Shown piece by piece: positions 1 through 64,000 of a DNA stretch of 64,000 nucleotides (position 1 is the stretch's first letter; each line of letters opens with the position of its first letter). The translations under genes and the position numbers were made by a program. The notes beneath the pieces were generated by a model. The model saw only the letters and a list, made by a program, of their open reading frames with translations, did no database searches and was not told the DNA's origin. Location: the NCBI GenBank assembly GCA_965248695.1, contig CBDFKD010000002.1:2272001-2336000 (forward strand). Reading direction: 5' to 3'. Source of the DNA: Acidobacteriota bacterium (lineage in GTDB: Bacteria > Acidobacteriota > UBA890 > WLXD01).

Positions 1-137
1 ACCGGCCTCACAGTGAGCGGCGATGTGACGGAATCGTGAACAACGTGTGACCGGCCCGTGAGAAACGGCATGCACGGTGAGCGCACGTTCAGGCGATCCC
101 CGGTCGCCTCTCACCCGCTTCTCACGGAGGATCATCC

Positions 138-791
138 ATGCGCCGTCCCGTTGTCGTCGCCGTCCTCGTCGCGATCAGCGCCGTCGCGCTGCTCGTTCCG
201 GCTACTGCCTTCGCCCAGACCTACGAAGTGCGCATCACCAATCTGACCCGCGGGCAGATCATGAGCCCGCCCGTGATTGCGGCGCACTCGCAGGCAACCC
301 GGATGTTCTTGCCTGGAAGCCGTGCCTCGGACGACATCGCCGCGGTGGCCGAAGATGCTGACAACAGCGGCCTGGTAGCCACATTGGGCGCCGATCCAGA
401 GGTCGGCGGCATGGTCGTCGGCACGGGGCCGATATTGCCCGGCAAGACCGCCACCTACACGATCGACTCCGGCGGCGCCGGGAAGCTCAGCGCCGTCAGC
501 ATGCTCGTGATAACCAACGACGCCTTCTTCGGGCTCGACAGCTTCGACCTGGCCTCGGTCGTTGCTCGCACCGTCGTCTGGCTACCTGCCTACGATTCGG
601 GCAGCGAGGACAACAACGAGGACTGCGACTTCATCCCAGGCCCACCGTGTGGCAGTGGCGGGGTGCGCGACACCAAGGGGAGCGAGAAGTTCATCCACAT
701 CCACTCGGGCATCCTCGGCGAGGGAGATCTGGGGCAGGGAATGTACGACTGGAGGAACCCGGTAGCCCGCATGGTGATCATCCCGCGCTGA
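138..791 (+). CDS. Spondin_N domain secreted protein
   Basis: Signal peptide; YEVRITNLT..SPP, LAEDG-like AVAEDAD, SMLVITNDAF and YDSGSEDN motifs; GGAGG RBS. Confidence 0.85.
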   Translation: MRRPVVVAVLVAISAVALLVPATAFAQTYEVRITNLTRGQIMSPPVIAAHSQATRMFLPGSRASDDIAAVAEDADNSGLVATLGADPEVGGMVVGTGPILPGKTATYTIDSGGAGKLSAVSMLVITNDAFFGLDSFDLASVVARTVVWLPAYDSGSEDNNEDCDFIPGPPCGSGGVRDTKGSEKFIHIHSGILGEGDLGQGMYDWRNPVARMVIIPR

Positions 792-833
792 CGCGACGCG
801 GCCACGCTGACCCGAGGCCGCCGGCGTAGGCGT

Positions 834-1919
834 TCAGTCGCGCACGGCGTCGGCGAGCAGCTTCAACTTGTCGTTCATACGGGCCAGGTCCGGCGCAGCG
901 TTGTCGTGCTCCTGCTGGGTTACCACGACCATGTCGAGGCTGGGGATCACCACCACGATGCGCGCATCCCAGTCGCCGTCGGCGACGTAGGTGTCGATCG
1001 GCACGGCCGGCCATGCGCGCCGCGCCGTGCCGCCGACAATGCCGTTGAACCACCACGTGTAGCCGAAGATTCCCGGCCCGACCGCCGTCTGGTTGCACTC
1101 GCCGCCGAAGGTCCCGACCGGCAGATAGTCGTTACAGGCGGTGGCGGATGCGACCGGCATGTTGCCGGCTATCTGCACGCGCACGCTGTCGGTGAAGTGG
1201 GCGTCGGCGAGCACCTGGCGCCCTAGCCAGCGGCCGCGATTGAGCCATAGCCAGCCAATCCGGGCGAAGTCTCGTACCGAGATCAGCACCCCACAGCGCT
1301 CGCGCGCGCCGCTCAGACCGTCCTCGAGCTTGAGCCGGCGCAGGCGCTTGCGGATTGCTTGTGCCACCGTGCGCCCACCGAATACCTGACGCAGCGACTC
1401 ACACAGCAGTCGGATGCCGTTGTCGTTGTACGACCAGGCTGCCCCCGGTCGATCGGGCATCGCATAGCCGCTGGTGTTGTTCGCCAGATGATGAAAGGTG
1501 ATCCTCCGATCGGCATTCGAGAGCTGCGGCCAGTGTGGCGCGATGGATTCGTGCGCGCTGCTCACCTTTCCCTCATCGAGGGCGAAGAACAGCAAGGTGC
1601 CGAGGATGGACTTCAGCGCCGACGCCCAGTCGACGCGTTCATCGACATCGCCCCAGCTGCGCACGATGTAGCCGCGACGGACAATCACGCCCCGGCCTCC
1701 GACCTTGCCAACAAACGCGTCGAGCTTGCCTCCGTCCAGGTCCACGGCTGCCGCGGTGCGCGTCTTCCAGTGGGCGCGTGGAAAGACCGTTGCTCGATCG
1801 ACCGATCCGCGCGTCGCACCGCCCGGGGCGCCGACGACACTGACCGAGCCGATGGCATTGACCGATCCGACGGCGCAACTCAGGCCGAGGGCGGTGAAGG
1901 CGATGAATGCAGAGCGCAC
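834..1919 (-). CDS. Serine hydrolase, beta-lactamase/AmpC family
   Basis: SxxK (SALK), ITFHHLANNTSG, WSYND, RDFARIGWLWLNRG motifs; signal peptide. Confidence 0.85.
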   Translation of the reverse strand: MRSAFIAFTALGLSCAVGSVNAIGSVSVVGAPGGATRGSVDRATVFPRAHWKTRTAAAVDLDGGKLDAFVGKVGGRGVIVRRGYIVRSWGDVDERVDWASALKSILGTLLFFALDEGKVSSAHESIAPHWPQLSNADRRITFHHLANNTSGYAMPDRPGAAWSYNDNGIRLLCESLRQVFGGRTVAQAIRKRLRRLKLEDGLSGARERCGVLISVRDFARIGWLWLNRGRWLGRQVLADAHFTDSVRVQIAGNMPVASATACNDYLPVGTFGGECNQTAVGPGIFGYTWWFNGIVGGTARRAWPAVPIDTYVADGDWDARIVVVIPSLDMVVVTQQEHDNAAPDLARMNDKLKLLADAVRD

Positions 1920-2119
1920 GATCTATCCGGTTCTTGGCGACGACCGCCCCTGTTGGGGCGACGGAGTCATTGTCGGCACGCTAGCTATAGTAGATGCGAG
2001 TCGGGCCGGGAGGTAACGCCAGGTGTGCAGCAACAGCAGTGTTGAGCACGTCCGACCCGGCCGGTAAGGTCCGCGCCAGGTTGCGGCGAACCGGCGCGAC
2101 GGGAGAAGTGAGGGGTGCG

Positions 2120-3307
2120 ATGGAGTTCTTTGTCGATGCGCGAGCGGCCGCCAATTGCGCCCCCGCGTTGTTTCTCGGTGCCGCACTGGCGCTCGGGGCG
2201 TGCGCCCAGCGTGGCCAGGGCGAGGCCGACTTGAGCACCATCGGGGACGCACCGGAATCCTTCGGAACGTTGCCAGACGGTCGTGCCGTGGGCATGTTGA
2301 CGCTGACCAACGCCAACGGCGTGGAGATACGTACGATTGAATACGGCGCCATCATCGTGTCCATCGAGGTGCCCGATCGCAACGGCAACCTCGCCGATGT
2401 CACGTTGGGGTACGACACGCTCGAGGGCTATCTCGGTGACAGCCTCTATTTTGGCGCGATCGTCGGTCGCTACGGCAACCGCATCGCCGGCGGTCGCTTC
2501 GAGATCGATGGCGCCGTCAGCACGCTGGCGACCAACAACGGCCCCAACCACCTGCACGGGGGCAACCGCGGCTTCGACAAGGTGCTTTGGAACGGAGAGG
2601 CGACGGGTACCGACTCGGTCACGTTCACCTACCTCAGCGTCGACGGTGAGGAGGGCTACCCCGGTAATCTGGATGTGGAGGTCACCTATCGGCTCACCGA
2701 TAACGACGAGCTATCGATCGACTATCACGCGGTGACCGACGCGCCGACGCCGGTCAACCTGACCCAACACAGTTACTTCAACCTCGCGGACGCCGGCGAC
2801 GTGCTGGGTCATGACCTGTGGATAAACGCCGAGCGCTACACGCCCATCGATGCCACTTCCATTCCGACCGGTGAGCTGGCGCCGGTGGTGGGCACGCCGT
2901 TCGACTTCACCACCACCGCTCCCATCGGGTCGCGCATCGAGGCCGATCACGAACAGCTCAGGCACGGCCGCGGTTACGATCACAACTTCGTGCTCGACGG
3001 CGGCGCCGCCGGTGATGTCGAGTCGCTCGTCCACGCCGCCTCGGTGTACGAGCCGAGCAGCGGCCGCGTGCTGAACGTTTATACGAGCGAGCCCGGGATC
3101 CAGCTGTATACGGGCAACTTTCTTGATGGCTCGCAAGTGGGCAACGGCGGACGACGTTACGAACACCGCTCGGGGTTCTGTCTGGAAACGCAGCACTTTC
3201 CCGACTCGCCGAATCAACCCGCGTTTCCGTCGACGATCGTCCGACCGGACGAAGGCTACCGCTCGCGAACCGTGCTGCGGTTCTCGGTGAGCACGCCGGA
3301 GCAATGA
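2120..3307 (+). CDS. galM: Aldose 1-epimerase (galactose mutarotase)
   Basis: GRYGNRIA, NHLHGG, VNLTQHSYFNL, GYDHNF, FCLETQHFPDSPN motifs; start reassigned to ATG 2120. Confidence 0.93.
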   Translation: MEFFVDARAAANCAPALFLGAALALGACAQRGQGEADLSTIGDAPESFGTLPDGRAVGMLTLTNANGVEIRTIEYGAIIVSIEVPDRNGNLADVTLGYDTLEGYLGDSLYFGAIVGRYGNRIAGGRFEIDGAVSTLATNNGPNHLHGGNRGFDKVLWNGEATGTDSVTFTYLSVDGEEGYPGNLDVEVTYRLTDNDELSIDYHAVTDAPTPVNLTQHSYFNLADAGDVLGHDLWINAERYTPIDATSIPTGELAPVVGTPFDFTTTAPIGSRIEADHEQLRHGRGYDHNFVLDGGAAGDVESLVHAASVYEPSSGRVLNVYTSEPGIQLYTGNFLDGSQVGNGGRRYEHRSGFCLETQHFPDSPNQPAFPSTIVRPDEGYRSRTVLRFSVSTPEQ

Positions 3308-3434
3308 TCCACCTGCGCGCCAGCCTCAATCGCCCGCAGTCGTCCCTGCGGCATCTCTGAGTGTCGCTGGTGAAGCACGTATACCGGGGGTACAACGACC
3401 GGAACTGCGGTCGTCTGCGGTAGAGTCGTCCGTC

Positions 3435-4253
3435 ATGGCCCGGCGCACGCTGTTGATCGGAACGGTGATCGCGGCGCTCGGTGTGCCGGCTGCCGCTCCT
3501 GGTAGCTTCGGCGACGCTACCGCAAGGTCTTCCGACCGGCGCTCTGCCGAGACCGTTCGGATTCTCGCTTACAACATCCACCACGGCGAGGGAATGGACG
3601 ACCACGTCGACCTGGTGCGCATCGCGGCGTTCATCAACGAGCTTTCACCCGACCTCGTGGCGCTGCAGGAAGTCGACCGCGGAGCGGGGCGCACCGGTGG
3701 CGTCGATCAGGCGGCGATGCTCGGCGAGCTGACCGGTATGAGCGCCGTATTCGGCGAGTTCATGCCGTACCAGGGCGGTCAGTACGGCATGGCGTTGCTG
3801 TCGCGCTGGCCGGTGATCGAGACCACCAACCATCGGCTGCCGGATGGCCTGGAGCCGCGCTCCGCGCTCGCCGCGCGGGTGCGCTCGCCGGCGAGTAGCC
3901 GGGAGCTGATCTTCGCCGGTATCCATCTGTATCGCAGCGACGAGGAACGCCTGGCGCAGGCGAGTCGGATCGTCGAGCTCCTGGGCGACAGTGCGTTACC
4001 GGTGGTGCTTGCGGGCGACTTCAACTCGACGCCCGACTCCGAGGTCATGCGACTGCTGTCGCGCTCCTGGCGCATCGTCGACAAGGGAACGGACCGACTT
4101 ACCTGGTCGTCGACCAAGCCCGAGATGGAGATCGATTATGTGCTGCTGCCGCCGTCCGGAGCGCTCCGGTCGCTGGACCACCGGGTACTCGACGAGGCGG
4201 TGATCTCAGACCATCGGCCGTTGTGGATCGAGTTGAGCTGGGACGACCAATAG
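3435..4253 (+). CDS. Endonuclease/exonuclease/phosphatase family protein
   Basis: YNIHHG, DLVALQEVD, AGDFNS, IDYV, SDHRP motifs; signal peptide. Confidence 0.9.
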   Translation: MARRTLLIGTVIAALGVPAAAPGSFGDATARSSDRRSAETVRILAYNIHHGEGMDDHVDLVRIAAFINELSPDLVALQEVDRGAGRTGGVDQAAMLGELTGMSAVFGEFMPYQGGQYGMALLSRWPVIETTNHRLPDGLEPRSALAARVRSPASSRELIFAGIHLYRSDEERLAQASRIVELLGDSALPVVLAGDFNSTPDSEVMRLLSRSWRIVDKGTDRLTWSSTKPEMEIDYVLLPPSGALRSLDHRVLDEAVISDHRPLWIELSWDDQ

Positions 4254-4254
4254 G

Positions 4255-4514
4255 GTCCGCCCGACACGGCGGTGATCCTTGCCGTCGCGGGTCGCACGGT
4301 CGCGTTCGCCGCCGCCGGCGTCATGCTCGGTCTGCTGGGTGCGCTGACGGTGGCGCGATTTATGTCGGGCCTGCTTTTCGGCGTCGCGCCGACCGACCCG
4401 CTGGTATTCGGCGCCGTGGCGGCGATGTTCACCCTGGTAGCGCTTTGTGCCTGCTATCTGCCGGCGCGAGACGCGGCCCGGCAGGCTCCCGCCAATGCGC
4501 TGCGCGGCGAGTGA
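4255..4514 (+). pseudogene. C-terminal fragment of ADOP/FtsX-type ABC permease
   Basis: GLLFGVAPTDP...ACYLPARDAARQAPANALRGE is the typical permease C-terminus; the N-terminal part is absent. Confidence 0.75.
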
Positions 4515-4563
4515 CCTCAGTCGGTCGGAACTCGCGCCCAGGCGCTTTGCTATTACAGGCCAC

Positions 4564-6354
4564 TCAGTCGACCCTCTCCACCGAGCCGCGCAGCAGCAGC
4601 CAGGTGTCGGGATCGAGTGAAACAGCGGTCGGTTCGCGGTCGGCCGCGATCGAGAAACGATCCGCTGCCGTGCCGAGCTGGACGACCTCACGCCAGTCGG
4701 TCCCGTCGTCGCCTCGCAGCTCCACGGTAAGCGGCATCCGGTAGACGTACCTACCGGGCTGGCGGATCTGGAGATCCACTGTACCGGAGGCCGCGTCGTA
4801 GCTCCACGAGCCCTCGACGTCAATGCTGCCGCCACCGCGGTACAGCCACTGATCGAAGAACTCGCCCAGCTGGCGCCCGGACACGGCTTCCATGACGCGC
4901 CGGAAGTCGTCGGTCGTCGCGTGGCCGTTGAAGTGCGTCGCGTAGTAGCGCCGGATTCCCTTCCAGAACGTTTCCGTGCCCACCAGGCCGCGCAGCATGT
5001 GCAGCGTCCAGGCTCCCTTCTGGTACTGCATCGGCGTGGTGACCTTCGACATGTCGTCGAGATTGTCATGCACGATGCGGTAGTCGGGGTTGCCGGCGTA
5101 GAAGGCCAGCACCCGATCGCGGGCGCTGCGCAGGCCGTCCACGAACGCGTCGCGCCCGTAATGGTGCTCGATAAAGAGCAGCGTGAAGTAGGTGGCGAAC
5201 CCCTCGCTCAGCCACACGTCGTCCCAGTCCCACTCGGTGACCGCGTTGCCGAACCACTGATGGGCGATCTCGTGGATGATGACGTTGCGCCAGCGGATGC
5301 TGCGCGTACCAGTTACCGAATCATCGCCGTAGAAGATGGCCGAGGCCGACTCCATGCCCCCGCCGACGCTATTGGACTGGATGTTGGCGAGCTTCTCGTA
5401 GGCGTACGGCCCTACCCACTCGGAGTAGAAGTCGAGCGCCTCGCGCGTCGGGTAGGCGAAGTCGTAGAACCCTGCATCGCGGTCCTGGGCGTACACCCAG
5501 GTCTGCACCGGCACACCGGCGTGCTCTCCGAGGTGTTGCACAGCGAAGCGGGCCGCCCCCAGCACATACAGCCACGGCGCGATCGGCACCGTCTGGCGCC
5601 AGTGGGTCAAGCGATTGCCGTCGGCGAGATCGGTCTCCTCCACCAGCAATCCGTTGGAGACGACCTGATAGTGGTCCGGGGCGGTGATCACCATCTGGCT
5701 CCGCGCCTTGTCGTACGGGTGGTCGACCGTCGGCAGCCAGTTGCGCGCCTTGGCGGGCCAGTTGTCGGAGAAGAAGGTGCGATCACCGTGCTTGTTGTTG
5801 CCGATCACGAGGCCGGTCTCGGGCACCCCCGCGTAGGCAACGGTCAGGAACACGCGGTCCCCCGTCTCGGACGCGCTATCCAGCTCGACGCGCAGGCGAT
5901 CGGCGTCGTGCGAGAAGCGCGCCGGCGCCCCCCGGTCGGGCTCGGGAACCGCCGGGGCCAGCAGGGCGCTCTCGTGTCGCCCGCCCGCCAACCAGACTCC
6001 GGCCACCTGCATCCCGCTCTCGCTGTCGGCAGATGAGCGGCCGATCAGGTCGAGCTCGACCGCGCGGACGCCGTCCGTCTCGAGCCGCAGGTCGATCGTA
6101 GTGAGGCCGGTGATGGAGTCCGACGAATCGTTCAGGGTCAGCCGGAAGATGTACTCGCTGACATCGATGCCGGTGTTCCTGGGGTAGGTGTCGGACGCGC
6201 CCGCGGATCCCACGGCCGCAGCGAGCATGACGCACAGAGCGCTCGCTGCTGACCGACGAATCCGGCGCTGCCGCCGAGCGTTTACGGAAAGCATGTCGTG
6301 GTTCTCCCAGAGGACGCGAGTGGCACCGCCAAGGGGCGCGGCGGGGTCCGTCAT
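4564..6354 (-). CDS. M1 family zinc aminopeptidase
   Basis: GGMES, HEIAHQWFGN..WLSEGFATY, YQKGAWTLHMLR motifs; true start may be near 6294. Confidence 0.92.
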   Translation of the reverse strand: MTDPAAPLGGATRVLWENHDMLSVNARRQRRIRRSAASALCVMLAAAVGSAGASDTYPRNTGIDVSEYIFRLTLNDSSDSITGLTTIDLRLETDGVRAVELDLIGRSSADSESGMQVAGVWLAGGRHESALLAPAVPEPDRGAPARFSHDADRLRVELDSASETGDRVFLTVAYAGVPETGLVIGNNKHGDRTFFSDNWPAKARNWLPTVDHPYDKARSQMVITAPDHYQVVSNGLLVEETDLADGNRLTHWRQTVPIAPWLYVLGAARFAVQHLGEHAGVPVQTWVYAQDRDAGFYDFAYPTREALDFYSEWVGPYAYEKLANIQSNSVGGGMESASAIFYGDDSVTGTRSIRWRNVIIHEIAHQWFGNAVTEWDWDDVWLSEGFATYFTLLFIEHHYGRDAFVDGLRSARDRVLAFYAGNPDYRIVHDNLDDMSKVTTPMQYQKGAWTLHMLRGLVGTETFWKGIRRYYATHFNGHATTDDFRRVMEAVSGRQLGEFFDQWLYRGGGSIDVEGSWSYDAASGTVDLQIRQPGRYVYRMPLTVELRGDDGTDWREVVQLGTAADRFSIAADREPTAVSLDPDTWLLLRGSVERVD

Positions 6355-8036
6355 GCCCCGTCTTCGGAGCCGGGATCGGGGTCGTCAACGACACCGAGGT
6401 CGTGGCGCAGCCTCACGAGCTCTTCTGCAAGCTCTGCACGCAGATCCTGATGTGCAGCATCTGCGTGGATGCTGGCTAGCTCGTGCGGGTCGGTCGACAA
6501 ATCGAACATCTCCCATTCGTCGGTCTCCGGGAAGCGCACCAGCTTATGTCGCTCGGTGACCACCCCGTAGTGCTCGGCCACGGCATGAACGGCATTGGCT
6601 CCCTCGTAGTAGTGATAGTAGAAACTCCGGCGCCAGTCCTCGGGGTCTTCGCCGCGCAACACGGGCACCAGGCTGCGTCCCTGCATGGCCGTCGGCGCCT
6701 CGAGCCCGGCGAGGTCGAGAAATGTGGGGGCGAGGTCGAGGTTGGAGACGATCAGCTGACTAGCGGCGCCGGGGTCGGTCTCGCCCGGCCAGCGAACCAG
6801 CAGCGGTGTGCGCAACGACTCCTCGTAAATCCAGCGCTTGTCGAACCAACCGTGCTCGCCGAGATAGAAACCCTGGTCCGAGGCGTACACCACGACGGTG
6901 TTGTCGGCGATACCCAGCGTTTCCAGGGAATCGAGCACGCGCCCGACGCTGGTGTCGATGGCGGCGATCGTGCGCAGGTAGTCGCGCAGGTACTCCTGGT
7001 ACTTCCAGCGGACGAGATCGCGACCTTCGAGCCCGGCTTCGGCAAACGCTTCGTTGCGCGGCGCGTACTCAGCGTCCCAGGCGGCACGCTGCTCGGTGGT
7101 GAGGCGGTCCATCAGCCGCGCCCAGTACTCCAGCTCCCCATCCGGTGCCGAATCCGCTCGTCCCACCTTGAGGTCCGTCACCAGGGTCATGTGTCGGTCG
7201 ATCTCCATCTCCTGGTTCGACGCGGGGCTGGCGCGGCCGGAGTAGTCGTCGAACAGCGTTGGCGGCTCCGGGAACACCGTGTCCGCGTACACACCCAGCT
7301 CAGCCGGACCCGGCATCCAGTTGCGGTGCGGCGCCTTGTGTCCCAACCACATGAAAAACGGGCGATCCGGGTCGCGCTCGTCGGCGAGCCAGTCGACTGC
7401 CAGGTCGGTGATCACCTCGGTTACGTAACCTTCGTGGCGCACCACCCCTTCCGGCGTGCGCAGGTCGGGGTTGTAGTAGTTGCCCTGACCCGGCAGCACC
7501 TCCCAGCGATCGAACCCGGTAGGGGCGCTCTTGAGGTGCCACTTGCCGAAAGCCGCCGTCTCGTAGCCGGCTCCCCGGAGCAGCTTCGGAAAGGTGGTCT
7601 GCAAGCCGTCGAACGTGTCGACGTTGTCGAGCACGCCATTGATGTGGCTGTACAAGCCGCTCAACACCACGGCGCGGCTCGGAGCGCAGATAGAGTTGGT
7701 CACCAGGGCGCGATCGAAACGCATACCGGCGGCGGCGATGCGGTCGATGTTCGGCGTCTCGTTGAGCACCGAGCCGTAGGCGCCGAGCGCCTGATACGCG
7801 TGGTCGTCGGCGAATATGAAGAGGATGTTGGGCGGTACTTCCTCCATCGACAAGCGACTCGTGTTCGCACAGGCTGCGACCCCACCGAGCGCGATCATTG
7901 CGCCGCACAGAGCTCTACGCCAGTGGCGGAAGCCAGTAGCGTCGCGCGCGCCCGTCACAGGGGTGTTGTTGATCATCCCGAAGGCGGCTGCCTCTTGTGC
8001 CCGAAATAGGCCCACGCGTCCCTCCATGCGTGTCAC
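6351..8036 (-). CDS. Sulfatase (N-acetylglucosamine-6-sulfatase-like)
   Basis: PNILFIFADDH, CAPSRA (CxPxR), GKWHL, YASDQGFYLGEHGWFDKR; start uncertain. Confidence 0.92.
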   Translation of the reverse strand: MTRMEGRVGLFRAQEAAAFGMINNTPVTGARDATGFRHWRRALCGAMIALGGVAACANTSRLSMEEVPPNILFIFADDHAYQALGAYGSVLNETPNIDRIAAAGMRFDRALVTNSICAPSRAVVLSGLYSHINGVLDNVDTFDGLQTTFPKLLRGAGYETAAFGKWHLKSAPTGFDRWEVLPGQGNYYNPDLRTPEGVVRHEGYVTEVITDLAVDWLADERDPDRPFFMWLGHKAPHRNWMPGPAELGVYADTVFPEPPTLFDDYSGRASPASNQEMEIDRHMTLVTDLKVGRADSAPDGELEYWARLMDRLTTEQRAAWDAEYAPRNEAFAEAGLEGRDLVRWKYQEYLRDYLRTIAAIDTSVGRVLDSLETLGIADNTVVVYASDQGFYLGEHGWFDKRWIYEESLRTPLLVRWPGETDPGAASQLIVSNLDLAPTFLDLAGLEAPTAMQGRSLVPVLRGEDPEDWRRSFYYHYYEGANAVHAVAEHYGVVTERHKLVRFPETDEWEMFDLSTDPHELASIHADAAHQDLRAELAEELVRLRHDLGVVDDPDPGSEDGA

Positions 8037-8147
8037 GAATTGCTGGGTAGTCTACGGATCGATCACCTATCGTGGCCCTTGAGCAGCACCAGCCTACGCG
8101 CCGCCGCCGCCAGAAACACATCCGGGACGCGGCGAAGGGCGGGCGGT

Positions 8148-8187
8148 AAGAAAGTAAAGGCGCCCAACGGACGAATCCGGGGCGCCT
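8148..8187 (-). terminator. Rho-independent terminator downstream of tRNA-Asn
   Basis: AGGCGCCC/GGGCGCCT stem followed by TTACTTTCTT on the minus strand. Confidence 0.6.
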
Positions 8188-8229
8188 CGTCGATCGCCGT
8201 GGGCGGTCGAAGCTGCAGCTATGAGGAAG

Positions 8230-8302
8230 CTCCTGAGGTAGGACTTGAACCTACAACCCTCCGGTTAACAGCCGGATGCTCTGCCAATTGAGCTACTCAG
8301 GA
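8230..8302 (-). tRNA. tRNA-Asn (GTT)
   Basis: TCCTGAG/CTCAGGA acceptor stem, TAGCTCAATTGGCAGAGC D arm, CCGG-CTGTTAA-CCGG anticodon arm, GGTTCAAGTCC T arm; CCA not encoded. Confidence 0.95.
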
Positions 8303-8518
8303 TCCAGAGACGATCAAGCCTCTGAGAGCTGTTGGGCCGGAAGTCAGAAGCTGACCTTGCCGGCGCAGAAAAAGGTACCACCGTTGTCGTCTGCCGGACA
8401 ACAACTTTGCAGGGATGGCGATGATGTGGCTCGCCATGATGTCGACCACCATGGTCGGGGGTCGCTAGCGCGGTGGGCCGCGATGTCCGCTTCCGGGCTC
8501 GACGCCTCCCGCCGATTG

Positions 8519-9121
8519 CTACAGCTCGCGCCGCCCTTCCAGCGCCCGCGACATAGTGACCTCGTCGGCGTACTCGATATCTCCACCCACCGGGATCCCG
8601 GCGGCGATCCTCGTTACCGCTGTCCCCGTGGGCTTGAGCAGCCTGGCCAGGTACGCCGCGGTTGCCTCGCCCTCAACGGTCGGATTGGTTGCCACGATTA
8701 CCTCGCGCACCTCGTTGTCGCGTACACGGCGCTCGAGCTGACCAAGCTGAAGCTCGTCGGGACCGATTCCGTCAAGCGGTGACAGCGAGCCCCCGAGCAC
8801 GTGGTAGCGGCCGCGAAAGCGACTCGTGCGCTCGATCGCAGCCAGGTCGTGGCCTTCCTCGACGATGCACAGCAGGCCGTCGTCGCGTGCCGGATCCGTA
8901 CAGTAGGTACACGGGTCCTGGTCGCTGAGCAGGTTGCAGTTGCCGCAGGGGCGAATCTTGCGGCGCACCTCGAGAAGCGCGTCTGCCAGCTCCTGCGTTT
9001 CGGAGGCCGGTGCCTTCAGCAGATAGAACGCCAGGCGTTGAGCCGTCTTGCGTCCGATGGTCGGCAATCGCTGGAGCCGATCGATGAGATCGGCCACCGG
9101 ACCGGAGTCGGTATAGCTCAT
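8519..9121 (-). CDS. recR: Recombination mediator RecR
   Basis: LPTIGRKTAQRLAF HhH, C4 zinc finger, TOPRIM ATNPTVEGEATA; ybaB-recR synteny. Confidence 0.97.
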   Translation of the reverse strand: MSYTDSGPVADLIDRLQRLPTIGRKTAQRLAFYLLKAPASETQELADALLEVRRKIRPCGNCNLLSDQDPCTYCTDPARDDGLLCIVEEGHDLAAIERTSRFRGRYHVLGGSLSPLDGIGPDELQLGQLERRVRDNEVREVIVATNPTVEGEATAAYLARLLKPTGTAVTRIAAGIPVGGDIEYADEVTMSRALEGRREL

Positions 9122-9124
9122 GGC

Positions 9125-9436
9125 TCAGCCGAGCATTCCGCCGAGCGCGCCGAGGCCGCCCGGGATCATGCCGCCAATCTTCTGCTGAACCTGTTCTTCG
9201 GCCCGTCGCACCGCCTCGCTGACCGCCGACACCACGAGGTCCTGCAGCATCTCGACGTCTTCCGGATCGACCACGTCAGGCTCGATCTTCAGATCGAGCA
9301 GCGTCTTCGCACCGTTCACCGTCGCCGTGACCATGCCGCCGCCAACCGATGCCGTCACCCGCATCTCCTCGAGCTCGGCCTGCAGCTTGTCCTGCATTTG
9401 CTGCGCCTGGCGCATCATCTTTTTCATGTCCATCAT
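9125..9436 (-). CDS. ybaB: YbaB/EbfC nucleoid-associated protein
   Basis: MMRQAQQMQ..GGGMVTATVNG..DVEMLQDLVVSAV; lies between dnaX and recR. Confidence 0.95.
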   Translation of the reverse strand: MMDMKKMMRQAQQMQDKLQAELEEMRVTASVGGGMVTATVNGAKTLLDLKIEPDVVDPEDVEMLQDLVVSAVSEAVRRAEEQVQQKIGGMIPGGLGALGGMLG

Positions 9437-9440
9437 CGGC

Positions 9441-11384
9441 TCACGACTCCTCTACAGAGATCACTTGGCCTTTGAGCTCGCGCAGCAGGTCTTGAACCAG
9501 CGGCTCGCTCTCGGCGCGTTCCAGAAGGGCGGTAGACGCCCTCGAGGCGTCATCGATCGGCGCCGCGGCGCCGTTCTCGGTTCGTTGACCACCGGAGGCG
9601 CTCGTGTCGCTCGGGGCAGCGGGCGTGGCTGGCGTACCTGGCGAGGAAGAGGGAGCGCTGGCGGCCGGTGACGATGCTCGCTGCGCGTCGTCATCGAGCT
9701 CGACACGGGGGTTCACCTGCCTGCCGGCGGCGGCGCTACAGGCAGTTGCCAGCGCCGGTAGGATCTGTGGATCGCGCACGCGCTGCGCGAAAATGCTGGC
9801 GCTTGAAGGAAACCGGAGGGTCAACGTCTTGTCTTCCAGGTCGACGGCGCTGGCGCGGCCCAGCACCTGGGCCACGAGCGGATGCGATTCCTCGAGCGCC
9901 TGCCGGATCGAGCCCAGCAGATCGGCCGGATCGTCGACGTGCATGGTGGCCATCGTGGCCGTGGTGGCTGCGGGCTTCGGAGCTACTGTCTCGAGAGTCG
10001 ATTCGCGAGACGGCGGCGCGTCGGGTTCCGGCGGCAGCGGCGGCTCGTCTGAGACTGGAGCTGTGTCCAACCCTGGTGCCGCGTGCGAAGCCGGCACGTT
10101 CTCGGGCACTGCCCCTGTCGCGGCGCCGGATCCTGCCGGCGTAGCGCCCTGTGATCGGCCTAGATTGCGCCGTGCCGCGCTGTGGGTGTCGTCGCCGGAG
10201 CCACGGCTGCCGCGCCCACCGGTAGTCCCGCCACCCGATGGCGAGCCGAGCGCGTCGATGAGCTTCTGGATCGGTTCCAGGCGAGGCATGCGCGCCAGCC
10301 GCGACAGCACCACTTCAACGTGATACCGCGGATGCTCGGCAACCTTGATGCGGTATTCGTTGGCAGCCAGCAGGCTGAAGGCGCGATCCAGGTCGTCGAC
10401 CTCGAACAGCTCCGCCTGCTGGCGCAGTCGATCAACGTCGGTCGACGGCAGGTGAAGGATCTCCCCGGGGTCTTGGACGCTGTGCACCACCAGGAGATTT
10501 CGGATATGCCCCAGGAGATCGATGGTGAACTGGTGCAGGTCTACCCCCTGCTCGACCATCTCGTTGACCAGACCGAGCACCCCGGCGATCTCACCGGCGG
10601 CGACCAGGTCGGTGGCGCGGAACAGCAACATGCGATCGACCAGTCCGAGCAAGTCGACAACTGTCGATTCGTCGAGGTGGTCACCGGCGAACGCTATGAG
10701 CTTGTCGAGCAGGCTTTGGGCATCACGCAGGCTGCCATCGGCCGCCGAAGCGATCAGCGCCAGGCCATCGGCCGAAATGTCGATGCCCTCCGCCTCGGCG
10801 ATGCGACCCAGGTGTCCACCGATCTCGCGCTGGCTGATGCGGGCGAACTGGTAGTGCTGGCAGCGCGACAGAATCGTCGGCAGGATCTTGTTGGGCTCGG
10901 TGGTGGCGAGAACGAAGACGATGTACTCTGGGGGCTCTTCGAGCACCTTCAGCAAGGCGTTGGAAGCATGCGGCGTCAGCATGTGGGCCTCGTCGAGAAT
11001 CATCACCTTGTAACGATCCCGCGATGGCGCGTAGCGGGCGATGTCGATGAGCTCCTTCATCTCGTCGAGGCCGCGGTCCGACGCCGCGTCGCGCTCGAAC
11101 ACGTCGAGCGCGCTGCTGCTGGCGATCTCGACGCACGACTCGCACTCGCCACACGGAGTAGCGGTCGCCGTGTCGACAGCGCGGCAGTTGAGTCCGCGCG
11201 CCAGCAGGCGGGCCACAGTTGTCTTGCCGACACCGCGGATACCTGAGAAGCAGTACGCGTGCGCGATGCGCCCCTGGCTGAGGGCGTTGCCGAGCGTGCG
11301 GACGACTGCCTGCTGTCCGACCACCTCCTCGAACTGCTGCGGTCGCCACTTGCGGGCGAGCACCTGATAGTTCTGACGACCCAT
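9441..11384 (-). CDS. dnaX: DNA polymerase III subunit gamma/tau
   Basis: YQVLARKWRPQQF, GIRGVGKTT, DEAHML, LKVLEEPP, TILSRC. Confidence 0.97.
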   Translation of the reverse strand: MGRQNYQVLARKWRPQQFEEVVGQQAVVRTLGNALSQGRIAHAYCFSGIRGVGKTTVARLLARGLNCRAVDTATATPCGECESCVEIASSSALDVFERDAASDRGLDEMKELIDIARYAPSRDRYKVMILDEAHMLTPHASNALLKVLEEPPEYIVFVLATTEPNKILPTILSRCQHYQFARISQREIGGHLGRIAEAEGIDISADGLALIASAADGSLRDAQSLLDKLIAFAGDHLDESTVVDLLGLVDRMLLFRATDLVAAGEIAGVLGLVNEMVEQGVDLHQFTIDLLGHIRNLLVVHSVQDPGEILHLPSTDVDRLRQQAELFEVDDLDRAFSLLAANEYRIKVAEHPRYHVEVVLSRLARMPRLEPIQKLIDALGSPSGGGTTGGRGSRGSGDDTHSAARRNLGRSQGATPAGSGAATGAVPENVPASHAAPGLDTAPVSDEPPLPPEPDAPPSRESTLETVAPKPAATTATMATMHVDDPADLLGSIRQALEESHPLVAQVLGRASAVDLEDKTLTLRFPSSASIFAQRVRDPQILPALATACSAAAGRQVNPRVELDDDAQRASSPAASAPSSSPGTPATPAAPSDTSASGGQRTENGAAAPIDDASRASTALLERAESEPLVQDLLRELKGQVISVEES

Positions 11385-11453
11385 GGCTGACCAGAAAATC
11401 CAGGAAGATACGGTGAGATATCGCTGCGCTACTCCCTCAACTACGCCGCGAAC

Positions 11454-11565
11454 GAGACGAACGCCGGGTGATCCTGCGGCACCTGCAGGTGCCCGCTTAG
11501 CGCTGCTCCCTTCCGGGTCTGACGCGGTTCACGAGTCTGCACCGCACAGGGCCCGGCGCCGTCCC
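11454..11565 (-). ncRNA. ffs: Signal recognition particle 4.5S RNA
   Basis: Helix-8 motif TCAGACCCGGAAGGGAGCAGC inside a long hairpin, directly upstream of dnaX. Confidence 0.92.
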
Positions 11566-11864
11566 AAGACGCTGACGGCCGTGGCTCGCCGCCGAATTCG
11601 TGCCGATTGACCGGCCGTAGCGGAGCGAGCTGCGCCACGCCGCGGCCGAGGGCCGATGGTGCCACGCGGGCCGGACGGCCATCAAGCGATCGAACGCGTT
11701 CCAATCGCTGCCGGGCTCCGCGTCGCCGGACGGCTCGTCGGAGCAGGTCGCAGCCGGCGCGGTAGATCCCGGTGACGTAGGCCGTCGACCCGCACGAGCG
11801 CCGCTCGCGGCTGGGGAGAGAGTCAGGCGGTGCACCCAGACTGGAGCGAACCCGTCTCGGCCGA

Positions 11865-12060
11865 TTTTCCCTGTTAAACAGGGAATGAACAGGGAAAATG
11901 CGCCGATTGGGGCTCGAATCGGCGAAGATCGGGTCCCCTAACCCCCGGATATTATGGGGCTTAGGGTCCGAATTCCCTACGCTCAGGAACAGGGAACTTG
12001 TGCGACCGGAACAGGGATTTTTAGGGGCCGAACAGGGAAATCTGCACGCGCAAACAGGCA
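11865..12060. repeat. AACAGGGAA repeat cluster at the element end
   Basis: TTCCCTGTT 11867; AACAGGGA(A/T) at 11877, 11888, 11988, 12010, 12031; degenerate copy near 12053. Confidence 0.8.
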
Positions 12061-12082
12061 ACGACATCGGTAGCCAACACGG

Positions 12083-13816
12083 CTAAGCGAACCCCAGAAG
12101 CTGCCGCTGGGCGGTCCATTGCAGGGGCAGTCGCGTGTCACGCATGAGCTTGTTGGCGGTCAACTCGGGCGGCTGGAGACCGTCGAGGATGACCGCAACG
12201 ATGTCCGGTGCCAGAAAGCTCAACCGCAGCAGCCGAGTGGCGTAGGAGGGCACGATGCCCTCAGCCTCGGCGATCTTCTGGATGCTGAGGTCGGGGTTGG
12301 AATCCAGTCGATCACGGATCCCGAAGGCGCGCACCAGCAGCCGGACCAGGCTGGGGTCTGGTTTGGCCTCCTTGCCGGAGCCGGGGACGATCAGCCGCAC
12401 GGCCGTGCCGGTGCGCTTGAGCACGGCGGGAACCTCCAGGACGATGGTCTCGGGGGTGCGGGTTGATCGGGGCACCGGCGGCCGGGGATGGGGCTGCGAG
12501 CACACCATCTCGGTAACCTGGTCCGCAGCGATCTCCACCTGGATGCAGCCGGACCGGATGATGACCCGGCGCAGGAGACTCTTCAGATACGCCCTGGCTT
12601 GCTCCGGCTGCAGGCTCGGCCACCGTTCGGCGAGCCGCTGGGCGCCGGCAACCAACGCCGCCTGTCCTTCGGCATCCGGATCTTCCTCATCTATCACTGC
12701 GCTTACGGCGGCCGGCTCGGTGAGCCATTGCCGTAGGCGGGTGGTGACGAGAGCCTCCAGATCCGCCGCTGGGATGCGCCACCCCTTGCGGTCGGGTCTC
12801 TTTCCCCCGAGGATCAGGTGGCGGGAGACATAGTAGCGGTAGCGCCGGTTGTTCTTGAGCGCATGGGTGGGCGTGAGGCGTTCGCCGCACTCATCCTCCA
12901 GCAGGCCCGTCAGCAAGCTGGGGTGCCGAGGCCCTCGGCGGCGGGGGCCCCGGGTGTTTTGGGCCAGGATCGCCTGCACCGCATCCCAGAGCTCTTCATC
13001 GATGATCGCTTCGTGCTGGCCGGGATAGGCTGTGTCCTTGTGAACGATCTGTCCTCGGTAGATGCGGTTACGCAGCAGGTAGTACAGCGCTCCCCGGTTG
13101 ATCGGCTTGCCGCCGGTGAGGGTGCCGTTACGCAGCACCCGGCGCTTGCTGGTGACGCCCGCGGTTACAAGCCGCGTACGTAGAGCGCGCACCGATCGGA
13201 GCTGACGGTACTGGCGAAAGATATAGCGGACGGTTTCCGCCTCCTTTTTGTTAACAACCAGCTTCCGGTCCCGCACGTCGTAGCCCAGGGGCGGGCGGCC
13301 GCCCATCCACAGCCCCTTTTTCTTGGAGGCGGCGATCTTGTCGCGGATGCGCTCCCCAGTGAGTTCACGCTCAAACTGGGCAAACGACAACAGCACGTTG
13401 AGCGTCAGGCGCCCCATCGAGCTGGTGGTGTTGAACTGTTGGGTCACCGACACGAACGACACCCCGTGCCGCTCGAGGATCTCTACAATCCGGGCGAAAT
13501 CCGACAGGGCCCGGCTCAGCCGGTCCACCTTGTACACCACGAGCAGGTCGATGCGGCCGCCTTGGACATCGGCCAGCAGACGCTGCAGCGCTGGCCGATC
13601 CATCGTGGCGCCTGAGACGCCACCGTCGTCGTACCTGTCCGGCAGGCAGCGCCAGCCTTCGTGCTTGTGGCTTCCGATATAGGCCTCGCAGGCCTCACGT
13701 TGAGCGTGCAGGGAGTTGAAGGCTTGATCTAGTCCTCGCTCGTGGGACTTGCGGGTGTAGATACCGCAGCGCAGGTGCCCGTTGCCGTTGCGGCAGGCAG
13801 GAGCCGTTTCGTTCAC
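12083..13816 (-). CDS. Large serine recombinase (resolvase + recombinase domains)
   Basis: CGIYTRKS, YDDGGVSGATMDRPAL, VYKVDRLSR, FAQFERE; GTG start overlaps the DUF2924 stop. Confidence 0.92.
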   Translation of the reverse strand: MNETAPACRNGNGHLRCGIYTRKSHERGLDQAFNSLHAQREACEAYIGSHKHEGWRCLPDRYDDGGVSGATMDRPALQRLLADVQGGRIDLLVVYKVDRLSRALSDFARIVEILERHGVSFVSVTQQFNTTSSMGRLTLNVLLSFAQFERELTGERIRDKIAASKKKGLWMGGRPPLGYDVRDRKLVVNKKEAETVRYIFRQYRQLRSVRALRTRLVTAGVTSKRRVLRNGTLTGGKPINRGALYYLLRNRIYRGQIVHKDTAYPGQHEAIIDEELWDAVQAILAQNTRGPRRRGPRHPSLLTGLLEDECGERLTPTHALKNNRRYRYYVSRHLILGGKRPDRKGWRIPAADLEALVTTRLRQWLTEPAAVSAVIDEEDPDAEGQAALVAGAQRLAERWPSLQPEQARAYLKSLLRRVIIRSGCIQVEIAADQVTEMVCSQPHPRPPVPRSTRTPETIVLEVPAVLKRTGTAVRLIVPGSGKEAKPDPSLVRLLVRAFGIRDRLDSNPDLSIQKIAEAEGIVPSYATRLLRLSFLAPDIVAVILDGLQPPELTANKLMRDTRLPLQWTAQRQLLGFA

Positions 13817-14301
13817 GATGAGCGTTTGGAGGCCTTCTGAATGCCGAAGAAGCGAGGGCCGGAGCAATGGGCGCCGGTGATGCGCCGGGCGATGCTGCTC
13901 AAGGAGCCATACAGCTCACCGGCGTACTCGAAGCCGCTCTCGGTCACGGTGACCAGGTAGGTTTCGCCTCGCCATTGCCGCACCAATCGTGCGCCCGGGC
14001 GCAGCCGTGGGCCCGTTGAGGGCGCCACACGGCCGGTCTGGGCGAAGGCCTTGGCCAACGTCCGCAGCCGACGCTGGGTGGATTTGCTCAAACCACCATG
14101 AACGTGTTCCTGCAGCTTGTAGGCGAGGCCCCGGATCAACAGGTCGCGGCTGATACGGGGCGGGGGTGCCCCGTAAAGACGCCGCCACTCATCACGCAGC
14201 GTGGGCAGATCCAGCGTATCGAGCGCCACGAGCCGCTCCTGCAAAACGGTCTCATCGGCTCTGTGCGAGGCGGCCGTACCGGGTTGGCTGTTCGCGCACA
14301 T
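13813..14301 (-). CDS. DUF2924 domain protein
   Basis: LRDEWRRLY..LAYKLQE, PGARLVRQWRG..YGSLSSIARRITG..SGPRFFG. Confidence 0.88.
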   Translation of the reverse strand: MCANSQPGTAASHRADETVLQERLVALDTLDLPTLRDEWRRLYGAPPPRISRDLLIRGLAYKLQEHVHGGLSKSTQRRLRTLAKAFAQTGRVAPSTGPRLRPGARLVRQWRGETYLVTVTESGFEYAGELYGSLSSIARRITGAHCSGPRFFGIQKASKRSS

Positions 14302-14399
14302 ATGGACTCCATTGGATCGCTTCCCGGGGGGCAACCCCCGGTGTCCAAAGTGACGCTCGCTTGCCCGCACAAGTCCAGTCCAAAACCTCTTCGCATTGT

Positions 14400-14429
14400 T
14401 GTTGCTTATAATGTTGCTATTACTGTTGC
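14400..14429. promoter_or_regulatory. Three TGTTGC direct repeats at 12-bp spacing around a TATAAT box
   Basis: TGTTGC at 14400, 14412, 14424 in the divergent gap. Confidence 0.5.
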
Positions 14430-14448
14430 GTTAGGGCAAGGTGCTCCC

Positions 14449-14964
14449 ATGGTTGATGCTGCAGCAATTCTGCTAGTTGTGCGAGACGCTGCGCGGCTTC
14501 GGCCCCTGATCGCTGAGCTGATCGCACAACGCGATCAGTTACGCGCCGCCGCACACGCTGTCGAAGCGCAGATCCAGAGCTTGGCCGTTGCCACAAGCAA
14601 CTTGGCTCAGCTTGAACAACTTGCCGCCAAGGTTCCGCAGCAGCTTGCCGCCCACAGCTCCAGCGGCAAGGACCTCTCTACTGCAGAGGCCATCTGTCTC
14701 ACGATGATGTGTGAGCCGGAGCGCACATGGCGCACCGGCGAGATCCAAGAGCGGATCGATGCCGCTGGCTGCGAGTTTGGAGATTCAAGCGTCCGATCTA
14801 CGCTGTCGCGCTTCGCGAGCGGCTGTGTTGAGCGTATAGCTCGCGGCGCGTATCGACTGACCCCGGAAGGCATTGAACGTGGGGTCCAGCTTGCACTCCG
14901 GCAGATGGACGACGACGGCGACTCGATGCAGACCAACCCAAGCCGGCAAGAGTCGAATGGTTGA
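14449..14964 (+). CDS. Hypothetical coiled-coil + winged-helix protein
   Basis: Heptad-like N-terminus; C-terminal SVRSTLSRF..VERIARGAYRL; stop overlaps the next gene. Confidence 0.6.
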   Translation: MVDAAAILLVVRDAARLRPLIAELIAQRDQLRAAAHAVEAQIQSLAVATSNLAQLEQLAAKVPQQLAAHSSSGKDLSTAEAICLTMMCEPERTWRTGEIQERIDAAGCEFGDSSVRSTLSRFASGCVERIARGAYRLTPEGIERGVQLALRQMDDDGDSMQTNPSRQESNG

Positions 14965-16291
14965 AACTCAAGTCTCCCAAGTTAATCGCGACCGTGACCC
15001 CGACCGACCGTCGATCGTGTATCAGGCAACATCGGCCCTCCAGCCCGCCGCGCGCAACCCCCGCACCCATAGCCAACAGCAAATCCGGCAGATCGCCGAG
15101 AGTATCTGCGCGTTCGGCTTCACCAATCCGATCCTGGTCGATGAGCAGGGCGAGGTGATGGCCGGGCACGGACGGCTCGAGGCGGCGAAGTTACTCGGAC
15201 TCCGCCAGGTTCCCACCATCTGCATGGGCGATCTGACCGCAGCGCAGAAGCGAGCTTACGTGATCGCGGACAACCGACTGGCGGAGCTCGCCGGCTGGGA
15301 CGAGGAGCTGCTGGCGATCGAGCTGCAATCGCTTACAACGATCGACCTGGACTTCGATATCGAGATCGTCGGTTTCCAGACCGCCGAGATCGACACGCTC
15401 ATCGCTGGGCTCGACGATGCCGGCAGCAACGACGAGGCTGACCGGTTGCCCGAGATCGACGAGGCGACGCCGCCGATCACCAAGCCGGGCGATCTGTGGC
15501 TGCTCGGCCGCCATCGCCTGTTGTGCGCGGATGCAACCCAGACGGACTCCTATCGCCGCCTCATGGATGGCGAGACGGCCCAGATGGTATTCACCGACCC
15601 GCCCTACAACGTGCCCATCGATGGCCACGCCTGCGGCGTCGGTGCGGTGAAGCACGCCGAGTTCGCCATGGCCGCGGGCGAGATGTCGGAAGCGGAGTTC
15701 ACCACCTTCCTTACGACCGTGCTGGCCCAGATGGCCTCGCACAGCAGCCACAGCGCCATCCACTTCGTCTGCATGGACTGGCGTCACCTGTTGGAGCTGT
15801 TGATGGCAGGCCGCACGGTCTACGAGGAGCTAAAGAACCTCTGCGTTTGGAACAAGACCAACGGTGGCATGGGATCGCTATACCGCTCCAAGCACGAGCT
15901 GGTGGCTGTGTTCAAGGCCGGCCACGGGCCGCACATCAACAACGTCAAGTTGGGGGTGCACGGCCGCTACCGCACCAATGTCTGGGACTATTGTGGCGTC
16001 AACGCCTTGGGTGCAGACCGCGACGCAGAGCTGGCCATGCACCCTACGGTCAAGCCGGTGGCGCTGGTCCAAGACGCGATCCTGGACTGCTCCCGACGCG
16101 GCGGCATCGTGCTGGACGCCTTCTCAGGCTCGGGCACCACTCTCATTGCAGCACAGCGGTCGGGTCGACGTGGCTTCGGCCTGGAACTGGAGCCTAAATA
16201 CGTTGACGTGACCCTCAAGCGGTACCGGGATTTCACCGGCCAGGAGCCGGTGCACGAAAAAAGCGGGTTGACGTTGGCCCAGCTGCAATAG
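14957..16291 (+). CDS. ParB-N domain fused to an N4/N6 DNA methyltransferase
   Basis: FGFTNPILVD..AGHGRL, ADNRLAE; FTDPPYN, HPTVKP, LDAFSGSGTT. Confidence 0.92.
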   Translation: MVETQVSQVNRDRDPDRPSIVYQATSALQPAARNPRTHSQQQIRQIAESICAFGFTNPILVDEQGEVMAGHGRLEAAKLLGLRQVPTICMGDLTAAQKRAYVIADNRLAELAGWDEELLAIELQSLTTIDLDFDIEIVGFQTAEIDTLIAGLDDAGSNDEADRLPEIDEATPPITKPGDLWLLGRHRLLCADATQTDSYRRLMDGETAQMVFTDPPYNVPIDGHACGVGAVKHAEFAMAAGEMSEAEFTTFLTTVLAQMASHSSHSAIHFVCMDWRHLLELLMAGRTVYEELKNLCVWNKTNGGMGSLYRSKHELVAVFKAGHGPHINNVKLGVHGRYRTNVWDYCGVNALGADRDAELAMHPTVKPVALVQDAILDCSRRGGIVLDAFSGSGTTLIAAQRSGRRGFGLELEPKYVDVTLKRYRDFTGQEPVHEKSGLTLAQLQ

Positions 16292-16301
16292 AAGCCTCAG
16301 A

Positions 16302-16724
16302 ATGTCAAACGATTACACGGTTGGCTACGGCAAACCGCCCGAGCACACCAGGTTCCAGAAAGGTCGATCGGGCAACCCGGCGGGCCGGCCCAAAGGACGA
16401 AGAAACAAGGGCTCGGTGGTCAGGGAGGTCATCGAGCGTAAAGTGACCATCCGTGAAAACGGCAAAGCACGGAAAGTGCCCGTGTTCGAGGCACTTGTGG
16501 AGAGCATGGTTGCTAAGGCGCTCAAAGGCTCGTTCAACGAGCAGATCAAGCTAATCTAGCTGATCGAAAAACACCTGCCCGACAAGCTCAGGGACATCCA
16601 AGGCGAAGAGGGTCCGATCATCACCCGGATCGAACGGGTGATCGTGAACCCCAAGGTCGACGACGACGTGGACCTAGAGGCCCCGGATGGCTTGGTGCCC
16701 GAGGCTCAGGAGGATGCCGCGTGA
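16302..16724 (+). pseudogene. DUF5681 / terminase small subunit-like gene with an internal TAG at 16557
   Basis: VGYGKPPEHTRFQKGRSGNPAGRPKG; the frame continues past the TAG to GPIITRIERVIVNPK...AQEDAA*. Confidence 0.75.
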
Positions 16725-16810
16725 GGGCACGCTTCGGCTCAAGATACCGCGCGTGGTTGGACCGCTGCTGCAACAGCAGGCACGGTACCGAGGCGACTAC
16801 GGCGGGAGGG
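16714..16810 (+). pseudogene. N-terminal stub of terminase large subunit
   Basis: MPREGTLRLKIPRVVGPLLQQQARYRGDYGGR aligns with the prophage TerL start; cut inside Walker A. Confidence 0.75.
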
Positions 16811-16825
16811 AATCGGATAGGAGTC

Positions 16826-17231
16826 ATGCGCGCGTTGATCGACTTTTCGGTACGGCGACCCATCGCGGTGGGCATGCTGTACTGCGGCCTTGCTCTTCTC
16901 GCGTGGGCCGCTTGGTCGGATCTGCCCGTCGACGTTGTTCCGGAGGGCGAGTTCCCCGAGGTCATTATCTCGACGAGTTGGCCAGGTGCATCACCAGAGT
17001 CGATCCAGAGCTTGATCACGAGCCCGATCGAGTCGGTCTCGGTTACGGTGCCCGGCGTTCACAAGGTGACGTCGACTTCGCAGCGTGGCACGTCGAACGT
17101 CACGCTCCAGTTCATCGAGAGCGCCAACCTCGACCTGGCGCGCTTCGAGCTGGCGGATCGGCTCTCACTGCTGCACGACGAGCTGCCGCCTGGCATCCTG
17201 CCGCCGACGCTACGGGCCAACCTTCCGCGCC
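16826..17231 (+). pseudogene. N-terminal fragment of RND efflux permease (AcrB-like)
   Basis: FSVRRPIAV..LPVDVVPEGEFP..WPGASPESI..ITSPIE; about 135 aa only. Confidence 0.8.
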
Positions 17232-17344
17232 ACGCTTCCGCGTGGAGACCCTGCGTGCCGTGACGGATCGGAGCCACGCTTTGATCTCACGTTCGTCGAG
17301 ATGCTATAGTCTCATTCAAATCAATACCGTCTCAGCTCGGATCG

Positions 17345-17504
17345 ATGCCACTCATCCGACCCACGCTCCTTTGCGCCCTCGTGGCCTCCAGCGTCGCCAC
17401 GGTTGCCCTGGCCCTCCAGATCACGGGGAAGGACGTGGCGTTGCTGGCAACCTTCGTCCACTTTGAATCGCCTCACGTTCACCCGCTCGACCTGAGCCCC
17501 GACG
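17345..17504 (+). pseudogene. N-terminal fragment of a YncE-like beta-propeller protein
   Basis: Signal peptide then FVHFESPHVHPLDLSPD, truncated. Confidence 0.55.
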
Positions 17505-17712
17505 CCCACTTGGCCTGCGAAGCGAAGTTGTCCGTATCCATGGACATGCTGGCGTTGCGCTCAAGGTAGGCGCGCACGTCACTCTCGCGATATCGCATCT
17601 GTCCTCGAACGCGAACGAACGGGAGCCTCCCCTCTTTACGCTCGCGTCGGATCGTCCGCGGCGAGACCTGAAAAAACTCTGCGAGCGTCTCCGTGGTGTA
17701 GAGCTTCTGCAC
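17479..17712 (-). CDS. Excisionase-like HTH_17 protein
   Basis: LYTTETLAEFFQVSPRTIRR..GRLPFVRVRGQMRYRESDVRAYL. Confidence 0.8.
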   Translation of the reverse strand: MQKLYTTETLAEFFQVSPRTIRRERKEGRLPFVRVRGQMRYRESDVRAYLERNASMSMDTDNFASQAKWASGLRSSG

Positions 17713-18017
17713 GATTGCGTATTCCCGTGTTTTTGTGTTCACATCGGTGGCGTCAAACACAACTCGACTCCCCGGTACCAGCGACGGCAGGCTGACGGCT
17801 AGCGCCCGACCACGGAGTACGTTGCGTCGGTTTGACCTCCAAAATCCGGTGGGGCTATCGACGGCAGGGTGGTTGCATGCCACTTTGCTCCTGTCGAGAG
17901 ACAACATAACACTGACGATATCTGGCACAAATATAAAAAAGCTTTAGAACACAGATAAATAGATATTTTAATGGCAACTATCCCGTCGATGTATAAGGAG
18001 GGTGTGAGATGAAGGGG

Positions 18018-18884
18018 TCAGGAAAGGGCGGGGTTCCGGGGCGGGCCGCAGACCTTCCAGGGGAACTCGGGAAGACGCATGCAGGCGTCGATGATCCCAT
18101 CGACGTAATGATGAAACTGAAAGAGCAGTGGGAGCATCGGTACGTTCCTGATGAGGCCAGCTTGCTCGATGGCTACCTCCAGGGTCATCTTGCCGTGCAC
18201 GTCCACTTTCGTGCCCAGAAGGGAGTCGGGCAGGGTCAATCGTCCGAGTTCTGCGCCGTCTTTAAACAACACGCGGGGTCGGAAAACAGCGGTGGTCGAG
18301 CTTCGGGCGCCTCGCACCTCCACCCGGTATGCGGCGACGCCCCGGACCGTCAAGTTCAAGAGCCGGTGCTTATCGGCGTTGTTCAGTTCGTTGATCATCC
18401 ACAAGGGATCCTCGTGGTAGGAGGCCCCTCGTTTCAGCGGTTGCAGGTTGTCGATGATTGCCTCGGCGGCGGCAGAGACGCCCTTTATCATTCCGGGTTT
18501 CTGGGATTCGTAATTGGCAAGCGGGTCGGGATTCCCCTTGTTCCCGGTGGCGACAATCGGGAATTGGGTCTTGCACGTCGGTTCCTTCTTCGTGTTAGCG
18601 ACCACCAACTGGTAGACGAGGTGATCGAGTGCGGACCGGAGTTGGAAGACGACCTCTCCCACCAAGACGCTCAGTTGGGGTGGGATTTTGGGCGGGATTC
18701 CCGATATGTAGAAGACCATCCTCTCAACGGCCTTGCTAGACTCGTAGTGTCGGATTCGACGAACTTGGATGGACTCCGGGTCAACATCGACCATTCCGGC
18801 GGCGAGTTCATCGTTGATCTGGTCGATGTGCTGCATGGCCCGATCAACCTTCGTGAGACAGCCATCCATGGTCGGCTCACTCAT
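18018..18884 (-). CDS. IS passenger protein, putative HEPN-like
   Basis: LRSALDHLVY and ELNNADKHR motifs; lies inside the IS ends. Confidence 0.65.
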   Translation of the reverse strand: MSEPTMDGCLTKVDRAMQHIDQINDELAAGMVDVDPESIQVRRIRHYESSKAVERMVFYISGIPPKIPPQLSVLVGEVVFQLRSALDHLVYQLVVANTKKEPTCKTQFPIVATGNKGNPDPLANYESQKPGMIKGVSAAAEAIIDNLQPLKRGASYHEDPLWMINELNNADKHRLLNLTVRGVAAYRVEVRGARSSTTAVFRPRVLFKDGAELGRLTLPDSLLGTKVDVHGKMTLEVAIEQAGLIRNVPMLPLLFQFHHYVDGIIDACMRLPEFPWKVCGPPRNPALS

Positions 18885-18918
18885 GAACGGTTTCTCCGAC
18901 AGCTAGAAGGTGTGCCAC

Positions 18919-19074
18919 ATGAGCGACGAGAAACAGAAGACACCGAAGGGCGCAGAGATCCCCGTACCGAAGAAGCGGGATTTCATGCGCGACCTGAAGA
19001 AGATCGCCAAGGGTGTCGACCCGAAGAAGGTCAACGGCACCGGATCAGCTACGAGCAGCAGCGCGAAGAAGTAG
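18919..19074 (+). CDS. Small basic IS1595-associated protein (51 aa)
   Basis: MSDEKQKTPKGAEIPVPKKRDFMRDLKKIAK; AGAAGG RBS. Confidence 0.5.
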   Translation: MSDEKQKTPKGAEIPVPKKRDFMRDLKKIAKGVDPKKVNGTGSATSSSAKK

Positions 19075-19977
19075 CGTCCGGAACATCGAACGTCCGTCCT
19101 TCCGGTGGTTGTACCGCCAAGCGTATTCATTCAGGTACCCCTGAAGATGCTTAGCGGACACCGAGTGGTAGACGCCACCGAGGCCGCGCTTCACGAGCGA
19201 CCAGAAGCCCTCGATGGTGTTCGTGTGGATTTGTCCGCTTACGTACACGCGCTCCGAGTGGCGAATCCGCTTGTGCTCGTACCCCGCACGGTCCAGGCCG
19301 GTGTACGCGGGCCATTCGTCCGTGAACACGGTCGACTTCGGCAACACTCGCGAGGCCACGTTCGGCAAGAGCGTCGCCTGCTTCGCGTTCGGGACGGTCA
19401 TCGCCCGAACTTCGCCGCCACGTTGGACGACGCCAAGAACGGGCGTCTTGTTGGAGTTGAAGCCCGGACGGCCACGGGTGCCGCGGCGTGTTCCGCCGAT
19501 GTACGTCTCGTCAGCTTCGACCTCGCCGGAAAGAGGCTCGGTTCCCTGTTCCATCAGCTCGGTACGGATGAGCTTCGCCATGCGCCACGCGGTCTTGTAG
19601 GTGACGCCAATCTCCCTCTCCAACTGCTTGGCAGAGATCCCGCAACGAGTGCTCGTCATCAGATAGATGGCGTAGAACCACAGATGCAGGGACGTGGACG
19701 ACTTGTGGAAGATCGTTCCTGCGGTCGGGTGGACATGCTGGCCGCAGCCGGTGCAGGTCCACGACTGGCGCTGCTGCTTGGTGTCGTAGCGCTCGAACTT
19801 GCGCGTCTGCTCGCACTTCGGGCACTCCGCGTGTTCGCCGTCGGTGGCGTAGCGGTTGAGCCAGAGCCATTCCAGGCAGGATGCGTCGTCGGGGAACTCG
19901 CGCATGAACTCCATGAGCGAGTACTGCGATTCGGACGACTTGCAGCGGATCGGATTGTTGCGGTTGGCCGGTGGCAT
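19045..19977 (-). CDS. IS1595 family transposase
   Basis: Zn ribbon CPKC..CTGC, AGTIFHKS, VEADETY, FTDEW, HTNTIEGFWS. Confidence 0.95.
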   Translation of the reverse strand: MPPANRNNPIRCKSSESQYSLMEFMREFPDDASCLEWLWLNRYATDGEHAECPKCEQTRKFERYDTKQQRQSWTCTGCGQHVHPTAGTIFHKSSTSLHLWFYAIYLMTSTRCGISAKQLEREIGVTYKTAWRMAKLIRTELMEQGTEPLSGEVEADETYIGGTRRGTRGRPGFNSNKTPVLGVVQRGGEVRAMTVPNAKQATLLPNVASRVLPKSTVFTDEWPAYTGLDRAGYEHKRIRHSERVYVSGQIHTNTIEGFWSLVKRGLGGVYHSVSAKHLQGYLNEYAWRYNHRKDGRSMFRTLLLRAAARS

Positions 19978-20139
19978 TGCCCTTCTCCCTGTTTCGTTAC
20001 GAGCAATATGCCATGAATCGCTTATACAGTCAAGGGATAGTTGCCATTTTAATTACTATTAGACAGTTTCCAACGCTCCAGGACGCTGTTGGCCGTACGA
20101 GGGAGCGGCATGTCCGTCGTGGTGGCCAGCGAGTGTCCA

Positions 20140-20296
20140 GCCTCATCCGCGGCAGTGGGAGTCGCGACCCACGAAGCCGGGCACGCTATTCAGCACGCGC
20201 GACACTATGCACCGCTCTGGGTGCGCTCCGCACTGGTGCCGACGGCCAATATCGGATCGAGCCTCGGGTATTTCGTGATGTTAATGGGCCTGGGCC
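20140..20296 (+). pseudogene. Internal fragment of a neutral zinc metallopeptidase (YugP-like)
   Basis: AAVGVATHEAGHAIQHARHYAPLWVRSALVP. Confidence 0.75.
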
Positions 20297-21511
20297 AACT
20301 GCGGAGGAGCGGATGCGCAAGAGTCGATTCAGCCAAGAGCAGATCATCCGTGTGCTGCAGGAGGTGGAGTCGGGCAGGCAGGTTAAGGAGGTGGTGCCGG
20401 GAGCATGGGCTGTCCGAGGGGACGTACTACCGCTGGAAAGCCAAGTACGGTGGGATGGATGTCAACGAGGCACGGCGGCTCAAGGAGCTGGAGCTGGAGA
20501 ACCGACGGCTGAAGGCCGCATTGGCAGACGTCACGCTCGACAAGCAGGCCTTGAAGGAGGCGCTGCAAAGAAAATGGTGACGCCCGCGGCCCGGCGCGCG
20601 GCGGTTGAGTTTTTCCGGGATCGCCATGGGCTCAGCGAACGCAGAGCCTGCCGCCTGAGTGGCTATAGCCGCTCGTCGTTTCGACGCGCGAGTTGTCGAG
20701 ACCAGCAGGATCAGCCGCTGCGTGAGCGCCTGCTGGAGCTGGCGGCCGAGCGTCCACGCTTCGGTTACCGACGGCTGCACGTGCTGCTGAGGCGTGAAGG
20801 CTGGCAGATCAACCGCAAGCGGCTGTACCGGCAGCTGAACCTAGCGGTGCGGCGGCGCAAGAAGCGTAAACGCGTGGCGCAGGCCAATCGCCCAGCGCGC
20901 GTGGTGCCGATCGCAGCCAACGTGCAGTGGTCGATGGACTTCATGCGCGACACGCTCTCGAGTGGCCGCGTGTTGCGCACCCTGAACGTTGTCGATGACG
21001 CGACGCGGGAATGCTTGGGCATTGAGGTGGATACGTCGCTGTCGGGTCAACGCAGCGCAAGGGTGCTGGATCGCATTGCTGAGCAGCGGGGGAGCTATCC
21101 GAGCCGGCTGGTTCTGGACAACGGACCAGAATGCACGAGTAAAGCGATGGACCAGTGGGCCTACGAGCATGGCGTGCAGCTCGTCTTCATCCGGCCGGGC
21201 AGACCGATCGAGAACTGCTTGGTGGAATCGTTCAACGGCCGGTTCCGTGACGAGTGCCTCAACCTGCATTGGTTCGTCTCTGTCCGAGACGCCCGGCATC
21301 AGATCGAGGCATGGCGCCGGGACTACAATCATGTCCGACCCCACAGCTCGCTGGGCGATCTCGCTCCCAGCGAGTTCGCGGGACAGGCAGGGCTCCGGCT
21401 GACTCCGTCAGCCTCCACCCTCCCAGTCCAGACGCTTCAGCAGCGGTGAATCTCTTGCTGTTGCCTCAAAAAACTCTCACTATGCGTGGTGTCAACTTGG
21501 GGAGCAGGTCA
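20297..21511 (+). mobile_element. IS3 family element, degenerate (left IR missing, orfA frameshifted)
   Basis: MRKSRFSQEQII orfA; orfB WSMDF, LDNGPE, ESFNGRFRDECLN; right end GGGGAGCAGGTCA. Confidence 0.88.
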
Positions 21512-22382
21512 CCTGTGAAGGACATGGCGGTCGCGTTCGGGGTGTCGGAACGAACGGTCTACAAGTGGCTTCGTCGATACCGGCAGCACGGGGTGGCTGG
21601 GCTGCAGGACCGTAGTAGCCGGCCGCACCAGTGCCCTCACCGCACACCCAACAGCAACGTGCGTCAGATCCTGAAGCTGCGACGCTTTCGGCGCACGGCC
21701 TGGGAGATCGCTTCAGCAGCTATCGGTACCGCGATCCACTGTTTCGCAGTGGCTCGTGCGCCTGGGCCTGGGGCGGCTCGACAGCCTCGACCCCAAGCCT
21801 CCCGTGCGCCGGTACGAACGCAAGCGTCCCGGGTCGTTGCTTCATCTGGATACTAAGAAGCTCGCCCGTATCATCCGTCCAGGTCATCGCATCCACGGCG
21901 ATCGTTCTACTCGCGTTTCCGGCGCTGGCTGGGAGTATGCCCACGTTGCTGTGGATGATCATTCCCGAGTCGCCTACGTGGAGGTGCTGGAGGCCGAAGA
22001 CCAACGGACGTGTACGAGCTTCCTGAGCCGGGCAGCGGAGTTCTTCGCCCACCACCGTGTACCGATCCGACGCGTCATGACCGACAACGGTCCCGGGTAC
22101 CGATCCAAACGGTTCAATCGTCTGTGTGCGCAACTCGGTGCCCGCCATATCTACACCAAGCCCGACACGCCCAGAACCAACGGCAAGGCCGAGCGCTTTA
22201 TCCGCACCCTCAAGGAGCGTTGGGCTTATGGCGCCTCGTATCGCAACTCCGCCAGCCGCACCGAAGCCCTACAGCCCTGGCTCAACAACTACAATCGCCA
22301 CAGACCCCACGCTGGCATCGGCATGCGGCCGCCGATGTCCAGGCTTCAGGCGAGTTCCTGAACAACGTGCTCGGAACTCACA
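21512..22382 (+). mobile_element. IS481 family transposase pseudogene, 5' truncated and frameshifted
   Basis: GLQDRSSRPH, LHLDTKKL, AVDDHSR, MTDNG, TNGKAERF; end AACAACGTGCTCGGAACTCACA. Confidence 0.88.
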
Positions 22383-22489
22383 ACTAGCGAGCCGGATGCC
22401 GGTGCTTCGCTCGTAGGCCGGCACCTCACGCTATCACAGGACCCGAAGCGCTTCGACGCCAGTGGATCTCCACGTCCCGATGGTGCTCC

Positions 22490-22710
22490 AGTACCCGGAA
22501 GCGCTTCACGCCGAGCACTCGGTGCTCATCACACCGGGCGCTCATTTCGGAATCGACGATTACTTCCGCGTCGGCTATGGCTACGACATCGACATGACGT
22601 GCCATGCGCTGAGCCTGGTCAGCGAGACGCTCGCCGAGCTCCAGCCGGCCGCGGCCCGGGCTTGATGCAGCTCGACGGCAAGGTCGCCGTGGTGACGGGG
22701 GCCGGCGCGG
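22490..22710 (+). pseudogene. Aminotransferase class I/II C-terminus followed by an SDR N-terminal stub
   Basis: SVLITPGAHFGIDDYFRVGYG; then MQLDGKVAVVTGAG, truncated. Confidence 0.7.
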
Positions 22711-22806
22711 ATAAGCAAGCGTTGCCATCGGACATTCTGGGAGATGATCGTAAGGCCCGTCGGATGGGACAGCGCGTCTATCTCCGGGAGCCGTCGCCGT
22801 CTTGTC

Positions 22807-23050
22807 CTACTGAAACAGTCCAGCCGGAATCTCCCAAGCTACCACCCGATCAATCCCAGCTTTATCAGTCACGGCGGCAACCAGCAGCCCCTCCGAGACC
22901 GCGAAACAGGAGCAGGTCGGCTTCACCGATTCGTCGATAGCAACCGAGCCACGAAGCTCACCCTCAGGGCTAAACACGTCGAACACATCGAAGCTTGGAC
23001 CCCCGTTGGACACACGATGAGTTAGCACCCACAGATCTCCGTTGGGAGCG
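22807..23050 (-). pseudogene. C-terminal fragment of a 6-bladed beta-propeller protein
   Basis: GDLWVL..FDVFSPEGELRGSV; fused in frame to an IS3 orfA stub. Confidence 0.55.
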
Positions 23051-23052
23051 TT

Positions 23053-23197
23053 CGCCCCTCGAGCCAGCTCCACCTCAGCCTCCCGGAGCTTGCGTACGAT
23101 CTGCTCGGCGCTGTGCCTCTTACTCGGCATTCTGACCTCCCGTTCTTGACCCAGATCGTGAGATTACATCCGGATCCGTTTTCGGGGGTCAGGGTCA
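23053..23197 (-). mobile_element. Left-end fragment of the IS3 element found complete at 28306
   Basis: Near-identical to the first ~145 bp of that IS (MPSKRHSAEQIV). Confidence 0.9.
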
Positions 23198-23218
23198 AAT
23201 GGTCTGCCAGCCGCGCCG

Positions 23219-24325
23219 CTAGCGCGGCTTACGGTTGTTCTTGAAGAAGCGCCACATGGTGTCGAGCCCAAAGTAGGTACCGTCGGCGTCGAGGGGCCAG
23301 CGGTGCCCGCCGTCCCATGAGCAGGCAACTACTTGGCGGCGGCGCGCGCAGTTGGCGCGCTGGCTACACTCCCATCCGCGATCGCCGTCCGCCGGGCTCG
23401 AGTAGACGCTGTCTGTGGCATCGCATTTTTGTGACGCGGAACCGGCGAATAGCTCGGTGACCTTGGCCACCGGCGTGTAGAGATAGCCGTCGGAGCTCAC
23501 CTCTCCGGCGCCGGGGACGGTGCGATCGCGTCTGCCCCATACGCTCATCACCGACAGCGGCTCGGAGGGCGCACAGTTGAACCCGACGTGGAGCTGTCCG
23601 TGCGACGGAATCACTCCCGCCAGGCGATCAGCCATGTCGCACGCCAGCCGCTGAACGAACATGCCGCCGTTGCTGAACCCGGTGGCATAGACCCGTCTGG
23701 TGTTGACGCAGTAGGCGCTCTCAATCTCGTCGAGCATAGCGGCCACGAAACCGACGTCGTCGACGCAGTTGCACCAGTTGCACCGCGCCTCCCCACATTC
23801 TGCCGGGAACGGGTACTGAAACGAATTGGCCGTGCACGTTGGCCCTTCAGGACCGGGGGAGCTGGCGCAGGCGCCATCATTCCACGACGAGATCGGTCGA
23901 GACCCATCGACTCTGAACCGTGTCGATTCTGGATAGACGGCAATGTAGCGTTTTTTGTCCGCATGCCGGCTCATGCCCGTCGTGCCGTGCTCCGCGATCG
24001 CCGCGCTACTGGTGTATCCGTGGAACGCGAGCACAACGGGGTAGGTCCGCTCCGGGTCGTAGGTCGGTGGCAGGTGAACGTTGTACGAGCGCGTGAGGCC
24101 GTCATGGCTCAGCGTCCGTGTTTCCGTAGCCCCGGGCCGGGTCGGTGGTGCCAGGCCGCAGCCGGCGCTGGGGCTGGGGCTGGGCCGTGCCAACAGGCGG
24201 GGGCTGGACCCTGCCAGCAATAGCGACTCGGCCCCACCCGATCGCGGAGCCTGAGCGACGGCATCATCGGACCGCGGCAGGTAGACCCACACGCTCACTG
24301 CCAGCAGGGCGATCGGCAGCGCCAT
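23219..24325 (-). CDS. PHB depolymerase/LpqC-like secreted esterase
   Basis: PVVLAFHG, VDDVGFV, RVYATGFSNGG, GGHRWP. Confidence 0.85.
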   Translation of the reverse strand: MALPIALLAVSVWVYLPRSDDAVAQAPRSGGAESLLLAGSSPRLLARPSPSPSAGCGLAPPTRPGATETRTLSHDGLTRSYNVHLPPTYDPERTYPVVLAFHGYTSSAAIAEHGTTGMSRHADKKRYIAVYPESTRFRVDGSRPISSWNDGACASSPGPEGPTCTANSFQYPFPAECGEARCNWCNCVDDVGFVAAMLDEIESAYCVNTRRVYATGFSNGGMFVQRLACDMADRLAGVIPSHGQLHVGFNCAPSEPLSVMSVWGRRDRTVPGAGEVSSDGYLYTPVAKVTELFAGSASQKCDATDSVYSSPADGDRGWECSQRANCARRRQVVACSWDGGHRWPLDADGTYFGLDTMWRFFKNNRKPR

Positions 24326-24534
24326 CCGTCGAGAATGTGTAAACACAGCGATCTCCTTGCAGGCCTCGCCATCTTCCGCCACGGGCCGTTAGCCGATAAT
24401 GGGTCGGTTGATACTTGTTTTCTACATGGATTTTGCTAGTTCACGTTAGCAGACGGTCCAATCGGAGGAAGACTTTGCCAATCAAGCCCTGCGTTGCTGA
24501 CCTGACCCGAAGCCTCCGGAAATCTCAAGGCGAC

Positions 24535-25240
24535 TCAGGCGAACCCCAGAAGCTGCCGCTGGGCGGTCCACTCCAGCGGCAGTCGAGTGTCGCGCATGAG
24601 CTTGTTGGCGGTCAACTCCGGCGGTTGGAGACCATCGAGGATCGCCGCAACGATGTCCGGCGCCAGAAAGCTCAACCGCAGCAGCCGAGTGGCGTAGGAG
24701 GGTACGACGCCTTCGGCCTCAGCGATCCTTTGGATGCTGAGGTCGAGGTTGCGGTGCAGTCGATCGCGGATCCCGAAGGCTCGCACCAGAGCCGCATCAG
24801 GCTCGGGTCCGGCTGCGCCCCATCCCCGGCGCCGGGGACGATCAGCCTCACGGCCGTGCCAGCACGCTGCAGCACGGCGGGAACCTCCAGGGTGATGGTG
24901 TCTTGGGTGGGTGTTGACGGTGGCGCCGCCGGGCTATCGGGTCCCGAGCAAACCGCCTCGCTGACCCTCGCCGTGGCGATTTCAACCTCGATACCACCGG
25001 AATGGATGATGACCCGCCACAGGAGGTTCTTCAGATACGCCCTGGATTGATCCAGTTTTAGGCTTGGCCACCGCGCAGCGAGCCGCTGGGCGCCGGCAAC
25101 CAACCCGGCTTGGCCTTCGGCATCCGCGCATTCTTCATCCGTGACCGCGCTCCTGCCGGCTCGCCGAGCCATTCTCGGAGACGGGACACGACGAGAGCCT
25201 CCAGATCCGCCGCTGGGATACGCCACCCCTTGCGGTCTGA
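24535..25240 (-). pseudogene. Second, truncated and frameshifted copy of the serine recombinase 3' half
   Basis: Near-identical C-terminus to the 12083 gene (LRLSFLAPDIV..WTAQRQLLGFA); cut at an IS3-like end at 25242. Confidence 0.88.
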
Positions 25241-25409
25241 TTGACCTGACCCCCTGAAACAGATCCAGAAGGAATTACATGATCTGCGCTGCCATCTCAG
25301 ACACACCGTTATCCCAGACAACCTGGTGATGTTGCTCCGGCTGATTGTGTAATACCAGTCCGACGCGGCTTCGGGCAGACATATTGACTCCATTCAGATC
25401 TGCTACCGA

Positions 25410-25550
25410 ACAGTCGGGGTAGCCAAGGACACGGTCTACCGATAGGTCGACACGCAGCGGCTGCCGGCGTACCGTGTGGGACGGCTGTTTCGCCTCAGGT
25501 TTCGGAAGTGGACGAGTGGGTAAAGATCGGCGGAGAGATCACGCTGTGAT
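25410..25550 (+). pseudogene. Excisionase-like HTH remnant
   Basis: GVAKDTVYR*VDTQRLPAYRVGRLFR, then frameshift to SEVDEWVK. Confidence 0.65.
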
Positions 25551-25582
25551 CGCTTCGCCTAAAGTCGCGATCACCCGTCAGG

Positions 25583-25619
25583 GACGACGGCCGCCGATGA
25601 GGAAGCGGTGGCCGTCGTC
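25583..25619. terminator. GC-rich hairpin downstream of the TonB fragment
   Basis: GACGACGGCCGCCG / CGGTGGCCGTCGTC. Confidence 0.4.
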
Positions 25620-25647
25620 GTCTCGGGCTGTGCTCACTACGTAAGTC

Positions 25648-26290
25648 TCAGAACAGCCGCAGTCCGTAGGTCAGCAGGACCCTGCGTCCCATCTCCGGAG
25701 CCAGGTCCTTGATCAGCGACATGTGGTTCCGATAGAGCGCGTCGCCGAGGTTGGTGCCCTTGAGTGTGAACACGTGCATCATCGTCGGCCCGGCGATCGT
25801 GTGCGACGCCATCAGATTGATCGCCGTATAGCCGTCGGTCGCAGTCTCCGTGCCGAAGACGTCGTCCTGCTTGGCGGCCACGACGAGCTCGGGACGAATC
25901 TGCAGTCCATGCACCGGCAGCCAGTCGAGCGCCAGGCGACCCGACAACGGCGGGATCCGCGCCAGCGCTTCGTCGGTGTCCTCGAGCTTGGCATCGACCA
26001 CGTCGCCGCCGACGTGCAGGCGCCACCGCTCATCCAGGTGAAAGCTCAGGGCCAGGTCGGCACCGACGAAGCGGCTGTCGCCCTGTTCGTACTCGAGCTC
26101 CAGCAACCCGTCGACCACCTCCCCAGTCGGAGCGCCGAAGATGAAGTTGTTGATGTCATAATAGAAGACGCTCGCTTGGCCGTGCACCTTGCCGGTGTTG
26201 AGGCGCAGGCTCACTTCGCCGCCGTTGGAGCGCTCGTGCTCCAGATCGGGCGTGCCGATCTCGAAGGCCAGGTTCCCCACATGGGCCACG
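25648..26290 (-). pseudogene. C-terminal fragment of a TonB-dependent receptor
   Basis: FEIGTPDLEHERSNGGE, RIPPLSG, NLGDALYRNHMS, terminal YGLRLF. Confidence 0.85.
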
Positions 26291-26334
26291 AGCAAGAAGA
26301 GGGCGAACACCATGAAGAGGAGGCAATTGAATGC

Positions 26335-26700
26335 TTGCGGGAATTCGAAAATCGCGCCGACCCCTTCGTCGCCCGTGTTCCCGTTGGCGAGGTCAGCCAG
26401 GCGCCGAAAACTGAGGGTGAAGTCCACACTGGTCTCCGCCATCACCGACACCAGGTCCTGTAGCAGGGACTCGTCCTCTTCACCCTCGGGCCGAAAGCCA
26501 AGCTTGCAAGCAATGCCCTGCCGGTGGGCATCCAGGAACTTATCGGGAAACGCATCGACGCTATCCTGCGCCAGCGTTCCGGCTTGCTCCGGGACTTCGT
26601 GCAGCAGTGGCAACAGGGTCTGTGCCAGGCAGACCAGGTTCCAGTGGGCGATGCGGGGCTGGTTGCGGTAGGCATAACGGCCGCCATGGTCAATGGAGCT
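26335..26700 (-). pseudogene. Internal fragment of protein adenylyltransferase SelO/YdiU
   Basis: SSIDHGGRYAYRNQPRIAHWNL, VDFTLSFRRLA. Confidence 0.8.
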
Positions 26701-26836
26701 GCATGCCACGATTGCGGCGCTGGTCCGCGGACCGCGGATGCCCGGCGCAATCCGGAGCCAGCATTCCGCAGCATTGCGCACATGCTATTAAGGTAGCCGA
26801 ACAATCGATGCACACAACATCGGCAGCCCTTGACGG

Positions 26837-27820
26837 CTAGGGGACGGGATCCTGATCGGGCCGCTGATTCCCGGGTGGTCGCGCATACAAGACCATGGCG
26901 TGTGCGGCGTCCGCTGCTCCAACCACTACTCCATGATCTTCACAAAGACCCGTCAGTAGTCCTCGAGTAGCAAACGCCGCGCACTGGTTGAAGCTCGGAA
27001 ACCCTGCGAAGCCCAGACTGCGAAGAATGTTCCTTCGGATCAACCAATGCGTTTCGCCAGAGTTGCCGGCGGCGAGCACGTAGACTTGGCTACCGATAGG
27101 AGTACCATTCTCAACCTCCACGAACGGTACTGCCGGAACGGTGCCAATGTGCTCGGCGAAAACGAATTTGCCGTCTTCCAGGAGGTCATCCTTCGTGAGT
27201 ACCGTACCGGGCGCCAACGTTCGAACACTGATCGTCGCGGGGGTAGCGAAGCCGCCGGTCGCTGCAGCGACTTCCTGAACCACGAACGCTTCGATTAGCG
27301 CGCGCCGGTCCGCGCTCATCGGCTCCGAGGCGACGGTCCATGAGGCACATTCGCTCCCGGGGCTTCCTGCAGTGCATTCAATGCGATTCTGGAGCAACTC
27401 GAATACCGGCTCCACAAGCCATCTAGTTGTACCGCCGATACCGCGGACTACAGTGTCGAAAAACTCCATATCAAAGGCGCTGGACTTCGGAATAACACCG
27501 AATATCGCTTTCTTCGAACCCTCTCCGGGCTCAAGAATCAACCAAGGTCTATAAGTCCAGTACCCGCGTTTCTTGATCACCGCTCCGTACGCTTCTGCCG
27601 AATCATGAGCTTTGACCGTCGACCTGAACCTCCCGCGCGAGTTCGTAGAAACAGTGAAGAGGCCTTTTACCCGGACCTTCGCGCCTGCAAGTGGCGCGCC
27701 GGTAAGAACATCGACCACTTTCCCGGTGATCCGGACAGGTGAGGCTCGATGGCGCTCGCCGCCAGCCGCGGACGCACTGACCAGCAACGTGAGGATTGCA
27801 AGCCGAGCTAGCCAGCGCAC
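26837..27820 (-). CDS. Secreted protein with a carboxypeptidase-regulatory-like domain
   Basis: Signal peptide; ITGKVVDVLTGAPLAGAKVRV..TNSRGRF. Confidence 0.7.
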   Translation of the reverse strand: MRWLARLAILTLLVSASAAGGERHRASPVRITGKVVDVLTGAPLAGAKVRVKGLFTVSTNSRGRFRSTVKAHDSAEAYGAVIKKRGYWTYRPWLILEPGEGSKKAIFGVIPKSSAFDMEFFDTVVRGIGGTTRWLVEPVFELLQNRIECTAGSPGSECASWTVASEPMSADRRALIEAFVVQEVAAATGGFATPATISVRTLAPGTVLTKDDLLEDGKFVFAEHIGTVPAVPFVEVENGTPIGSQVYVLAAGNSGETHWLIRRNILRSLGFAGFPSFNQCAAFATRGLLTGLCEDHGVVVGAADAAHAMVLYARPPGNQRPDQDPVP

Positions 27821-27824
27821 TCGA

Positions 27825-28179
27825 CTACTCCCCAGACCACTGCGGGAGCGCCGCTCTGAGGGTGATTTGTGCCCTTTCGTACACCCCGCGGACCCCTTCT
27901 GCGGTAAGCGCTCCCGCCCAGCTTGCCTCGATCTGACCGGAAGCCGCTACGAGGACGGTCATCGGAACGGCTCGCACACCGAGTTGCCTGGCTACTTCGC
28001 GCGACACTGGAACCAGCACCTCCCAGTCTATTGCGTTTTGGCGCAGGAACGCATCTGTCTGGCGTTGATTGTCTAGCGACAGGGCAACCAGGCTCAAGCC
28101 ACTTCCACTTAGCAGCTCTGACAGTTCTTTCCACTTGCCAACGTTCTCGTCGCAGAACCGGCAGGTCGTCGTCAGAATG
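27825..28179 (-). pseudogene. TlpA/thioredoxin-like protein, 5' part removed at an IS3 end
   Basis: TTCRFC, VALSLD, LGVRAVPMTVLV. Confidence 0.75.
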
Positions 28180-30383
28180 TGACCTGACCCCGCGGTTAGT
28201 ACCATGTCTTATCTCAGTAACTCGGTGCTGACAAGAGGTTGTTGAGGCCGGCGAAGCGGAGCGCAGCCGGCTTCAACAACGTCGCTTCGGGTGCGGGCGG
28301 CCGATTGACCTGACCCCCGAAAACGGATCCGGATGTAATCTCACGATCTGGGTCAAGAACGGGAGGTCAGAATGCCGAGTAAGAGGCACAGCGCCGAGCA
28401 GATCGTACGCAAGCTCCGGGAGGCTGAGGTGGAGCTGGCTCGAGGGGCGACGGTCAAGGATGCCTGCCGCAAGCTAGCAATCACCGAGCACACCTACTAC
28501 CGGTGGCGGCGAGAGTACGGCGGACTGAAGCTCAACCAGGCCAGAAAGCTCAAGCAACTGGAGAAGGAGAATGCCCGGCTCAAGAGGCTGGTGGCGGAAA
28601 AGGAACTCGACCTGTCGATCCTGAAGGAAGTGGCGGAGGGAAACTTCTGAGCCCAGCTCGGCGGCGAGAGGCGGTGGCACATGTACGGGGGCGGCTGGGC
28701 GTCTCGGAGAGGCGGGCGTGTCGGGTACTGAAACAACCACGCACGACACACCGGTACGTGCCAAGAGAGCCGCAACAGGAGCAGATTTTGACGGAGCGGA
28801 TCGTGGATTTAGCCCGACAGTACGGGCGCTACGGATATCGGAGGGTGACAGCGTTGCTGCGCATGGAGGGCTGGTCCGTGAACCACAAACGAGTGCAGCG
28901 TATCTGGCGGCGCGAAGGGCTGAAAGTACCGAGAAAACAGCCCAAACGAGCACGGCTGTGGCTGAGCGATGGCTCCTGCATCCGGCTGCGCCCACAGCAC
29001 CGGGATCATGTCTGGGCGTATGACTTCCTGCACCACCGGACGCACGACGGTCGGGCTATGAGGCTGCTGACGATCGTCGATGAGTACACACGAGAAAGCC
29101 TGGCGATCCATGTAGCACGGAAGCTCAACTCTGAGGACGTGCTGGAGCAGCTCGGGAGGTTGTTCGTACACCGGGGCATACCTGAGCACATCCGGTCGGA
29201 TAACGGACCAGAGTTCACCGCCGAGGCGGTTCGCGACTGGCTGGGCCGGTTGGGCGTGGGGACGCTGTTCATCGAGCCGGGCTCGCCGTGGGAGAACGGT
29301 TACGTGGAGAGCTTCAACGGCAAGCTACGCGACGAGCTGCTGGATGGAGAGATCTTCTACACGCTCAAGGAGGCAAAGGTTCTGATCGAGAGATGGCGTC
29401 AGCACTACAACCGCATGCGACCGCACAGCTCGCTGAGCTATCGGCCGCCCGCACCCGAAGCGACGTTGTTGAAGCCGGCTGCGCTCCGCTTCGCCGGCCT
29501 CAACAACCTCTTGTCAGCACCGAGTTACTGAGATAAGACATGGTACTAACCGCGGGGTCAGGTCACTTCCGTGCTACATGGATCGCCAGGCTTTCTCGTG
29601 TGTACTCATCGACGATCGTCAGCAGCCTCATAGCCCGACCGTCGTGCGTCCGGTGGTGCAGGAAGTCATACGCCCAGACATGATCCCGGTGCTGTGGGCG
29701 CAGCCGGATGCAGGAGCCATCGCTCAGCCACAGCCGTGCTCGTTTGGGCTGTTTTCTCGGTACTTTCAGCCCTTCGCGCCGCCAGATACGCTGCACTCGT
29801 TTGTGGTTCACGGACCAGCCCTCCATGCGCAGCAACGCTGTCACCCTCCGATATCCGTAGCGCCCGTACTGTCGGGCTAAATCCACGATCCGCTCCGTCA
29901 AAATCTGCTCCTGTTGCGGCTCTCTTGGCACGTACCGGTGTGTCGTGCGTGGTTGTTTCAGTACCCGACACGCCCGCCTCTCCGAGACGCCCAGCCGCCC
30001 CCGTACATGTGCCACCGCCTCTCGCCGCCGAGCTGGGCTCAGAAGTTTCCCTCCGCCACTTCCTTCAGGATCGACAGGTCGAGTTCCTTTTCCGCCACCA
30101 GCCTCTTGAGCCGGGCATTCTCCTTCTCCAGTTGCTTGAGCTTTCTGGCCTGGTTGAGCTTCAGTCCGCCGTACTCTCGCCGCCACCGGTAGTAGGTGTG
30201 CTCGGTGATTGCTAGCTTGCGGCAGGCATCCTTGACCGTCGCCCCTCGAGCCAGCTCCACCTCAGCCTCCCGGAGCTTGCGTACGATCTGCTCGGCGCTG
30301 TGCCTCTTACTCGGCATTCTGACCTCCCGTTCTTGACCCAGATCGTGAGATTACATCCGGATCCGTTTTCGGGGGTCAGGTCA
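28180..30383 (-). mobile_element. Inverted IS3 copy split by an identical forward copy
   Basis: Right end at 28180-28305 and left ~820 bp at 29566-30383 are reverse complements of the central IS. Confidence 0.88.
28306..29565 (+). mobile_element. Complete IS3 family element (orfA 28372-28650, orfB to 29531)
   Basis: TGACCTGACCCC IRs, GGGAAAC -1 slippery site, WAYDF, IRSDNGPEF, PGSPWENGYVESFNG. Confidence 0.95.
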
Positions 30384-30405
30384 AGGTCACGTGCTTGCCA
30401 CACTC

Positions 30406-30532
30406 CGGTGAACACCGAACCACGCGCGGTGAACACTGAATCCCCCTTGCTGGTGAGACGGGGTACCGCGTCGGTGAGCGCTGCAGCGACCGTCCGGTGA
30501 ACATCGAACACGAACCTCGGTGAACACCGAAC
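30406..30532. repeat. Four 15-bp direct repeats CGGTGAACAYYGAAY
   Basis: Copies at 30406, 30427, 30495, 30518. Confidence 0.8.
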
Positions 30533-30590
30533 CGGCCAGGGTGCCGGAATGTGGAGTGCTCCGCCCCCCGTACGACAGCAACGACAGGCT

Positions 30591-30850
30591 CTACTGGAAC
30601 ACCCACGGGCCCAGCGGCACGTCGTTCTTGCAGCTGTCGTCGATCTTCGCGTACGGATCATCCCGGAACCCTGATACGAGCTTCGGTCGGCAGTCTCCGG
30701 GTAACCCGTGTCGCTGACCCTGAAGCTCGATGATCTGCAGGTTGGGCATCGTTCGCGCCACGTGGTGACCCCAGCGGGGGCTGCAGCACACGTCGACCTG
30801 ACCATGCAGCGATAGCCCCGGAACGTCCGAGTGGAAACGGTCGTTGTGCT
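30591..30850 (-). pseudogene. C-terminal fragment of an alpha/beta hydrolase (TAP-like)
   Basis: SDVPGLSLHGQVD..HHVARTMPNLQIIELQGQRHG; cut by IS256. Confidence 0.5.
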
Positions 30851-32215
30851 CGGATCCGGCCCGAGTCCTGTGGAAATAAAGATGGCGTAACCTCCGAGTA
30901 GGAAAAACACAAAGCCGCCACGAGCGGCAGGAGGCTACGCCGTGAAGCAGGTTAGCACGGAGGGAACCGGGCTCGTCGAGTTCCGGCAGGACGTACAGGC
31001 GCTGTTGCGCACCAGGATCCGCGAGGCGATCCAGATGACGCTTGACGAGGAGCTCACCGAGGCGCTGGGTTGCGACCGATACGAGCGCAACGGGCAGCGG
31101 CGAGGCTACCGCAACGGCAGCCAAAGGCGTCGGGTGACGACAGCCCAAGGGCTCCAGGAGCTGGACATACCGCGGGGGCGCATCGTGGGGCAAGACGGCA
31201 GCACCCGAGAGTTCCGCAGCGCGATCCTGCCACGGTACGCACGGCGAGCCCGGCAGGTGGACGAGGCGATCCTGGGAGCATACCTGGCGGGAGCCAACAC
31301 CCGGCGGATCCGCAAGGCGCTCTCTCCGCTGCTGGGCAAGGCGCACCTGACCAAGAGCACGATCTCCAGGGTGGTGGGGCGCCTGAAGGCGTACTTCGAG
31401 CGCTGGAGACAGCGAGATGTGTCAGGCGAGCGGTACTGGATCCTGTATTTGGACGGGTTCCATCTGAAGGTCAGGCTGGCGAGGCGGGTCGTGTCGGCGC
31501 CGGTACTGGCGGTGCTCGGGGTCCAGCCCGACGGCCAGAAGGTGTTGGTAGCGTTGCAGTTGGCGGTCTCGGAGGCAGCGGTGCACTGGCAAGGACTGAT
31601 CGAGTCGCTGGTGAGACGAGGGCTGCAGGCGCCGGAGGTGCTGATCGCCGACGGCCACAAGGGCCTGGCCAAGGCGATCGAGGTATGGCCCGATGTGTCG
31701 GTGCAGCGGTGCACACAACACAAGTGGAGCAACTTACGCGACCACTGCCCGGTTCATGCACGTGCGGAGATGAAGCGGGACTGGGATGCGATCGTCCGGG
31801 CCGATGACGGCAACCAGGCCAGAGCCGCCTACGCCGCCTTCGTACGCAAGTGGTCGACCCTCGTGCCCGCCGTGGCCCGGAGCCTGCAGGAGGCCGGCTT
31901 GAACCTGCTGACTTTCTACCAGTTCCCGAAGCCGATGTGGAAGACGCTGCGCACCACCAACGCCCTCGAGAACCTGAACCGGGAGTTCCGTCGTCGTACC
32001 AAGACGCAGGGCTCGTTCTCGACCGAGGCCGCTGGGGTGACGTTGCTGTGGAGCCTGGTCGCCTTCGGCCAGATCCGCATGCGACGCATCGATGGCCACC
32101 GGTTCTTGGCTCAGCTCACGTGCGGCCCCGACAAACAGGCCGCCTAACCGATAGGATCATCCGTCGTCGCGGAGGAGACGCTCATCCAATTTCCACGACA
32201 TTCGGGGCACATCCC
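30851..32215 (+). mobile_element. IS256 family element (transposase 30942-32147)
   Basis: GYRNG, LYLDG, LIADG, QRCTQHK, RTTNALENLNREFRRR; imperfect IRs ending GTGGAAAT; no target duplication. Confidence 0.92.
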
Positions 32216-32388
32216 AACTCGATATCCGGGATGGAATTCTGGCGGTTCAACTCAAGGTTGCGGATGGTTCCCAGCGAAACCACTTTCCCCTTCGCCGCGA
32301 GCGTCCTCATGAGATGCTCACGGCTCCAGGCGCGCGCCTCCCTCAACGTTCGGAGCTTCTGTCCGTTCCAAAACTCTTTATTTCCATG
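32216..32388 (-). pseudogene. Cro-like XRE HTH gene truncated by IS256
   Basis: GQKLRTLREARAWSREHL..VSLGTIRNLE; no in-frame start seen. Confidence 0.6.
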
Positions 32389-32465
32389 ACGACGACCCTA
32401 CCTGTAGTTGCCTTGCCCTGTCAACCCGTTACGGTTAACTCTTTACAGGTCGCCGGTTAGCATGC

Positions 32466-32801
32466 GTGAGTATGAGTTCTGCGTTAGAAAGTCAACTCCA
32501 GAATATCAAAGACGAGATAGCGCGGATTCTGAGTTCGGCTCGGTCGGAATCGGGCTACGATCAGGTATCCGTAGAGCGCGAAGCACAAATCGCCCACGGC
32601 ACCCTTAGCAAGTTCGAGCGCGGCGTGAGCGAGGCTCTCCCGAGCCTCGAGTTGGCAGCTCGGCTGGAGCGCGCCCTCAGTATTCCGTCGGGCGACCTAC
32701 GACCGTTCATCATCGCCGGCCGCATCGTCCGAAACTTCCGACGAGACGAAGTCAGCGTCGGCGAGATCCTCGGCGCCTGCGACATCATCCGCAAGGGATA
32801 G
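32466..32801 (+). CDS. XRE-family HTH repressor
   Basis: LSSARSESGYDQVSVE..HGTLSKFERG..PSLELAARLERAL; divergent from the cro-like gene. Confidence 0.8.
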   Translation: MSMSSALESQLQNIKDEIARILSSARSESGYDQVSVEREAQIAHGTLSKFERGVSEALPSLELAARLERALSIPSGDLRPFIIAGRIVRNFRRDEVSVGEILGACDIIRKG

Positions 32802-33029
32802 GCCCCCACGATGTACGAACGACGCGCAGTTGCCGGCGCTATCGAAGAAATCGAGGAAAGCGCCCAACTCGCTAGAGGACAGGCGCACGTGGACCCCGTC
32901 AGCCGGGTTAGTAAACTCCATCACGGGGCCCCAGAAAATTTCTTCACTCGCCTCTTCCACTCGCAGCACGATACGCCCGCGACCACTGGAGTCCTCTACG
33001 ACGAGTTCCCTGCAACGCAACGTTTCCAT
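32697..33029 (-). CDS. Hypothetical protein
   Basis: GAGG RBS; METLRCRELVVEDSSGRGRIVL; overlaps the repressor 3' end. Confidence 0.4.
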   Translation of the reverse strand: METLRCRELVVEDSSGRGRIVLRVEEASEEIFWGPVMEFTNPADGVHVRLSSSELGAFLDFFDSAGNCASFVHRGGLSLADDVAGAEDLADADFVSSEVSDDAAGDDERS

Positions 33030-33294
33030 GCCTCTTATGCCTCCCAGCATCCAGCCCACCAACCGGGAGACGAGGGGCTGCTTCCGGTTGCGGAGCGAGT
33101 ATTCTCGTAACGCGAGCGACCGTAACAGACATTTGTCTGCTAACACAAGGAGAGATGCGAAGGCGCGTGTGGGCGCGCAACGAAGGAACCGAGAATGCCT
33201 GCTACGGCAGGCTCTACACGCTACAGGCCGATCTCACCCGAGAATCGGTGAGCGTCGACCGTTAACTTAACTAGCTCCAAGGAGACACGCTCCG

Positions 33295-33609
33295 ATGATG
33301 ATTGATGAAGTGCTGCTCTTGAAGGATCTCGATGATCGAGAGCGTCTGATGTTTCAAAGCGAATACCAAACCGTCAAAAAGAGCAGCACAACCGCCATAC
33401 TGTTGGCGTTTTTCCTCGGTAGCTTCGGAGCACATCGCTTCTACCTTGGGGAAGTGGGTCTTGGTGTGCTCTACATAGCGTTCTGCTGGACGCTCATTCC
33501 AGGTATCGTCGCCATAGTGGAGCTGTTTCTCCTGAAAGGTCGCGTTCAGGTCTATAACAAGGAAAAAGCTGATGCGATCGCTGTCAAACTGAAGGCCCTC
33601 CGAGCGTGA
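33295..33609 (+). CDS. TM2 domain membrane protein
   Basis: [38 protein letters not shown]; AAGGAG RBS; lower GC. Confidence 0.9.
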
Positions 33610-33798
33610 CCTACCGGTCGGTCAGGTCGCCTGGACAGGGAAAACGCTTCTGTGATTAGCAATCGAAAGCGCCTGCTGCGGCAGGCTCTACACGCTACAG
33701 GCCGACCTCACCCGAGGGTCGGTGAACGCTGAACAGGGGGAGGGGGCTGGTCAGATGGACGGGGAAGACGCTTCTATGATTTCTGCACGCCGGAGATT

Positions 33799-34056
33799 TC
33801 AGTGGAGAACAGGATTAGCACATGGAATCTGACGTTGGCACCGTGATAAAGTACCGTCAACGTCCAGCGCGCGCGCCAAAGCCCGCAGCGGCAGGATGCG
33901 CAGCATCCAGCGCTCCGGGTCGTTTTCGAGATCCTCCACCACCTGCAGTGGCGTGCATCCGAACTCCTCACATAGCCGACTGATGAACCACGCCTCGGGC
34001 ACCGGCTCATCACCAATACCCTCGAAGTGGCGATACAGCCGGACTAGGCTTCCCCC
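33799..34056 (-). CDS. Tail assembly chaperone second ORF (gpT-like, -1 frame)
   Basis: FISRLCEEFGCTPLQV; overlaps the chaperone stop at GGGGGAA. Confidence 0.6.
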   Translation of the reverse strand, partial: GGSLVRLYRHFEGIGDEPVPEAWFISRLCEEFGCTPLQVVEDLENDPERWMLRILPLRALARALDVDGTLSRCQRQIPCANPVLH

Positions 34057-34451
34057 TCCTGAGCCTCTGACGGAGGCATGGTCAGATCGATGATTTCCTG
34101 AGCGGCCCACTGTGTGGTGCGCTCATCCAGCGCCGCCTTGTTCTCGGAGTCGCAGGAGGCATCGTAGGACCAGGCCGCCAAGCCCATGTCGATCAGATAG
34201 CCCGTGTCGTAGTTGGCCGCCTGATAGCGCCGCTCTTGGAGCACCTTGCGAATCTCCCCCTCGGCTCTGTCGCCACCCTTCGAAAGCACCTCGAGGAATT
34301 CCGCTCCCCAAGCCTTAGCGGACTCGCGGGAATAATCCTCCTGCAGGCTGCGCGCTTTGCGCAGCTGCTTCCACGAGAGCCGGTTGAGTAGAAAGTGCTG
34401 CCCCGGCTCGTGTGGAATCTCCCGCTGTACGGGCTCTCCTGTCACCAACAT
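34044..34451 (-). CDS. Tail assembly chaperone (gpG-like)
   Basis: Position after the tail tube; AAAGGAG RBS; GLAAWSY motif. Confidence 0.7.
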   Translation of the reverse strand: MLVTGEPVQREIPHEPGQHFLLNRLSWKQLRKARSLQEDYSRESAKAWGAEFLEVLSKGGDRAEGEIRKVLQERRYQAANYDTGYLIDMGLAAWSYDASCDSENKAALDERTTQWAAQEIIDLTMPPSEAQEGEA

Positions 34452-34480
34452 CTACGTTTCTCCTTTGTCTTTGGCTGCTC

Positions 34481-34903
34481 TTACGCCCAGGTCCACGCGC
34501 CGGTCGGCTGCAGCACCACGACCGCCTTGTGGATGTCCTCGGCACTCATCACCACCTGGAAGCTCACCACCCGCACATCGCCCGTGAGGGTCTTACCGTC
34601 ACCGGCAGTAATGACAACCTCGCGGCCGTCATCCTGGGGACCATCATCGACATCCTTGAAGATGTCGTGCGGGCCGTTCGTGCTCGTGTCCCAGATCAGA
34701 TTGAAGGTGAGCTGGTTCACCATCCTCATGCCCGTGGGCGTGTGCTCTCCCCAGGCATCCCCGTAGGTGGTGGTCTCCACAAACGCCGCCTCGATCTGTG
34801 GATCGACCCCTTCGAGCAAGTAGTTGGAGATGTCGCGGGCCGTCCCACCGGGAGCATCCTCGATGGTCACCGATACCGATGAGGAGCCGTACTTTCCAGG
34901 CAT
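34481..34903 (-). CDS. Tail tube protein
   Basis: VETTTYGDAW..TG, C-terminal LQPTGAWT; position in the operon. Confidence 0.75.
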   Translation of the reverse strand: MPGKYGSSSVSVTIEDAPGGTARDISNYLLEGVDPQIEAAFVETTTYGDAWGEHTPTGMRMVNQLTFNLIWDTSTNGPHDIFKDVDDGPQDDGREVVITAGDGKTLTGDVRVVSFQVVMSAEDIHKAVVVLQPTGAWTWA

Positions 34904-34945
34904 CGTTGTCTTTCTCCCGCCCGCATTGCGGGCCGTTGTTGTCGA

Positions 34946-35683
34946 TTACAAACGAGACATTGCGATCAGTGAGGTGATCGAGCCGGTACCCGTCAGCGCG
35001 CCACTCACGGCGATGTAGCGATCCACCGTGCCGGTTGCACCGAGGCGTTCGGCGAACGGAGCCGAGACGTTGTTGGTGAACGTAATGAGATCTGCGAACA
35101 CTGTGTTATCGGCCGAGTCGCGGATCTTGACCGACAAGCCCGTGATGCCCGCAGCGGCGTTCACGACGAGGTACCCCACAGCGCCGTTGGCCGAACTGGC
35201 ACCGTTGTCCAGCGTCTGGCTCTCGGTATTCCAGTCGGCCGTTTTGGATTCCAGCGGCTGCAAAAGCACACACTCGTCGCGCTGCCCGGTCACCAGGCAT
35301 GTGGCGTTGGCTCGGTGTAGATCGCCTTGCGACATCATTACCTGGTAACTCTGCTGATACAGACCCGACAGACCCACGCACGCATCCCCCACGCCCTTGG
35401 AGGGGCCGTACACGAGCAGGCGCGGTACCGCCTGCACCGAGCTCGGCACCGAGCCCCCTAGCGCCGCGTGGCTGTTGTTGGCTCCGGTATCAAAGAACGC
35501 TCCCTCAATGCTCAGCTCCACTTGGCGCACACCGATGGGCGTGTGCTTTTCCCACCCGTCTCCAAGCCCATCGGTGCGCACGGTGGGAACGGTGACCGTT
35601 TCGGATAGCTGCTGTGGACTGGCGGCCGTCAGGTCATAGCCATCCACCGTAAGGAACACATCGGCGGGACCGTAGCGTGTCAT
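34946..35683 (-). CDS. Tail-tube-like protein with an extra C-terminal beta domain
   Basis: N-terminal half resembles the adjacent tube gene. Confidence 0.6.
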   Translation of the reverse strand: MTRYGPADVFLTVDGYDLTAASPQQLSETVTVPTVRTDGLGDGWEKHTPIGVRQVELSIEGAFFDTGANNSHAALGGSVPSSVQAVPRLLVYGPSKGVGDACVGLSGLYQQSYQVMMSQGDLHRANATCLVTGQRDECVLLQPLESKTADWNTESQTLDNGASSANGAVGYLVVNAAAGITGLSVKIRDSADNTVFADLITFTNNVSAPFAERLGATGTVDRYIAVSGALTGTGSITSLIAMSRL

Positions 35684-35686
35684 TAC

Positions 35687-35950
35687 TTACCTCCCCGTCG
35701 AGACCTTCGCCGTGGAGCGCGGCGTGACGATCTCGACGTTGCCGGACTGGATCTGAACCTGTTGCAGCTTCTTGGGCATATCGGAGCAGTCGCCCCCAGC
35801 CTCGACGCTCCTAAACTCGATCCCGGCGCGGTCCTTGGCGCTCATGCGCGATAGCCCACCCGCCTTAGCGATCGCCTGCACGGCCTTCGGATCGATGGGA
35901 TACGTGATGGCGCCGCGACGGTTCGTCACGCGGAGCTTTTGGGTAGCCAT
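35687..35950 (-). CDS. Hypothetical phage protein
   Basis: AGGAG RBS; tightly packed in the operon. Confidence 0.65.
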   Translation of the reverse strand: MATQKLRVTNRRGAITYPIDPKAVQAIAKAGGLSRMSAKDRAGIEFRSVEAGGDCSDMPKKLQQVQIQSGNVEIVTPRSTAKVSTGR

Positions 35951-35954
35951 GAGA

Positions 35955-36140
35955 TCAATCGCTCCTGTAGTTGTTGCCGCACTTCAAACACCAGCTCGTG
36001 CCCCCGAACGCCTTCTGTTGCCTGTCCTCGGAAGCCCCGCATTGCGGGCACGATCCATCATCTAAATGAGTGGGGATCGCGTTGCCGCGAGCATCCACGA
36101 GTCCGCCTTTGTCAACATCGACTGGCCCTGTATCCGTCAT
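35955..36140 (-). CDS. Small zinc-ribbon phage protein
   Basis: CPQC...CLKC; ATGA overlap with the upstream gene. Confidence 0.65.
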   Translation of the reverse strand: MTDTGPVDVDKGGLVDARGNAIPTHLDDGSCPQCGASEDRQQKAFGGTSWCLKCGNNYRSD

Positions 36141-36529
36141 CGCTCTTTCTCGGTGCGGCAGTTAAAGACGATCAAAACGCGCTCTTTGTCGTCGCGCTTG
36201 TACAGTCCCGGGTCTTGTAGAGGGCTGATCCAGTGGTACTGCGTGCCAGACAGCTCGGTGCCCTGAACCTTCACCAGCGCGTCACGGATACTCGTGGCGG
36301 TGGCCAGCGGCGTGTCGTGGTCGTACGGCGCACCGCGCACCACGACTTGCAGCCGCGGCCGCTCGTAGGCCACCCCGCCGGTGACTCCGAACCCCCGCGA
36401 CGGCGCCTCCCCGGGGTACTGGTACAGCGCCACCGCCGTATCCGGCGTCGCCGGCATCGTTCCCCTATAGATCGGATCCGTGATGCTCTCGGTGACCAAG
36501 TAGCTCTTCACCTCCTGCAGAAAGGCCAT
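36137..36529 (-). CDS. Tail terminator (minor capsid family)
   Basis: MPATPDTAVALYQYPG, ERPRLQVVVRG, RVLIVFN. Confidence 0.8.
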   Translation of the reverse strand: MAFLQEVKSYLVTESITDPIYRGTMPATPDTAVALYQYPGEAPSRGFGVTGGVAYERPRLQVVVRGAPYDHDTPLATATSIRDALVKVQGTELSGTQYHWISPLQDPGLYKRDDKERVLIVFNCRTEKER

Positions 36530-36909
36530 CAGCGCTCCAACAACCCCTTGCCGATCCGCGCCGCCATCCCTGGAATCGCCTCGGTCACGGAGTTCTCCAG
36601 AAACTTCGCCTCGCCCACCGTGTGGCGCGCCTCTAGGTCCTCGTGTACGCGGTGTGCGTAGCTCACCGCCGGCCCCCCAACACCGATCCGCACCGATACA
36701 TCCCGACCCGACCGCCTGGGCGCCTCCACGTGGTGGCTGGCACGTAGTGCGCCGGTATCCACCGGGGTTCGCCGACGGCTCTTGGTGGCGATCTTTTGAG
36801 CCTCCCGGTGCAACGCCGCCTCGATCTTGCTCGGCATGCGAGCCGTTACGGCCCCCAGCTTGCGCCTCAGCTCAGACAACCCCTCGATCCGTACGCTCAT
36901 CCCAGCCAC
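36529..36909 (-). CDS. HK97 gp10 family neck protein
   Basis: IEGLSEL..TPVDTGALRAS..YAHRVHE..AKFLE. Confidence 0.85.
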   Translation of the reverse strand: MAGMSVRIEGLSELRRKLGAVTARMPSKIEAALHREAQKIATKSRRRTPVDTGALRASHHVEAPRRSGRDVSVRIGVGGPAVSYAHRVHEDLEARHTVGEAKFLENSVTEAIPGMAARIGKGLLER

Positions 36910-37253
36910 ACCTCGAGCATGTAGGGTGTCCCGGTGGAGCCATTCACCAGCCCCTCGATATCGAGAATCGGCCCCGTGGTGTTGTCCGGCAGCGTGATCC
37001 GATCCAGCGGCCCCACCTGCACCGGGAACAGAAAGCTCACCTTGGCCCGCGCCATCACCACGTTGCCCTCGTCGCCGCGCACCTGTCGCTGCTTGTGCTC
37101 CACGAGCGCTGGCCGCTGTACCGCTGAGCCATACGTCGGTGCCCCCTGGTCATTGGGGCCTTCATACGCTTCGTGGACCACGTCGTGCTGCAGGTCGCTC
37201 GTGAGGCTGTTGGCCAGCGCCACACCGGAGGCCACAAGAGTCTCCAAACCCAT
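36897..37253 (-). CDS. Head closure protein
   Basis: Position in the operon; DRITLPD motif. Confidence 0.65.
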   Translation of the reverse strand: MGLETLVASGVALANSLTSDLQHDVVHEAYEGPNDQGAPTYGSAVQRPALVEHKQRQVRGDEGNVVMARAKVSFLFPVQVGPLDRITLPDNTTGPILDIEGLVNGSTGTPYMLEVWLG

Positions 37254-37257
37254 ATCG

Positions 37258-37797
37258 CTACGCCCTCACCAGTTGGCGCGTGCCGGAGGCACGGCCCCGC
37301 ACCGCGTAGTACCAGTGCTCCGGGATCAGCAGCACCACCAGGTCCGGCACCGCCTTGGCAAACACGGAGTCTTTGAACTCCAACTCCACCGGCCCTGCCT
37401 TGATCCTGGTGATGCCTTTGGTCTCGATATCGGAATCATCCGTGCGGCCGAGATCGGCCAGCAGTTGCCGGGCGTATTCCGCCTGCGCGTTCTTAATCTG
37501 CACCGGGATCTCGGTGGAGGCGACGTGCTCAAACCCGGTCGGCTTGAGCATCCCCGTGCGGGGCCATTGCAGCGCCTGGTTCCGATCCACCGCGTGCCCG
37601 CTCCACTCAAAGGCTCGGTCCAGCAGCAGCGTCGCCATCAACAGCGCCTTGGTCTTGGCACCCTCCTCGGTGCTCGTGGCTGTCCACGCCGTACCGGACG
37701 CGACCCGGTCCTCGTGGTACTGCTCGGCCTCCCCCAGCGTGGCGTAGGTGTTGCTCCAAGCCCCGCCGACGGTCGCATTCAGTACCGAGGTCGCCAT
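37258..37797 (-). CDS. Head-tail adaptor (DnaT-like annotation family)
   Basis: NTYATLGEAEQY, QALQWPR, IPVQIKNAQAE. Confidence 0.8.
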   Translation of the reverse strand: MATSVLNATVGGAWSNTYATLGEAEQYHEDRVASGTAWTATSTEEGAKTKALLMATLLLDRAFEWSGHAVDRNQALQWPRTGMLKPTGFEHVASTEIPVQIKNAQAEYARQLLADLGRTDDSDIETKGITRIKAGPVELEFKDSVFAKAVPDLVVLLIPEHWYYAVRGRASGTRQLVRA

Positions 37798-37970
37798 CAG
37801 TTCCCCTTGCGCCTTTTCGTAGGCTGCGCCTTGGACTTCGGCTTGCCACCGCCTCTAGCCTTCGGCTTGGCTATCTCCTCGTAGTCGTGTTCGTTGAACT
37901 CTTCTCGATTGATCACGCACTCCGCCCCATCGCTTTTGCGACGGACTTTCTGAGTCGGTATTGCAGCCAT
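37797..37970 (-). CDS. Small basic phage protein (57 aa)
   Basis: MAAIPTQKVRR..CVINREEFNE; TGATG coupling to the adaptor gene. Confidence 0.6.
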   Translation of the reverse strand: MAAIPTQKVRRKSDGAECVINREEFNEHDYEEIAKPKARGGGKPKSKAQPTKRRKGN

Positions 37971-38052
37971 CGCTTTGTCACCTAGGGGGTGTGGGCTCGG
38001 TCGCGAGCACGCAGCCAGCGCGACCGAGCCTCATCATTGTGGACCCAGCCGA

Positions 38053-39168
38053 TTAGCCTGCGACGCGCACCGCCAGCTCCGGGCGAACCGTCTGCACACC
38101 GTAGAGGGAGTCGTAGGAGAAACGAGTCCTCTTGTGCTGACGCGACACTTCCAGTCGCAGCGCCAAGCCCGATACCGGGTCGACCGCCGCGCGGAACGTC
38201 CCGACTCCCATCGGGTCGGCTCCCTGGAACGGCCGCATGGCCAACGCGAAGGCGTCACGGTGAAACGCCAGGTTCACCGTGTGGCTGCCCTTGAACGTCA
38301 GCGCCGCATCGTCGGCCCAGGCAACCTTCGACGCCGGTGCGTAGGTGATGACGTTGCTCCCGTAGGCCTCCACGACGTAGGTCTGCGTGTCACCGGCCAC
38401 CGTGAAGATGTCGCCCTCGGCGGGATCGCCCGAGCCGGTATCGATCGTCACGGTTCCGTTGCCCACCACATGGTCCGACTGGTTCACCAGCCAGCCTGAG
38501 CCGCCGCCCGTGGTATGCGTTGGAACGTTCTGGTCCATCGCCCACATGGAGCCGAGCTTCTCGCCGATCTCACCACGCAAGATACCCTGACGGTCACCCC
38601 GGTAACTGGCGTCCTGGAAGGCGCGCAGGTTCAGCGCGTTCGCCTCTGCATCCGGATCGATCACGCAAAAGCGTGGATCCAGTGGCGCGAGCTGTTCGTT
38701 GAGCACCTTGCGGGCGTTCACGAACGCCGACAGGTCGCTCGTGAACGGCGTGGTGCCCGCCGTGCCGGCGTACCCGTAGATGTCCTTGTACTTGGCAAGG
38801 ATGGCGTTGTCGATGTTGTTCGCCAGCGCCTTGATCGCCTCGGAGGCTTGCATCGGGATCGTTCCCGACTGCACCTCCAGCATTTCCTTGTCGTTGAGGA
38901 AAAACGGCGCCTCGTACCACTGATCCAGTACGAGCGACACCTTCGTCGGCGCGATCCCGGCATCGTCGGGCGGCGTGTTGGAAGGCGTTACCGCGGTTGC
39001 GGCGATCGCCGAGGGGATCGGTACATCGATCGTCGAGTACTGATCGCCCGGAACGTTTTCGTAGGCGCGGTTGACGAACCGCGGCATGACCACCATCTCG
39101 CGCAGAGCCAACAGACCCTGTGCCAACAGACGGTCAACGATATGCGTGGTGGTGTTGGTATTGGCCAC
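38053..39168 (-). CDS. Major capsid protein, P22 coat family
   Basis: GGAGGAG RBS + GTG; ALANNID, MDQNV, NLAFHRDAFALAMRP, DSLYGVQTVRPELA. Confidence 0.9.
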   Translation of the reverse strand: MANTNTTTHIVDRLLAQGLLALREMVVMPRFVNRAYENVPGDQYSTIDVPIPSAIAATAVTPSNTPPDDAGIAPTKVSLVLDQWYEAPFFLNDKEMLEVQSGTIPMQASEAIKALANNIDNAILAKYKDIYGYAGTAGTTPFTSDLSAFVNARKVLNEQLAPLDPRFCVIDPDAEANALNLRAFQDASYRGDRQGILRGEIGEKLGSMWAMDQNVPTHTTGGGSGWLVNQSDHVVGNGTVTIDTGSGDPAEGDIFTVAGDTQTYVVEAYGSNVITYAPASKVAWADDAALTFKGSHTVNLAFHRDAFALAMRPFQGADPMGVGTFRAAVDPVSGLALRLEVSRQHKRTRFSYDSLYGVQTVRPELAVRVAG

Positions 39169-39200
39169 TGTCGGGGCACTCCTCCACAAAAGAAGTTGCG

Positions 39201-39487
39201 GATTCGTCCCCACCGGGGCGCGGCCCCCTGGATCTGAAGAGACCCTGTTAGCCGCCGTGACCTAATGGCGTGCCACGTCACGCTCTCAGAATATGTCTTA
39301 GTACTACCGAATTCGTCCCCACCGGGGCACGGCCCTTGGATCCTTCAAGATCCACCAGCCGCCGCGGCTTCGTACCGCACCGCGTCACGCTCGGTTACTT
39401 CCGATTCGTCCCCACCGGGGCGCGGCCCCCTGGATCTGAAGAGACCCTGTTAGCCGCCGTAGCCTAATGGCGTGCTACGTCACGCTC
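39201..39487 (-). ncRNA. Three tandem copies of a putative structured cis-RNA element
   Basis: Units 39403-39487, 39310-39392, 39201-39285 with compensatory stem changes. Confidence 0.7.
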
Positions 39488-39501
39488 GGTACTGCTGTCC
39501 T

Positions 39502-40263
39502 CTACTGTACTACGGCCTTGCCGGCCGCAATGTCCTCCAAGCTCCCCCCGAACTGATCTTCCGAAACCATACGTGCCATACCCGTTGTGGAACCGCTCGT
39601 ATCGCTCGGGCGTGCTCCACCTCCGGTGGATTCCTTGAACAGATGCGCCGCTTGTCGCTGTAGCCTCTCGCCCCACTCTTGCATCGTGAGCGGCAGCGCC
39701 GGGTTGATTTCGGAAAACAACGGCTCCTCGCCACGCTTGGCAACGACCTTGCCGTCCTCTTCGGTCAGCTGGAAGACCGCTGTTCCACGAGACAAAAAGT
39801 CTTCCCACGCCTCGTCACGTACTCCGAGCTTGGATCCCACGGTTCGCAGCTGCGACTCAAGATCCTTCCGTGCCGCTTGCTGCCGTGCCGCCACCTCGCG
39901 CGCATTGGACTCATCGAGCTTTTTTGCCAATGACTCTAGCTGCGCCTGGATCGCTTGCATCTCCGCGTCCTTCTTGGGCGCCGTCTTCTTCAACGTCTCA
40001 AGCTCCGTGACGGCGCTCGTGTACTTGTCCTCAAGACCGGAGATCTCATCGAGCCTCGTGGTCAAATCACCGATCTTGCTGTTCAGACCAACGTTGCTAT
40101 CCCGGAAATGCGCCGTGGCCTTCTTCTGCTCCTCCAGCTCCGAGGCCACCACCATCCCCGGCACATCGCCTTCGAGCTTCAGTACGTACTTACCGTCACG
40201 CTCCACGTACTCGTCGCGAAGTGCTTCGGCAACGGCACCCAGATCTTCAACGACGACTTGCAT
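39502..40263 (-). CDS. Capsid scaffolding protein
   Basis: YVERDGKYVLKLEG, coiled coil, AAHLFKESTGGGA, LEDIAAGKAVV. Confidence 0.85.
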   Translation of the reverse strand: MQVVVEDLGAVAEALRDEYVERDGKYVLKLEGDVPGMVVASELEEQKKATAHFRDSNVGLNSKIGDLTTRLDEISGLEDKYTSAVTELETLKKTAPKKDAEMQAIQAQLESLAKKLDESNAREVAARQQAARKDLESQLRTVGSKLGVRDEAWEDFLSRGTAVFQLTEEDGKVVAKRGEEPLFSEINPALPLTMQEWGERLQRQAAHLFKESTGGGARPSDTSGSTTGMARMVSEDQFGGSLEDIAAGKAVVQ

Positions 40264-40410
40264 GCTCCCACCCTGTCAGCGCGACCGACCGTGGCCCCCC
40301 GGCTACGGTCCGTTGCGTCTGAATCCGTCTCCTTGAATCAATACGACGATCCTGGTCGCGGTGTCAAGCACCTACCGTCGATCCGATTAACCACGCGTGC
40401 TCAGGTACGA

Positions 40411-40478
40411 GAAGGTAAACTTTCGCTTACCTTATTGACTGAAGTAAGGAACTACTGTATATTGTAAGGAAAGCCTTG
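40411..40478 (+). promoter_or_regulatory. Sigma70 promoter and operator palindromes of the TA operon
   Basis: TTGACT(40435)-17 bp-TATATT(40458); AAGGTAA..TTACCTT and AAGG-AAAG-CCTT inverted repeats. Confidence 0.7.
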
Positions 40479-40488
40479 AGGTGCTGCC

Positions 40489-40722
40489 ATGATCGAATCT
40501 TCTATCAGCAAGAAAGGACAGACAACACTCCCCAAGCCCGTACGGGAGATGCTCGGCGTCCAGGCTGGGGACCGGGTACGCTACGTCATTGCCGACGGCG
40601 AGGTGCGAATTCTGCCCGTGCGCTCCATCAATCGGTTGTTCGGCGTGCTACAGCATGATGGCCCCGCCCTTGCGGTAGAGGAAATGGAGCAGGCCATAGC
40701 CGACAGCGCGGCTGAGGGATGA
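40489..40722 (+). CDS. vapB: AbrB/MazE-type antitoxin
   Basis: ISKKGQTTLPKPVREMLGVQAGDRV. Confidence 0.88.
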   Translation: MIESSISKKGQTTLPKPVREMLGVQAGDRVRYVIADGEVRILPVRSINRLFGVLQHDGPALAVEEMEQAIADSAAEG

Positions 40723-41111
40723 TCGCGCTCGATACCAACGTTCTCGTCCGCTATCTGGTGCGCGACGATGTGCAACAGGCGGAGGCTGCTCGGACGTTAC
40801 TGGAGTCGCTCACGATAGATTGTCCCGGCTACGTCTGCCGCGAAGTAATCGTCGAGCTTGTCTGGGTATTGGAACGTGCCTACAGGTTCCCCCGTAAACG
40901 AATAGCGACGATATTGGAACAACTCGTGGCGACCGATGGTCTCGTAGTCGAAGAGGCAGACGATGTAGCCCGTGCAGCGTTTCGATACCAGGCGCATGGC
41001 TCTGGATTTTCTGATCTGATGATTCTGGCAGCGGCCGAACGATCTCAGGCCCATCCGCTATATACCTTCGATAAGAAGGCTACACGGCTTGAAGGTGTGA
41101 CGCTGCTATAG
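40719..41111 (+). CDS. vapC: PIN-domain toxin
   Basis: IALDTNVLVRYL, ELVWVL, FSDLMI, LYTFD; ATGA overlap. Confidence 0.9.
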   Translation: MIALDTNVLVRYLVRDDVQQAEAARTLLESLTIDCPGYVCREVIVELVWVLERAYRFPRKRIATILEQLVATDGLVVEEADDVARAAFRYQAHGSGFSDLMILAAAERSQAHPLYTFDKKATRLEGVTLL

Positions 41112-41144
41112 GGGAGACTGCGTGCTACACGCGATTAACGTGCT

Positions 41145-41726
41145 CTAGCGGCCGTCTGTAGCGATCCCCACCGCACACCGGCACCGAGGATGCGCCGGTG
41201 GCCCCGGAATCAGAAACGGCTTGCCAACCTCCGCCACGGCGTCACGCATCGGCTCACAAATCGGGCAGAGCCGATCATCCGGCGTGACGATCCATACTTT
41301 CTTCTGCCCCTTGGGCAACAGCCCCGCCCGCTGCGCCTGACGCCAGGATTCTTCCTGCCCCGCATTGAGCGCGTTCATCACCTCGGTGCGGGCGATTGTC
41401 TTGGCCCGCTCCCGAAGCTTCTTCTGCACGTAGCGGTCCACCTTGCGGTCGACAAACTGCAGCGTCAGCCCCTGGTCGATCAGCTCGGCGCGGTAATTCA
41501 GCGCCGCTTGGACCTGTTGCGCGTTCAGTCCGATCATCGGTTGGATCGCGCGTGCCGCCTCGAACGGAGGCTGCCCCTCGCGGATGGCGCGCACGATGGC
41601 TGCACGAATACCCCGACGGGTCTCCTCTGAGACTCCCTTGACGAGCCGTGCCGCATGGCGGGCAGCGGCGCGCTGTGCTGCCGGGAGCGTGGCGTCGAAC
41701 CGGAAGGAAGTGCTGGTCGTGGCCAT
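41145..41726 (-). CDS. Phage minor head protein (MuF), C-terminal part
   Basis: RAKTIARTE, DDRLCPIC, PPAHPRCRC. Confidence 0.85.
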   Translation of the reverse strand: MATTSTSFRFDATLPAAQRAAARHAARLVKGVSEETRRGIRAAIVRAIREGQPPFEAARAIQPMIGLNAQQVQAALNYRAELIDQGLTLQFVDRKVDRYVQKKLRERAKTIARTEVMNALNAGQEESWRQAQRAGLLPKGQKKVWIVTPDDRLCPICEPMRDAVAEVGKPFLIPGPPAHPRCRCAVGIATDGR

Positions 41727-42054
41727 CGCTTACCGGCTCGTTAGGCGTTGGACGCGTAGCACCGCGCAGCGTGGAATCGTCATGTCGCCGCACCCCTGGC
41801 GGGCAACTCCCTCAGTCTGGTCCGTCAGGTGGGGCACAACCACGAGACACTGATCGTCTTCGTGTACCAATCACCCTACAGACCGGTACACGAGAGCCGC
41901 AGGCTCGATCATATCCAATGGCTGCCAACTGGCAGAACAGCCGTACGAGTCGTGCCACTCCACCAGAACAGGCGCCATCAAGCTCTCGGCACCAGCCTCG
42001 TCGTACAGACCCTCCCGCAAGCGCTCCATGGCCCGTACGAACGCCCGCTCCATC

Positions 42055-42333
42055 CTAGAGCTCATTGATTCGCTTCGCCCCGAGTCTTCCACCGCGCATG
42101 AACGCCTCCTGCACGCTGTCTCCCACTCCCTCCAACGCCTCCCGAACCTCACCCACCGGCACCCGCCGCAGCGCCCCCTTCGCATCGCCGGCCGACAGCG
42201 CTAGCGCTAGCTCGTTGATCGACACCTGATCCCGCAAGCGCTCCATGGCCCGTACGAACGCCCGCTCCAGGCGCGGCTCGATCCTGTCGGCGGCCGCATG
42301 AAGCTCCCGATACGCAGGCTCTCTACGTGGCAT
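42055..42333 (-). CDS. Probable MuF N-terminal part
   Basis: AADRIEPRLERAFVRAMERLR; position after the portal. Confidence 0.55.
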   Translation of the reverse strand: MPRREPAYRELHAAADRIEPRLERAFVRAMERLRDQVSINELALALSAGDAKGALRRVPVGEVREALEGVGDSVQEAFMRGGRLGAKRINEL

Positions 42334-42625
42334 CGGGAAATAACCCCCCCTTGACCATCTCGGATGCAATGGCGTTGCATACCAACTCTTCGAGTTCTTG
42401 ATGCTCTTCGAGAACCGAGCTCAGCCCCCGCACGAATAACACCGCATGCACCCACTCATGCAGCAGCACATAGTGCTTCCATTCACCGTCCGGCAAGTCC
42501 TCTGCTAGCCGAATGTGCGGCGTCGGCTGGCTAATAAACTCGCCGTGAGCCTCCTCGGTTATATGGATACGAGGCACCTCCTCAACGGCTACCGATATCC
42601 CGTCAACTCTTAGAACCCTGCTCAC
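42323..42625 (-). CDS. Small HExxH metallopeptidase-like protein
   Basis: VLLHEWVHA..EELVCNAIA; coupled to the portal stop. Confidence 0.7.
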   Translation of the reverse strand: MSRVLRVDGISVAVEEVPRIHITEEAHGEFISQPTPHIRLAEDLPDGEWKHYVLLHEWVHAVLFVRGLSSVLEEHQELEELVCNAIASEMVKGGLFPDAT

Positions 42626-44037
42626 GCCACCTCTCCCACGAGCGCCGGTCCCTGACGCCCGATCTCCGCTTGTTCCTCCTCCGCACTCACCCCCGGCCGC
42701 GCCAGCTCGCCCTTCTGCATCGCCGCCCAGAAGGTCTCAAACGACACCGCGTCCGCCTGCAACGCCAACACCAAGGAGCGCAACATGTCGGCCCTCATCG
42801 GCACCGCCACGAAGTCCTTGTTCAGCTCGTAGGCAACCTCCACGTCGCTTGGCTTGGCTTCCGTACCCATCCACCAGGCGTGATACCGCCACGCCTGACC
42901 CAGGGCACTCTCGATCGCCTGCGCCACCGTTCGCAGCGTGGCGTGGGCCCCAGCGTGACGCATCCCTACCGCCGTGGCGGTCTCCGCCGCTCGCGGCTGC
43001 TCTTCCAACAACCGCGCACCCAGCGTCGCCATCATGAGGCGCTTTTCCTCCGATGCCTTGTCCAACGCCCCTAACCCCTGGCCGGTGAACTCCAGCATCC
43101 CCGCCTTACCGGTGGGCTCCAGCATCCACGCTGTGCCCGAGCCGATCTCCAACCGCCCTGACTCCTCGTCCTTGATCCCGGCTACCCACGGGGTAGGCAG
43201 TGCCGTGAAGTGTCGCCCGTGCTCTAGGTCCGCCATCGTCCGGTAGTGCGACAGGTTCACATCCACCAGGTCCAGCAGGGGGGGCTTGTCCACCCGAGCC
43301 GACGTGGAGTTTGGAGACACGAACACGAAGGGAATGAACGGCAGCGCCTCGCCGCGCCGTATCGCCACCACTTCCGGCTCCTGCTGCCCCGGCGGTGTCC
43401 ATGGTTCGTACTTGGAGGAGGATTTCGAGGCTTTCCGATACACCGTTTGCGTATATGCCCCGTCTCGTAGCCGCAGCACCCGGTACTGATCGATTTGCCG
43501 CGTGACGAACTCGTCTCGCTCATCGGGCTCCCGCGCTACCTCTCTGAGCACCACCCGTGTAGTGATCTCATCGCCACCCAGACGCTGCGTGCGCCACGAC
43601 ACGATGTCCTCGGCCCGATACCCACACCAGTAGGGTCGCTTACCCGCTACCTGTTCGGAGCCCATCTCCACCAGGATTCCGTAGCGACCCGTCAGCAGCA
43701 CCTCGCGGGTAGCTTGGAGTGCGAACGTCTCGGCCGACTCGCCCCCTAGCGTCACGTCCCTATCGTGATCCTGGATGCTTGCGGGCAGCAGAAGCGTTGG
43801 CTCTTTCTGAAAGATCAGTCCCGCCAAACCATCCACCGTGCGTCCGGTGGCGTTGTAAAACAGCGCTCGTTGCTTGTAAGCCTCGTACTTGGCTGGCTCG
43901 CGTCCGTGGCTCGCTAGCGGGGGCAGGTATCCAGCCCCCTGCTCCTTGACTGCGTCAGAGCCTTCGTAGCAATGACGCACCCGCTGCCACTTGGTGACGA
44001 ACGCCTCATACGTATCGGAAGCGGTATCTACTGGCAT
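42622..44037 (-). CDS. Portal protein (DUF4055)
   Basis: YKQRALFYNATGRT, KPPLLDLVDVNLSHYR, HFTALPTP, LGARLL. Confidence 0.9.
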   Translation of the reverse strand: MPVDTASDTYEAFVTKWQRVRHCYEGSDAVKEQGAGYLPPLASHGREPAKYEAYKQRALFYNATGRTVDGLAGLIFQKEPTLLLPASIQDHDRDVTLGGESAETFALQATREVLLTGRYGILVEMGSEQVAGKRPYWCGYRAEDIVSWRTQRLGGDEITTRVVLREVAREPDERDEFVTRQIDQYRVLRLRDGAYTQTVYRKASKSSSKYEPWTPPGQQEPEVVAIRRGEALPFIPFVFVSPNSTSARVDKPPLLDLVDVNLSHYRTMADLEHGRHFTALPTPWVAGIKDEESGRLEIGSGTAWMLEPTGKAGMLEFTGQGLGALDKASEEKRLMMATLGARLLEEQPRAAETATAVGMRHAGAHATLRTVAQAIESALGQAWRYHAWWMGTEAKPSDVEVAYELNKDFVAVPMRADMLRSLVLALQADAVSFETFWAAMQKGELARPGVSAEEEQAEIGRQGPALVGEVA

Positions 44038-44443
44038 CGTCCCACCCCTTTTTCAGCTCTCGCGCATACCGGGGGCCTTTCCCCCCCCCCCCGGACCTAG
44101 CGGACGAGATCTACTGATATATGTTCCTCTAACTACTACTTGCACACCCGACAACTCCCCCTGGTCCTTAGTGGGGGAGGTGGCTTTTGCGGACGCCCCC
44201 GTATGGCTGGCTTCGGGTCGAAGACAACAATCCGCCCCCGGTCCCTACTGCGACAGTCGTGGCCCTGCACGGTCCCACCCGCACGTTGGCTCCACGCTGC
44301 CCTTCGGAAGGTATGCAAGGGTCGTTGGAGTGCTTGTATGAAATCGCTCCGGGGAGCCGCCCCGGTTCGGGGTGGCGTGCGCACCAACGAAACGACCGAA
44401 TGCAGATCGGTTCGCTGCTGCGCGCGCGTCTCCTCACGTCTCC

Positions 44444-45676
44444 TCACCCCCACGCCACCTGTCGCTGCCTCACCGCGACTCTCCGCACCCGCTCCACCGC
44501 GTAGCGCAGCGCGTCGATGACGTGGTTGTGGGTGTCCTGTAGCACCGGGATCACTTGTCCCGTGCGCCGATCCGTCTTGTAGCTGTACAACGTCAACTCC
44601 TGGATCATGTGGTGGCAGCGGGGATGCACGACGATGTCGTAGCTGCGCAGAAACTCGATACCTTCTTCCACGCTTCCCGGCCCCTTGCGCGCTTTGGCGA
44701 TGCGCGGGTACCCGTGTCGCTGCAGATACGCGATCGTCTCCGGACGAGCGGAATCGGCGATGATCGGCCAGGCGCGTGCCTGGCCGTTGTCGATGGAGTC
44801 GAATAGCTCCGCCGTGCGGTCGATCTCGCAGCCCACTTGGTACGCCTCCCGATCCACGTACAACTTCCGCCCATCGATCCAGCAGCGCACCAGCACCGTC
44901 GGGTCGACTGAGAAACCCCAGTCGGCTCCGAAGTACAACGCTGTGCCTTCGGGCGGATCGGCGAACTGCTCGACGCTCCAGTTGTCGAACACTCGCGCTT
45001 CTGACCGGCCCACGTACTCCCCCAGCCAGACGTGGGCGTACTTGTCCGGGTCGCGCGCCCGGTCCCACTGCATCTCCTGGGCCAACACGTCTGGGAACCA
45101 GGGGTTGTCCGCGTAGTTGGCCTCCACCACCACCGCGCCGGGCGGTGCATTGGTGCCGCGGAGCAGCGCATCCACCGGGTCGGTGGGACTGTTGGGGTTC
45201 CACGAAAACCACAGCTCCGAGCCGGTGGCGCGCACCGTCGGGCGCAACAGCTCTAGCGACTTGGCTGATAGCGACTGCGCCTCCTCCACCCACGCGATCC
45301 CATACCCCTCCAGCGACTTGATCGACTCGGCCGTATGGTTCTGCATCCCGTGAAAGATGATCCGGCCGTTGGCGCCGGTCTCGATATGCGTGTTGAGGAT
45401 GCGGAAGTGCTCTGACACCCCGAGCCTTCCGATGGTGTCCTCTAGCAGCCGCTTCACGGACTGATCCAGCGACCGTTGCACCTCGCGCACGCACAGGGCT
45501 CGGGTGTTGGGATCCTCTAGGCATCGTTGCACCAGCAGCGAGGCGAAAAACCATGACTTGCCTGATCCTCGCCCACCGTACGCACCCCGGTACCGTGCGC
45601 GCTCCTTGAGCAGCGGCACGAACGCGCGCGGGGCTTGGAGCTGAAGCGTGCCCTCATGCTGCCCGTCATGCCGCAT
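44444..45676 (-). CDS. Terminase large subunit, PBSX family
   Basis: YGGRGSGKS, AWVEEA, SWNP, GADWGF, ADSARP, HVIDALRYA. Confidence 0.95.
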   Translation of the reverse strand: MRHDGQHEGTLQLQAPRAFVPLLKERARYRGAYGGRGSGKSWFFASLLVQRCLEDPNTRALCVREVQRSLDQSVKRLLEDTIGRLGVSEHFRILNTHIETGANGRIIFHGMQNHTAESIKSLEGYGIAWVEEAQSLSAKSLELLRPTVRATGSELWFSWNPNSPTDPVDALLRGTNAPPGAVVVEANYADNPWFPDVLAQEMQWDRARDPDKYAHVWLGEYVGRSEARVFDNWSVEQFADPPEGTALYFGADWGFSVDPTVLVRCWIDGRKLYVDREAYQVGCEIDRTAELFDSIDNGQARAWPIIADSARPETIAYLQRHGYPRIAKARKGPGSVEEGIEFLRSYDIVVHPRCHHMIQELTLYSYKTDRRTGQVIPVLQDTHNHVIDALRYAVERVRRVAVRQRQVAWG

Positions 45677-46115
45677 CGTCCTGAGCCTCGAGCTCCGCAT
45701 CGGCATCCTCGGCCTTAGGATCCACGATGACCCATTCGATGCGGTTGATGATCGGGCCGCCGTGAGGTCCGCCGTGCTCGTGCTTGTGCTTCCCGGACAG
45801 GCTGTTGCGATCCAGGATGTCGCGGGCGGCAACCAGAGCAAGAGCCTTCGCCTCGTCATCCTGAACGATCTTGGATAGACGCTCGATCGCGGGATCCACG
45901 AGGGCGGCAAGTCGCTCCTGTGCCTTGGCCCTGACCTGCGGCGCGGCTCCACCGTGAAAACGACAAACCGTGCCGCCAGCGATCGCCAGGTTTCGACATC
46001 GCTTGCCGCTTCTAGCTGTCGCATGACAGCGGTTTGCAACGCTCAAGTGATTTCTTCCATGGGGTCTCGTTGCTCCATGGGGTCCGTCATGAGACTCATC
46101 GGTTGGCGTGCTCAT
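45666..46115 (-). CDS. Terminase small subunit-like protein (HGGxSTG-type N-terminus)
   Basis: CHATARSGKRC..VCRFHGG; 11-bp overlap with TerL. Confidence 0.7.
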   Translation of the reverse strand: MSTPTDESHDGPHGATRPHGRNHLSVANRCHATARSGKRCRNLAIAGGTVCRFHGGAAPQVRAKAQERLAALVDPAIERLSKIVQDDEAKALALVAARDILDRNSLSGKHKHEHGGPHGGPIINRIEWVIVDPKAEDADAELEAQDDAA

Positions 46116-46435
46116 GCGATGCGCTCCAGGAGCCCTCGATGACGCAGTTGTTCGGTGAGCGCCACCGGGTCAGCACCGATGTACTGACACCACCAGCCCA
46201 GCGAGCAGGGGCGCAACTCCTCCGGGTGCGACAACCACGCAACCAGGTCTGATTCGGGGCCGATCTCCCGTAGCCTCTTGCACGTGCAAGCGGGCCGCTC
46301 GGTTCGATCACGCCACGTTGCCACCATGCCCAGGTCGACAATCGCCCGACGGATCACCGCAGCGGCAAGTGCGCGCTCCGGGGCGATGTCCACGCCTTCA
46401 ACGTCGGGGATCGCGGGGGACTCGAAGCTGATCAT
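46112..46435 (-). CDS. Hypothetical phage protein
   Basis: PERALAAAVIRRAIVDL; ATGA couplings at both ends. Confidence 0.65.
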   Translation of the reverse strand: MISFESPAIPDVEGVDIAPERALAAAVIRRAIVDLGMVATWRDRTERPACTCKRLREIGPESDLVAWLSHPEELRPCSLGWWCQYIGADPVALTEQLRHRGLLERIA

Positions 46436-47475
46436 GCCGCTAGCTCCAGGAGCATCGGGTCCTCGCGGTTCAGCAGCGGCGCGTCATCTCCGATCCTGCG
46501 GCGAGCCATCTGTACGTACTCGGGATTGAGCTCGATGCCCACGAAACGGCGGTCGGCGCGGAGCGCAACGACGCCCGTGGTACCGGAGCCGCAGAAGGGG
46601 TCGAGCACGACACCGCCTTCGGGGCAGCCGGCCAGCACACACGGCTCCACGAGCTTGGTCGGGAAGGTGGCGAAGTGCGCTTCGGGAAACGCAGCTTTGC
46701 CGCCATTCGAGATGGTCCAGACCGAGCGCAGGTTCGCACCTTGCTTGACTTTGCCGCCGCGGTGACAGGGGCGCTGCGGCCTAGCAGTCGGATTGGCCCC
46801 GTGATAGTTCGGCGAATTTGCCCACCCAGAGATGTTGGATTTTCGCCACCTGCCATCAACCAAATCGCTCCGCGTCTCCGGGCGATATAGCGTTCGAACC
46901 GCGTCAGCGTCGTAGTAGTACCGAGCGGACTTCGACAGCAGGAAGACGTACTCGTGGGCCTTTGTGGGCCGATCGGTGACCGACTCGGGCATCGGGTTCG
47001 GCTTTGCCCAGAGGATGTCCGAGCGCAGCCACCAGCCATCCGCTTGCAGCGCGAAGGCGATGCGCCAGGGCATGCCGATCAAGTCCTTCGGCTTGAGCCC
47101 CGGTGTGCGCTCCATGCTTCCAGTGAGGTTCCTGATCTGCGCTGCCTTCACTTGGTTCGCGCTCAGAGCGGAGACATTCGGCGCGTGCTTGCCAGCGTGC
47201 TCTCGTGATTGGGCACCACACGAGCCCGCATAGCAGTCCCCCATGTTGAGCCACAGCGTGCCGTCGCTCCGCAGCACTCGGCGGACCTCTCGGAACATCG
47301 CCACCATCTTGGCGACGTACTCGTCGAGTGTTGCTTCGAGCCCGACCTGGCCGTCAGTCCCGTAGTCACGGAGCCCCCAGTAGGGCGGCGAGGTCACGAC
47401 GCAGTGGACCGACTCGTCCGGTAGCTGGGCGAGGCCCTCCAGCACGTCGGCACAGATCAGCCGGAAGTGCCTCAT
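46432..47475 (-). CDS. Phage DNA methyltransferase (N4/N6 family)
   Basis: VTSPPYWGLRDY, WAKPNPMPESV, HFATFP, LDPFCGSGTTG. Confidence 0.92.
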   Translation of the reverse strand: MRHFRLICADVLEGLAQLPDESVHCVVTSPPYWGLRDYGTDGQVGLEATLDEYVAKMVAMFREVRRVLRSDGTLWLNMGDCYAGSCGAQSREHAGKHAPNVSALSANQVKAAQIRNLTGSMERTPGLKPKDLIGMPWRIAFALQADGWWLRSDILWAKPNPMPESVTDRPTKAHEYVFLLSKSARYYYDADAVRTLYRPETRSDLVDGRWRKSNISGWANSPNYHGANPTARPQRPCHRGGKVKQGANLRSVWTISNGGKAAFPEAHFATFPTKLVEPCVLAGCPEGGVVLDPFCGSGTTGVVALRADRRFVGIELNPEYVQMARRRIGDDAPLLNREDPMLLELAA

Positions 47476-47624
47476 GCGATGCGCTCTAGGGCCAGCAGCT
47501 CGTCGAGACGATCCTCGACCTCTGCCCGTGTGATCTCCGGGTTTCCCTCGTAGCTGGCCGCGTAGTACCCGGCCACGTAGGGCTTGAACCACTCGGCGTG
47601 CTCGAAGATGTACGGGCGCTCCAT
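47472..47624 (-). CDS. Small hypothetical phage protein
   Basis: GGAGG RBS; MERPYIFEHAEWF; coupled to the methylase. Confidence 0.45.
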   Translation of the reverse strand: MERPYIFEHAEWFKPYVAGYYAASYEGNPEITRAEVEDRLDELLALERIA

Positions 47625-47889
47625 CACGACGCTGCTTCCTCCAGGAGCCGCGCTAGCGCCTCCTCTAGCTCCTCGCCGCTCACAAGTTGAGAGGGGTCTT
47701 CTTCGATGGCCGCCAATTGCTCGCGGGCGATCTCGGCATCTCTCCATTCCTTCCTCGTTGCCTCGCTTCACGATGCCCTCCCGAGCCAGAGCCCGAAATC
47801 GGCTGGTACCGATTTGGTACCGTTTTCAACCCTCAAAGGGGGGTCTAGAGGGGTCTAAACCCCCTGTAAGTCGTTGAATCTACGTAGAT

Positions 47890-49175
47890 CGGTGATCTTC
47901 GCGATCACCGCCAGCCTGGCGATGCTGGCGCTCTTGCCGATTCCGTTGATCATCTTCGGCGCCTTCTGGTTCCAGCGCCGACTGGCACCGCGCTACGCCG
48001 CTGCGCGAGACGCTGCCGGAACGCTGTCGGCACGGCTCAACAACAACCTGTACGGCATGGCCACCATCCAGGCGTATACGGCGGAGGATTTCGAAGCCGA
48101 GCACCTGCGCGTCGCGTCGGACGCCTACCGCGCCCGCAACGCCGATGCCATCCGGTTTGCTGCCGCCATCAATCCGGTGATCCGCATGGCGGTGCTGACG
48201 GGCTTCATCGCCACCCTGCTGTACGGCGGCATCCTGGCTCTGCGCGGCGACATCGGCGTGGGCAGCTACTCCGCGCTCGTCTACCTCACCCAGCGACTGC
48301 TCTGGCCCCTCACGCAGATGGCCGAGCTGACCGACCTGTACAACCGCGCCATGGCCTCGGTGACTCGGATCATGGATCTCCTCGACACTCCGGCTCCGAC
48401 TGCGCCCGACACACCGCTACCCCCAGATGTGACCGCGACGCTCGCGTTCGAGGATCTGCACTTTGCGTACGACGGCAAACCGGCGATCCGCGGAATCGAC
48501 TTCCGCGTCGCCTCCGGTGCCACGGTAGCGCTGGTCGGTGCCACCGGCGGCGGCAAGAGCACGGTGCTCAAGCTGCTGATGCGCTTCCTCGACGTCGGCA
48601 GCGGCAGCATCATGCTCGACGGCGAGGACATCAGCCGCTACGACGCTCGCTCGCTGCGCGAGGCGATCGGCTACGTCGCACAAGATCCGTTTCTCACCGA
48701 CGGCACCGTTGCCGAGAACATTGCCTACGGTGAGCCCGATCCGAACATGGCCGCGGTGGAGAACGCCGCCCGCGCCGCCGAGGTCCACGACTTCGTCCAG
48801 ACACTGCCGGATGCGTATCTGAGCCTGGTGGGCGAGCGCGGCGCCCAGCTGTCCGGCGGCCAGCGGCAACGCATCGCTCTGGCACGAGCGCTCTACCGCG
48901 ATCCGGCGATCCTGGTTCTCGATGAGGCGACATCGGCGGTGGACAACAAGACTGAGGCCGCGATCCAGCGCTCCCTGGCCGGCGCTGCTCGCGGCCGTAC
49001 CACGCTGGTGGTCGCCCACCGCCTCTCGACGATCCGCCACGCCGACGCTATCCACGTATTGGACAAGGGACGCATCGTCGAGAGCGGCACACACGATGAG
49101 CTCGTCGCCCGGGACGGGCCGTACGCGGCGCTCTGGCGATTGCAAACAGGCACGGCGGCAGACAAGACGTGCTGA
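47890..49175 (+). pseudogene. ABC transporter permease/ATPase, 5' truncated
   Basis: GATGGGKST, LSGGQRQR, LVLDEATS; first transmembrane helices missing at the prophage junction. Confidence 0.8.
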
Positions 49176-49249
49176 TCCGCCGGGGGTGGAGCGCCCTGAC
49201 CCCAAATCTCGTGTCTCGGCCCAGAACCCGCCGGACCAGCTACTCCGGA

Positions 49250-49668
49250 AGGATCGAATCGTGCCTCCCACATGGCGTCGCTGATGAGCGCCACCGCAGG
49301 ACCACCGCTCCGGTGTTCCGACTCGGAGAACACGCGGCCGATTGCCAGCTCGATGCCCAGCAGGTCCAGGTACTGATCGGCCATCAGCAGCGACAGCGTG
49401 CGTTCGGCCTCACCTGTGCCCGAGACGTTGAACGTGCGACCCCGGTACGTGGCGAGCGCCTCGAACGCCGTCGTCTGCTCGCGCCAATCAATGGTGTTGG
49501 CCATCGATAGCTGCCCGCGCGCGATTCCGCGCTCCGGCGACACCCCGAACAGGCGCACGAGTTGCTGAGGTTCTTCAAAGGGCAAGGATCTCAGAATCGT
49601 GGCGTCGATGACGGTGTACATCGCCGTCGTCGCGCCGATCCCAATCGACAGCGTCAGTGCGGACGCTG
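49250..49668 (-). pseudogene. N-proximal fragment of an ADOP-type ABC permease
   Basis: LTLSIGIGATTAMYTVIDATILRSLPF..VALISDAMWEARF. Confidence 0.75.
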
Positions 49669-49712
49669 CCCCGCCCGCGCTCTCGGCGTCCCGGCTTCGC
49701 CTACGCCGGTGT

Positions 49713-51374
49713 TCAATCGAGGGCCGCCACCGCCGCCGCGAGCTTGCGGTCGTACAACGAACACGATTTCGATCTCAGTCCGCTGCCGGCAACGACTTCG
49801 GTCCCCAGGTCCAGGTGGGGGTCGGTTGCCGCCGAATAGGTCGGCCACTCCGGCCGGCCCGGCCCGTTGGGATCGCCAGAAGTGGCGAACTGCACCCAAT
49901 ACGCGGCCATCGTCGCGGCCAGCTCGTGGTCGACCGGCTCCAGTGGCATCCAGGCTTGGGTGTGCAGGTTGTCGAAGGCGTAGGGAATCTCGGCGCCGTG
50001 GTAGGCACCGAGCTGATCCCCGCCGGCGCCGGGGACCACACGCGAGAAGTTGTAGAGGTAGGTGCGGCCGCCGTAGTCAGCGCTGGCACGCGCCATGAAC
50101 CTGGAGGGGCACAGGAAGAAATCCTCGGTCTGCCAGCGAGAGTTGGCCTCGGCCACGGCATCCTCGTGATCCACGTCGTACAGCGCCAGTGCCTCGCCGG
50201 CGAGCTCGCCATAAACTTGCCGGAGCGCTGACCGGTGAGCGGAGAGGTCTGGATTGCCCATCAACGGCGCCAGGGTCGTCCACTCGTCGGCGTTGGCCCC
50301 AATCATCAGCGGGACCGCGGCAAACCGGCCTTCAGCGAAGAGGCGAGCCGGGACATCAGGCAGCGCCCAGCCATCGACAGGGGGCAATGTGAGACTCGGA
50401 ATCGCCGCAGCCGCAGTCAGGACCCGCTGCGCCGGAACTTCTCGCAAGGCGTCGATTGTGTCCGGTCCGGTCTGCCCGGAGGCATCGATCCCCAGGTCGC
50501 GCACGAGCGTCTCGCCGCGAGCTTCGGCGTCGGCGAGCAGCGAGAAGTCGTTGATCTGGTAGCCACCGCTCTGCGAGATCACTCCATGAAATAGGCCCTC
50601 GGCCAGCGGGGAGGTCATCAGATAGCCGACATTGCCCCCGCCGGCCGATTCCCCGAAAATCGTCACCCGCGTCGGATCTCCACCGAAGACTGCGCCGTTG
50701 CGTTGCACCCATCGCAACGCCTCGATCTGATCGAGCAACCCGTAATTGCCAGACGAGCCGTGCGATGACTCGGCGCTCAGCGCCGGATGTGCCAGATAGC
50801 CGAAGGGACCGAGCCGGTAGGCACTCGACACCACCACGACGCCCTGACGAGCGAGGTTGGCACCGTCGTATGCGAATTCGCCGGTCCCGCCAGTGGTGTT
50901 GCCACCACCGTGAATCCAGACCATGACCGGTAGCGGCTGGTCGCCCTGCCAGTTGGGGGTCCAGATATTCAGGTACAGGCAGTCTTCGCTGACCTCACCG
51001 AGCGGCTGAACGACAGAGGGGTCGGCACCGTAGGCATCGGAGATGATGCGATTGAACTCGACACTGCCGCCGATCTGCATGCACGCGGGGGCGTTGGGCG
51101 TGGCGTCTCGCACCCCCTCCCACAGCTCCACCGGAGCGGGCGCCTGCCAGCGTCGCTCGCCCACCGGAGGAGCAGCGAACGGAATGCCCATGAAGACTGC
51201 CTCGCCTGCCAGCTCGCCCTGGGCGCCTTCCAACTCACCGGCGTCAACCACCGCCAGTGGTCCCCTATCGACTGCCAAGCCGGACGCCCCTTCTCCGGTG
51301 ACGTTGCATCCCACCGTGAGCAGGAGGATCCCCGCCGTAGTCATCGTCAGACGCGCCGCTTTCCCGTTCCGCAT
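49713..51374 (-). CDS. Type-B carboxylesterase (lipoprotein)
   Basis: GIPFAAPPVG, SEDCLYLN, WIHGG, FGESAG. Confidence 0.93.
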   Translation of the reverse strand: MRNGKAARLTMTTAGILLLTVGCNVTGEGASGLAVDRGPLAVVDAGELEGAQGELAGEAVFMGIPFAAPPVGERRWQAPAPVELWEGVRDATPNAPACMQIGGSVEFNRIISDAYGADPSVVQPLGEVSEDCLYLNIWTPNWQGDQPLPVMVWIHGGGNTTGGTGEFAYDGANLARQGVVVVSSAYRLGPFGYLAHPALSAESSHGSSGNYGLLDQIEALRWVQRNGAVFGGDPTRVTIFGESAGGGNVGYLMTSPLAEGLFHGVISQSGGYQINDFSLLADAEARGETLVRDLGIDASGQTGPDTIDALREVPAQRVLTAAAAIPSLTLPPVDGWALPDVPARLFAEGRFAAVPLMIGANADEWTTLAPLMGNPDLSAHRSALRQVYGELAGEALALYDVDHEDAVAEANSRWQTEDFFLCPSRFMARASADYGGRTYLYNFSRVVPGAGGDQLGAYHGAEIPYAFDNLHTQAWMPLEPVDHELAATMAAYWVQFATSGDPNGPGRPEWPTYSAATDPHLDLGTEVVAGSGLRSKSCSLYDRKLAAAVAALD

Positions 51375-51528
51375 TGGAAGTCCTTTAGTTGGTCAGGCCG
51401 AGTTCTCCTAGTCGCTGGGACTCGGAGCTACGTTTTCAACGACCTGACACGAGTGGCCGGTTCAGCCGATTTTCTCCCAGAAGCCAGCAATGGACGGCGT
51501 CAAAACCGCGTCGACGGGTGGCGACCAC

Positions 51529-53010
51529 TTATTGAACGACGGTCCTGAAGTCAGCCGTGTAGACGCGGCCGGCACGCTTCACCTGGACCCAGATCCGATA
51601 GTCCCCTGGCTGCGGGAAGGCATACGGGAAAGCCACACGGCCGGGCTCATCAACCTGACCCCTATGGGCAGCTGTCACGTTACGACGCGCGCTGGCCACC
51701 ATGAGGGCGCCCATCGAGATGCTGCCGGTCGGGTGCAGGTGCACGAAGACCTGGCCGTCCGTGCGGGTGATGGCGCTGTGCGACAGCATGCCCATGTAGG
51801 GTTCGAGCGCAGCCGGCTGTCCGGACCCGTCGCTCACATGGAACTCGAGCGTCAGATCCTCGCCAGTAGCGATGGAGCTGGCAGGGCGGAGCCACCGAAC
51901 CTCCGTGTCGTCGTCGAATTTCACTGAATCACCGTCGTGGACACCGACCGTCCAAGAATCGTCGGGATCCAGCGGCGGCAACCCCACCGGCGCAGGCACG
52001 GCGACCGACGCCGTGAGCTCACCGCCCGGTACGGGCGGGCTCGGGAGCTCGATCTGGTTCACCAGGGTCTGACTGAAGCCGCTCTCGTGCACGATGTCGG
52101 CGTAGATTCGGTAGTTCCCCTGTGGGAGCGGCGGCACCTGCAGCCGGAAGCTGGAATCGTCCGTTCGCACCGGGTGGACGTGAGCGAAGGCACCGAGATC
52201 CTCGCGTACGAGGAACATGTGCATGAGCTTTCCGTGATCGGGCACCAGGGGTGACCAGCCGCCTTCGATCCAGCGCTGATCGGTGATCGCCAGATCGAGT
52301 ACCCCCATCCCGTCGAGGGTTTCGACCGTCGCCGCAGTGGGCATCGGTTCGAAGATGGCTCGTCGGTAGGCGGCGTCGATGCCACTCCACCAGTACCACC
52401 CGGCCCATAGCATGCCCGCCAGCAAGACCGTGCCGACGGCTCCGACGATGCGCCCGCGCCAGCGACGCCGCGAATCCGCCTCGTCGCCCGGCGCCAGGGT
52501 GCTCTCACGCACGCTGGCCCCGAGGATGGTGACCGCGCCAGCGAACAGGAACAGTCCCATAGCGAAGAGCATGACGCCGTACCAGCGTTCCATGTCAAGC
52601 GTCTCGCGGCGGATCGACTCGAACGGTACGAGCGCGCGGCCCTCGCCTTCGGGGCCCTGGATCGTCACCTCGACGCTGTGGGCGCCGGAGGTCATCAGCC
52701 ACAGCTCGGCCGAGTACAGCTCGCTATCTCCGGGAACGGGCACAGCCGGCTCGGCCGGCGGCGCGCCCTCGGCGCCGACATTCCAGCGAAACAGCCGGAT
52801 GCTCATGGCATCGATCGGCGCCTGCAGTCTGATCGCGATCTCCGCCAAGCCAGGCACCACGCCCGGCGGACGAATGACGACGCGGAGTGGGTACGGCCCG
52901 GCCATCCCCTCGAAGAAAATGTTCGGGCTGCCAACATGAGCCGCGGCCGACGGAGCGCCGAGCAATGTGGCCAATAGAGCCAACGCCACGGCAACGCGGG
53001 CGACAACCAC
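51529..53010 (-). CDS. Hypothetical membrane-anchored, possibly metal-binding protein
   Basis: AHVGSP, DHGKLMH, FAHVHP, FVHLHP, FPQPGDYRIWVQ. Confidence 0.75.
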   Translation of the reverse strand: MVVARVAVALALLATLLGAPSAAAHVGSPNIFFEGMAGPYPLRVVIRPPGVVPGLAEIAIRLQAPIDAMSIRLFRWNVGAEGAPPAEPAVPVPGDSELYSAELWLMTSGAHSVEVTIQGPEGEGRALVPFESIRRETLDMERWYGVMLFAMGLFLFAGAVTILGASVRESTLAPGDEADSRRRWRGRIVGAVGTVLLAGMLWAGWYWWSGIDAAYRRAIFEPMPTAATVETLDGMGVLDLAITDQRWIEGGWSPLVPDHGKLMHMFLVREDLGAFAHVHPVRTDDSSFRLQVPPLPQGNYRIYADIVHESGFSQTLVNQIELPSPPVPGGELTASVAVPAPVGLPPLDPDDSWTVGVHDGDSVKFDDDTEVRWLRPASSIATGEDLTLEFHVSDGSGQPAALEPYMGMLSHSAITRTDGQVFVHLHPTGSISMGALMVASARRNVTAAHRGQVDEPGRVAFPYAFPQPGDYRIWVQVKRAGRVYTADFRTVVQ

Positions 53011-53030
53011 CTTGACGGCGCGGGAAGGGC

Positions 53031-54182
53031 TCAACGCTGAACGCGCTCCATCCAACCGCCCCAGCTCAGCCCGAGGCGAGCCGAAAACACGGCGATACCG
53101 GCAGCGATGGTCATCCCGGTGACGTTCGCGTTGCGTCCCCAGAAGGAAAACCACCAGTCGCCGGGTTGCGCCATGTACGAGAAGCGGTCGGCCACGAAGA
53201 AGGCGTTGCGGCCCACCGACGTCAGCAGCAAGCTGCCCATCATCCACTGAACCACCAGATGCACGGCGAGAAACACGACGCCCACCGCAAGGGCTTGCAG
53301 CCAGCGCGATCGTGCCGAGAAACGCCGCAACAGCAGATCGATGGCGAGCGCCGGCACCACGAGCAGAAGGGGGAAGCTCGGCGGAACCATGCGGGTCACC
53401 GGGTTGTAGATCGGCGCCAGCATCGGTGTAGCCGGGAACATCTGCAGGATGAGGATCATGCCGATCTTGAACGCCATGTAGATGCCGGCGGCCGTGGTCG
53501 CCGGCCACCGCAGGCCACCTCCCTTGGCGGCGCCCACCAGCAAGAACGGAAACAGGATCGCGCTGACGGTGAAGAACTCCTGGCTGTGCCACTGGTTCGG
53601 TCGTGCCAGGTACTCGGACGCTGCAGTCTCGAGGCAGAGCATCAAGACGGCCAGCGCGTAGGCGTAGATCCACGGCAGCAAACGGTCCTGCGGGAACCGG
53701 TTCTGCCTGGCGAGCGCCATGACCAGCGCCCCGGCCTGGATAGCCATGATCCCGAGCAGCAGCACCACGTGCGGTGGGCTCAAGATCTCGACGTCCAGAC
53801 CATAGGCGGCGTGCCACCAGTCGTCGAAGGGGGCTGATGTGATCATCGCCAGGGCCCCCCAGATGCACAGCCAAGCCCCCATCGGACCGTAGAACCAGCG
53901 CCAGAACCGAACCGCCGAGGCCCGCTTTTCCGCCGGCGCGACGAACGACAACCACAGGACGTGACCGCCGCAGGAAAGGCCGGCGACGATCCCGCCCAGA
54001 TAAATCGCCAGATGCGCCGGGGTCCAGAACGTGTCACGGCCGATGGTCATGTGCCACGAAATGTCCCAGATCGCTCCCACCAGCACGGATGTCGAGGCGA
54101 AAACAACGGCCCAGAGAAACCAGGGGACGGCAGCGGGTCGGGGTGCTACGAACGAGTCGAGGCGCTCCGCAGCAATGCTCAT
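53031..54182 (-). CDS. Polytopic membrane protein
   Basis: WDISWH..GRDTFWTPAH and DDWWH..SPPH repeats; about 10 transmembrane segments. Confidence 0.8.
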   Translation of the reverse strand: MSIAAERLDSFVAPRPAAVPWFLWAVVFASTSVLVGAIWDISWHMTIGRDTFWTPAHLAIYLGGIVAGLSCGGHVLWLSFVAPAEKRASAVRFWRWFYGPMGAWLCIWGALAMITSAPFDDWWHAAYGLDVEILSPPHVVLLLGIMAIQAGALVMALARQNRFPQDRLLPWIYAYALAVLMLCLETAASEYLARPNQWHSQEFFTVSAILFPFLLVGAAKGGGLRWPATTAAGIYMAFKIGMILILQMFPATPMLAPIYNPVTRMVPPSFPLLLVVPALAIDLLLRRFSARSRWLQALAVGVVFLAVHLVVQWMMGSLLLTSVGRNAFFVADRFSYMAQPGDWWFSFWGRNANVTGMTIAAGIAVFSARLGLSWGGWMERVQR

Positions 54183-54249
54183 CGTCCGGCTCCGTATCCT
54201 GTTCCGTATGTCCTGTTCACTAGACTCATTACACGTTCTACATCGCCAG

Positions 54250-55140
54250 CTAAGCGCGACACGCGTCGACGCCCGCCTTCAGTGACGTCATCGGATCGTT
54301 TACCGGAATGAACTCTTGACCAAGGTAGCCATTGAAGCCGGCCTCCACGATCGCCTCGCAAATGGCGCGGTAGTTGAGCTCCTGGGTCTCATCGATCTCA
54401 TGGCGGCCTGGCACGCCCCCGGTGTGGAAGTGCGCGATGTGCTCGATGTTCTCCTGGATAGTAGCGATGACGTCACCCTCCATGATCTGCATGTGGAAGA
54501 TGTCGTAGAGGAGCTTGAACCGCTCCGACGCCACACGCTGAACCAGCTCTACGCCCCACGGCGTGAGATCGCACATGTAGTCCGGGTGGCTGCGCTTACT
54601 GTTGAGCAGCTCCATGCAAACCGTGACGCCGAGCTCTTCGGCCAGCGGAACGATTCGCCGCATGCCAGTGACGCAATTCGCCAGCCCCTCGGCGTCCGAC
54701 ATGCCGTCGCGGTTGCCGGAGAAAACGATCATGTTGGGCAGGCCCGCGGCAGCCACCAGCGGCAGCCGCTCTTCGGATTTCGCCACCAGGTCGTCGTGCA
54801 GCTCAAGCCGGTTCCAGCCCCGCGGGATGCCGCCCGGGCCGTTGGCCATGGCACAGGTAAGCCCGTGCGCATGCACCGCCGGCCAGTCCTCCGGGTCCAG
54901 CAGCTCCACCGAGTGCATGCCGAAGGACACTGCGTTCCTGGCCAGCTCGTCGACGCTGATGTCCGGGTAGCACCACTTGCAGACGGAGTGCTTGAGGCCT
55001 CCGCTCGATTCGGTCTGAGAACGCCGCGCTGCGACCGGTCGACCTTCTGCGGGAACAGCTGCCGCCAGAGCGACTCCGGCGGCAGTGCCCGCCACGATGC
55101 GAGCTGCCTCCCGTCGCGTCAGCGGCTGGTTGTTGCGCAC
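54250..55140 (-). CDS. Hydroxypyruvate isomerase-like TIM barrel, Tat signal
   Basis: TRREA, CMELLNS, LYDIFHMQIMEG, VPGRHE; AAGGAGG RBS + GTG. Confidence 0.9.
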   Translation of the reverse strand: MRNNQPLTRREAARIVAGTAAGVALAAAVPAEGRPVAARRSQTESSGGLKHSVCKWCYPDISVDELARNAVSFGMHSVELLDPEDWPAVHAHGLTCAMANGPGGIPRGWNRLELHDDLVAKSEERLPLVAAAGLPNMIVFSGNRDGMSDAEGLANCVTGMRRIVPLAEELGVTVCMELLNSKRSHPDYMCDLTPWGVELVQRVASERFKLLYDIFHMQIMEGDVIATIQENIEHIAHFHTGGVPGRHEIDETQELNYRAICEAIVEAGFNGYLGQEFIPVNDPMTSLKAGVDACRA

Positions 55141-55247
55141 GGTTCCTCCTTGGGCTGGACGAGTGTCCGACATCGTAGCAAGGTGCCGAGACTCTCAAGC
55201 TACTGCTGACACGTCCCCAGCGCCAGCCGGGTTCGAGACCGAGGGAC

Positions 55248-56759
55248 ATGGTTATGAACCGCCGTCGAGCAATCCACCACCTGGCGACAACTGCCGCGGG
55301 GCTTGGCGTTGCCGCCCGTTGCGCCAGGGCTGAAAGCGCGTTTCGCAGCGAGGAGGGAGCTTCGACCGACCCGCTTCTCGCGGGCTCGTGGCAAAGCACC
55401 GAAACACTGGTGCGGGGCGGGCGGGTCATCAATGCCGACGGCAGCCAGAACGCCGATGTGCGGATCCTTGGGGACACCATCGTCGAGGTGGGTCCCAACC
55501 TTCTTGTCGGTGCCGAGGCGCACATCATCGACGCTTCCGGCCATTTGGTTATCCCGGGCGGCGTCGACCCGCATACGCACATGCAGGGCTCGTTCGTCGA
55601 CGACCTCACCACCGGCACCTCCGCCGCGCTGGCCGGCGGCACCACGACGGTCGGAACGTTCGCCTATCCCCGCGACGACGAGAACGCAGTCGAGGCGCTC
55701 GACCGTTGTCTCGCGGAGGTCAGCGCGAGCGCCATTGGCGACGTCTTCTTCCACGGCTTCACCTGGCCGCCGAGCTCGGACTTCGCCGCGCTAATGCCCG
55801 AGCTCGCCGCACGCGGACAGCCGAGCCACAAGATCTTCATGACACAGTCCGATTTCGGACAGCATCGGTCAACGTTGATCGAGGTGCTGGAGGCAGCTCG
55901 GGACGCCGGAGTCGTCACGCTGATGCACTGCGAGGACGGCGCCATGCTGGAGGCAACGCTCCGACGTCTGCGCCACGAAGGCCGAACGGCGCTGCGCCAC
56001 TACGCCGAGAGCCGCCCCGAGATCGCCGAGATCGCGGCTACCCAGGAGGCCGTTGCGCTGTGCGAGCTCACCGGGGCGCCGATGCATCTGGTGCATCTGT
56101 CATCGGCACGCGCCCTGGACGCCGCTCGCACACCGTCGCGCGCCAGCCTGCCGCTCAGCATTGAGACCCGGCCCCTGTATCTGTACTTCACCGACGACTC
56201 CCTGCTTGGCGAAGACGGGCCACGCTACGTCGGACAGCCGCCGCTACGGTCGGGCGTCGATCTTGACGCGATGTGGCGCGGCCTGGCGGATGGACGCATC
56301 GATTTTCTTGCCACCGACCACGCTCCGTGGATGCGAGCCCAGAAGATGGATCCAGAGCTCGACGTGGGCAGGCTGCGTCCGGGCGTCAGCGACCTCCGCT
56401 TCATGCGGCCGTTGCTGTTCTCGGAGGGCGTCCGCAAGGGACGAATCTCCGAGGAACGGTTCGTCGAGGTAACGTCGACCGCCGCCGCCCGGACCTTCGG
56501 GCTCTACCCGGAGCGTGGAGTCATCCGTGAAGGCTCGATCGCCGACGTGGTGATCTTCAATCCGACGCTCGAGCGCGTCGCCAGCGCCACCGACGACCCC
56601 TCGCGCTCCGACTACACCCCGTTCGAAGGCTGGACCGTCACCGGCTGGCCGCTGGTCACCATCCGCCGCGGGGAGGTCGTGTACGAGGACGGGCGCGTCA
56701 CCGCCGAGCCTGGGAGCGGCAGGGCGGTGGCAAGGCGCCCCAGGGACCACAGCGGCTGA
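55248..56759 (+). CDS. Dihydropyrimidinase/hydantoinase-like amidohydrolase
   Basis: PGGVDPHTH, MHCED, VHLS, ATDHAP. Confidence 0.88.
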   Translation: MVMNRRRAIHHLATTAAGLGVAARCARAESAFRSEEGASTDPLLAGSWQSTETLVRGGRVINADGSQNADVRILGDTIVEVGPNLLVGAEAHIIDASGHLVIPGGVDPHTHMQGSFVDDLTTGTSAALAGGTTTVGTFAYPRDDENAVEALDRCLAEVSASAIGDVFFHGFTWPPSSDFAALMPELAARGQPSHKIFMTQSDFGQHRSTLIEVLEAARDAGVVTLMHCEDGAMLEATLRRLRHEGRTALRHYAESRPEIAEIAATQEAVALCELTGAPMHLVHLSSARALDAARTPSRASLPLSIETRPLYLYFTDDSLLGEDGPRYVGQPPLRSGVDLDAMWRGLADGRIDFLATDHAPWMRAQKMDPELDVGRLRPGVSDLRFMRPLLFSEGVRKGRISEERFVEVTSTAAARTFGLYPERGVIREGSIADVVIFNPTLERVASATDDPSRSDYTPFEGWTVTGWPLVTIRRGEVVYEDGRVTAEPGSGRAVARRPRDHSG

Positions 56760-56865
56760 GACGCGGCGGCTGAGACGTAGCGATGTCTACACGATCAACT
56801 CCCACATCACATGTCGATTCAGGCAAACTCGCGGCCATCGACCCAGAAACCGAGGCAATCGTCAG

Positions 56866-57273
56866 ATGAAGAGAGTGGTTGGGCTAGGCGGGGTCTTCTT
56901 CAAAGCTCAGGATCGCGATCGCCTGATGAGCTGGTATCGCGACCGTCTGGGGATCGCCTCTGATCCGTACGGGTTCATGTTCCGCTGGAAGGAAGACGCC
57001 GCACCGGCGCGCACCGGCTACACCGTGTGGAATCCGTTCGCCGCCGACACTGAATACTTCGGGCCCAGCACGCAGCCCTTCATGTTCAACTACCGAGTCA
57101 ACGATCTGACGGCGCTGATCGGCGCGCTGGAGAACGAAGGCGTGAAGATCGTCGGCGGAATCGAGGAGCACGAGAACGGCAAGTTCGCTTGGATTCTCGA
57201 CCCCGAGGGAAACAAGATCGAGCTCTGGGAGCCCATCGATCCACGGAAAGATCCCTACTTGGCCGACGACTGA
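56866..57273 (+). CDS. VOC/glyoxalase family protein
   Basis: GLGGVFFK, NYRVNDL, WILDPEGNKIELWEP. Confidence 0.9.
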   Translation: MKRVVGLGGVFFKAQDRDRLMSWYRDRLGIASDPYGFMFRWKEDAAPARTGYTVWNPFAADTEYFGPSTQPFMFNYRVNDLTALIGALENEGVKIVGGIEEHENGKFAWILDPEGNKIELWEPIDPRKDPYLADD

Positions 57274-57359
57274 GGCCCGAGCAGGTAGGCCGACTCCGCC
57301 GGGCCGTAGAGGTCACCTGGCTTCCGCCGGAGCAGGAACAGACGATCGGCCCGGAAAGC

Positions 57360-57665
57360 TTACGCCCCCCGGTCAAGCGCGCAGCGCTCACTAGCGTCGC
57401 GACGACTGGGCTTGATGCGATAGACGCAGCGATCATCGCCCGAGAGGAGATGGGCGACGCGCTCCACCTCCAGGTCGTGTCCCAGGGAATCCCGGAACAC
57501 GTCGAGCTCGGCAGCGCACAGACCGGTGCAGCTCTCGGCGGCTTCGCAGATCGGGCAATGATGCTCAATGAGCAGATACTGGCCCTTCCCCTCGCTGCGG
57601 ACTTCCGCCATGTAGCCCTCGCGCGAGCGCTGGCTTGCAAGCGCCACGACACGAGCCCGCCAGCT
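57360..57665 (-). pseudogene. C-terminal fragment of a SufR-like metalloregulator
   Basis: EGYMAE, IEHHCPIC, LCAAEL, CVYRI; HTH absent. Confidence 0.75.
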
Positions 57666-57916
57666 GCCCACGTCGGCACCGACGATTCCTACCTCGCTCT
57701 GTTTGAGGGCAGCCCGTCCCCGGTCGGCATGAACTATGAGACGATCGGCTTCAATCACTTCGGCGTCGTCGTCGACAGCCTGGAGGAAGCCAGGCGCGGC
57801 TTCATGACCTCGGTGCCAAGATCCATTTCGAGCCCGACTACGAGCCCGGGAAGCGAGCCTATTTCACGGATCCTGATGGCTACGAGGTGGAGCTGGTCGA
57901 ATATCCCCCGGCGTGA
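57666..57916 (+). pseudogene. VOC family fragment, 5' truncated and frameshifted
   Basis: HVGTDDSYLAL, NHFGVVVD, then YEPGKRAYFTDPDGYEVELV. Confidence 0.7.
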
Positions 57917-57926
57917 TGAACGTCAT

Positions 57927-58481
57927 GTGACGGGCGTGCCCGTGCTTCTCGGCGCGGTCGGGGCGATCCTCCTGCTCGGCTGGCAGTCAACCGGCCCGCC
58001 GGTTGCAATCCAGCTGGTTACCCACAGCTTCGTGGTGATTGACCGCCCGGCTTCGGCAATCTGGCCCCACATCGTCGATACCAGCCGCTGGAAACAGGGT
58101 CTCTCGCTGCGACACATGGGTGGAGAGGTCGGAGCCGTCGGGGAGGTCTTTGGTGCATTCGACCCCGAGGACCCGGACACGATCGCCTATCTGCTCACCA
58201 ATGTAGAGCTCATCCCCGATGAGCGACGGACGATCAAGTTGTCCGAGCTCGAGCACGGCACCCTGATCGGTTACGCCACATGGAACTTGACCGATGATGG
58301 CGGCCGTACCCGAGTGTCGTACGACGTCTATGCAGAGACCCGGCTGCCGCCCGCCGAGGGTTCTGGGCTGACGCCGCAACAGCTCGCAGAGATGACGCGA
58401 GACGGACACGCAATCAGCCAGGCCCGATTCGACCGCGAACTGCAAGCACTCAAGGCTCTTGTCGAAGACGCCGACCCGTAG
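57927..58481 (+). CDS. SRPBCC family protein
   Basis: VVIDRPASAIWPHI, GGRTRVSY, LQALKALVE. Confidence 0.7.
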   Translation: MTGVPVLLGAVGAILLLGWQSTGPPVAIQLVTHSFVVIDRPASAIWPHIVDTSRWKQGLSLRHMGGEVGAVGEVFGAFDPEDPDTIAYLLTNVELIPDERRTIKLSELEHGTLIGYATWNLTDDGGRTRVSYDVYAETRLPPAEGSGLTPQQLAEMTRDGHAISQARFDRELQALKALVEDADP

Positions 58482-58496
58482 CCGGCCCCGCTGAAG

Positions 58497-60110
58497 TCAG
58501 TCCGCATCGACGTGGGCGGCGGTCCAGGTAGTCCAGTTGCCATCGACCACCTCGACCTTGCCGTCGGCACCGAACACGATCAATCGATTGGCCACCTTGT
58601 CGATGAAGAACCGGTCGTGGCTCACCACCACGATCGCGCCCGGGAAGTGCGCCAGGGCGCGCTCCATCACCTGGGTGCTCTTGAGGTCGAGGTGGTTCGT
58701 AGGCTCGTCCAGGAGAACCACGGGGGCGCCGGACAAGAGTGACAGCGCCAGGGCGACCCGGGCCTTCTGCCCTCCCGAAAGCGTGCCGATCCTCGCGTAC
58801 AGGTCGGCCTCGGAAAACCCCAGCATCCGGAGAAACCGATTCACCTGCTTGCGCGGAGCCCTGTTTGCCAGCCCCTCGAAATTCACCTTGCGGGTGACGG
58901 TGACCTGCGGATCGAGCTCATCGAGAATCTTGTTGTAGTCCACGTAAGCGTTGCCGCCCTTCCAGTTGATGCGGCCTTTGGTCGGCACGATCTCCTCGCG
59001 CAGCACCTTCATGAGGGTCGTCTTGCCGCAGCCGTTCGGACCTATGACGGCGATGCGGTCGCCCCGGTGAATCTCGAACCCGAGACCGCGGAACAGTGCG
59101 TGATCTCCGTAGCTCATCGCAACTTGCTCCGCCGCACACAGATCATCGGCGGATCGGATGCCGTGGTAGATCGCCGTCATGACCCGGTCGACTTCGCGCG
59201 GAGTGGTCCCTTTCTTGACGGCCGCCAGGCGCCGCCTGAGAGCCGCGCTCGGGTTCTTCGCCACTTCCCGACGATCTCGAATCGCCTCGGCTTCGAACGC
59301 GAGTAGCTCCTCCTCGAATCGAGACTGTCGCTCCAGTTGCCGCGTGCGGACGCGCTTCTTGCGTATGTAGTCGACGAACCCGCCATCGTATTCCTGAAAT
59401 CGATAGTTCTCGATCTCCACGACGCGGTTCACCACCCTCTCCAGGAAGTCGCGATCGTGCGATACCAGGATCACCGCGCCCTGGAAATGACCCAGCCATC
59501 CCTCCAGCCAGGACAACCCCGCGAGGTCCAGGAAGTTCGTCGGCTCGTCGAGTAGGAGCACCCCCGGCGCTTCCAGCAGGATCTTCGCCAGGGCGGCGCG
59601 GTTACGCCAGCCGCCCGATAGCTGCTCGATTGGCAGGCTGCGATACAGATCGCTGAAACCCAGCCGGCTCAGTACCGTGTCGATGCGATGCTGATAGGTC
59701 CAGCCATCGCGGATCTCCATCTCGGCTGTCAGCGACTCGTATCGCTCCAGCAGCTGAACGAGCTCACGCCCCTCCGGCTTCTCCGCCAGCACCTCTTCCG
59801 TCTGGCGGAGCTTGCCTTCCGTCGTCTTGATGGGGGCGAATACCTCCTCCAGAACGTCCTCGATCGACGCCTTGCCGCTGAGCTCGGAGAACTGCGAGAA
59901 GTACCCGATCCGCAGCCCGTCATCGACCTCGATCCGGCCCTCGGAGGGCTCCTCCCGACCGAGAATCATCTCCAGGACGGTCGTCTTGCCGGAGCCGTTG
60001 TTGCCGATCAGACCGACGCGGTCGCCTTCCTCCAGCCGGAAGAACACCTGCCGCAAGACCTGCTTGCGCTCGAACCGCTTGGAGACCTCACGCAGGCGAA
60101 TGAGGCTCAT
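58497..60110 (-). CDS. ABC-F family ATPase
   Basis: Two ABC domains (GNNGSGKT, GPNGCGKT), DEPTN, VSHDR; no transmembrane segments. Confidence 0.92.
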   Translation of the reverse strand: MSLIRLREVSKRFERKQVLRQVFFRLEEGDRVGLIGNNGSGKTTVLEMILGREEPSEGRIEVDDGLRIGYFSQFSELSGKASIEDVLEEVFAPIKTTEGKLRQTEEVLAEKPEGRELVQLLERYESLTAEMEIRDGWTYQHRIDTVLSRLGFSDLYRSLPIEQLSGGWRNRAALAKILLEAPGVLLLDEPTNFLDLAGLSWLEGWLGHFQGAVILVSHDRDFLERVVNRVVEIENYRFQEYDGGFVDYIRKKRVRTRQLERQSRFEEELLAFEAEAIRDRREVAKNPSAALRRRLAAVKKGTTPREVDRVMTAIYHGIRSADDLCAAEQVAMSYGDHALFRGLGFEIHRGDRIAVIGPNGCGKTTLMKVLREEIVPTKGRINWKGGNAYVDYNKILDELDPQVTVTRKVNFEGLANRAPRKQVNRFLRMLGFSEADLYARIGTLSGGQKARVALALSLLSGAPVVLLDEPTNHLDLKSTQVMERALAHFPGAIVVVSHDRFFIDKVANRLIVFGADGKVEVVDGNWTTWTAAHVDAD

Positions 60111-60335
60111 CTCAGCGCGCCGACGATTGCGCGTCGCGCAACAACGCGGCGCTTGTGCCGGCGGTGGTGGCCGAGCGCAGGAACTCTCTTCGATCCATCA
60201 AGGCCGATCTCGTTTTCAGTTCGGGAAAGACAGGTGAGCGCCCGCAGCCTATATGAGAGAGTCACAGCGCAACCGAGAATAACCGGCCGGGGAATCCGCC
60301 ACGGTAGGGACCCAACGTGTTTACCGGATAGGACT

Positions 60336-61301
60336 ATGCGCCAGCGCTCCTCCAGGTGTGGAAGGACCATCCGCCGGGCCGGCATCGCTGTCGCCATTGC
60401 AGCGATCTCGCCGCCGTTCGCGGCGACGCCCTCAGCGGCAGGCCAGGCCATCGTCCCCGAACCGACACCGCGTGTGGCGATCGTGTCCGCGGTGCCGCTG
60501 GAGCTCGACCAGTTGCTAGCGGCGGCGGACGTCGAGTCGACCGAGGCCATCCTCGGCCGCGCCCATCACGTCGGCGTGTTGCGAGGCGTCGATGTGGTGC
60601 TCCTGCTTAGCGGCCGCGGCATGACCAACGCGGCAATGATCGCGCAGGCACTGATCGATCGCTTCTCGATCAGCGCGATCATTTTCTCGGGTGTCGCCGG
60701 TGGTGTGAATCCGGGGCTGTCGATCGGCGATGTCGCCGTGCCGGCCTTCTGGGGTCAGTACCAGGAGCATCTGTTTGCGCGCCCGACGCCCGCTGGCTGG
60801 GATGTCGGTGGCCGCCCGGTGGAGTTCGGCAACTACGGCATGATGTTCCCGCGCTCCCAGCGGGTCACGCGCCACGGCGGAGAACCGGAGGTCGAGGAGA
60901 CACGCTTCTGGTTTCCGGTTGATCCGGCGATGCTCCAGATGGCGACCCGGATCGCGGCAGATGTGCAGCTGGACCGCTGCGGCAGCAACGGCGCCTGCCT
61001 GCAGACCGCGCCCCGCGTTGTGGTGGGTGGCAACGGTGTCAGCGGCGCGGCGTTCGTCGAGAATGCCGAGTATCGACAATGGGTCTGGGAGACATTCCAG
61101 GCCGACGCCCTCGATATGGAGAGCGCCGCGGTGGCCCATGTGGCGTATGTGAACCGGGTCCCGTTTCTGGCCTTCCGCTCGGTGTCCGACCTCGCCGGCG
61201 GCAACGATGTCAGCAACCTGGAGGTGTTCCAGCAGCTCGCGGCGGGCAACGCGGCAAGGACGCTGCTGGCATTTCTCGACCTTTGGAGAATCTCGTCGTG
61301 A
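60336..61301 (+). CDS. MTA/SAH nucleosidase family protein, secreted
   Basis: SGRGMTNAA, FSGVAGG, LDMESAAVAHVA, FRSVSDLAGG. Confidence 0.88.
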   Translation: MRQRSSRCGRTIRRAGIAVAIAAISPPFAATPSAAGQAIVPEPTPRVAIVSAVPLELDQLLAAADVESTEAILGRAHHVGVLRGVDVVLLLSGRGMTNAAMIAQALIDRFSISAIIFSGVAGGVNPGLSIGDVAVPAFWGQYQEHLFARPTPAGWDVGGRPVEFGNYGMMFPRSQRVTRHGGEPEVEETRFWFPVDPAMLQMATRIAADVQLDRCGSNGACLQTAPRVVVGGNGVSGAAFVENAEYRQWVWETFQADALDMESAAVAHVAYVNRVPFLAFRSVSDLAGGNDVSNLEVFQQLAAGNAARTLLAFLDLWRISS

Positions 61302-61328
61302 GATCGACCACCAGACCGGAGTAGCCTC

Positions 61329-62358
61329 ATGAACCGCAGGAGCTTCCTCAGCCTCGCCGGAGGGGCGACCGCCGGCACGCTGGCCGTGCCGGCATCGGTA
61401 CCCGCCGTCTCCCGCGTCCAGGACCCGGTTCGCTACCCCGACTCACGGGTGGAGACCGTCGACCCCCGATTCGCTCGCTACCGCGCCGGAAGCGCCGCTA
61501 TCGAGCGCCTCTACACCGGTTTGCCGCTGGGCCGAAGGGCCGGTCTGGTTCGGCGACGGGCGCTTCCTGTTGTGGAGCGACATTCCCAACGACCGCATCC
61601 TCAGATGGTCGGAGGACACTGGCAAGGTCAGCGTCTTTCGGCATCCCGCCAACAACTCCAACGGCAACACGCGCGATCTGCAGGGGCGGCTGATCACCTG
61701 CGAGCTGCGCCGGGTGACGCGCACCGAGTACGACGGCACGATCACCGTCTTGTGCGATAGCCACGCCGGCAGGGCGCTCAACGGACCCAACGACGCCGTG
61801 CTCCATCTCGATGGTCACATCTGGTTCACCGATCCTGGCTATGGGACCTCGGGCTTCTATGAAGGGATGCCGGCGGAGCACGAACTACCGGCCGCGATCT
61901 ATCGCCTGGACCCGGCCACAGGCGCGACCGAGGTCATGAGCACAGAGCTAGGGCGCCCGAACGGGTTGGCGTTCTCGCCGGACTTCCAGCGTCTCTACGT
62001 GGCCGATACCGGCGCAAGCCACATTCCCGACCACCCCAGCCACATTAAGGTCTTCGACGTTCAGGGGGCGACGAGCCTCGGCGCCAGCACGGCGTTTCAC
62101 GACATGGGAGCCGGTTTCGCCGACGGCCTGCGAGTGGACGTTGACGGCAACGTGTGGACTGGCACCGGCTGGGTCGGCGAAGGCTACGACGGGGTGCACG
62201 TCATCGCGCCCGACGGCGACCTCATCGGGCGCATCCACCTGCCCGAGATCTGCGCCAACCTCTGCTTCGGCGGACGCAAGCGTAACCGCCTCTTCATGAC
62301 AGGCAGCCAATCGCTGTACTCGCTCTACGTCGAGACCCAGGGCCATCAGGCCTGGTAG
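61329..62358 (+). pseudogene. SMP-30/gluconolactonase with one frameshift near 61520 (possibly a sequencing error)
   Basis: Tat signal NRRSFL; after the shift WAEGPVW, WSDIP, NGPND, PNGLAFSPD. Confidence 0.85.
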
Positions 62359-62383
62359 CCACGAGTGAACCGGACGAAGGCAC

Positions 62384-62974
62384 TTATCGGTGGCGCCCGG
62401 CGTCCACGGCCGTCAGATCTGGCTCAGAGGCTCGCCCGGCGGAGATCTCCTCCTCGGTGAATCTCGGGGTGATGTGCTGTGGGCAGTTCACGTCCCACGC
62501 CTCGACGTGGAACACCAAAGCGCGCTCGATACGTGCTCCGTAGGCGGGATCTACAAGCTGCTCCAGAAGCGCCTCCGCATCCTCGATGAACTCGGCCCGC
62601 CCCCAGATCTTGATGCGCCGCTGGTTCGGGTAGTCCATCAAGAACATGAACGCACGGTCGTTCTCGTCCAGGTTACCGACCGATATGTACTGACGATTGC
62701 CGGAGAAGTCGGCCAGTGCCAGCGTCTTGTCGTCGAGGACCTTGATGAAGCCCCTGGGACCACCGCGATGCTGTATGTACGGCTGGCCGTCGGCACTGGC
62801 CGTTGCGAGGTATAGGGAATCGCGCTCGCTAATGAACGAAGCGAGCTCGGGTGTGATCTCGTCGCTCCATCCACCCTTGTTCTCCATGCGCCCATAGCCG
62901 GCCCGCGATCCGCGTTGCGACTGGGCGTTCTTGACCGACGGCGTAAAAGCGATGTCGCTGACAGGGCGTGTCAT
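62384..62974 (-). CDS. Pyridoxamine 5'-phosphate oxidase-related FMN-binding protein
   Basis: PYIQHRGGPRGF, GNRQYISVGNL, WDVNCPQHI. Confidence 0.9.
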   Translation of the reverse strand: MTRPVSDIAFTPSVKNAQSQRGSRAGYGRMENKGGWSDEITPELASFISERDSLYLATASADGQPYIQHRGGPRGFIKVLDDKTLALADFSGNRQYISVGNLDENDRAFMFLMDYPNQRRIKIWGRAEFIEDAEALLEQLVDPAYGARIERALVFHVEAWDVNCPQHITPRFTEEEISAGRASEPDLTAVDAGRHR

Positions 62975-62995
62975 ATCTTGTTCCCCTTCTGAATT

Positions 62996-63011
62996 GACCG
63001 AACATTCGGTC
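62996..63011. promoter_or_regulatory. Putative TetR operator
   Basis: GACCGAA-CA-TTCGGTC inverted repeat. Confidence 0.7.
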
Positions 63012-63044
63012 TAGTACAGATACGAAAAAAACAACCATCGAGTC

Positions 63045-63611
63045 TCATGGCGAAGTCTCCGCCAAGAGCGCGTCTGGGAGCTCCGCCATCATTCGACGGA
63101 AGAGGGCGGTGTCGTTCATCCCCCGAGCCACCACGAGCGCTCCCTGTATCTTCATGACCGCGTCCTCGGCGCGACGGCGCGCTTCCCGGCGAGGCAGATT
63201 GGCATCCTCGATCGTGGCGCTCAGCGCATCTACCCAAGCCTTGAAGGCGCCCGCGAGCTCGTCGGCAAACAGACCAGCGCCGCCGCTCAACACCATTGCC
63301 CCGAGCAGGCAGTTCTTGGCACCGCCGGCATAGAACCGCTCCACCGCCTGCATCGATGCGGTGATGCGATCGCGCGGGTCACCCGGCTCCACCAGCAACC
63401 GCAGGATCTCGCCCACCTCGTCACCCACCATCCCGAACACCTCTCGGACCATCTCGTTCTTGCCGTCAGGGAAATGGTGATACAGGCTCGCCCGCCCGAG
63501 CCCGGTAGCCTCCGCGAGTCGGCTCAGGCTGGTCGCTGCGTAGCCGTTGCGACGGAATTCTTCGGCGATCCGTTCGATCGCCTCTGTTCGAGTCAGTTTG
63601 GTTCTTGGCAT
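63045..63611 (-). CDS. TetR/AcrR family regulator
   Basis: FRRNGYAATSL..ATGLGRASLYHHFPDGK. Confidence 0.92.
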   Translation of the reverse strand: MPRTKLTRTEAIERIAEEFRRNGYAATSLSRLAEATGLGRASLYHHFPDGKNEMVREVFGMVGDEVGEILRLLVEPGDPRDRITASMQAVERFYAGGAKNCLLGAMVLSGGAGLFADELAGAFKAWVDALSATIEDANLPRREARRRAEDAVMKIQGALVVARGMNDTALFRRMMAELPDALLAETSP

Positions 63612-63629
63612 TGGGTACTCGCGAGGACT

Positions 63630-63647
63630 GTATCGAACGTTCGGTAC
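63630..63647. promoter_or_regulatory. Second putative TetR operator (autoregulatory)
   Basis: GTATCGAA-CG-TTCGGTAC, matching the 62996 site. Confidence 0.65.
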
Positions 63648-64000
63648 AAACTCAACAAGCAAGATTGATCGCACGACTAACCTCCTGCCTGGAGATTCCG
63701 TACATCGCATCCGGCAAGCGCGCGCCTCTTGTCTCGTCGCGACACGTCTGAAAGGATTGCCCGCGCGAGCTGGACAGCCGCCACCGACCGTTTCCAGCGA
63801 TTACACGGTCTCGTGAGACGCGGTGTTCTCTGACCTAATTCCCGGGAGGCGTTCTGATGAGATTTCTTCGCACCGCCGGCGCGTCGTTGCTGGTGGCCCT
63901 TTGCGCCGGCTCGAGCGGCGCAGCAGTGGCCGGCCAACAGACCAGCGGCGACGATGTGGATGCCGTGCTCGCTTCCATGGCAATCACCACCGATGCGCTG

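Follow-up and report, generated by a model that had tools for sequence, protein, structure and literature searches.

How tailed phages keep coat production very high and in balance with scaffolding protein, all from one late transcript, is, to our knowledge, largely unknown outside a few model phages. The question is raised by a prophage locus in the window analyzed here (a 64,000-nucleotide stretch of an Acidobacteriota genome), in which three tandem copies of a unit of about 90 nt (39491-39198, minus strand) occupy the gap between a head scaffolding protein gene and a P22-like major capsid gene (Table 1). A sequence-only reading of this DNA had described the copies as four-way-junction RNAs that fill the interval from the scaffold stop to the capsid ribosome-binding site, and had proposed a cooperative RNA, either cis-regulatory or for processing, that would set the capsid:scaffold ratio, or else a structural or packaging RNA. 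What, then, is the unit, which parts of its fold are maintained by selection, and what might it do ahead of a capsid gene? As detailed below, it represents an uncatalogued structured RNA family. In tailed phages of a clade whose scaffold and P22-like coat proteins have separate genes, this RNA makes up the 5′ leader of the major capsid mRNA, and its probable role is to control the amount of capsid protein produced.

Table 1. Features of the scaffold-capsid region in window coordinates, in order of transcription.
Feature	Position	Strand	Remarks
Head scaffolding protein gene	39502..40263	-	phrog_206, E 3.2e-19; stop TAG 39504-39502
Unit 1	39400..39491	-	P1 with extension, P2, P3, P4; R1 111.8 bits, R3 82.1 bits
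Unit 2 (diverged copy)	39306..39396	-	R1 86.5 bits, R3 79.9 bits
Unit 3, adjoining the ribosome-binding site	39198..39288	-	without extended P1; R1 102.1 bits, R3 71.5 bits
P4 hairpin of unit 3, CCCC GGU GGGG	39208..39218	-	read from the sequence
Hairpin P5, CCGCAA CUUCUU UUGUGG	39184..39201	-	predicted; between unit 3 and the ribosome-binding site
Capsid ribosome-binding site GGAGGAG	39179..39185	-	sequence
Spacer GUGCCCCGAC	39170..39179	-	its CCCC resembles the P4 5′ arm
P22-like major capsid gene	38053..39168	-	phrog_283, E 3.2e-72; tblastn to phage coat proteins

The scaffold and capsid genes belong to a module that also holds portal, head-morphogenesis, connector and major tail protein genes, in a genome of 65% G+C with many insertion sequences, and the capsid start was placed at the GTG at 39168, 10 nt after GGAGGAG. 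This head module (33868-45690) is duplicated in inverted orientation on contig 2 (5192109-5203302; 98.4-99.5% identity), and the twin, some 2.86 Mb away, has a near-identical three-unit array; the genome contains six unit copies in these two arrays and no others. The window copy of the module has about 630 extra bases (at 40373-41106) that are missing from the twin, a segment with a plus-strand ORF (40719-41111, weak match to phrog_17124) and promoter-like sites. An insertion-sequence cluster lies at 28300-32215 and comprises an element of about 1.26 kb (28306-29565) that occurs about 50 times in the genome in near-identical form, an 818-bp partial copy in inverted order (29566-30383) and an element of 1.36 kb (30851-32214; about 10 genome copies). 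Since the head module abuts this cluster (28.3-32.2 kb), the prophage looks truncated. The window is chromosomal, given its tRNA gene (8230-8302, minus strand) and small SRP RNA gene (11459-11558, minus strand). A DNA methyltransferase gene (46432-47592, phrog_67) lies in a region (46112-47897) that recurs at 99.3% identity on contig 2 (3844763-3846547), with partial copies at further sites.

Each unit runs GAGCGUGA, P2, P3, a single G, the P4 hairpin CCCC GGU GGGG and ACGAAU, and this anatomy is present on the minus strand at 39201-39487 as had been read from the letters. The array begins 10 nt past the scaffold stop and stops 12 nt short of GGAGGAG, and it fills the gap as described. The details of the stems were also borne out: CCGA/UCGG lengthens the CGU/ACG closing stem of units 1 and 2 and is missing from unit 3, P2 occurs as CGUAGC/GCUACG, CGCGGU/GCCGCG and CGUGGC/GUCACG, each with a 10-nt loop, and P3 consists of an outer GCGGC/GCCGY helix, an inner helix (GGGUCU/AGAUCC or UGGAUC/GAUCCA) and an apical loop. 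Units 1 and 3 share 96% identity across 85 nt, and all three of their differences fall in the P2 stem with pairing retained (A-U to G-C, G-C to G-U), while unit 2 is 67-93% identical, depending on the part compared, and differs in the sequence of P2 and inner P3 with the same pairing. The repeats are not a product of chance, and as all three copies are intact, with units 1 and 3 differing by compensatory changes only, selection appears to maintain each of them.

No match to the unit was found among known RNA families, in keeping with the failure of the sequence-only reading to recognize one. A search of the whole window with Rfam 15 at gathering score returned only the tRNA and the SRP RNA, both elsewhere, the interval 39100-39600 gave no match even at E<=10, and 14 relatives at E<=1 gave only a chance miRNA match elsewhere. 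The array has no blastn match in 50,697 phage records. A covariance model built from the three window units (R1) found no unit in 100 related genomes and nothing below E 0.35 in the first 23 IMG/VR capsid loci, and these loci have long scaffold-capsid gaps that hold similar hairpins. R1 was too narrow because it had been built from three near-identical units, and iteration to R2 and R3 was needed, R3 being made from 14 sequences that include the three window units. Among 25 metagenome and genome loci, R1 itself matched one metagenome contig (L067; 35.5 bits, E 1.8e-6), in which the unit lies 38 nt upstream of the capsid start.

The broader models reveal a family that is tied to one place in the phage genome. 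Of the 14 matches that R2 gave in 80 IMG/VR capsid loci, 13 lie close upstream of the capsid match, and R3 gave 32 matches at E<=1 in 100 sources, of which 31 are on the sense strand directly upstream of the capsid gene, the sole exception being locus L054. An association with capsid genes is thus found in 31 of 32 matches, in loci that were collected via capsid homology except for those from pattern scans. By tblastn, a capsid homologue lies downstream in 26/26 motif loci and a scaffold homologue upstream in 25/26. The pattern scans were blind to the capsid gene. A strict sequence pattern gave no stretch in the viral contigs, a capsid-blind pattern gave one (L086, 36.4 bits), flanked by a scaffold-like ORF and a capsid ORF, and a second capsid-blind pattern gave 11, three of which (L174, L172 and again L086) are strong by the model and all lie between scaffold and capsid homologues; the other eight score at most 25.5 bits and are within unrelated coding DNA with no scaffold or capsid genes. 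A 19-mer of a second subtype retrieved five stretches, four of them already known capsid leaders and one (L185) unrelated. Units 1-3 themselves have P2, P3 and P4 flanked by CGYG and NCGAA and score 71.5-82.1 bits with R3.

Most relatives carry a single unit rather than three. Tandem cooperativity is consequently not of the essence of the element, and the proposal of a cooperative tandem element is not supported for the family. In two close relatives of locus L111 (L117, 1369-1456, and L121, 1389-1457), the P4 hairpin is kept and is followed by a CCGAA...UUCGG hairpin, whereas P2 and P3 are missing; these loci count as P4 only, as the rest of the model match falls in the end of the scaffold gene, and the element therefore looks modular. 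The family is also not found in every related phage. Among the 80 IMG/VR loci, 15 have an R3 match at E<=0.03 and 21 at E<=1, which leaves 59 with none at that threshold, and the median scaffold-capsid gap is 127 nt in loci with no match and 121 nt in the others, lengths that are approximate, as some gaps are cut short by spurious long ORFs in the G+C-rich DNA.

Several further loci were noted in these searches. Cultured Vibrio Mardecavirus phages have no R3 match in the scaffold-capsid gap. In two of these, MAR10 and SSP002 (L167, 1290-1494; L169, 1289-1494; capsid 50-51% identical), the gap is 205 nt long, with a clear terminator, a sigma-70-like promoter and a two-hairpin leader in which each loop reads CGGGG. 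Another type of capsid leader, with four CCCGGAGGG hairpins in a 176-nt scaffold-capsid gap and no model match, is present at 2825-3010 of loci L044/L045. A capsid protein search of 400 other genomes of the phylum found only one (G039) besides the genome studied here. Its capsid match is split (L083/L085; residues 5-118 and 111-371), which may reflect a frameshift, and a weak leader match (16.4 bits) with a perfect 8-bp P4-spacer match lies just upstream. Three sets of candidates were rejected: an R3 match of 30.3 bits among 150 further genomes of the phylum (G098), judged to be chance as no capsid or scaffold gene is nearby; 19 stretches matching an 18-mer of P4 and its flank in genome contigs of unrelated organisms, with R1 scores of at most 24.9 bits and likewise put down to chance; and a weak R1 match in the window itself (24680-24770, plus strand; 24.8 bits) that was not recovered by R2 or R3.

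The conserved core of the family consists, in order, of CGYG, P2, P3, one purine, P4 and NCGAA, where P2 is a stem of 5-6 bp with a loop starting RCG, P3 is a long two-part hairpin, and P4 is a G+C stem of 4 bp whose loop has 3 nt and is mostly GGN. The loop and 3′ arm of P4 frequently read GGAGG or GGUGG. In an alignment of 14 sequences that was fitted to the model, and is hence biased towards it, 89.1% of cells pair, compared with 70.5% after shuffling and 36-45% in controls with slid partners, and double changes occur at 22 of 29 pairs, a number reached by none of 500 shuffles. In the same fitted alignment P2 is 100% paired with five of its six pairs compensatory, both helices of P3 co-vary, and P4 is nearly invariant with a single C-G to A-U exchange. 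Because fitted alignments lean towards the model, the covariation test was repeated on a plain MAFFT alignment, from which RNAalifold recovered P2 and P4 with compensatory changes at 8 of 10 pairs; P3 is too diverged to align, and it folds as a single hairpin in 15/15 sequences with a mean z of -3.0. The earlier claim of a structured RNA with covariation is accordingly upheld for P2, P3 and P4 with fitted and unfitted alignments together. In addition, G-U cells outnumber A-C cells by 27 to 10 in P2-P4, which points to an RNA of the sense strand.

The closing stem P1 is a different matter, and with it the four-way junction. Across the family P1 amounts to two invariant base pairs, with the third pair unpaired in 9 of 14 sequences; it shows no covariation in the 14 sequences and is not predicted on the unfitted alignment. 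In minimum free energy folds, units 1 and 2 are predicted to form four-way junctions (-41.0 kcal/mol, z -2.49, and -41.8 kcal/mol, z -1.94, respectively), and a P1 of 7-8 bp is predicted in these two units only, while unit 3 (z -1.21) is predicted to form P2, P3 and P4 with P1 unpredicted. For the 347-nt leader as a whole the predicted fold has a z of -2.83, and one of 100 shuffles folds as well. An alternative partner for the 5′ CGY is provided by the first three nucleotides of the P2 loop, which would give 89.7% pairing, compared with 78.6% for P1, through U-G, C-G and U-A pairs, and this pairing fits at least as well as P1. As P1 lacks support family-wide, the element can be described securely as a core of three hairpins between conserved flanks. 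As predicted by folding, the four-way junction can be regarded as secure for window units 1 and 2 only, and that part of the sequence-only reading does not extend to unit 3 or to the family.

What connects this core to the capsid gene is a second set of complementarities. In many members the sequence past the ribosome-binding site repeats the P4 5′ arm, and as a result a strand made up of the P4 loop, the 3′ arm and the adjoining CC is able to base-pair with the spacer and the end of the ribosome-binding site. Complementarity of this P4 segment (loop, 3′ arm and flank) to the region from -17 to +3 of the capsid start reaches z <= -2.3 in 15 of 24 members, for example CGGUGGGG with CCCCACCG, GUGUGGCC with GGCCACAC and CGAAGGGCC with GGCCCUUCG. 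This complementarity co-varies, in that the mean energy of P4 with its own start region is -12.35 kcal/mol compared with -9.39 kcal/mol for mismatched combinations, whose mean reached the native value in none of 5000 permutations, nor in any of 2000 in a separate run. Folding of leader and start region together is predicted to pair 9-17 of 18 nucleotides of the ribosome-binding region in 20/20 members, and when this region is forced open in the calculation P4 is restored, at a predicted cost of 5.1-25.4 kcal/mol (11.1 in the window). Within the window, hairpin P5 is also predicted to cover the first two G of the ribosome-binding site. In the window, the P4-spacer pairing (GGGGAC with GU(G)CCCC) is weak at -9.9 kcal/mol (z -1.1) and not significant alone; nevertheless, it is part of the folds predicted for unit 3 and for the complete leader. 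It is present in L172 and absent in the relatives that are closest by model score (L111, L067 and L086; z +0.3 to +1.1), so the proposed switch platform is not universal.

Because the complementarity of P4 to the capsid ribosome-binding region co-varies, a cis-regulatory role, as proposed in the sequence-only reading, fits the family, although the weak pairing in the window tells against it there. On balance we lean, with no great confidence, towards a cis-acting leader that would control capsid translation through two mutually exclusive pairings of the P4 3′ strand and that is tripled at this locus. In the first state, the P4 3′ arm and the following CC would be paired inside the folded element and the ribosome-binding site would be free; in the second, the same strand would be paired to the spacer and the final G's of the ribosome-binding site, and initiation would be blocked. 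Capsid output would then be set by whatever stabilizes the folded core; a small ligand may do so, or a phage protein such as free scaffold or coat, or simply the order in which the RNA folds during transcription. Units 1 and 2, with their long closing stem, should fold stably, and unit 3, which adjoins the ribosome-binding site and is without the long stem, would be the likely switching unit. A more specific version, in which the conserved core is an aptamer for a small molecule or for an assembly-state protein such as free scaffold or coat, and so gates capsid translation, is possible and rather unlikely; if true, the phage would have a sensor that couples capsid synthesis to the state of the cell or of assembly, and tripling might serve a steeper or stronger response.

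Several observations weigh against such a switch. The P4-spacer pairing is weak in the window and missing from the closest relatives, P1, which the switch model uses, has no covariation, and the folding energies are predictions. Moreover, 59 of 80 related capsid loci are without an R3 match despite gaps that are equally long, and the Vibrio Mardecavirus gap has a terminator and a promoter instead. Some of this would be accommodated if the hairpins, notably P3 with its internal loop, served as nuclease entry sites or barriers, in the manner of the T7 RNase III sites and REP-type stabilizers that act as processing or stability elements. The capsid message would be separated from the upstream late genes, or the capsid 5′ end or scaffold 3′ end protected, and capsid output raised without any switch. 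A compact, G+C-rich structure, repeated three times between two genes that are needed in different amounts, is in line with processing, as is the lack of complementarity to the ribosome-binding region in the closest relatives. This explanation is given a low likelihood, since it accounts neither for the conserved unpaired nucleotides (CGYG, the RCG of the P2 loop, CGAA) nor for the co-variation of P4 arm and spacer in 15 of 24 members.

No virion protein is more abundant than the capsid protein, and the element might simply be a constitutive translation enhancer or standby platform that holds ribosomes near a structured ribosome-binding site and gives very high capsid translation with no regulation. 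The predicted structure of the ribosome-binding regions and the frequent GGAGG or GGUGG in P4 loops and 3′ arms are in line with such a platform, and the standby model itself derives from a phage coat cistron, that of MS2 (PMC5934652). The standby sites described there are, however, unstructured tails (PMC5934652), whereas the leader studied here is almost fully paired. Mutually exclusive pairings that co-vary are also more typical of switches, and we regard this explanation as improbable.

Ribozymes cluster in phage regions, and a multi-helix junction with invariant junction nucleotides, in tandem copies and in a phage context, could be taken for a self-cleaving ribozyme in each unit that cuts the late transcript ahead of the capsid gene. 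This is very unlikely, because the helix that closes the junction is not conserved and no Rfam ribozyme family matches (array at E<=10, 14 relatives at E<=1); models of twister-sister, hammerhead, hairpin and other ribozyme families all failed to match the array or the 14 relatives. Least likely of all, and largely refuted, is a selfish or DNA-level repeat with no RNA function (REP/MITE-like, a protein-binding DNA site or a recombination scar), which the tandem copies and the wealth of insertion sequences in the genome might suggest, since the units occupy only two genome loci, both within the same duplicated head module, relatives have one copy in the same place, the stems co-vary and accept G-U pairs on the sense strand alone, and dispersed copies of REP/MITE type were absent from 100 relatives and in no credible form in 150 genomes of the phylum. 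An intrinsic terminator, a G+C-rich hairpin followed by a U run, was also considered and rejected for units 1 and 2, which have no such site. A weak terminator-like site is present at 39198-39213 (minus strand), where the P4 3′ arm of unit 3 can pair with UCCGC, and CUUCUUUU comes next; the site has five pairs, three of them G-C, and the terminator scan gave 5 sites where 2.4 were expected.

With regard to earlier descriptions, no account of the motif was found in the literature, and a prior listing is possible among the 10,006 candidate structured RNAs of viruses and phages that were derived from IMG/VR and are listed in a supplement (PMC10690425). Like those candidates, the element is a conserved structured RNA upstream of a phage gene; five of them are reported upstream of major capsid protein family PHA00201, which is a different capsid family (PMC10690425). 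The SAS/ESAS elements of Cluster K mycobacteriophages offer another comparison, in that they too are conserved at a phage translation start with a suspected role in translation. However, they are conserved in sequence, precede many genes per genome and contain 17-bp inverted repeats, and the capsid-leader element is not one of them, as it is conserved in structure and occurs before the capsid gene only, at one location per phage (PMC3203893).

What emerges is a conserved, capsid-specific leader RNA that has no match in Rfam 15, together with a two-state model that can be tested by mutation of P4, the spacer and P1, and for which nature provides variants with a single copy, with three, or with nothing but P4. 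Should there be an effector, the element would represent a new class of phage gene control and would offer a compact part for tuning expression in engineered phages. An alternative helix that sequesters the ribosome-binding site is the hallmark of translational riboswitches and of protein-dependent leaders such as that of phage Mu mom, which is activated by Com. As in these leaders, the last helix of the capsid element is predicted to share a strand with a helix that covers the ribosome-binding site, the two are exclusive and both co-vary, but here there is no Rfam match, and some members of the family, the window among them, have a weak platform or none. By analogy, the combination of a conserved core and an alternative pairing fits a riboswitch in its architecture alone. 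Tandem riboswitch aptamers are known as well, for example for glycine, and like the window array they place several copies of one structured domain within the same leader; in contrast to them, the three copies here correspond to one in relatives, and tandemness is no trait of the family.

A further parallel, in gene content, is phage P22, in which the scaffolding protein is said to be autoregulated, acting on scaffold synthesis, in work by Wyckoff and Casjens of 1985; we know of no RNA element of the present kind in that regulation. The two systems have in common a scaffold/coat module, a P22-like coat protein and, if the analogy holds, post-transcriptional control. Unlike in P22, however, the element described here lies downstream of the scaffold gene and abuts the start of the capsid gene.
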